Positions 1-31,920 of a stretch of DNA of 31,920 bases are shown here, one piece after another. The DNA lies in the NCBI GenBank assembly GCA_031431875.1, contig JANPEF010000093.1, positions 1 to 31,920 on the forward strand. Reading direction: 5' to 3'. Every line of letters starts with the position of its first letter. Position 1 is the stretch's first letter. The notes under the pieces are model-generated. The model made no database searches and was not told the DNA's origin. It saw only the letters and a program-made list of their open reading frames with translations. The position numbers were made by a program, and so were the translations under genes. The stretch is from Candidatus Eiseniibacteriota bacterium. Lineage in GTDB: Bacteria > Eisenbacteria > RBG-16-71-46 > DASYSL01.

Positions 1-635
1 GTGAACGTGTAGGCAACCTGCTCCGCGATCGTTGCGGCGACCGGCACGTTAACGAGCACGGGCGTGACGTTTGCTTCCGTGACCGTGAGCGTGATCGCAG
101 CGTCGGTCGTCGCGACGCCGTCGGTCACCCGAACGGTGAACGGGTACTCGCCCGGACCCTGGGCTTCGCTCGGCGTCCAGGTGAACTCTCCAGTGCCGGC
201 ATCGATGGCGGCACCAGCCGGTGCACCAAGGAGCAAGAACGTCAGTGACTGCACCGGCAGGTCGTCGTCGGTCGCCGTTGCTGTGAACGTGTAGGCAACC
301 TGCTCCGCGATCGTCGCCGCGACCGGCACGTTAACGAGCACGGGAGCGATATTCGCTTCGCTCACGGTCAATGTGATCGCGGCCGCGTCCGAGTCGATGC
401 CATCGCTCACGACGACGTTGAAGGTGTATTCGCCCGGGCCCTGCGCCTCGGTGGGCGTCCAGGTGAACGCGCCGGTTCCGGAGTCGATGGCCGCACCGGC
501 CGGCTCGCCAGTCAGCGCAAACGTGAGGGTCTGGACCGGTTCGTCCGGGTCAGTCGCCGTCGCGGTGAAGGAATAGGCGGCGAGCTCCGGGATCGTCGCC
601 GCAACCGGCACGTCGGCTAGTTCCGGGGCGATGTT
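1..635 (-). repeat. 282-bp (94-codon) intragenic tandem domain repeat, at least 2.2 copies visible
   Basis: 1-62 is nearly identical to 283-344 (offset 282); a more diverged copy starts near 565. Confidence 0.9.
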
Positions 636-773
636 TGCGCCCGCCTTCGCAGGCGAGGTCGCGGCCATGGTCAGGGAGACGAGCAGCGCCGTGACCGTAC
701 GGAGCCCGATCCCGAGCAAGCCGGATCCCGCGGAGGGACCGACTCGCACGCGTCGACCCGGATTCGAACTCAC
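1..773 (-). CDS. Secreted protein with tandem putative-Ig (He_PIG/cadherin-like) repeats; 5' part only, runs off the window start
   Basis: Absent from the ORF track because no stop lies in the window; translated manually. GTG at 773 (in-frame TGA just upstream; start uncertain). Signal-like segment LLGIGLRTVTALLVSLTMAATSPAKA, then ~94-aa repeats N.AP.L..VP..ATI.E..AY.FTATATD.D.P.Q.LTF.L.G.PAGAAID.GTG.FTWTP.EAQGPGEY.F.V.V.DG. Confidence 0.88.
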   Translation of the reverse strand, partial: MSSNPGRRVRVGPSAGSGLLGIGLRTVTALLVSLTMAATSPAKAGANIAPELADVPVAATIPELAAYSFTATATDPDEPVQTLTFALTGEPAGAAIDSGTGAFTWTPTEAQGPGEYTFNVVVSDGIDSDAAAITLTVSEANIAPVLVNVPVAATIAEQVAYTFTATATDDDLPVQSLTFLLLGAPAGAAIDAGTGEFTWTPSEAQGPGEYPFTVRVTDGVATTDAAITLTVTEANVTPVLVNVPVAATIAEQVAYTF

Positions 774-847
774 ATCGATCTCGTCGCTCAAGGTTCAGGC
801 CTGACGAAGAAAATTGGACGACTCGGATGCCGGGGGGACGGGATCGA

Positions 848-860
848 GACAATGATTGTC
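848..860. promoter_or_regulatory. Palindromic operator-like site GACAAT-G-ATTGTC (Fur-box-like)
   Basis: Perfect 6-1-6 inverted repeat in the divergent intergenic region; two symmetric mismatches to GATAATnATTATC. Confidence 0.35.
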
Positions 861-1077
861 GGGTGTGCCGGGCGGAGCTCGGCTGGCGTTGGCGAACCGA
901 TGGAACTCCAAAGTCCCGCGAATGATCGCATCGACGATTGTGAGGCATGCATGCAAAAGCGCAACAACGAATTGGCCGCTTCGGGGCGCCCGCCCCAGCC
1001 ACCTTCCGGAGGGTGCCCGAGACCGTCCGCCGATTCCCCGCGCAGGGGCAGGGACGGCCCGCTATCATGGCGGGACC

Positions 1078-2685
1078 ATGGCCCGCGAAACGACTGTCCC
1101 GACGACCGATCCCCACGCCACGTCGAGCGGCATCCCGATCGCCCCCGTCTACCGCCCGGCCGACGCCCCCGTCGACTACGCGCGCGATCTGGGCGACCCC
1201 GGGGCCCCCCCGTTCACGCGCGGCGTCTACCCGACCATGTACCGGGGCCGCGCCTGGACGATGCGCCAGTACGCCGGTTTCGGCTCGGCCCGCCAGACGA
1301 ACGAGCGCTTCCACGCGCTCCTCGCCGCGGGGCAGACCGGATTGTCGGTCGCCTTCGACCTGCCGACCCAGATGGGCTACGACTCGGACCATGCGCGCGC
1401 CGCCGGCGAGGTGGGCCGCGTCGGAGTCGCGATCTCGACGCTCGCGGACATGGAGGAGCTACTCGACGGGCTGCCGCTCGACCGCGTGTCGACCTCGATG
1501 ACGATCAACGCGACGGCACCGATCCTGCTGTGCCTCTACGTCGCCGTGGCGAAGAAGCGCGGGCTGCCGGTCGCACCGCTGGCGGGCACGATCCAGAACG
1601 ACCTGCTCAAGGAGTACATCGCCCGCGGCACGTACATCTATCCGCCGGGCCCCTCGCTGCGCCTCACCACAGACGTGTTCGCGTGGTGCGCGGCCGAGCT
1701 GCCGCAGTGGAACACGATCTCGATCTCCGGCTATCACATCCGCGAGGCGGGTGCGACGGCGGCGCAGGAACTGGCGTTCACGCTCGCCGACGGCGTCGCC
1801 TACGTAGAGGCTGCCGTCGCACGCGGCCTGCCCGTGGACACGTTCGCCCCGCGGCTCTCGTTCTTCTTCAACGCGCACAACCAGCTGTTCGAGGAAGTCG
1901 CGAAGTTCCGCGCCGCCCGGCGGATCTGGGCGCGCCTGATGCGCGAGCGCTTCGGGGCAAAGGATCCGCGCTCGTGGATGCTGCGCTTCCACACGCAGAC
2001 GGCGGGCTCGACGCTGACCGCGCAGCAGCCGCTCGTCAACGTCGTGCGCACCACGGTGCAGGGCCTCGCGGCCGTGCTGGGCGGCACGCAGTCGCTGCAC
2101 ACCAATTCATTCGACGAGGCGCTCGGCCTCCCGACCGCCGACGCCGCGCGCCTGGCGCTGCGCACGCAGCAGGTGCTGGCCGAGGAGAGCGGGGTCGCCG
2201 AGACCGCCGATCCGCTCGCGGGCTCATACTACGTCGAGGCGCTCACCCGCGAGGTCGAAGCCGCCGCGCTCGTCTATCTCGACAAGATCGACGCCATGGG
2301 CGGCATGCTCGTGGCCATCGAGCAGGGCTACCCGCAGCGCGAGATCCACGAGGCCGCCTACGCACACCAGCAGGCCGTCGAAGCGGGCACGGCCGGCGTT
2401 GTGGGCGTCAATCGCTTCGTCGAGGAGGAGCCGGCCGCGGCCAACGTGTTCGCGCCGGATCCCGGAGTCGAGCGCGACCGGGCGGAGCGCCTGGCACGCT
2501 GGCGTGGCGAACGCGATGCGACGGCCGCTGCCGGTGCGCTTGCCACGCTCGAAACCGCCGCACGGGGCGACGCCAACCTGATGCCGTGCATCCTCGCCTG
2601 CGTCGAGGCGCACGTGACGCTGGGCGAGATCAGCGACCGCCTCCGCGGCGTGTTCGGGCTGTACCAGCCGCCCGCACTGTTCTGA
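1078..2685 (+). CDS. Methylmalonyl-CoA mutase, large (substrate-binding) subunit of a split enzyme, 535 aa
   Basis: Motifs [89 protein letters not shown]. No C-terminal DxHxxG B12-binding domain. ATG 1078 preferred over the track start at 856. Confidence 0.93.
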
Positions 2686-2692
2686 GGCGGAC

Positions 2693-3574
2693 ATGAGCCG
2701 CAGCTCTCTCCGTGGCGCGGTCCTGGCGACCCTGGTGGCACTGACGTGCACGGTCGGCTGCGCCCCGCTCAACTACACGAACCCCGTGCAGCCATACGAG
2801 GCGTCCTGCTGCGTGACGCCGCCGGCGGCCGCCGAGTCCCTGCTCGTGGTCAGCTACAACATCCGCTTCGCGCGCGAAGTGCTGCTCGCCATCGATATCC
2901 TCAAGGGGGCGCCCGCGCTGGCCGCGCCCGACGTCGTCCTGCTGCAGGAGATGGACGGCATCGGTGCGCGTCGCGTCGCGCGCGCACTGGGGATGAACCT
3001 GGTCTACTACCCCGCCGTTCGCCACCCGTCGAGCGATCGCGACTTCGGGAACGCCGTGCTCTCGCGTTGGCCCGTGCTGCGCCACAAGAAGCTGATCCTG
3101 CCGCATCGCGGACGCTTCGGGAAGACGCAGCGCATCGGCGTGCTGGCCGTTCTCTCGGTCGAGGGCCGCGAGGTCACGGTCGCCAGCGTGCACCTGGCGA
3201 CGCAAATCGAGGTCAGCCCCGACAACCGCCGGGCGCAGGTCGACGCGATCGCCGACTTCGCCGCGACGGCGAAGCCGGACCTGGTGCTCATCGGTGGCGA
3301 TCTCAATGACTCGGACCTGGCGGAACGATTCGTCGAGCGTGGCTACGCCTGCCCGACACGCGAACTCGGCTCGACCGAGGTCCATGGCTTCGACCTGGAC
3401 CACGTGTTCATCCGCCGCCGCACGGGGAGCGCCCTCGGCGACTCGCTCGCCGCGCGCGAGGACGCATGTTCCCCCGCGGGCGTGGTGCCCGGAGACGGCC
3501 TGGCAAGCGACCACTTTCCGATCTGGGCCCGCATCGCGCTCGCCGCGCCGGCAACCGTCGTGAGCTCCCGATGA
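2693..3574 (+). CDS. Endonuclease/exonuclease/phosphatase (EEP) family protein, probable lipoprotein
   Basis: EEP motifs SYNI, LQE, GNAVLS, SVHL, GGDLN, DHVF, SDH; signal ending TVG-C; GAGG RBS upstream. Confidence 0.88.
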   Translation: MSRSSLRGAVLATLVALTCTVGCAPLNYTNPVQPYEASCCVTPPAAAESLLVVSYNIRFAREVLLAIDILKGAPALAAPDVVLLQEMDGIGARRVARALGMNLVYYPAVRHPSSDRDFGNAVLSRWPVLRHKKLILPHRGRFGKTQRIGVLAVLSVEGREVTVASVHLATQIEVSPDNRRAQVDAIADFAATAKPDLVLIGGDLNDSDLAERFVERGYACPTRELGSTEVHGFDLDHVFIRRRTGSALGDSLAAREDACSPAGVVPGDGLASDHFPIWARIALAAPATVVSSR

Positions 3575-4146
3575 TGCGTGGGCGAGCCCCCGCGCTCGGC
3601 ACGCTGCTGCTCGCACTGGTCCTCGCCGGCTGCGGCAGCGGACCGCGCACCCTCCTGCACGGCTCGACCGGGCGCGCCTTCGCGCTGCCGGTTCCCGAGT
3701 CGAACATCCGGCGCTTCGCGTGGATCGACTCGGGCGCCGTGGCGCGCGGCGGCCAGCCCGACGACGACGGACTGCTCTGGCTGGCTGCACACGACTTCCG
3801 GACGGTGATCACGTTTCGTCAGCATCACGACGAGGAAGCGGCGGCGGCGCGGGCCGGCCTGCCGCTGGTCGAGATCCCGATCCAGTGCGACCTGTTCGGC
3901 TCGTCACCGCCGACCGATGCCCAGCTCGCGCAGTTCCTGTCGATCGTGCGGGACTCCACGCGGCAACCGGTGTACTTCCATTGCGCGAGAGGCGCCGATC
4001 GCACCGGCATGTTCGGGGCGATCTATCGCATCGAGGTCGATGGCTGGACGAATGCCGAAGCAATCGAGGAAATGCAGGCCTTCGGCTACAACGACATCTA
4101 CAAGGACCTGATCCACTACGTCCGGGACTACCGTCCGCGCGACTGA
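3571..4146 (+). CDS. Cys-based (CX5R) dual-specificity/tyrosine phosphatase family lipoprotein, 191 aa
   Basis: P-loop HCARGADRTG, RGGQP motif, lipobox LAG-C; ATGA overlap with the EEP gene stop. Confidence 0.88.
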   Translation: MMRGRAPALGTLLLALVLAGCGSGPRTLLHGSTGRAFALPVPESNIRRFAWIDSGAVARGGQPDDDGLLWLAAHDFRTVITFRQHHDEEAAAARAGLPLVEIPIQCDLFGSSPPTDAQLAQFLSIVRDSTRQPVYFHCARGADRTGMFGAIYRIEVDGWTNAEAIEEMQAFGYNDIYKDLIHYVRDYRPRD

Positions 4147-4400
4147 TCCCATGCCGTCGGATCGGCGGAGAGCTCGCGATCCGCCTCGTCGCACAACTTC
4201 TCGTACGCGGCGCGCTCGTCCGGGAGCGCGTCGAGGTGCAGCACCAGGTGTCCCGCCGCGTGCCGTGCGGCCGGGATGTCCCCGTGCTCGAGCGCGTGCC
4301 GGATCCTGGCGAGGCATTCTGCAATGCCGCGCAGCGCGGCGGTGCCGCCGGAAACGGGCCGTTCGGCGGCGGAATCGTGGGAATCGGCGGGCGGCGGCAT
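4128..4400 (-). CDS. Small hypothetical protein, 90 aa
   Basis: 3' part of track ORF 4128..5276 from ATG 4400; fills the gap between the phosphatase and the epimerase; mostly G/C third positions; helical amphipathic sequence. Confidence 0.45.
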   Translation of the reverse strand: MPPPADSHDSAAERPVSGGTAALRGIAECLARIRHALEHGDIPAARHAAGHLVLHLDALPDERAAYEKLCDEADRELSADPTAWDQSRGR

Positions 4401-4440
4401 CGTCGAGGCTCCGGGGTGACGGGGGCGAACCGGGGGCGGC

Positions 4441-4469
4441 TTCCCCGCCCGGCCCGGCTCACGTATCCT
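4441..4469 (+). promoter_or_regulatory. Putative sigma70 promoter, leaderless, for the epimerase
   Basis: TTCCCC-17 nt-TATCCT, then 6 nt to ATG 4476; no SD. Confidence 0.4.
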
Positions 4470-4475
4470 TGATGG

Positions 4476-4949
4476 ATGACCCAGCATAGCATTCCGCCGC
4501 CGAAGGCCGCCGCCCGCGCGCTTGCCCACGTTTCGATCGCCGTTCCCGACGCCGAGGCGACCGCCGCGCAGTACGCCAGCCTGTTTGGCGCGAACATCCG
4601 CTCGCGCGAGCGACTCGCCGATCGCGGGCTGCTCGTCGTGTTCCTCGATTGTGCCGGCGTCCCGATCGAGCTGATCCAGCCGCTTGATCCCGAGGACGCC
4701 ACGAACCCGGTGGCAAAGTTCCTCAAGACGCGCGGGCCCGGACTCCACCACCTGGCGTGGTTCGTCGACGATGCGGCTGCCGCACTGGCGCACGCGCAGT
4801 CGGCGGGCGCGCGCCTGGTCGATTCCGCGCCGCGCGCCGGCGCCGACGGCTGCCTCGTCGCGTTTCTCCACCCGGATTCGACCGCCGGCGTGCTCTCGGA
4901 ATTCGTCGAGGGCGGGCCGCATGCCCCGCCACCGGCCACGCCGGAATAG
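4476..4949 (+). CDS. mce: Methylmalonyl-CoA epimerase (VOC family)
   Basis: HVSIAV, IELIQP, VAKFLKTRGPGLHHLAW, FLHP..TAGVL.EFVE; mutase nearby. Confidence 0.87.
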   Translation: MTQHSIPPPKAAARALAHVSIAVPDAEATAAQYASLFGANIRSRERLADRGLLVVFLDCAGVPIELIQPLDPEDATNPVAKFLKTRGPGLHHLAWFVDDAAAALAHAQSAGARLVDSAPRAGADGCLVAFLHPDSTAGVLSEFVEGGPHAPPPATPE

Positions 4950-4962
4950 CGACCCCGTCGCC

Positions 4963-6549
4963 ATGCGCATGCTCCCGGCCTTCGCTCTCGCCGCCGCGTG
5001 CGTCGTCGTAGCTGCCGTCGCCATGCCGGCGCCGTCGAAGGCGGCGACGCCGGCGTACTTCTTCGACGGAACGGTGATCGGCGGAATCGACGCGCCGTCG
5101 AACTCGGAGTTCCTGCCGGACGGACGCATCTTCATCACGGGCCAGTACACGGCCCAGCTCACGCTGGTCGTGGGCGACGCGCCGGCGGTGGCGTATGTCG
5201 CCGGCACGATCCCCAACGTGCGCAGTGGCGGTGAGGCAGGGCTCGTGGGCGTCACCGTCGACCCGCAGTTCCCCACCCGGCCGTATGTCTATGTGCACGC
5301 GACGCACACGCCGCCCAACGAGATCCGCGTCACGCGCTACACGCTGACCGGTGACCTCGCGTGGGCCGGCAACGGTGCGATGACGATCGACCCCGCCTCG
5401 GCCCGTGTGATACTGGGCGGGCTACCCGACTTCGCGGCGAAGCACAACGGCGGCACGCTGCGTTTCGGCCCCGAGGGCATGCTCTACATCGGGCTCGGGG
5501 ACGACGACGATCCGTGCCGGGCGCAGGACCTGACGAAGCTGCAGGGCAAGATCCTGCGCGTCGACGTCGCGGGACTGCCCGCCGGGCCTGGCCCGGCACC
5601 GCGCTACGCCACGATCACGCCGGCGGGCAATCCGTTCGCCGCCCACCCCGACAGTGCCGCGCGCCTGGTGTGGGCGCTTGGACTGCGCAATCCGTTCAGC
5701 TTCACCATCGATCGAGTGACGGGCTGCCTCGTCATCGGCGACGTCGGCAACGAGGGTTGGGAGGAGATCGAGGTCGCCTGCAGCGGCGGCAAGAACTTTG
5801 GCTGGCCGCACTTCGAAGGGCCGACGCGCAGCGCTCTCACTTGCGCCGGTGCGGACACGACCGCGTTCGTCGCTGCCGCCTACGCATATCCGCACCCCGA
5901 GCCCGGCTACTCGGTGTTCGCGGGGCCCGTCTATCGTGCCCCGGCCGGCGTGGCCTACCCGTTCCCACTGGTGAACGAGGGCATGATCTTCATGGGCGAC
6001 ACGTGGCGCGGCTGGGTGCGCCGCCTCGCGCCGTCCGGACCCGACTGGGCGCTCGCGCCGCCCGAGTTTGGACAACCGAACGCTACAGACTGGGCCACCG
6101 GCATCCGCTACATCACGAGCATGCATGTCGGGCCGAAGGACGGCTGGCTCTACTACACGATGCTCTATCGCACGACGCCGACGTCGGGGCCGGGCGAGCT
6201 CCGGCGCTACGGCTACGTCGGACCCACGGCGGGAGTCGACGACCCGCCCGCCGGCGGGAGCGGCCTCGCCTTCACCGGTGCGCATCCCTCGCCTGCGCGC
6301 GGCGATCGACTGGTCGAACTCGCGTGGCGGCAGCCAGCGCCGGCGCCCGTCAGCCTGCGCCTGCATGACATGCGCGGCCGCTTCGTGCGCGCGCTCGTCT
6401 CGGCGGCCGACGGCGTGCGCGCCGCGGGTCCGCACCAGATGGCATGGGATGGTCGTGCAGCGGATGGCACGCGCGCGGTGCCGGGGGTCTACGTGGCAAC
6501 GCTCGAGTCGCAGGGCGAGAGGCGGAAGCTGCGGCTTGTCCGGCTTTGA
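4963..6549 (+). CDS. PQQ-dependent sugar (glucose/sorbosone) dehydrogenase family beta-propeller with C-terminal FlgD-Ig/T9SS-like domain, 528 aa
   Basis: Signal peptide; GEAGLVG, HNGGTLRFGPEGMLYIGLGD, GKILR, GNPF, GLRNP, DVG, NFGWP; C-terminal PSP...HDMRGRFVR...WDGR...PGVY. Confidence 0.85.
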   Translation: MRMLPAFALAAACVVVAAVAMPAPSKAATPAYFFDGTVIGGIDAPSNSEFLPDGRIFITGQYTAQLTLVVGDAPAVAYVAGTIPNVRSGGEAGLVGVTVDPQFPTRPYVYVHATHTPPNEIRVTRYTLTGDLAWAGNGAMTIDPASARVILGGLPDFAAKHNGGTLRFGPEGMLYIGLGDDDDPCRAQDLTKLQGKILRVDVAGLPAGPGPAPRYATITPAGNPFAAHPDSAARLVWALGLRNPFSFTIDRVTGCLVIGDVGNEGWEEIEVACSGGKNFGWPHFEGPTRSALTCAGADTTAFVAAAYAYPHPEPGYSVFAGPVYRAPAGVAYPFPLVNEGMIFMGDTWRGWVRRLAPSGPDWALAPPEFGQPNATDWATGIRYITSMHVGPKDGWLYYTMLYRTTPTSGPGELRRYGYVGPTAGVDDPPAGGSGLAFTGAHPSPARGDRLVELAWRQPAPAPVSLRLHDMRGRFVRALVSAADGVRAAGPHQMAWDGRAADGTRAVPGVYVATLESQGERRKLRLVRL

Positions 6550-6561
6550 TCCGGGGGGTTC

Positions 6562-9500
6562 CTAGGGCTTGACCTCGTCCGGCTCTCGGGCCGCGACCGC
6601 CTCGTCCGTCGCGGCGGCGGCGGCCTCACTGGGCGGGGCCTCGTCCTCCTGGACTTCGTCCTCGAGCTTCGTCGCCTCCGGCGTGGCCACGCCCTCGCCC
6701 TCGACCCGTGCCTCTTCCGGTCGCTCGGCGACCAGCTCCTTGAGCCGCCCGGCCAGCACTCGCACGAGGTCCTTCAGCAGCTGCGTGTCCCCGGTTGCGA
6801 AGTCGTAGAACTCCTCGCGACCCAGGGTGATCAGGAGCCCGTCCTCCAAGCTTTCGGCACGCTGCCCGCGCGCGGTGTCATCGACCAGGGCCCACGTCCC
6901 GAACGCCTCGCCGCTGCCAATCTCGGCGAGGGCCTGGTCGCCAGTCGACAGGCGCACACGTCCCTCCACGACCACGTAGAGCCCGTCGGCCGGATCGGCC
7001 TCCTGGTAGATGACCTGGCCCTTCCACATGGGGACTTCGCGCACGTACGCAGCGAGCGCGAGGAGCTGGCGTGGCCCCGCCTGCTTGAACAGGTCGATCC
7101 CACGCAAGTACAGCACTCTTTCGACTTCGTTCATCCTCGGCCTTTCGTCTTCGCCGCTCGCTGCGCGAACCGCGACGTCCGGCGCGAGCGCGGCGGCCCG
7201 CGCCGCCACCGCCTGGATCCACGGGTCCTCCGACTGCAGGGCCTTCTCAAGGAGCGGCCGCAACTCGATGTCCGCCGTCGGCTCTCCGGCCAGGGGCGCG
7301 GGCGCAACCTCAAGGATGCCACGCGCAATCTGAAACGAGCGTCCGGGCAGGAGCGAGCCCAGGTATTCGAGCGCACGCGCAGCCGACTCGCGGGACGATC
7401 CCGTGCGCAATCCCTCGTAGGCTCCCCGCAGGGGCGCCGGCCAATGATAGCAGGCCAGGGCGCGACAAGCCCGCGCCAGGGCACGATCGGCGGACTCGAA
7501 GTGCGACGCGCGCAGGAGCGCGACCGCGCCGTCGGCCGTCGCGGGGAGCGCGAGTGCGAGGTCGCTGTGGATCCGGTCATCGCGAATCTCGCGCAGGAAC
7601 ATCCGCAGCGCGTCCCGGCGCGAGACCTGCCGGCGCCCGCTCCGCTCGTGAATCCGGTTGAGGTTGCGCAGCCCGTGATAGCGCAGCACCGCGTCGCTGC
7701 TCCTCGCCAGGTCGAGCAGGAGGCGGCGCGCGTTCCGGCCGCCGATCCGGCTGAGCGCGGCGGCCGCGAGCGAGCGCACCTCGTCGTCCGGATGCTCGCG
7801 CGCCAGTTCCGCGAGCCGCGGCACGGCGCGCTCACCGAAGGCGACGACGGCATCCTGCGCCTCGAAGCGGAGGCCGCGATCGTCGAGATGCTCCAGGGCC
7901 ACGTCGAGGAACTCCGGCGCGGGTGTGCGCGCCAGCGCCTTCAGCGCGGCCCGGCGCACTTCCCGGTCGCGATGCGGCAGGAGCGCACGCAGGCGATCCT
8001 GCGCCGCGGGACCGGGTTGGTGAACGAGCCCGCGGCACGCATCGCGCAGGTCGTCCGGCGTGTCCGCGGCGATCTCGCGGTCGATCCAGTCGAGCGTGAT
8101 CGCGCCGTGCGCCAGCGCGGGCTTCGCCTCCATCAGGTCGAGCCCATGATCGCGGCGCGCCCGATCGTCGCCCTCGATCACCTCCCGCGCGAACGCGGGC
8201 GCATCGCGACCGTGCGTCAGCAGGGACTCGAGGGCGGCTCGTTGCAGCGGCTCGTACGGGTCGGCGAGGAACGACCGCATGCGCTCGTCCTCACCGGACA
8301 GCCCGAGGGCGATCGCTGCGCGGACGGCCTCGGTGCGGACCCGCGGCGACTCGTGGCCAAGCGCGCCGCGCACCGCCGGAGCGAGTGACGCCCGGCCCGC
8401 GCGGGCGGCGAAACGCAGCGCGATCGCGGCCCGACGCGGATCGTCCGATCCGATCGCATCGGCCAGCGCCTCGATCGCGCCCGGGACACGCAGCGACTCG
8501 AGTGCGCTGTCGGGCTCCGCCCACGGCGCGGCCAACGACTCGCGAAAGGCGCGCACGTAGCGGCGATGGAGCTGATAGAGCATGGCGATCCACACCAGGG
8601 CGGCCACGACGGTCAGGGCCGCGACGACGCGCACGCTGGCCCCGAGCAGGGAAAAGGTGACGAGCAGCAGCGCACCCGCCACGGCATCGGCCCCGCGCTC
8701 GACCACCACGTCGAGCGTGGGCTTGACCTGGCGCCTCTCCGGCGGCCGGATGGCCATGAAGTAGATCTCGGACGACGACTTCCCGAGCGTCTGGTAGACG
8801 ATGCCCTGGACCCATCGCATCGCCTGTGCCACCGGCCACAGCGGCGCGACGAAGAGTCCGACCCCGAACAGGAGCATCGACGCAGGCTGGAGGCCGCTCG
8901 CGGCGCCGATGCCGAGACGCCGCAGGAGCCAGCCGGCGACGCCGAACTGCACGATCAGCGCGAGGACGTTGAGCCCGGCGTAGAAGCCGCCGAGAAATCG
9001 GGCGAGGCCCACGGCGTCCGGGTACGCTTGCTGTGCGAGCGCCTTGAACTGGAAGTCGACGAGCGTCGAGACGACGACGGCGAGCCCGAGCGCGCCCGCG
9101 AGGTAGCGCAGGAACGTCGAATCGCGGAAGGCCGACCACTGCGAAGTTCCGGCCGCGACCTGGGTGAGCAGCGGCCGCTGGGGCAGGCGCGCCTTGAGCA
9201 CGAGCGTCAACAGGCGGAAGGCGAGCAGCAGCCCGCACAGGACCCAGAGGAGAAACGTCTCGCCGCGCCGGCCGGCGAAGATGCCGGCGAATGTGCCGCC
9301 GGCGACACCGCCCAGCAGTCCGCACCCGGTCAGCAGCGGAAAGATCCGGCGTGCGCGCTGGCTGTCCCAGGCGTCGAGCGCGGTGATCCAGAAGTGCGAG
9401 ACGAGCAGCAGCGTCTGGCTACCGGTCCAGATGTAGAACGCCGCGGGCAGCCACGGAGGGTGGCTCGGTGCCAGCAGCGCCGCGGCGGCGCTCAGCGCGA

Positions 9501-9789
9501 TCGCGGTGGATTGCGTGAGCCCACTGACCCAGTTCGCTGGGAGTCGGCGGGCGAGTCGCGACTCGAAGGTGATGAGCCCGATCGCCGCCGCGGCCACCGC
9601 GACGTACCCCCAGGGCAGGGCACTCGCCCCGTAGGCCGTGAGGAACATCGAGTCGCGCAGGACCTTGGCGATCGTGTAAGCCGCGAGCAGGCAGGCAATC
9701 TGTCCGCCCATGAGGACGAGCACGAGGCGATCCCCGGACTCGAGATCGAGGCGACGATCCAGCCGTTCACCCACGAGCAAGCGAGCCAT
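6562..9789 (-). CDS. Npt/TLC (ATP/ADP translocase)-like transporter fused to HEAT repeats and a C-terminal cyclic-nucleotide-binding domain, 1075 aa
   Basis: ATG 9789 with GAGGT RBS. N-terminal ~12-TM region with KVLRDSMFL, FWITALDAWDSQRARRIFP, VDFQFK, ERRQVKPTLDVVVERGAD; HEAT-like units (SPRVRTEAVRA, REVRRAALKAL, DEVRSLAAAAL); cNMP domain IYQEADPADGLYVVVEGRV..GEAFG. Confidence 0.87.
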   Translation of the reverse strand: MARLLVGERLDRRLDLESGDRLVLVLMGGQIACLLAAYTIAKVLRDSMFLTAYGASALPWGYVAVAAAAIGLITFESRLARRLPANWVSGLTQSTAIALSAAAALLAPSHPPWLPAAFYIWTGSQTLLLVSHFWITALDAWDSQRARRIFPLLTGCGLLGGVAGGTFAGIFAGRRGETFLLWVLCGLLLAFRLLTLVLKARLPQRPLLTQVAAGTSQWSAFRDSTFLRYLAGALGLAVVVSTLVDFQFKALAQQAYPDAVGLARFLGGFYAGLNVLALIVQFGVAGWLLRRLGIGAASGLQPASMLLFGVGLFVAPLWPVAQAMRWVQGIVYQTLGKSSSEIYFMAIRPPERRQVKPTLDVVVERGADAVAGALLLVTFSLLGASVRVVAALTVVAALVWIAMLYQLHRRYVRAFRESLAAPWAEPDSALESLRVPGAIEALADAIGSDDPRRAAIALRFAARAGRASLAPAVRGALGHESPRVRTEAVRAAIALGLSGEDERMRSFLADPYEPLQRAALESLLTHGRDAPAFAREVIEGDDRARRDHGLDLMEAKPALAHGAITLDWIDREIAADTPDDLRDACRGLVHQPGPAAQDRLRALLPHRDREVRRAALKALARTPAPEFLDVALEHLDDRGLRFEAQDAVVAFGERAVPRLAELAREHPDDEVRSLAAAALSRIGGRNARRLLLDLARSSDAVLRYHGLRNLNRIHERSGRRQVSRRDALRMFLREIRDDRIHSDLALALPATADGAVALLRASHFESADRALARACRALACYHWPAPLRGAYEGLRTGSSRESAARALEYLGSLLPGRSFQIARGILEVAPAPLAGEPTADIELRPLLEKALQSEDPWIQAVAARAAALAPDVAVRAASGEDERPRMNEVERVLYLRGIDLFKQAGPRQLLALAAYVREVPMWKGQVIYQEADPADGLYVVVEGRVRLSTGDQALAEIGSGEAFGTWALVDDTARGQRAESLEDGLLITLGREEFYDFATGDTQLLKDLVRVLAGRLKELVAERPEEARVEGEGVATPEATKLEDEVQEDEAPPSEAAAAATDEAVAAREPDEVKP

Positions 9790-9833
9790 CGACACCTCGG
9801 GGAGGCAGGAAGAACACGGGCAAACCCAGAGCG

Positions 9834-9862
9834 ACTGTAGACCGGGCGGCGGTCCGCGTCGA
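9834..9862 (-). promoter_or_regulatory. Putative sigma70 promoter of the NTT-HEAT-cNMP gene
   Basis: TCGACG-17 nt-TACAGT on the minus strand, about 45 nt before the ATG. Confidence 0.45.
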
Positions 9863-10075
9863 GCTTGCAGCCCGGGGAAGCCCTTGCCCGCAGGCCGGTT
9901 GCGCGATTCGGGGGTGACAGGCTCACCGTAGATGGGTTCTAATGGTGAGGCCATCCACGCTGGCTTCGCTGAGATTCTGGGTCCTTCCTGTGATCTGGAA
10001 ATTTGATCAGGGCGAATCTGGTGTGCGCGAAGGCGCCCATCCTCTCCTTCGACGTTGCCACGAGGAGTTCCGCGG

Positions 10076-11443
10076 ATGCGCCTTGAAACAACACTCCCGT
10101 CTGTCCCCATCAAGGTGAGCTGGCTTGGCGCCTCCCTGCTACTTGCGTTGGCGACGGCCGGCCCCGGCGTGGAGGCCCACGCGCAGACGAACCCGGCCTT
10201 CGGGGACTCCGGCTGGGTCGCACCCCTGCCCCCGGGGACGTTCGACGGCGATCCGACCGCGCCCGGCCCCCGGGTCTCCGACGAAGTCGGTGAGCCCGTC
10301 GGCGAAACGGTCCTGCGCACACCATTTCGCATTCTCTTCCTGCCACTGCGCCTGGTCGCCCGCGGAGCCGAAGCCATCGCCGGAGTCGCCGGCGGGAGCG
10401 TCGCTCCGAAGAGCCTGCACGACCAGAAGTCCCCGGGGCTCAAGATCCGCCCGGCCGTGCTCTACGCCGGCGAGTCCGACCCGGCGATCGGCATCCGCGT
10501 GGTTTCGGTGCTCGACCCCGCGCACGAGACGCAATGGGGCGCCGCCGGATCGTGGTCGCTGAGGGATTCGCGCAAGGCCCAGCTCGGCTACCGCCGGGGC
10601 ACCACCGAGGACCACTGGGGAGTGCGGGCGATCACCAACTACAACTACCGGCCCTTCCGCACCTACTACGGAATCGGCAATTCGACGAGCAACGCGGACA
10701 AGTCGATCTACCTGGACGAGGTCGGCGTGGCCGACGTCGCCCTGCGCCTGGGACCCGTCGGCCGTTCGCTGGAGCTCCTCGGCGGCTATGACATCACCAG
10801 CGCGCGCCGCGGCTACAATGGTTCGAGCCCCGGTGTGCTCGAAGTGTTCACGCCGGCCGAGGCCCCCGGCATCAATGATGCATCGCAGGCACTGTCCTTC
10901 GGACTGGGCGGTGAGCTCGCACTGGTCGCGGACCGACGCGATCCCACCTCCGGCGTCCACGGACGCTTCGAGGCCCGCAAGGTGAACGCCCAGGGCGGTG
11001 GGGATTTCAACCTGTGGCAGTTTCGTCTCGAGGCCCGCGGCTACATCCCGATCGCCTCGAAGCGGCGGGTACTCGCGCTGCGCGCCCTCCACCACAGCAT
11101 CGACCCGGTGCGCGACGACGCCGTGATCCCCTTCTACCGCCTGCCCGAGGCGGCCGGGCTCACCAACTTCGCGGGTTACGTGACCCATCGATTCGTCGAC
11201 CGGCATCTCGTCCTCGCCCACGCCGAGTACCGCTGGCTCATCATGGACCGACTCTGGGCGCTGGGCCTCGCCGAGGTCGGCGAGGTGGCCTCCTCGGCCA
11301 GTCGCCTGCGCATGTCCGACGTGCACGAGAGCTACGGCGGAGGCATACGCTACGCATTTCGCGAGGGCGCCGTGGCCCGCCTGCAGATCGCCACGGGGAC
11401 CGACGGCCTTCGTGCGGCGCTCACGCTCAATGGAGACTTCTGA
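10076..11443 (+). CDS. Omp85/BamA-TamA superfamily outer-membrane beta-barrel protein, 455 aa
   Basis: ATG 10076 with GAGGAG RBS; signal ending AHA; amphipathic strands; D.RRDPTSG, EARGYIP, IPFY.LP, RFVD...AEYRW, SYGGGIRY; terminal Phe (LTLNGDF). Confidence 0.82.
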   Translation: MRLETTLPSVPIKVSWLGASLLLALATAGPGVEAHAQTNPAFGDSGWVAPLPPGTFDGDPTAPGPRVSDEVGEPVGETVLRTPFRILFLPLRLVARGAEAIAGVAGGSVAPKSLHDQKSPGLKIRPAVLYAGESDPAIGIRVVSVLDPAHETQWGAAGSWSLRDSRKAQLGYRRGTTEDHWGVRAITNYNYRPFRTYYGIGNSTSNADKSIYLDEVGVADVALRLGPVGRSLELLGGYDITSARRGYNGSSPGVLEVFTPAEAPGINDASQALSFGLGGELALVADRRDPTSGVHGRFEARKVNAQGGGDFNLWQFRLEARGYIPIASKRRVLALRALHHSIDPVRDDAVIPFYRLPEAAGLTNFAGYVTHRFVDRHLVLAHAEYRWLIMDRLWALGLAEVGEVASSASRLRMSDVHESYGGGIRYAFREGAVARLQIATGTDGLRAALTLNGDF

Positions 11444-13101
11444 TGAACCGCCCCGAGTTCCTCGCGATCGTGCTCGCGCTGACGCTGCTCCCCCTGGTCT
11501 CCGATCCCCGCGCCGAGGGCGTGACCGTCGATCCCAAGACGGGCGTCGACCATGATGGCCGGCCGATCATGAAACCGAAGGAGCGCGAGAAGAACCTCCA
11601 TGCTCACCAGTTCCGCGAGGCGGTGGTCGAGCCGCTGTCGCACGCGTTCGACGTGCCCGACAAGTTGCTGTGGCTCTCGCGGCAGCTGACCGGCGGGACC
11701 AAGCCGCAGAGCGTGAACGTGAATCGCTTCGACGAAGTGCCGAACTCGACGTGGTTCACCAACCGGAATCACGTGCGCGCGGTGACCCCGGACGCGGTCC
11801 GCCGTGGCGCCGGTGACGACCTCAAGCCCACACCCCCCTACACGGTCAAGTCGTACAAGCTCTCGGGCGTGAACCCGGGCTTCATCATCAAGGACGCGGC
11901 GGATCGGCGCTGGGTGATCAAGCTCGATCCGTCCGGCCATCCGCAGCTCGGCTCGGGGGCCGATGTCGTCGTCAGCCGCCTGCTCCACGCCGCCGGCTAC
12001 AACGTGCCGCACGACGTGGCGTTCACGTTCAGCCGCGCGGAGCTCACGATCGACGAGGACCTCGCGAGCGGCAAGGACGGTGCCAGGCCGTTCCTCCCCG
12101 GCGACCTCGACACGCTGCTCACCTATGGGGCACTCGGCGCGGACGACCGCTCCTACGCCCAGGCCAGCCTGTTCCTCGACGGGGTGCCGGTCGGCCACAT
12201 CGACATGAGCGGTCGCCGACCGGACGATGCGAACGACCTCTACCAGCACCGGGACCGACGCGAGTTGCGCGGGCTCTATGTCCTCATGTCGTGGCTCGGG
12301 AGCTGGGACACGAAGGACCACCAGTCGCTCGACACGTTCCTCGAGACGCAGGACTCGCTCGGCCACGTCCGCCATCACCTGCTCGACCTGGGTGCGTCAC
12401 TCGGCGCCGCCGCCGAAGGGGCGAAGGGCGAGCGCAACGGTTACGAGTACCGGCTCGACTGGGGCTGGACGATGAAGCGCCTGTTCACCTTTGGCATGGC
12501 CAGCGAGCCGTGGCGCGGCGGCTGGCAGGAAACGGGCATCCCCTCCCTGGGCAACTTCTCCGCCGAGCGCTACGAGCCCGACGACTTCAAGCCACTCATG
12601 CCGCACCCGGCGTTCGGCAAGCGCACCGCGCGCGACGGCTACTGGGGGGCGAAGCTCGTTGCCTCGTTCAGCGATGCGCAGATCGCCGCGGCGATCGACG
12701 CCGTCGGCTACGAGGATCCGCGCGTCGCACCGCTGCTGCTCCGCATCCTCACGGATCGGCGGGAGCGCGTGGCGCGCTACTGGTTCGAGCGTGTGGCGCC
12801 CGTCGACTACTTCCATATCGACTCCGGGCAGCTCCGGTTCCGCGATCTCGCCGTCGATCGGAAGCTCGCGCCCCCGCGGGCCTATCGCGTCCGCCTGAGT
12901 TCGTCCGCGGGCAAGCGGACTTCCGGCGCTCCCTCGATCCAGACTGTGCGGACGACGATGATCTCGCTCGAGACGATCGCCGCCGGCGCCGACCAGATCG
13001 AGCTCGAGGTCGGAATCGACGGCGACCCGGCCGAACCCGCGACCGTGCTGCTGCGCCGCAGCGGCGGCGAGTGGATCCTCGAGCGGGTGGTGCACGGATG
13101 A
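11443..13101 (+). CDS. Exported hypothetical protein with atypical protein-kinase-like (HipA/PI3K/CotH-like) motifs, 552 aa
   Basis: TGATG overlap with the Omp85 gene; signal peptide; SGVNPGFIIKD..RRWVIKLD, ADVVVSRLLHAAGYNVP, WDTKDHQ, LLDLGASLG. The ORF is secure; the fold is inferred. Confidence 0.7.
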   Translation: MNRPEFLAIVLALTLLPLVSDPRAEGVTVDPKTGVDHDGRPIMKPKEREKNLHAHQFREAVVEPLSHAFDVPDKLLWLSRQLTGGTKPQSVNVNRFDEVPNSTWFTNRNHVRAVTPDAVRRGAGDDLKPTPPYTVKSYKLSGVNPGFIIKDAADRRWVIKLDPSGHPQLGSGADVVVSRLLHAAGYNVPHDVAFTFSRAELTIDEDLASGKDGARPFLPGDLDTLLTYGALGADDRSYAQASLFLDGVPVGHIDMSGRRPDDANDLYQHRDRRELRGLYVLMSWLGSWDTKDHQSLDTFLETQDSLGHVRHHLLDLGASLGAAAEGAKGERNGYEYRLDWGWTMKRLFTFGMASEPWRGGWQETGIPSLGNFSAERYEPDDFKPLMPHPAFGKRTARDGYWGAKLVASFSDAQIAAAIDAVGYEDPRVAPLLLRILTDRRERVARYWFERVAPVDYFHIDSGQLRFRDLAVDRKLAPPRAYRVRLSSSAGKRTSGAPSIQTVRTTMISLETIAAGADQIELEVGIDGDPAEPATVLLRRSGGEWILERVVHG

Positions 13102-14747
13102 GGGCGCTGATCGCCAGCGTCGTGGCCGCGATCCTGCTCGCAGTGCTCGGCTCCGGCTGCGCGCAGATGGGCAAGCTGTCGTTCGTCGATCCGATCGCCC
13201 CGGTCGTCCCGGCCGACATCGCGGAGGCGCAGGACTCCTCGCGCGTCGCCGCCGGAATCCCCCGGGAGCGCGCCAGAGACGAGGGCGAGGAGGGTGAGGA
13301 GCACGAGCGGAAGCGCAACCGGGAGCGGACGCCCGACTCGCGCCCGAGCATCCCCCTGCGCGCCATGTTCGCCGACACGCTGGTGGGCTTCCAGCCCGGC
13401 ACCGCCGACAGCGCGCGGCGCCACCTCGGCCGCCTGCGCGAGGGCTACACCGTCGACACGCTGAGCGTGGTGATCATGGGCGACAACCGCCCGTCGTACC
13501 GCTCGACCCGATTCCGCAACAACACGGATGCGATCAAGGGCATTGCCTCGCTCAATCCGCTGCGCATTCTCAAGGGCCTCGTGAACATTCCGATCTTTCT
13601 CGTCCGGGGCACGATCCCGGACCTCGCCCTCTGGCGAGACATCCCCTCCCTCATCTCGAAGAACCCGAGCTACGGGCGCGAAGTCCCGGTGATGAACGCG
13701 ATCCTCGCCCGCATGGATTCGATCGAGGCCCGCGGCAGTCGCGTCTCCGCCGTGATCAACTCGGGCGACATCGTCAAGGATGGGCGCTTTCCCCAGCACT
13801 GGGAGCGCTTCCTGCGCATCACGAGGCCTCTCTACGACCGTGTGCCCTACATGCCGATCGCCGGCAACCACGAGCGGACCGACGATTCTCTCGGTCTCGC
13901 CAACTGGCACACGGCGACGGGACTGCCGATCACGGGAAACCTGCTCAACTACTGCTTCGACTCGGCCGACGGCTGGGTGCGCTTCATCGCCCTCGACTCG
14001 AACCCGATGACCGATCCGAAGCACTACTGGTCGCGCGAGGACGAAGTGGCGGCGACGAACGAGCAGTTCACCTGGATGGTGGCCCGCCTCAAGGAGCACC
14101 GTGGCCCGGCCATGGTGTTCCTGCACCACCCCCCATTCTGCCTCGGGTTCCACCGCGCCGAGTGGGAGTCGGACAGCCTGCTCTCCGCGCGACGCGCCAC
14201 GATGGTGACCGCGCTGCGCGAGGCGGGCCTCGCGGTCCTGGTCTCGGGCCACGAGCACGCCTACGAGCGAGCCGCCCTCGTGTGCGGGGACGCCGTGCTC
14301 GTGTGCATCGTCTCCGGAGGGGCCGGAAGCCCGCTGCACGTGATTCCGACCGGAGAGGAGGCGGGGCGGATGTTCGCCGCCTACGAGCTTCCGGACTGCG
14401 GTTTCAAGCCGGAGGACGTCTACGCGAGCATGACCTTCTCGTACACGGTGATGCGCTTCTGGTTCGGCGGCGGCGACTTGAACACCTACGCCGTCGACGC
14501 GAAGGGCAAGGACCAGCTGATCGACCACCTGGCGATCGACCTCGAGCGCTTCGGCATCCCCGAGATCGACCAGAAGAAGATCGTCATTCCCCCCGCCAGC
14601 GGCCCGAAGCAGCCGACGCCGAGCGAGGAGACATCCAGCACCGTACGCACGGTCGCCCCGTCGGACTCAGCGTCGGCCGTCAAGCCGGTGACCAAGCCGG
14701 CGTCCAAGCCGGGCGCCACGACGCGCACTTCCCCAGGAGGCCGCTGA
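13098..14747 (+). CDS. Calcineurin-like metallophosphoesterase lipoprotein, 549 aa
   Basis: ATGA overlap; lipobox GSG-C; motifs GDNR, SGDIV, GNHE, HHPP, GHEHAYER; Pro/Ser/Thr/Lys-rich tail. Confidence 0.88.
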   Translation: MRALIASVVAAILLAVLGSGCAQMGKLSFVDPIAPVVPADIAEAQDSSRVAAGIPRERARDEGEEGEEHERKRNRERTPDSRPSIPLRAMFADTLVGFQPGTADSARRHLGRLREGYTVDTLSVVIMGDNRPSYRSTRFRNNTDAIKGIASLNPLRILKGLVNIPIFLVRGTIPDLALWRDIPSLISKNPSYGREVPVMNAILARMDSIEARGSRVSAVINSGDIVKDGRFPQHWERFLRITRPLYDRVPYMPIAGNHERTDDSLGLANWHTATGLPITGNLLNYCFDSADGWVRFIALDSNPMTDPKHYWSREDEVAATNEQFTWMVARLKEHRGPAMVFLHHPPFCLGFHRAEWESDSLLSARRATMVTALREAGLAVLVSGHEHAYERAALVCGDAVLVCIVSGGAGSPLHVIPTGEEAGRMFAAYELPDCGFKPEDVYASMTFSYTVMRFWFGGGDLNTYAVDAKGKDQLIDHLAIDLERFGIPEIDQKKIVIPPASGPKQPTPSEETSSTVRTVAPSDSASAVKPVTKPASKPGATTRTSPGGR

Positions 14748-16210
14748 TGATCGGCACCGAACAACCCGCCGCGACCACGGCCGACGCTGGACGGCGCGGA
14801 CCGCTCGACCGCGTGCTCAACATCTTCTCCGACGTCCACGGCGGCGAGGGCACGACCGCCCTCCTCCTGCTCCTCAACGTCTTCCTGCTGCTCGCCAGCT
14901 ACTACCTGATCAAGACGATTCGCGAGCCGCTGGTGCTGGCGGCCGCGGGCGGCGGCGCCGAGATCAAGAGCTACGCCTCGGCAGCCATCGCCGGGCTGCT
15001 CATCGTGCTCGTGCCGGTCTACTCGGCGATCGCCTCCCGGGTTTCCCGCGTCAAGCTGATCAACGGCGTGACGTTGTTCTTCATCGCATGCCTCGTCGGC
15101 TTCTTCCTGTGGGCCCAGGCGGTCGGCATTCCCGGCACGATGCCCGGAGAGAGCAAGGCCACGGCCGAGACCGCCGCCGCCGCGGGAGCCGGACAGCTCG
15201 CCCTCGGCGTGTCGTTCTTCATCTGGGTGGGGATCTTCAACCTGATGATCGTCGCCCAGTTCTGGGCCTTCGCCAACGACGTGTACACCGTCGAGCAGGG
15301 CAAGCGATTGTTTGCCATCGTCGCCTTCGGCGCCTCGCTCGGGGCGATCGCCGGCTCGTGGGGTGCCGAAAACCTGATCGAGCGCTTCGGGCTCTACCCG
15401 CTCATGGGCATCGCCGCCGGCATCCTCGCGCTGTGCATCGTGCTGACGAACCTGGTGCACGTGCGCGAGAGGGGGCACGCGAAGGAACGGGCCAGCGCGA
15501 AGTCGAACGATCCCGCCGCCGTGGCTGCCGGTGACGCCGACGCGGTGATCACCGGCCGCAGCGGCTTCGCGCTCGTCTTCGCCGATCGCTATCTCCTGCT
15601 CATCGCCGGACTCATGATCCTGCTCAACCTGGTGAACTCGACCGGCGAGTACATCCTCGGCGAGACGCTGACGAATATCGCCAAGGACCGGGTGTCCCAG
15701 GGACTGATGGCCGAGGCCGACATCGGCGCGTGGATCGGTTCGTTCTACGGCAACTACTTCTTCTGGGTGAACACGGTCTCGGCGATCGTGCAGCTGTTCC
15801 TGGTGTCGCGGATCATCAAGTTCTTCGGCGTGCGCGGCGCCCTGCTCGTGTTGCCCGTCGTCGCCCTCGGCGCCTACGCGATCCTCGCCGTGGCACCCGC
15901 ACTGGCGTTCATCCGGGGCGCGAAGATCGCCGAGAACGCACTCGATTACTCCCTCAACAACACGACCCGGCAGACGCTGTTCCTGCCCACGTCGCGCGAG
16001 GCCAAGTACAAGGCCAAGCAGGCCATCGACACGTTCTTCGTGCGCTTCGGGGATGTCCTGTCGGCCGGGCTCGTCTTCGCCGGCACGACATGGCTCGCGT
16101 TCACGCCGAAGCACTTCGCGATGGTCAATGTGGGGCTGGTGCTGCTCTGGCTGGGCGTCGCCTTCGCCATCGGTCGGATGTTCCGCGAGCGTTCGGGGGG
16201 CGAGGCGTAG
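14747..16210 (+). CDS. Npt1/Npt2 (TLC ATP/ADP translocase)-like nucleotide transporter, 487 aa
   Basis: AGGAGG RBS, TGATG overlap; YYLIKTIREPL, FFIWVGIFNL..VAQFWAFANDVY..EQGKRLF, DYSLNNTTRQTLFLPTSREAKYKAKQAIDTFFVRFGD; ~12 TM. Confidence 0.88.
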   Translation: MIGTEQPAATTADAGRRGPLDRVLNIFSDVHGGEGTTALLLLLNVFLLLASYYLIKTIREPLVLAAAGGGAEIKSYASAAIAGLLIVLVPVYSAIASRVSRVKLINGVTLFFIACLVGFFLWAQAVGIPGTMPGESKATAETAAAAGAGQLALGVSFFIWVGIFNLMIVAQFWAFANDVYTVEQGKRLFAIVAFGASLGAIAGSWGAENLIERFGLYPLMGIAAGILALCIVLTNLVHVRERGHAKERASAKSNDPAAVAAGDADAVITGRSGFALVFADRYLLLIAGLMILLNLVNSTGEYILGETLTNIAKDRVSQGLMAEADIGAWIGSFYGNYFFWVNTVSAIVQLFLVSRIIKFFGVRGALLVLPVVALGAYAILAVAPALAFIRGAKIAENALDYSLNNTTRQTLFLPTSREAKYKAKQAIDTFFVRFGDVLSAGLVFAGTTWLAFTPKHFAMVNVGLVLLWLGVAFAIGRMFRERSGGEA

Positions 16211-16231
16211 TTCCGGCCGAGCACGCGGGGT

Positions 16232-17488
16232 TCACTCCGGCACCGGGGGACGGGGCTGGCTGGGCTGACCGGGCTGGCTGGGCCCGGGCAGCCCGGCGAG
16301 CCCGGCGCCCGAGGGGCCGTTCGGCACGGCCCACGCGCCCACCTCCTCTGCACCCACCTCCCCCGTCTCCGGCACATGCGCCGGCTCGTCTCTCGGCGAC
16401 ACTCGTCGCCGAGCCTCGAGGCGCTTCCTCTCCATGAATTGTGCTCCAAAGACACGCTCGGCCTCGTACTGATTGTGGGCCCGGCAGCGCAATCGCATGC
16501 GGTCCTCGGTCGCGAGCCCCCCACGGGCCACCGGATCGATGTGGTCGAGCTCGAGAAACGACCGTGTCGAGCAGCGATTTCCGGTGCCCCCGACGAAGGT
16601 GCATCGGCCCCGGTCCCGCTCCCAGACAGCGCGCCTCACGTGGGCCGGAACGTGGCGCTTGCCCACACCGGAACGCCGGGGCGCCTGGGGATGCGGAGTG
16701 ACGGCGAACTTCCGTTTCTCGCATTGCTCGATCAGGGCTTCGAGTGCCCGTTCGAGGACAAGAGCCACGTCGCGCGAGGGGATGGAGTGGCTGAGCAGGT
16801 CCTGGGCGTAGCGCAGCTTTTCCTGTGCACCCTGGCCGATCGTGATCTGGAGCAGGAAAAGCGCCGGCATCTCGACTTGCGCCGGCGCAAGTTCACCGTC
16901 GGCGGGTTCCTCGACTTGCGCCGGCGCAAGTTCACCCCCGGACGCCACCTCGACTTGCGCCGGCGCTCGCTCGCCGTCGGGCGCGGGCCGGGCCGAGGGG
17001 CGCGCGACTTGCGACGGCGCAAGTTGGGGTACCAGCGCAGCGGGCATCGGCTGCAGGGTGCGCGCATACGCGGCGACCTCCATGCGGGGATAGCGCCGCC
17101 CGAGCATCCCCTCGATCGCCGATTTCCTCTGGTCGCTCGCTGCGGCAAGCAACTCGTCCGCGTTCTCGGGGGTGAGATGCGGCACGAGCAGGCCCAGTCC
17201 GGTCAGGTGGAGGCGACCCTCGGCCAGGGCGACAAGAAGCGCCGGAAACTTCCGGCCGGCGCGTGCTGCCTGAATCCGCTTGTAGGCCGCATCCTCGGAG
17301 AGGCGGAGTTCCTCGACACAATAGGCGTACATGGAAGAGTAACCCGCGGACCGGTAGAGGCCGCGGGCATCAACTTCGGCGATGTGGGCGAGAAGTGCTG
17401 CGGTGATCACACGATCGCGGACGACGAGTCCGGCCAGATCACGAAGGAGGGCCGCGTCGCTCAGATGCTTGAGGTCATGGGCACGCAT
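16232..17488 (-). CDS. HNH endonuclease with DUF222-like N-terminal domain, 418 aa
   Basis: N-terminal LSD..LL...LLAHIAEVDARGLY...GYSSMYAYCVEELRLSEDAAYKRIQAAR; C-terminal VRRAVWERDRGRC...C....LELDHIDPVARGG.......LRCRAHN; more A/T-ending codons than flanking genes. Confidence 0.88.
   Translation of the reverse strand: MRAHDLKHLSDAALLRDLAGLVVRDRVITAALLAHIAEVDARGLYRSAGYSSMYAYCVEELRLSEDAAYKRIQAARAGRKFPALLVALAEGRLHLTGLGLLVPHLTPENADELLAAASDQRKSAIEGMLGRRYPRMEVAAYARTLQPMPAALVPQLAPSQVARPSARPAPDGERAPAQVEVASGGELAPAQVEEPADGELAPAQVEMPALFLLQITIGQGAQEKLRYAQDLLSHSIPSRDVALVLERALEALIEQCEKRKFAVTPHPQAPRRSGVGKRHVPAHVRRAVWERDRGRCTFVGGTGNRCSTRSFLELDHIDPVARGGLATEDRMRLRCRAHNQYEAERVFGAQFMERKRLEARRRVSPRDEPAHVPETGEVGAEEVGAWAVPNGPSGAGLAGLPGPSQPGQPSQPRPPVPE
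16871..17024. repeat. Four copies of the 18-bp palindrome ACTTGCGCCGGCGCAAGT inside the HNH gene
   Basis: Perfect at 16875-16892 and 16914-16931, right half degenerate at 16953-16970, one mismatch at 17007-17024; spacing 39, 39, 54; encodes (E/Q)LAPAQV. Confidence 0.9.
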
Positions 17489-17606
17489 GGACAGCCTGTC
17501 TTCGGAGGCGCGCCTCGAGCGGCGATCCGAATCTTCGGATCGTCACGACTCGACAATTGGAGTCTGCGCCTGTCCGGGGACGAATCGCAACAACAAGTCG
17601 ATTCCT

Positions 17607-17639
17607 GGCGCGCGACCGGCGCGCGACCGGCGCGTGACC
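17607..17639. repeat. 3 x 11-bp tandem repeat GGCGCG(C/T)GACC
   Basis: 17607-17617, 17618-17628, 17629-17639; intergenic, upstream of the HNH gene. Confidence 0.8.
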
Positions 17640-17713
17640 GGCCCGGCGTGAGACGTGGGCCGTACGGCACCGTCCAACGACCCGCCGGACCGCAACGAGC
17701 GCCCGTCAATCGC

Positions 17714-18871
17714 CTACGATTTCGTCACCCCCGACTTGCGAACTTCCGTCGCGCTCCAGTCATCCGCCACGGTCCGTCCCGGACCGTAGGACGTGAACAG
17801 CTTGCCCCACTCACTCTGCAGGATCGTCTCGACGCGCGGCTTGCCGACGAACGGGTACCAGTAGGCGTCGTGATACAGCCGCGAAGCGGCAAAAGCCCAG
17901 GGCACGATCGGAGTCCGTAGAAGAAAGTGTTCCAGCGGCTTCAAGGGCCCCCAGTAGATGAGCTTCTGGCCGCGCGAGGCCATGGTGTCCTCGCCGGGCG
18001 AGAAGTGGAGGTTGACCCCGGAGACGTCGTCGCCGACGAGCTCGATCTCGGCCGGGTCGCCCACGCCCAGGCCCGCCTCGTGCGCCAGGCGGATGTACTT
18101 GAGCCCCATCGGGTCGATGCCCATGAGCTTCGCGCCGATCGCGTCGATGGCGACCATGTCGTTCGAGGCGAGGATCAGGTTGGCGATGCGAGGGCGCATC
18201 GCGCGCGGGCCGGGCCCGTCGCCGGCGACCGTGCCATCCATGATGGCGAACAGCCCGGGGTGGATCTCCTTCTGGATGGCGAGCAGGTCGACCAGCGTCT
18301 CGTGGATCACCGCGTGCGTCCAGTGGCGATTCTCCTGGAGCAGGCCGCCGAACGCGTTCTTCATCGCGCCGGTCGTCGTGGTGAAGACGTGCGTCTTCAA
18401 GGTCGGCATGTGGATCACGTTGCTGCCGATCAGGCGCTTGGGCACGAGAATGCCCTTGGGGAATACCTCGTTCAGCACCCGCATCTTCGCCTTCGGCTCG
18501 TACTTCACCCACTCGGTGCCGGGCTCGTTCAGGTACTGGATGTCGACCTTCGCGCGATCGAGCACCGGCTGCAGGTTGTTGTTCACCGCGCCGACGCGGC
18601 AGTCGACGACCACGGTGCGATTCTGCGCGGCGTAGATCTTTTCGCGCGGATGGCCGATCGCGACCAGCTTGTCGATCGCCGCCTCGAGCTGCCACGGCGT
18701 CGTCGAACACGCCGGCATGTAGACATGCCACGAGATGTTGATACGCAGCGACGTCTCGGGACCCACGGGCAGCGCCTCGCGGATGCCGGCCAGGTCCATG
18801 AGCCGCGCGTAGTCCTCGCGCACGGTCTGTGGATTCGTGAACAGGACGGCAACCTTCGAACGGGGGGTCAC
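17714..18871 (-). CDS. DUF362 domain-containing protein, 385 aa
   Basis: GTG 18871 in a GTGA overlap with the ACAD stop; INISWH..PACSTTPWQL, PTLKTHVFTTTTGAMKNAFG, IMDGT.AGDGPGP, ILASNDMVAIDA. Confidence 0.85.
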   Translation of the reverse strand: MTPRSKVAVLFTNPQTVREDYARLMDLAGIREALPVGPETSLRINISWHVYMPACSTTPWQLEAAIDKLVAIGHPREKIYAAQNRTVVVDCRVGAVNNNLQPVLDRAKVDIQYLNEPGTEWVKYEPKAKMRVLNEVFPKGILVPKRLIGSNVIHMPTLKTHVFTTTTGAMKNAFGGLLQENRHWTHAVIHETLVDLLAIQKEIHPGLFAIMDGTVAGDGPGPRAMRPRIANLILASNDMVAIDAIGAKLMGIDPMGLKYIRLAHEAGLGVGDPAEIELVGDDVSGVNLHFSPGEDTMASRGQKLIYWGPLKPLEHFLLRTPIVPWAFAASRLYHDAYWYPFVGKPRVETILQSEWGKLFTSYGPGRTVADDWSATEVRKSGVTKS

Positions 18872-20070
18872 GAGGCGGTCTCCGTGGGGTGGGTCGCCGG
18901 CGCGGCATCGAGCTGCGCGGCGGCGGCGGCGGCGACCAGTTCGCGGGCGATGACGATGCGCTGGATCTCGCTGGCGCCCTCGTAGATCTCGGTCACGCGC
19001 GCGTCGCGGTAGTAGCGCTCGACCGGGTACTCCTTCACGTAGCCGTAGCCGCCGTGGATCTGGATCGCACGATGGGTGACGAACGTCGCGGCCTCCGAGG
19101 CGTACAGCTTCGCCATCGAGGCGTCGATGCGGTGCGGCAAGCCATTCATCTTCTTCCACGCGGCGCGGTGAACGAGCAGGCGGGCGCCGGCAACGCGGCG
19201 CTCCATCTCGGCGATGAGGAACGCCACCGGCTGGTGCTCGTGCAGCTTCTTGCCAAACGTCACGCGTGTGTCCGCATACTTCACCGCTTCGGCGAAGGCC
19301 GCGCCAGCGATTCCCAGCGACTGGGCGCCGATGCCGATCCGCCCGCCGTCGAGTGTGCTCATCGCGATCTTGAAGCCCTGGCCCTCGGCGCCGAGCCGGT
19401 TCGCCACGGGCACGCGGCAGTCCTGCAGCGCGAGCTCAACCGTGTCCGAGGCCCTGAGCCCCATCTTGTCCTCGTGCTTCCCGACCGAGAACCCCGGCAG
19501 GTCGGGCGTGACGAGGAACGCGGTGATGCCACGCGGGCCCACAGCGGGATCCGGATCCGTGCGCGCGAACAGCACGATGACGCCCGCCTGGGCTCCGTTG
19601 GTGACCCAGTTCTTCGTGCCGTTGAGGACGTAGTGATCGCCGTCGAGCCGCGCTGCGCACGACAGGCTGGCCGCGTCGGAGCCCGCGCCGGGCTCGGACA
19701 GCGAGAACGCACCGAGCGTACCGGCGGTCAACAACGGCAGGAAGCGGGCCTTCTGCTCGTCCGTGCCGTAGGTGACGAGCGGCCAGCAGCACACCGAGTT
19801 GTGGACCGAGATCATGACCGACAGCGCGGCCGAGACGCGCGCCAGTTCCTCGAGCGCGATGGCGTAGGCCAGCGCGTCGTAGCCCACGCCGCCGTGCTCC
19901 TCGGGAACGAGCAGGCCGTAGAAGCCCAGCTCGGCGAGTTGCGCGAGCGCGGCGGTCGGCAGGATCCTGTCGTGGTCCCACGCCGCGGCATGCGGCGCGA
20001 ATTCGCTGGTGGCGAGGTCGCGGATCATGTCGCGCACCTGCTGGTGGTCGGGCGAGAGCCGGAAGTCCAC
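18868..20070 (-). CDS. Acyl-CoA dehydrogenase (short/branched-chain type), 400 aa
   Basis: [73 protein letters not shown] start 20070. Confidence 0.93.
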   Translation of the reverse strand: MDFRLSPDHQQVRDMIRDLATSEFAPHAAAWDHDRILPTAALAQLAELGFYGLLVPEEHGGVGYDALAYAIALEELARVSAALSVMISVHNSVCCWPLVTYGTDEQKARFLPLLTAGTLGAFSLSEPGAGSDAASLSCAARLDGDHYVLNGTKNWVTNGAQAGVIVLFARTDPDPAVGPRGITAFLVTPDLPGFSVGKHEDKMGLRASDTVELALQDCRVPVANRLGAEGQGFKIAMSTLDGGRIGIGAQSLGIAGAAFAEAVKYADTRVTFGKKLHEHQPVAFLIAEMERRVAGARLLVHRAAWKKMNGLPHRIDASMAKLYASEAATFVTHRAIQIHGGYGYVKEYPVERYYRDARVTEIYEGASEIQRIVIARELVAAAAAAQLDAAPATHPTETAS

Positions 20071-20072
20071 GC

Positions 20073-21220
20073 TCAGACCCCCGCCGTGACGGCATGCCGG
20101 GCGACGAGCAGCTTCTGCATCTCGCTCGTGCCCTCGTACAGGGTCGTGACGCGGGCGTCGCGGGCGTAGCGCTCGACGCCCGTCGCCTCGAGATACCCCC
20201 AGCCGCCGTGCACCTGGATGCAGCGGTCGGCGCAGCGCACCGCCGCCTCGCTGGCCGTCCACTTGGCGCGGGCCGACAGGTGCGCGAAATCCTCGCCGCG
20301 ATCGCGCGCAGTCGCGGCCTCGTGGGTGAACAGTCGTGCGATGTCGCGCTCGACGGCCATGTCGGCGAGCATCTCGCCCACGCCGCCGAACTGCGCCAAT
20401 TCCTTGCCGAACTGCCGGCGCGTGCGGGCGTACGCGACCGCGCGGTCGGTCGTCTCCGCGGCGATGCCCACGGCTTGCGCGGCCACGCCGATGCGGCCGA
20501 CGTTAAGCGCGGCGAGTGCGATCTTCATCCCCTGCCCGGGCTCGCCCAGGAGCGCGTCGGCGGGCAGGCGCACATTCTCGAAGTGGAGCGTGCGCACATC
20601 GGCCGGGTGAAGGCCCATCGTGCGCTCGCGCTCCCCGCGCGTGATGCCCCCGGCAGCGCCGGGAACGAGGAACGCGGCGAGGCCCTTCCCTCCGGCGGCG
20701 GGATCGGTCGTCGCAACCACGAGGAAGAGCCCCGCGGGGCCGCCGTTGGTGACCATCACCTTCTCGCCGTTGAGCACCCAGCCTTCGCCATCCTGCCGCG
20801 CATGCGTGCGCACCGCACCGGCGTCGCTGCCCGCCTCGCGCTCAGTGACCGCAAAGGCGCCCAGCATCTCGCCACGCGCCAGCCGCGGCAGCCATGCGGC
20901 CTTCTGCGCGGCGGTGCCGAAGGTGAGCAGCGGAACGCCGACCAGCGTCGCATGCACCGAGACGAGGATCGCGTGTGCCGGCGAGACGCGCGCCAGCTCC
21001 TCGAGCACGACCGCATAGGCGAGCGTGTCGAGCCCGGCGCCGCCGTGCTCGCCCGGCCAGTGGATCGCGAGAAATCCGTCGCGCGCAAGCGCGACGACGT
21101 GTTCGGCCGGAAAGGTTCGCTCCGCATCGAGCGCGGCGATCGTGGGACGGATCACTCGCTCCGCGAACAAGCGGGCGCGGGCCTGGAGCTCGAGGTGCGC
21201 AGGCGGAAGCGCGAAGTCCA

Positions 21221-21221
<1 letters not shown>
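20073..21221 (-). CDS. Acyl-CoA dehydrogenase family protein (more divergent), 382 aa
   Basis: GAFAVTEREAGSDA, NGEKVMVTNG, GRIGVAAQ, QVHGGWGY, RDARVTTLYEGTSE; TGATG overlap with hbd. Confidence 0.9.
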
Positions 21222-22068
<847 letters not shown>

Positions 22069-22072
<4 letters not shown>

Positions 22073-23256
22073 GCGTACGCCTCGACGGACAGCGCGACGG
22101 CATTGCCGCCGCCCAGGCACAGCGTGGCGAGGCCCGACTGAGCCCCGCGGTCCTTCATCGCGTACAGCAGCGTCACCAGCACGCGCGCGCCCGAGGCGCC
22201 GATGGGATGGCCCAGCGCGACCGCGCCGCCGTTGACGTTGACGCGGTTCCAGTCCCAGCCCAGTTCCTTCCCGTCGGCCAGGGCCTGCACGGCGAACGCC
22301 TCGTTGGCTTCGATCAGGTCGAACGAGTCGATCTTCTTCCCGCTCTGCGCGAGCAGCTTGTTCACCGCCACGACCGGCGCGTAGAACAGCATCTTCGGGT
22401 CGCCGCCGCCGGTCGCGTAGCCGGTGATCTTCGCCAGCGGCACGAGGCCGCGGCGCAGCGCCTCCTGCTCTTCCATCACGATCAGCGCGGCGCCGCCGTC
22501 GTTGAGGCCCGGCGCGTTGCCGGCGGTGACCGTACCGTCCTTCTGGAACGCGGTCGGCAGCTTGGCCAGGCCCTCGATCGTGGTGTCGGGGCGCACCGGC
22601 TCGTCGTCGGCGATCACGATCGGGTCGCCCTTCCTCTGCGCGATGCTCACGGACACGATCTCGTCCTTGAACCTGCCGGCGGCCATCGCGGCGGCAGCCT
22701 TCTTGTGCGACTGCACAGAGAACTCGTCCTGCTCGACGCGGCCGATCTTCGAATTCGCGGCGGTGAACTCGGCGAGCGCGCCCATGTGGCAGTCGTTGAA
22801 CGAGCACCACAGCCCGTCCTTGACCACGCCGTCCACCAGCTTGGTGTCGCCCAGCTTCACGCCGGTGCGGCCGGTGTAGAGGTAGTGCGGCACGTTCGAC
22901 ATCGACTCCATGCCGCCGGCGACGACGATCTTCGCATCGCCCGCGCGCACGGCCTGGGCAGCGAGCATCACGGCCTTGAGGCCGGATCCGCACACCTTGT
23001 TGATCGTGAGCGCGCCGATCGCCGGATCGATGCCGGCGGCGAGCTGTGCCTGCCGCGCCGGCGCCTGCCCGGCGCCGCCCTGGACCACGTGGCCCATGAT
23101 GACCTCGTCGGGATCGGAGGCACCGAGGCCCGCGCGCTTCATGGCCTCGGCGATCGCGATGCCACCGAGCTTCGGCGCCGCGAGCGGCGACAGCCCGCCG
23201 AGGAACTTTCCGATGGGCGTCCGTGCGCCCGCGACGATGACCGGGGTGAAGCTCAT
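22069..23256 (-). CDS. Acetyl-CoA C-acetyltransferase (thiolase), 395 aa
   Basis: [42 protein letters not shown] overlap with the upstream ACAD. Confidence 0.95.
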
Positions 23257-24437
23257 CCCTTCTCTCCTTCCCAGGCATAGCCCGCGTCCTTCAACAGGTG
23301 CTTGGCGATGACGATGCGCTGGATCTCGCTCGTGCCCTCGCCGATCTCCATGAGCTTGGCGTCGCGGTAGTAGCGCTCGACATGCATCTCGCGCATGTAG
23401 CCCATGCCGCCGTGGATCTGGATCGCGCGATCGGCGCACCAGGTCGAGGCTTCCGAGGCGTACAGCTTCGCCATCGCGCCCTCCTTCTGGTACGGCAGGC
23501 CGTGATCCTTGCGCCACGCCGCGTCGTAGACGAGGTGCCGCGCGGCCTGGATCTTCAGGGCCATGTCCGCGAGCATGAACTGGATGGCCTGGAACTCGGC
23601 GATGGGCTTGCCGAACTGCTTGCGCTCCATCGCGTACTTCACGGCCGCGTCGTAGGCGCCCTGGGCAATCCCCAGCGACAGCGCACCGATCGAGATGCGC
23701 CCGCCGGCGAGCGTCGAGAGGAACTGCTTGTAGCCCATGTTCTCGGCGCCCAGCAGCTGGTCGGCCGGAACGAACATGTCCTCGAAGTGCAGTTCGACGG
23801 TGTCGGACGAGCGCAGGCCCATCTTGTTCTCGCGCTTGCCCACCTTGAAGCCGGGGGTGTTCGACTCGATGATGAACGAGCTGATGCCGCGCGTTCCCTT
23901 CGTCTTGTCGGTCTTCGCGGTGAAGACGATGACCTCGGCGACCGAGCCGTTGGTGATGTAGATCTTCGTGCCGTTGACGCGCCAGCCGCCGTCGTCGCGC
24001 ACGGCGGTGGTCTGCGTGCCGCCGGCATCGGAGCCCGCGTTGGGCTCGGTGAGCCCGAAGGCGCCCAGCGCCTTCCCCGAGGCCATGCGCGCGAGGTACT
24101 TCTTCTTCTGCGCCTCGGTGCCGAACGCGTTGATCGGGCCGCAGCCCAGCGAGACGTGCGCGGCGAGCGTGATCCCGAGCGATGCGTCGACGCGTCCGAT
24201 CTCCTCGACCGCGATGCAGTAGGCGAGCGTGTCGAGCCCGGTGCCGCCGACCTCCTCGCTGTAGGGCAACCCGAGGAAACCGAGCTCCGCCATCTGGCGG
24301 ACCAGGTCGGCCGGGAACTCCTCGTGCTCGTCGCGGTGCGCCGCCCCGGGCAACACGGCCTCGAGGGCGAACTTGCGCGCCGCGTCGCGCACCTGGAGGT
24401 GCTCTTCGCGCAGCAGCTGTTCCATCACAGTGGACAT
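23253..24437 (-). CDS. Acyl-CoA dehydrogenase, 394 aa
   Basis: [58 protein letters not shown] 24437 with GGAG RBS. Confidence 0.93.
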
Positions 24438-24545
24438 GCGATCTCCGGGTCGGCCTGGATGCGGCGCGTCGCGGGATGGGGCCGGGCGGCCCCGCTCCGG
24501 AGGGACGAGCGGCGCAGGGGGTTCAAGAAACGACGGTGTCCCCGC

Positions 24546-24574
24546 ATTGTAGCGGGCGGACGCCCCCCGCTCAA
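24546..24574 (-). promoter_or_regulatory. sigma70 promoter of the acyl-CoA operon
   Basis: TTGAGC-17 nt-TACAAT on the minus strand; the -35 overlaps the upstream gene's TGA; the -10 sits inside the inverted repeat CCCGC/GCGGG (24541-24556). Confidence 0.65.
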
Positions 24575-25503
24575 GGCCGGCCGGGACCGCCCGCGCTGAG
24601 CGTGCGCGCCTGCGCCTCGACCGACCCGCGCATCCGCTCGAACGCCGCGCGCCCGTCGTCGAGCGCTCCCGCGAAACGCGACTCGAGGTCGGCGCGGTCG
24701 AGCGCGCGCCCGCTCGCGTACCAGCTCTTCGCCACCTGGCCGATCGCCCAGGTCGCGGCAAACGTCGCGGCCGCGCCGGTCGCGGCGTCGACCACCCCGC
24801 CGATCATCCCGCCGCCAAAGCGGCCCGCAAGCCGGCCGAGCAGCCGACGCGCGAAGCCCTCGATCGCCTGGCCGCCCAGGCCCAGCCCGACGGTGGCGAG
24901 CAGCTCCTTCGCATGGCCCGCGTCGACCCGGTGGCCATAGGCGGTCCCGATGTCGGCGACGAGCTTCAGCTGCAGCGGCACGATTCCGAGCGTGGCCAGT
25001 CCCTGCGGCAACAGTTCGAGCGCGGCGGCGAACACCGCGGCCTGGCGAATCGTCTCGTCGAGCGCGGCTTCGTCCGCCAGCACGGGAGTTGCGGGCGTCG
25101 CTGCGGAGAACGCGGCCTCGATCGCCGACATTGGTGCTGGCAGGAGGTGCGGTGCCACAGGAGCGTCGACCTGTGCGGCGTGCTCGGCCGGCATTCCGAG
25201 AGCGACACGGAGCTGCTCGAGGAATGCCCGCTCCCCGGGCGTGATCGAACCGTCGGCGTGGCAGACGCCGAGCGCGAGCTCCCACGCCGCCGTGCGCAAC
25301 TCGGGCGTGACCAGCGCCTGCGCCTCTTCCTCGAGCGTCGCGGTGCCGAGTGCGACGTGCGCGTTGACGCTCGCGATCCCGGCGATGCCGAACGACTCGA
25401 ACGTGGCGGTCAGGACATCGCGCTCGGTACGGTCGCGCCGGCCGTCCGACTGCGCAGCGAGCAAACCGATGGTGGCCAGGGCTTCGTGTTCGCGGGAGTT
25501 CAT
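24571..25503 (-). CDS. TerB-like N-terminal domain plus DUF697/YcjF-like C-terminal domain protein, 310 aa
   Basis: Two TerB-like motifs (AAQSDGRRDRTER, VCHADGSITPGER); C-terminal IVPLQLKLVADIG.AYG and Gly/Ala-rich helices ..ATWAIG; GAGG RBS. Confidence 0.7.
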   Translation of the reverse strand: MNSREHEALATIGLLAAQSDGRRDRTERDVLTATFESFGIAGIASVNAHVALGTATLEEEAQALVTPELRTAAWELALGVCHADGSITPGERAFLEQLRVALGMPAEHAAQVDAPVAPHLLPAPMSAIEAAFSAATPATPVLADEAALDETIRQAAVFAAALELLPQGLATLGIVPLQLKLVADIGTAYGHRVDAGHAKELLATVGLGLGGQAIEGFARRLLGRLAGRFGGGMIGGVVDAATGAAATFAATWAIGQVAKSWYASGRALDRADLESRFAGALDDGRAAFERMRGSVEAQARTLSAGGPGRP

Positions 25504-25510
25504 GGCGTCC

Positions 25511-26464
25511 TCACTGGGGTGTGGGAATCGGTGCGGCAGCGGGTGCATCGTGTGCGGCCGGCTCGGGCGCCGGTGTCAGGATGTCGAGCGCCAGCCGCCA
25601 GCGCTTGCCATCGGGATTGCGCCAGACGTGCAAGAACGCCTGCCGCGCGCCGTCGGGCGGCGTGACCGTTCCGTAGGTGTAGCCCACGTCGCCCTCGGCC
25701 GACGCAGCACCGGCGGGCTCGCTCCATTGCAGGGCGGTCTGCGCCCACGCCGCGCCAAGCGCCTCCCCGGCGACGGCCGAGCCGATGCTCGGCGGCGACT
25801 CAGCCCGACCGACGCGCACGTCGCGATCGGCATGCGTCGCCAGCGCGCGCGCCCAGCCGCCCTGGCCGATGGCGGCGGCGTACATACCTTCGGCCGCGAA
25901 CAACGTCCTGTCGGCGGTCCGCTGCGAAGCCCGGGGCGTCTTCGGCTTGCGTGATGCATCGCCGGCACGCGACCAGGTCAGCGACTCGGCGGGGCCGCGC
26001 TCGTGTCCGTGCCCGGCGTCGATCACCGCGCGCAGCGTGCCGTCGGCCTGGCGCCGCCACACCGTCGCGTAGTGGCCGAAGGCGATCGGCGCGTCGGCGG
26101 CCGTGCGCCGGAAGTCCCACGGACCCGTCGTCCAGCCCAGGTCGCCGCCGACGGAGACCTCGGCATAACACGGCTCCCAGGCGAGCCGGGCATCGGGATT
26201 CCCTGGATGGGTCGCCAGCCACGCCTGTCCGTCGACGGGACCCGGCCGGAACAGGATTGCCTGCGGTGCGAGCGCGGCGATGAACGCGGGCGTGACCCCG
26301 CGCGCCGCGGCATCGGCCGCGAAGGCGCGCTCGGCCGCGACGAACTCCGCGACATCCGACGGCGGCGGCGAGGATGCAGGGCCGGCGCCGGCAGCGATGG
26401 ACGGTCCGCCCATGATCAACAGCGGCAGGGCGAAGCAGAAACGCGAAATGGAACGAGGTGACAT
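25511..26464 (-). CDS. Exported tandem NTF2-like (DUF4440) protein, 317 aa
   Basis: Signal peptide; two repeats AAE..(F/Y)A...L.W.P....S..GD(L/V)G(W/Y)T.G...VWR...DG; GGAG RBS before ATG 26464. Confidence 0.78.
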   Translation of the reverse strand: MSPRSISRFCFALPLLIMGGPSIAAGAGPASSPPPSDVAEFVAAERAFAADAAARGVTPAFIAALAPQAILFRPGPVDGQAWLATHPGNPDARLAWEPCYAEVSVGGDLGWTTGPWDFRRTAADAPIAFGHYATVWRRQADGTLRAVIDAGHGHERGPAESLTWSRAGDASRKPKTPRASQRTADRTLFAAEGMYAAAIGQGGWARALATHADRDVRVGRAESPPSIGSAVAGEALGAAWAQTALQWSEPAGAASAEGDVGYTYGTVTPPDGARQAFLHVWRNPDGKRWRLALDILTPAPEPAAHDAPAAAPIPTPQ

Positions 26465-26579
26465 GGGGATCTCCCGGGGCGCGCACGCCCCCTGACCCGA
26501 TCGCCCCCAGCATGCACCCGCGGGCGGCACGACGCCAGCGCCGCGCGCACGGTGCTCAGCGCCGCGACCGGACCAGAGC

Positions 26580-27461
26580 TCATGCCCCGGCGTTGCGGTC
26601 GTAGGGCAGCGGCGCGTCCGCGGCCGGCCACCAGCGCTTGAGCGTGCGCACGTAGAACGGAAGCACGATCAGGACCAGCACCAGGCCGCCCGCGACGAGC
26701 CAGCCCGCGTCGTCACGCACGGAAGAGGCTGCGGCCGCAACGCCCGCGTCGGCGCTCGGGCCAAGCATCAACGTTGCGGCGTAGATCAGGCCGTTGTTCG
26801 TCGCGTGTGCAGCGATGGGCACCCACAGCGAGCCCGTCCGCGCGTAGAGCACCGCGAGTGCGATCCCGATCAGGAACGCGGTGAACGGGCTGGTGGTGAA
26901 GTGCAGCGCGCCGAAGATCGCCGCCGAGGCGAACACGCCCGTGCGCAGGCCGAACTTCCTCGCCCAGCGCGCGAACAACAGCCCGCGGAAGATGAACTCC
27001 TCGATCCACGGCGCGAACACCGACACGCCGACCCCGAGCAGCAGGCGCGCGCCCGGCTGGAGCGCGTGGATCTGGCGGTAGAGGAACGAGCTCTCATCGG
27101 ACAGCGCGGTGTCGAACGTGGCCGGCGCGAACAGCCCCACCAGGCCCGAGAAGAGCGCGAGGATCCCGACATTGAGCCCGATCGTGGCAACGCCGAAGCC
27201 GATCGCCGACAGGACGTCCGCGGCCGCGGGGCGAGGGCCGTAGACCCGCGCCACGTCGACGCCGCACAGCCGCGCATAGGCGTGCAGGACGAGACCGAGG
27301 CAGGCGTAGACCACGATCGTCATGAAGCCGACGTCGCGCGCAAGCGGCCAGTGGCCGAAGTACCCGACGGCCGCGACCGGCACCAGCCCGACGACCGCGG
27401 CTACGGCGATGCCGCGCGCGGTGAGCCGGGCGAACGGGTGGATCGGGTCGGATTGGGTCAC
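26580..27461 (-). CDS. CPBP/Abi (CAAX protease-like) intramembrane glutamic endopeptidase
   Basis: APWIEEFIFRG, FGALH, RTGSLW..IAAHATNN; multiple TM segments. Confidence 0.9.
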   Translation of the reverse strand: MTQSDPIHPFARLTARGIAVAAVVGLVPVAAVGYFGHWPLARDVGFMTIVVYACLGLVLHAYARLCGVDVARVYGPRPAAADVLSAIGFGVATIGLNVGILALFSGLVGLFAPATFDTALSDESSFLYRQIHALQPGARLLLGVGVSVFAPWIEEFIFRGLLFARWARKFGLRTGVFASAAIFGALHFTTSPFTAFLIGIALAVLYARTGSLWVPIAAHATNNGLIYAATLMLGPSADAGVAAAASSVRDDAGWLVAGGLVLVLIVLPFYVRTLKRWWPAADAPLPYDRNAGA

Positions 27462-27612
27462 GGGCGGGGGAACAAGTCGGCAGGTTGGGGGCGCATGGGA
27501 TCTCCGGGTCCGCCACCATTAGACGCGAAGCGTGCGCGCGCCGTCCACCTGGCAACCGGAGCGGAGGTGCGAATTCGCGCCGCCGTTTCGATTCGTTACG
27601 TTGCGCGATGCA

Positions 27613-28434
27613 CTAGCGAACGGGCAGTTGCTGATCCTCATCGCTGACGAAGGTGTTGTAGAGGCTGTGGCGGAAGAAGTGTGCGATGAAGATCTGGTGG
27701 TACCACGATTCCACGATGCGACGCCCCAGCAGGTGGTAGGGCAGGCCGAGCCTGATCTCGTCGTGGGCCTGGTTGAACTCGCGAATGGCCAGGCGCTGTC
27801 CGATGTCGTCGCTGTAGAGCTCCATTTCGGTCCCGACCGTGTCGTCGAAATAGGTGAAGACCCGGGGCAGGTGATACTTCTCGTTCGCGACCAGCATGGC
27901 CAGCGCATCGCGGGTCGAGGAGTGGAAGTCGAGGTCGTAGAAGATCGCGCCGATGGGTGCCGGGTCGAACATGTGGAAGAAGTCGACCGAAGTGTCCTTG
28001 ACCTCGCCCAGCACCAGCTTTGCCTTGTGAAGGCGGGCCGTGATACGCGGCACGTCCATCTTGTAGAAGCCCTTCTTCCAGTGGTACGGCAAGTCGCGGT
28101 GGTCCACCGGCTCCGGCAGGCCTTCGCCGGTGTCGAAGCCGTAGATGTCGATCTCGACCCCGAGAGCCCGCGTCACTTCCGCCGCATGTGCCTCGAGGTT
28201 GACCAGGCCGTTGCCGCCGGCAACACCGAACTCGATCGCGCTGATGCGCCTCAGGCCGAGGCGCTTCGCCAGCACGGCCGCGTGGTACAGGCAGTAGGCA
28301 TAGTGGGGTCGTTCGACGGCCCCCAGCTCCACGCGCCACGGATAGTCGCCCAGGCGCAGCGAGCGGATGACCCCACGTGCGATCGTGCGCACCGCGTAGG
28401 GGTCGAGGATCAACGACTGCAGCTTTGCCAGCAT
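27613..28434 (-). CDS. TylF/MycF-like SAM-dependent O-methyltransferase-fold protein, 273 aa
   Basis: IEFGVAGG, YGFDTGEGLP, DLDFHSST, YFDD; AAGGAG RBS; ATG 28434 (alternative GTG 28440). Confidence 0.7.
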   Translation of the reverse strand: MLAKLQSLILDPYAVRTIARGVIRSLRLGDYPWRVELGAVERPHYAYCLYHAAVLAKRLGLRRISAIEFGVAGGNGLVNLEAHAAEVTRALGVEIDIYGFDTGEGLPEPVDHRDLPYHWKKGFYKMDVPRITARLHKAKLVLGEVKDTSVDFFHMFDPAPIGAIFYDLDFHSSTRDALAMLVANEKYHLPRVFTYFDDTVGTEMELYSDDIGQRLAIREFNQAHDEIRLGLPYHLLGRRIVESWYHQIFIAHFFRHSLYNTFVSDEDQQLPVR

Positions 28435-28605
28435 CGGCACTCTCCTTGCGCCCGTGTTCGCGGGAGGACCCGCCCGGAAGTGGAGCGCGCGATGCGAACC
28501 CCCGCCCGGGGCGGCTCGCATCGCGCGTCACATCCGGCAGAGTACCCTACAGGCGGCGGACCGTCGAGGCCACGGGGTCGCGGATCCCGCAAGCATCGGC
28601 GGTGA

Positions 28606-28634
28606 TTGCCAGGTCGTCGCCGATGGTCCAGATT
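28606..28634 (+). promoter_or_regulatory. Putative sigma70 promoter, leaderless, for the GNAT gene
   Basis: TTGCCA-17 nt-CAGATT, then 6 nt to ATG 28641; no SD. Confidence 0.5.
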
Positions 28635-28640
28635 GCCGGC

Positions 28641-29117
28641 ATGAGCCCGTCCGCGCTGCGCCCGGCCGCCTCCCCCGCCGACCTCGACATCGCCCGCACG
28701 CTGTTCCGCGAGTACGCCGCCGGGCTGGGCTTCCCGCTCGACTTCCAGGGCTTCGAAACCGAGCTGAACGCACTCCCCGGAGAGTACGCGGAGCCACGCG
28801 GCACGATCGTCCTCGCGTTCGATGGTGCAGGCGCGCCGCTCGGTTGCGTCGCGCTGCGGCCGCTCGACGAGCCCGGGGCCTGCGAGATGAAGCGGATGTA
28901 CGTGCGGGATACTGCGCGGGGAACCGGCATGGGCCGCCGGCTCGGGGAGCGCATCCTGGCGGATGCGCGGGCGCTGGGCTACCGGCGGATGAGGCTCGAC
29001 ACGATCGACACGATGACACCGGCGATCACGTTGTACCGGAGCCTGGGCTTCCGCCCGATCCCGGCGTACCGTTTCAACCCGATCCCCGGCGCGGTCTACT
29101 TCGAGGCGGAGCTCTGA
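28641..29117 (+). CDS. GNAT family N-acetyltransferase, 158 aa
   Basis: LFREYA..LG..LDFQGF..EL..LPGEY, GCVALRPL, CEMKRMYV...RGTGMGR, MRLDT, AITLYRSLGF. Confidence 0.92.
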   Translation: MSPSALRPAASPADLDIARTLFREYAAGLGFPLDFQGFETELNALPGEYAEPRGTIVLAFDGAGAPLGCVALRPLDEPGACEMKRMYVRDTARGTGMGRRLGERILADARALGYRRMRLDTIDTMTPAITLYRSLGFRPIPAYRFNPIPGAVYFEAEL

Positions 29118-29198
29118 CGCGCGAGCTCGATGCTCCCGTTGATCGTCGACCGTGAGAGCAGCGCCCCGCCCTTGCCAGGCGTCCCTTTCATGCGTTCC

Positions 29199-30545
29199 TC
29201 ACTTTCCCCTCTTCGGCGGTGGCGTCGGCGCTTCCTCGTCTTCCTCGTCGTCCAAGTCGTGCTCGTGCACGCTCTCGCCCTTCATGATCCACTGGAACCC
29301 GTCCTTGCGCTCCCGCACGCTCTCGCGCCAGGTCTCGGCGAAGCGCTTGAGCATCGCCTTGTCGCCGGGCGCGAACAGCTGGATCGCGCCCTGGAACGAC
29401 TCGAGCTCCACGTCGGCCTTGCCCGTGCCGAGGACGAACTCGAAGCGCTTGCCCTTGTCCTTGCGCGACAGGCGGATCGGGAACGGGGCCTCGAAGTCCC
29501 CGGCGTAGGTCGACACCGTCACCGTCGCATTCGATCGAGCGTTCATGCCCATCGCAATGTCGCCGCTGTGCGTGGAGAACCGGTACGAGCCGCCGTCGAA
29601 CATCTTGCCGTCGAACAGCACGGCGCCATTGATCGTCGACGCCTCGACGTCGCGCGAGGAGAGCTCGATCAACTGGATGTCGCCGTTGACGGCCTCGGCC
29701 TGGATCGCGCCGGCCACCTTCATCAGGCGCACGGCGTCGTTGACCGAGCTGACCATGATCGTCCCGCTCGCCTCGGACAGGTCGACGATCCCCTCGACCG
29801 AGCGCAGCTCGATGTTGCCCGAAGCCCGCCGCACGACGATGTCGCCGCGCACGGTCTCGACGCTGATGCCACCCTCGACACCGTCGGCGGTCACGTCGTT
29901 GTACACGCCGCTGAGCTGGATCGGCATCCATGCCGGCAGCGTGATGCGGTACTCGATCGCCTGCGACGGTCCCAGGCGCGAGGTCGACTGCACGTGGAGG
30001 ACGCCGCGCAGGTTCTTCACGTCGATCCAGTCGGCCCGCGAGTGCTCGGCCCGAATGCGCACGGCGTCCTTCGGCCACGTGGCGATCGCGATCGCCCCGC
30101 CGAAGTTGTTGAGGTCGAGCCGGGTCCCCCGCCGCACGACCACGGTCGTGTCGGTCGAGCTGTGGCCCTTGCGCGTCTCGCGGTCGATCCGGTACTCGCG
30201 GTAGCTGCGTGTCGCGCGGGGCGCCGGCGCCGGAGCAGACCGCGGTGTCGGGGAAGCCGGCGGGGCCGGCGGAGTGACCTGTGCCAGCAACCCGTCGAGG
30301 TTTGCCAGGGCACCCCGCGTGATCACATCCGCCTGGGCCGCGTCACTCGCGGCAGCCGCGGCGACCGCCGCCGCCTGGGCCGGTGCCGCGGCGCAGGCCG
30401 GAGCCCGCCCCGAATCGTCACTCGCGACCGAGCCCGGGACGCCGAGCATCGCGCAGCCGTCTCCGGCCTCCGCCAGCGAGGCCAAGGCAAGCGCGGGTAC
30501 GAGCGCGAGGGCGACGAGGCCGCTGCGGCGCAGGAACGCGGTCAT
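29199..30545 (-). CDS. Exported DUF4097 family beta-strand-repeat protein
   Basis: Signal peptide; repeats ETVRGDIVV, RSVEGIVDL, SSVNDAVRL, EAVNGDIQL, STINGAVL, STHSGDI; ATGA overlap with the anti-sigma gene. Confidence 0.87.
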   Translation of the reverse strand: MTAFLRRSGLVALALVPALALASLAEAGDGCAMLGVPGSVASDDSGRAPACAAAPAQAAAVAAAAASDAAQADVITRGALANLDGLLAQVTPPAPPASPTPRSAPAPAPRATRSYREYRIDRETRKGHSSTDTTVVVRRGTRLDLNNFGGAIAIATWPKDAVRIRAEHSRADWIDVKNLRGVLHVQSTSRLGPSQAIEYRITLPAWMPIQLSGVYNDVTADGVEGGISVETVRGDIVVRRASGNIELRSVEGIVDLSEASGTIMVSSVNDAVRLMKVAGAIQAEAVNGDIQLIELSSRDVEASTINGAVLFDGKMFDGGSYRFSTHSGDIAMGMNARSNATVTVSTYAGDFEAPFPIRLSRKDKGKRFEFVLGTGKADVELESFQGAIQLFAPGDKAMLKRFAETWRESVRERKDGFQWIMKGESVHEHDLDDEEDEEAPTPPPKRGK

Positions 30546-31294
30546 TGCGCGCTCGCGAGGACGGTGGCCTGGCGCAGCATGTCGACCTTCTTCCTCATGG
30601 TCTTCGAGAGGTGCTCCTGCAGGTACGGATTCGCCGGATCGCCGGCCAGCGCCTGCTGCGCCTGCGCCGTCGCCAGGTCGATGATCTTGAGATTGGCCTC
30701 GATCGTGCGCACGGTCTCGGGACCGAGCTCGGAGCGCTTCGCCGCGAGCACCTGCTCGAGCTGCCGGAGCTCACCGGCCAGCTCCCCGTCTGCCGTCTTC
30801 GCGGGAGTTGCGGCGGTCGTCACGTTCGGTTCCGTCGTCTCGCCGGATCCCGACGTCCGCCCGGCCACGACCGGGCGCATCGCGCTGCGCCCCGCGAACC
30901 AGCTCACGCCGCCCGACAGCGCGACGAGGGTGAGCCCGGCGGCCACGAGCTGCGGCCACGACAGCACGAGGCCACGCCGCGCGTCCGGGAACGAACGCGT
31001 GCCGCTGCCGCCGCCCTGCGGCCGCGCCGAACGCTCCGCCGCGGCGTGCGTGTCGCGGGCGAACGCCGCGATGCGCGCCTCGATGCCCGGCCACAGATCG
31101 ACGTCCGGCGCGCGTTCCGGCAGCGTGCGCGCCCGGTCCATCACGGCGCGCAACCCGGTGAGCGTGGTCGCGCACGACGCGCACGTGCCGAGGTGCGCTT
31201 CGAGCAGCGCGCGCTCCTCGCCCGTCAGGCTGTCGTCCGCGTACTCGGACAGTCGGTCGGTCCAGGCGTCGATCATGTCGTTCGATTCCTCCAT
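30542..31294 (-). CDS. Zinc-binding (zf-HC2) transmembrane anti-sigma factor, 250 aa
   Basis: LSEYADDSL...LEAHLGTCASC (HxxxCxxC); one TM; C-terminal L.PETV.TIEANL.IID.A......AL..DPAN; TGATG overlap with the sigma gene. Confidence 0.88.
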   Translation of the reverse strand: MEESNDMIDAWTDRLSEYADDSLTGEERALLEAHLGTCASCATTLTGLRAVMDRARTLPERAPDVDLWPGIEARIAAFARDTHAAAERSARPQGGGSGTRSFPDARRGLVLSWPQLVAAGLTLVALSGGVSWFAGRSAMRPVVAGRTSGSGETTEPNVTTAATPAKTADGELAGELRQLEQVLAAKRSELGPETVRTIEANLKIIDLATAQAQQALAGDPANPYLQEHLSKTMRKKVDMLRQATVLASAQ

Positions 31295-31881
31295 CAGCGG
31301 TCGAGATGCGCGCGCAGGATCATCCGTGCGCGGTGCAGCTGGGCCTTCGTCGTTCCCGTCGTCACGCCGAGCAACCCGGCAATCTCCTCGTGCTTGTAGC
31401 CTTCCACGTCGTGGAGCACGAACACCTGGCGCGCTCCCGGCGGCAGCTTCACGAGCGCGGCCTCGAAGTCGACGTTCAAGTCCGTCCCGGCGACGCGGGC
31501 GGGCAGGCTCGCGAGCACCGTCTCGTCCTCGACGTGGCGCTCGCGCTGCAGCTTCAGCACCTGCCGCCGGGCGAGGAACACGTTGACCGCCAGCCGGTGG
31601 AGCCAGGTGCCGAACGCGGACTCCCCGCGAAACTGGTCGATCTTCTGCCAGGCCCGGACGAGAGCGTCCTGGGTGGCCTCGGCCGCCTCGTCGGGCGAGA
31701 GCATCCGCCGGGCGAGGGCATGGACGCGGCCGGCATGCGCCCGGTACAGCCGCTCGAAGGCACGAAAGTCCCCGGCTGCCGCGCGGGATGCATCCGCGGC
31801 ATCCGCTTGCCACGAGCCGGGGACCGGGGAAAGTCCCGGAACCGCGCTCAAGACCGTCGCTTCGGGGCTTGCCGAGTCCAT
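31294..31881 (-). CDS. ECF RNA polymerase sigma-70 factor
   Basis: Region 2 GDFRAFERLY...TQDALVRAWQKIDQFRGESAFGTWLHRLAVN; region 4 LPPGARQVFVLHDVEGYKHEEIA..LG...GTTKAQLHRAR; AAGGAG RBS. Confidence 0.95.
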   Translation of the reverse strand: MDSASPEATVLSAVPGLSPVPGSWQADAADASRAAAGDFRAFERLYRAHAGRVHALARRMLSPDEAAEATQDALVRAWQKIDQFRGESAFGTWLHRLAVNVFLARRQVLKLQRERHVEDETVLASLPARVAGTDLNVDFEAALVKLPPGARQVFVLHDVEGYKHEEIAGLLGVTTGTTKAQLHRARMILRAHLDR

Positions 31882-31890
31882 GCGCTCCTT

Positions 31891-31918
31891 CAGATGGACG
31901 AGCAGGGGAATTGGTTGG
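31891..31918 (-). promoter_or_regulatory. Possible ECF-type autoregulatory promoter
   Basis: Minus strand CCAACC...CATCTG directly upstream of the sigma gene; AAC-to-TCT spacing 19 nt, near the ECF pattern; at the window edge. Confidence 0.3.
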
Positions 31919-31920
31919 AT

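Follow-up and report, generated by a model that had tools for sequence, protein, structure and literature searches.

Described NTT carriers, Omp85 barrels and periplasmic ATP

According to the part of the survey by Major, Embley and Williams (2017, PMC5381601) on which we draw, all characterized NTT carriers serve uptake by parasites or organelles. The same part calls NTT-HEAT(-cNBD) fusions of free-living bacteria uncharacterized, in agreement with the original prediction made for the locus described here, which had considered such homologues poorly understood. For NTT-HEAT fusions it proposes that they take up ATP or exchange it between cells or membranes, and near NTT-HEAT genes it mentions neither an Omp85 nor an exported kinase, a phosphatase or a second NTT. 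Residues K155, E245, E385 and K527 are those of the canonical ATP/ADP exchanger AtNTT1 (PMC10654386, PMC3306366); the K527 Glu mutant cannot bind ATP (PMC3306366).

Omp85 barrels of the noNterm type resemble those fused to PF00149 (‘Metallo’ subfamily) (Heinz and Lithgow 2014, PMC4104836). The lid-lock motifs of Omp85 proteins are (L/M)RG(W/Y) and FxDxG (PMC11358297); the word ‘kinase’ is absent from the main texts of both papers. The periplasm, earlier taken to be devoid of an ATP pool, is not strictly ATP-free: periplasmic ATP is measurable in E. coli, which has no translocase, and how ATP passes the inner membrane to reach the periplasm is described as unknown (PMC7432876).

Organization of the locus

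The window is a stretch of 31,920 nt from Candidatus Eiseniibacteriota bacterium (contig JANPEF010000093.1); five intact, unbroken ORFs were confirmed within its positions 6562..16210. On the minus strand lies NTT1 (6562..9789, 1075 aa), a TLC/NTT-family carrier with HEAT repeats and a cNMP-binding-like domain. Its start is the ATG at 9789 with GAGG upstream; a longer TTG frame (to 10443) overlaps the Omp85 gene and is an unlikely start. The divergent intergenic region (9790..10075), presumed to hold the promoters of both units, is largely conserved in the nearest relative (L001), and no regulatory element was identified in it. On the plus strand follow a POTRA-less Omp85 barrel with a signal peptide and a short N-terminal tail (10076..11443), an exported atypical protein-kinase-like enzyme with a C-terminal FN3 domain (11443..13101, 552 aa), a calcineurin-like metallophosphoesterase predicted to be a lipoprotein (13098..14747) and NTT2, a single-domain TLC/NTT-family carrier (14747..16210, 487 aa). 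Re-reading of the sequence reproduced the predicted stop/start overlaps (TGATG at 11443, ATGA at 13098 and TGATG at 14747) and the divergent NTT-HEAT-cNMP gene. In tblastn the genome shows one copy of each of these five genes, except for one weak second phosphoesterase. No RNA holder is listed for 6562..16210, and the window neighbours beyond 6562-16210 do not recur as a set across homologous loci.

A literature search, with most subscription journals outside its coverage, found no published description of such a system, in line with the earlier statement that no characterized system of this composition was known. We propose, with a probability of about 0.6, that the locus encodes a trans-envelope module in which ATP exported by the carriers feeds a cycle of periplasmic kinase and phosphatase.

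The predicted exported kinase

The structure of the 552-aa protein was predicted by AF2 with pLDDT of 94.4. A fold search returned 14 chains at Z 10.2-14.4, every one an atypical kinase: CtkA gave VIA Z of 14.4 (rmsd 3.5, 222 aligned), followed by Fam20C (13.3), PI4KIIa (12.8) and CotH (12.1), and Foldseek matched Fam20C at E 2e-4. The predicted model thus confirms a bilobed PKL fold of an atypical kinase (CtkA/Fam20C/PI4K2/CotH-like) at about 115-450, joined to FN3 at about 451-545. The kinase fold, initially inferred by eye, was borne out by structure prediction and fold search, and catalytic residues are present. The protein keeps K160, D289, K291 and D315; among 150 homologues K160 is conserved in 142, D289 in 146 and D315 in 147. 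The family metal-binding N294 is Q in the Eisenbacteria kinase, as in 25/150 family members, and the family E174 is D. Roles of these residues (beta3 Lys, catalytic Asp, metal-binding Asn, DFG Asp) are assigned by motif, not from coordinates.

The protein has a signal-peptide-like start. Our signal-peptide heuristic was positive for 144/150 kinase homologues vs 17/1500 internal windows and 0/44 cytoplasmic neighbours, which agrees with the predicted export of the product. Fam20C and CotH also act outside the cytoplasm.

The fold is shared with Fam20C, CotH, CtkA, PI4KIIalpha and HipA (Z 11-14); however, identity is 7-15%, and the kinase profile run against PDB sequences gave no kinase match and nothing beyond armadillo-repeat noise. 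Unlike these atypical kinases, the Eisenbacteria kinase has an FN3 tail, a docking motif and an Omp85 partner. No Pfam or NCBIfam family matched, including the Fam20C/CotH/HipA families, and the nearest named clusters in the atlas score only 0.79-0.81. The family is large: 2413 clusters (50% identity) at E up to 0.001 and 585 up to 1e-30. A dedicated search for longer fused kinase forms found none, a weak negative, and fusions were later seen in loci. In P0241 a phosphatase is fused to the kinase.

The Omp85 barrel and its predicted complex with the kinase

The barrel protein (455 aa) matches PF01103 with 24.6 bits vs a cut-off of 24 (E 2e-05) and has no POTRA match. BamA/TamA chains match its family profile over the barrel portion only (best E 1e-16). 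On these profile matches it is assigned to the Omp85 superfamily as a noNterm-type member without POTRA domains. Like described noNterm barrels it is POTRA-less; PF00149 is the phosphoesterase family encoded in the same locus. The family consensus keeps LRGY and FxDxG; the Eisenbacteria copy reads FAGY and LAEVG. A search for longer fused barrel forms returned only BamA/TamB-type proteins, again a weak negative, with fusions later seen in loci; single-ORF fusions of NTT2 and Omp85 occur in three genomes (L036, L076 and L080).

The multimer prediction for Omp85 and the kinase scored 0.76, the best of three controls scoring 0.00; the runs share at least 79% of contacts, and partner pLDDT is at least 84. 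The 0.76 mark is reached by 116/157 solved complexes and 2/215 mismatched pairs, rates that are only rough for the alignments used here. In the model, Omp85 residues 40-84, 330-331 and 385-395 form the interface, and the kinase is predicted to dock on the periplasmic face of the barrel, bound by the Omp85 N-terminal tail. Omp85 had been suggested as either a translocator or a scaffold; the model is consistent with a scaffold and speaks against a translocator of a surface kinase, as it puts the kinase on the N-terminal, periplasmic side.

The kinase occupies the place of POTRA in this model, and a second kinase family is fused to Omp85 at the POTRA position. Both would fit an ATP-powered gate or motor, in which the kinase fold, fed by the NTTs, would serve as a switch for nucleotides or as an ATPase that opens or drives the Omp85 barrel in lipid or protein traffic at the outer membrane and leaves no lasting phosphorylated product. 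Catalytically dead kinases (see below) retain their Omp85 partner, so the pair has a nucleotide-independent job, a point that we count on the same side. We nevertheless regard a gate or motor as quite improbable: recurrent and interchangeable phosphatases, one of them kinase-fused (P0241), suggest a phosphorylated product, and a related dikinase module has no regular barrel.

Phosphoesterase and phosphate-related neighbours

The phosphoesterase matches Pfam Metallophos (3e-10). Five metal motifs (at 128, 223, 256, 342 and 384) and a lipobox-like Cys are present in full-length Eisenbacteria orthologues; by sequence we assign it to PF00149 as a member with five predicted metal-binding motifs. 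It had been suggested as the enzyme opposing the kinase; it is optional and replaceable, a metallophosphoesterase being found in 24/80 kinase loci and PAP2 in 11.

Altogether phosphatases occur in 34/80 kinase loci and PiT/NptA in 6/80 (plus L140 and L142); PhoU-like, phytase-like and PhoB/R-like genes are among the neighbours. Such genes would suit scavenging: a phosphorylated nutrient or nucleotide would enter through the barrel and be converted by periplasmic enzymes (the kinase fold might form or trap a phosphorylated product), with the NTTs importing what results and linked Pi importers taking the phosphate; all characterized NTTs import, in the part of PMC5381601 cited above. Yet the kinase would still require a periplasmic phosphoryl donor, the host synthesizes purines, ATP and NAD itself, the barrel family keeps the lid-lock motifs with the mouth occupied by the kinase in the model, and unrelated exported enzymes that consume ATP take the place of the kinase next to the same carriers. 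We therefore consider scavenging unlikely.

The NTT carriers

Pfam finds TLC (6e-06), HEAT_2 (1e-19) and cNMP_binding (2e-13) on one NTT1 chain and TLC (3e-16) in NTT2. The two carriers score 59.9 and 25.7 bits against PF03219 (curated cut-off 21), and the NTT2 family profile run against PDB matches only the solved NTTs (9j3n at 6e-19 and 9j3j at 5e-10). Both carriers are thus placed, by profile, in the NTT/TLC (AAA) family. The NTT1 cNMP cassette reads GEAFGTW, with the Arg kept; its Thr occupies a position that is usually Glu, and the replacement is seen in 9/9 Eisenbacteria copies compared. This cassette lends no support to the earlier suggestion that the HEAT-cNMP tail gates flux. The architecture of NTT1 is exactly that of the NTT-HEAT-cNBD fusions of free-living bacteria described in PMC5381601.

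Likeness to the NTTs of Chlamydiae, Rickettsiales and plastids extends to a TM1 basic/acidic cluster and a C-terminal K..K..ID. In NTT2, Y52, K56, R59, E60, E301, K424, D428, R433 and D436 are invariant in 24/24 sequences. However, unlike those NTTs, the carriers have Asp at the K527 column and Gly at the E245 column. With AtNTT1 columns mapped by hand on 9j3j (offset 84), NTT2 has A, G162, N297 and D436 at K155, E245, E385 and K527, respectively; its K74 and E301 sit four residues (one turn) from the aligned canonical columns. NTT1 has Asp368 at the K527 column, and E245 is absent from both carriers. Against TIGR00769 they score 61.3 and 27.4 bits, far under the cut-off of 387.2. The carriers do not look like canonical ATP/ADP exchangers, contrary to what had been supposed. 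In motifs compared by eye (supplement sequence), the NAD carrier PamNTT4 has the same Asp and no E245; thus the cargo may not be ATP.

Another difference from the NTTs of parasites and plastids is that the host is metabolically complete and that outward flux is proposed. Its genes include purH and those for ATP synthase gamma, NAD synthase and QPRTase, so there is no need to import ATP or NAD; energy or NAD parasitism was rejected on these four marker genes.

Linkage and coupled loss

Omp85 lies directly upstream of the kinase in 71/80 GTDB loci, and an NTT is found within the retrieved DNA in 43/80, a linkage far beyond chance. The gene set is common to many unrelated free-living bacteria. 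In four phylum samples, genomes with both kinase and NTT, kinase only, NTT only and neither numbered 59/7/8/47, 30/2/8/73, 9/1/42/69 and 20/4/33/64, which agrees with the anticipated co-occurrence of the genes elsewhere.

Of 14 genomes with the kinase but no detectable NTT, 11 contain only degenerate, catalytically dead copies; K/D/D is intact in 63/66 kinases whose locus also includes an NTT. In the NTT-less family, two genomes that do possess NTTs have an additional intact kinase next to these. All seven dead kinases in the own-phylum sample belong to one family and may represent one event. Intact kinases without a detectable NTT occur in G438 and G212; the gene that follows the intact kinase in G438 (457 aa), considered as a hidden carrier, proved to be DUF1501. 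PF03219 alone gave no match in five NTT-less genomes and was equally silent in 14 controls, so this search does not show absence. No NTT is nearby in 20/44 long kinase loci, and 40/162 NTTs in the tree have no such partner in the retrieved DNA, often standing beside cNBD/response-regulator genes. Genes, folds, export signals, linkage and coupled loss are computed results; barrel–kinase binding and its sidedness are predictions.

Other exported phosphotransferases on the same carriers

A signal-peptide-bearing PPDK_N dikinase and an Omp85-fused kinase are further partners of the same NTT clades. In the tree (162 rows, PamNTT4 left out) carriers linked to these enzymes are nested among kinase-linked carriers. 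Plastid glucan, water dikinase is supplied by the plastid NTT, and the dikinase module resembles this pair; apart from its own clusters, the closest look-alikes of the dikinase in the atlas bear a GWD1 phospho-His domain (score 0.89, no more than a lead). The dikinase module is absent from the window, and the dikinase is unrelated to the Eisenbacteria kinase. Homology of stand-alone and Omp85-fused kinases was not shown by profile–profile comparison (hhalign, 1% and 16% probability). In L224, a 1223-aa Omp85 fusion has the kinase fold between a phosphoesterase-like N-terminus (motifs seen by eye, no Pfam match) and the barrel; given this order, the Eisenbacteria locus looks like a split analogue.

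No NTT match was found in eleven genomes with the Omp85-fused kinase. Genes neighbouring these kinases are of the DUF4956, phytase-like or CotH kind, and a VTC domain is present in 3/5 such genomes. Together with the PamNTT4-like columns, E. coli periplasmic ATP measurable without a translocase (PMC7432876), NTT-HEAT-cNBD-regulator operons away from the kinase and Hanks kinases in 20/80 kinase loci, these genomes fit carriers that are not the ATP source of the kinase. The carriers would then transport NAD+/ADP or have a sensory role (NTT-HEAT with cNBD, response regulator, histidine or Hanks kinases), while the kinase would draw on a donor such as leaked ATP or polyphosphate. This leaves unexplained why exactly the ATP-binding residues are lost where the NTT is missing, VTC has no match in the Eisenbacteria genome, and the 4/4 NTT-less family-f13 genomes have VTC but dead kinases; we hold such an arrangement to be improbable.

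Coupled loss of the NTT and of kinase catalytic residues, as well as partner swapping beside the same NTT clades, supports nucleotide supply to an exported enzyme.

Against ATP export stand the absence of K527 and E245, G438 and G212, the eleven NTT-less fused-kinase genomes, the partnerless NTTs, Q294 and the uptake role of known NTTs.

Proposed mechanism and implications

In the ATP-export module, inner-membrane NTT carriers would move adenine nucleotide outward, in the simplest case ATP out and ADP back. The exported kinase, hanging below the periplasmic mouth of the barrel and held by the barrel N-terminal tail, would use this ATP to phosphorylate something handled at the barrel. The substrate may be an envelope lipid or glycan rather than protein, which is a tentative guess. 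A phosphatase (the metallophosphoesterase here, PAP2 elsewhere) would reverse or complete this step; phosphate would in some lineages be recovered by a Pi importer linked to the module. We only infer ATP as the cargo, the outward flux, the substrate and any HEAT-cNBD regulation.

There is perhaps an even chance that many free-living Gram-negatives have a dedicated ATP export line with at least three exported phosphotransferases plugged in (the Omp85-docked kinase, the Omp85-fused kinase and the GWD-like dikinase). This would be an ATP-dependent phosphorylation compartment comparable to the secretory pathway of eukaryotes, and an Omp85 barrel under ATP control may be part of it. The module would define a large unnamed kinase family, and POTRA-less Omp85 barrels would gain their first partner and a role. 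It names candidate ATP exporters and a candidate consumer and thereby makes the periplasmic ATP route, and the role of NTTs in free-living bacteria, testable by standard assays.

Gene organization and genomic context

All five genes of the original prediction are present. The carrier NTT1 (9789..6562, − strand, 1075 aa from the ATG at 9789) is divergent from genes for an Omp85 barrel (10076–11443), a kinase-fold protein of 552 aa (11443–13101), a metallophosphoesterase (13098–14747) and the single-domain carrier NTT2 (14747–16210, + strand), which are joined by stop/start overlaps TGATG at 11443, ATGA at 13098 and TGATG at 14747. Pfam assigned to the five genes, in order, TLC+HEAT+cNMP, Omp85, no family, Metallophos and TLC. 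The nearest named relative, labelled Ca. Eisenbacteria, has identical gene order and a kinase with 90% identity. In the parts of the sources available, NTT-HEAT-cNBD fusions are described as known and uncharacterised (PMC5381601), and noNterm and PF00149-fused Omp85 proteins as known (PMC4104836, PMC11358297); no description of the combination appeared in listings from a library that lacks bioRxiv supplements and the majority of subscription journals.

The host genome (3.75 Mb, 98% complete) has no match to VTC and encodes purH, ATP synthase gamma, NAD synthase and QPRTase; these four markers, short of a complete pathway audit, argue against reliance on imported ATP or NAD. Elsewhere in the window, a 418-aa ORF (16232–17488, −), convergent with the operon, has an HNH-like C-terminal stretch, short internal repeats and a weak match to an IscB model (E 0.002), and is likely to be a selfish or mobile gene. 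At 4963–6549 (+) lies the gene for an exported, glucose/sorbosone-dehydrogenase-like protein that ends in a FlgD-type tail, three acyl-CoA dehydrogenases cluster with a 3-hydroxyacyl-CoA dehydrogenase at 18868–24761 (−), and two long ORFs (852–2696 and 29130–31586, both +) had no Pfam match.

Fold and predicted export of the kinase

The kinase is a member of an extensive family without a name, of which 2413 representatives matched at E ≤ 0.001. Its AlphaFold2 model, built with 150 homologues, reached pLDDT 94.4, and all 14 best structural matches were atypical kinases, led by CtkA (Z 14.4, rmsd 3.5, 222 aligned) and including Fam20C (Z 13.3), PI4KIIalpha (12.8), CotH (12.1) and HipA (11.1); residues 451–545 matched FN3 domains. 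The family consensus is HxDxK/RxxN plus DFG, with K160, D289 and D315 conserved in 142/150, 146/150 and 147/150 sequences (roles were assigned from motifs, without coordinates). In the window's kinase N294 is replaced by Q and E174 by D. A signal-peptide-like start, called by a simple in-house heuristic, was found in 144 of 150 homologues, but in just 17 of the 1500 internal windows and none of the 44 cytoplasmic neighbours used for comparison; a lipobox-like Cys occurs in 58 of the 144. The modelled fold and the start of most homologues bear out the earlier description of an exported kinase-fold protein.

Some relatives differ in architecture. A subfamily of ∼440–460 aa (loci L026, L100 and L240–L243) lacks FN3 and retains the operon; a C-terminal PAP2 phosphatase is fused to the kinase in protein P0241, and an N-terminal GT4 glycosyltransferase in P0251, a single case that may be read-through.

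Predicted docking beneath the Omp85 barrel

GTDB yielded at least 604 kinase matches; in the best 80 of these, Omp85 lies immediately upstream of the kinase in 71 loci and elsewhere in the locus in 2. It was not seen in the remaining 7, which include two very short contigs. Multimer prediction, which had been proposed for this pair, yielded a complex of Omp85 36–455 with kinase 26–552 scoring 0.76, while the best of three controls scored 0.00; contact agreement between runs was at least 79% and partner pLDDT at least 84. Of 157 solved complexes, 116 attained this mark, as did 2 of 215 mismatched pairs; these counts apply only approximately to the alignments used here. The model supports binding of the kinase by Omp85, through the barrel's N-terminal tail 40–84 and turns 330–331 and 385–395 and a kinase surface that takes in the conserved DEVPxSxWFTNR stretch. 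Alignment with BamA, whose topology we take to apply here, would place these barrel segments on the periplasmic side, so that the kinase would occupy the place of the POTRA domains.

In three loci NTT2 and Omp85 form a single ORF (L036:6884-9367, L076:740-3121, L080:7395-9803), and the joint resembles an internal signal peptide. These inner-membrane NTT/outer-membrane Omp85 fusions are possibly polyproteins cleaved by signal peptidase.

Co-occurrence of kinase and carrier

NTT genes were present in the fetched DNA of 43 of the 80 kinase loci; of the 44 loci flanked by 6 kb or more on both sides, 24 had one. A phosphatase was found in 34 of the 80 (metallophosphoesterase in 24, PAP2 in 11), and PiT or NptA in 6. 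Phosphate importers that are not homologous to each other (PiT with DUF47; Na/Pi cotransporter with PhoU) lie in or beside the operon at L002, L010, L011, L049, L078, L140 and L142. Hanks-type Ser/Thr kinases of ∼500 aa adjoin a shorter NTT-HEAT form in 20 of 80 loci (L015, L016, L019, L030, L036, L045, L063, L187 and L190 among them), in Gemmatimonadota, Acidobacteriota and Myxococcota. The outer-membrane module also occurs in records labelled Bifidobacterium, Heliobacteriaceae and Clostridia (L080, L035, L026); the L080 and L035 carriers group with those of Acidobacteriota, so there may be errors of labelling or binning.

The co-occurrence of kinase and NTT across genomes, suggested originally as a check, was positive in four phylum samples. 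Counts of genomes with both, kinase only, NTT only and neither were 59/7/8/47 in the window's own phylum (121 genomes), 30/2/8/73 in that of genome G001 (113; one 'both' genome, G168, has only a short kinase match), 9/1/42/69 in that of G004, a Kofleriaceae record (121), and 20/4/33/64 in that of G002, a Vicinamibacterales record (121). The G001 record is titled Cytophagia; its phylum, being so small, is probably not Bacteroidota proper. Fisher p-values were 2e-17, 9e-18, 0.002 and 3e-5, respectively, leaving out two unpublished 'both' genomes (G020, own phylum; G402, G002 phylum); they are overstated because related genomes are not independent.

All 14 kinase-only genomes of the four samples were inspected for kinase residues. 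The seven from the window's phylum, all of one family (f13) and 92–97% complete, have only dead kinase copies, typically with K160E, D289R/G, N294R and D315G and with Omp85 still in front; a second NTT profile had no match in the five re-searched. The two NTT-bearing f13 genomes have a dead copy plus an intact kinase adjoining the carrier. Kinases are also degenerate in G334, G384, G399 and G463, from two other phyla, and G194 carries D315E. The kinase is intact in G212, whose operon is at a contig end, and in G438, and neither profile matched an NTT in either genome. K/D/D is retained in 63 of 66 kinases sharing a locus with NTT (exceptions: D289E twice, one truncation). Since dead paralogues are present in NTT-positive genomes too, the rule is that intact kinases almost always come with a carrier.

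Pseudokinases at L094–L097, L226–L230, L238, L244 and L245 retain the Omp85 partner, which implies a nucleotide-independent role for the pair. Other degenerate kinases have a conserved C-terminal extension of ∼400 aa with no Pfam match (L247:5571-8405, L251:4227-7148, L252:2398-5298).

Carriers with other exported phosphotransferases

In 7 of the 8 NTT-only genomes of the G001 sample, NTT-HEAT adjoins beta-lactamase-fold genes; six of these show a PPDK_N dikinase of 900–980 aa with a signal-peptide-like start, and the seventh is at a contig edge. Among ten NTT2 orthologues from kinase-less genomes of the G004 sample, four adjoin the dikinase, one a beta-lactamase-fold gene (contig edge) and five neither. 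In the conserved dikinase module NTT-HEAT, frequently accompanied by NTT2, occurs with two kinds of exported protein, a PPDK_N/GWD-like dikinase and beta-lactamase-fold proteins (L146, L150–L154, L156, L175–L177, L179).

At L181–L183 the order is NTT-HEAT, cNBD, NTT and a protein of 880–900 aa in which an N-terminal domain is joined to Omp85. This domain family has a predicted kinase fold (pLDDT 77; CotH Z 14.7, PI4KIIalpha 14.2, CtkA 12.6). Such Omp85-fused kinases were also observed at L030:17207-19786 and L211–L225. At L224:6891-10559 (1223 aa) a phosphoesterase-like domain precedes the fusion, a layout suggesting that a kinase fold is concealed in the published 'Metallo' class of Omp85 proteins.

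In a FastTree tree of 162 carrier domains (a quick method; long branches, unrooted), dikinase-linked NTT-HEATs (9 rows, support 100) are nested within a clade of 23 rows, most of them kinase-linked (support 99). The window's NTT2 and dikinase-linked solo carriers share a 55-row clade (support 100), and fusion-linked carriers group with kinase-linked ones (11 rows, 100); 40 of the 162 rows had no kinase, dikinase or fusion partner within 7 kb.

Is the cargo ATP?

Several observations speak against the favoured reading of ATP export to an exported kinase. The four AtNTT1 residues, from the accessible part of PMC10654386, were placed on chain 9j3j by an offset of 84 (K71, E161, E301 and K443 of the alignment). 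NTT2 has Ala, G162, N297 and D436 in these columns, and G, N and D do not vary across 24/24 sequences; its K74 and E301 are four residues away from the matching columns. NTT1 has D368 at the column of AtNTT1 K527, and its cNBD cassette has Thr in place of Glu. In AtNTT1, K527E abolished ATP binding and E245K abolished transport, according to the portion of PMC3306366 available. PamNTT4, which Major et al. report as an NAD transporter in the available part of PMC5381601, has the same Asp and lacks the Glu when its supplement sequence is compared by eye; this clade can thus carry nucleotides, yet the cargo may not be ATP. Among 16 genomes bearing Omp85-fused kinases (unpublished G234 included), 11 had no NTT match; the beta3 residue of the fused kinases in this group is Arg (21/21), and some of them have DUF4956, phytase-like or CotH genes close by.

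The envelope system is real and widely conserved, and apparently undescribed. The accessible part of PMC7432876 calls it unknown how ATP reaches the periplasm, and quotes a periplasmic ATP level that was measured in E. coli. We favour, with a probability of roughly 0.6, a reading in which the putative NTT exporters would deliver ATP to a periplasmic kinase held beneath the Omp85 barrel, with the phosphatase as the counterpart of the docked kinase. Across the modules, what is constant is a carrier together with an exported enzyme that needs ATP.
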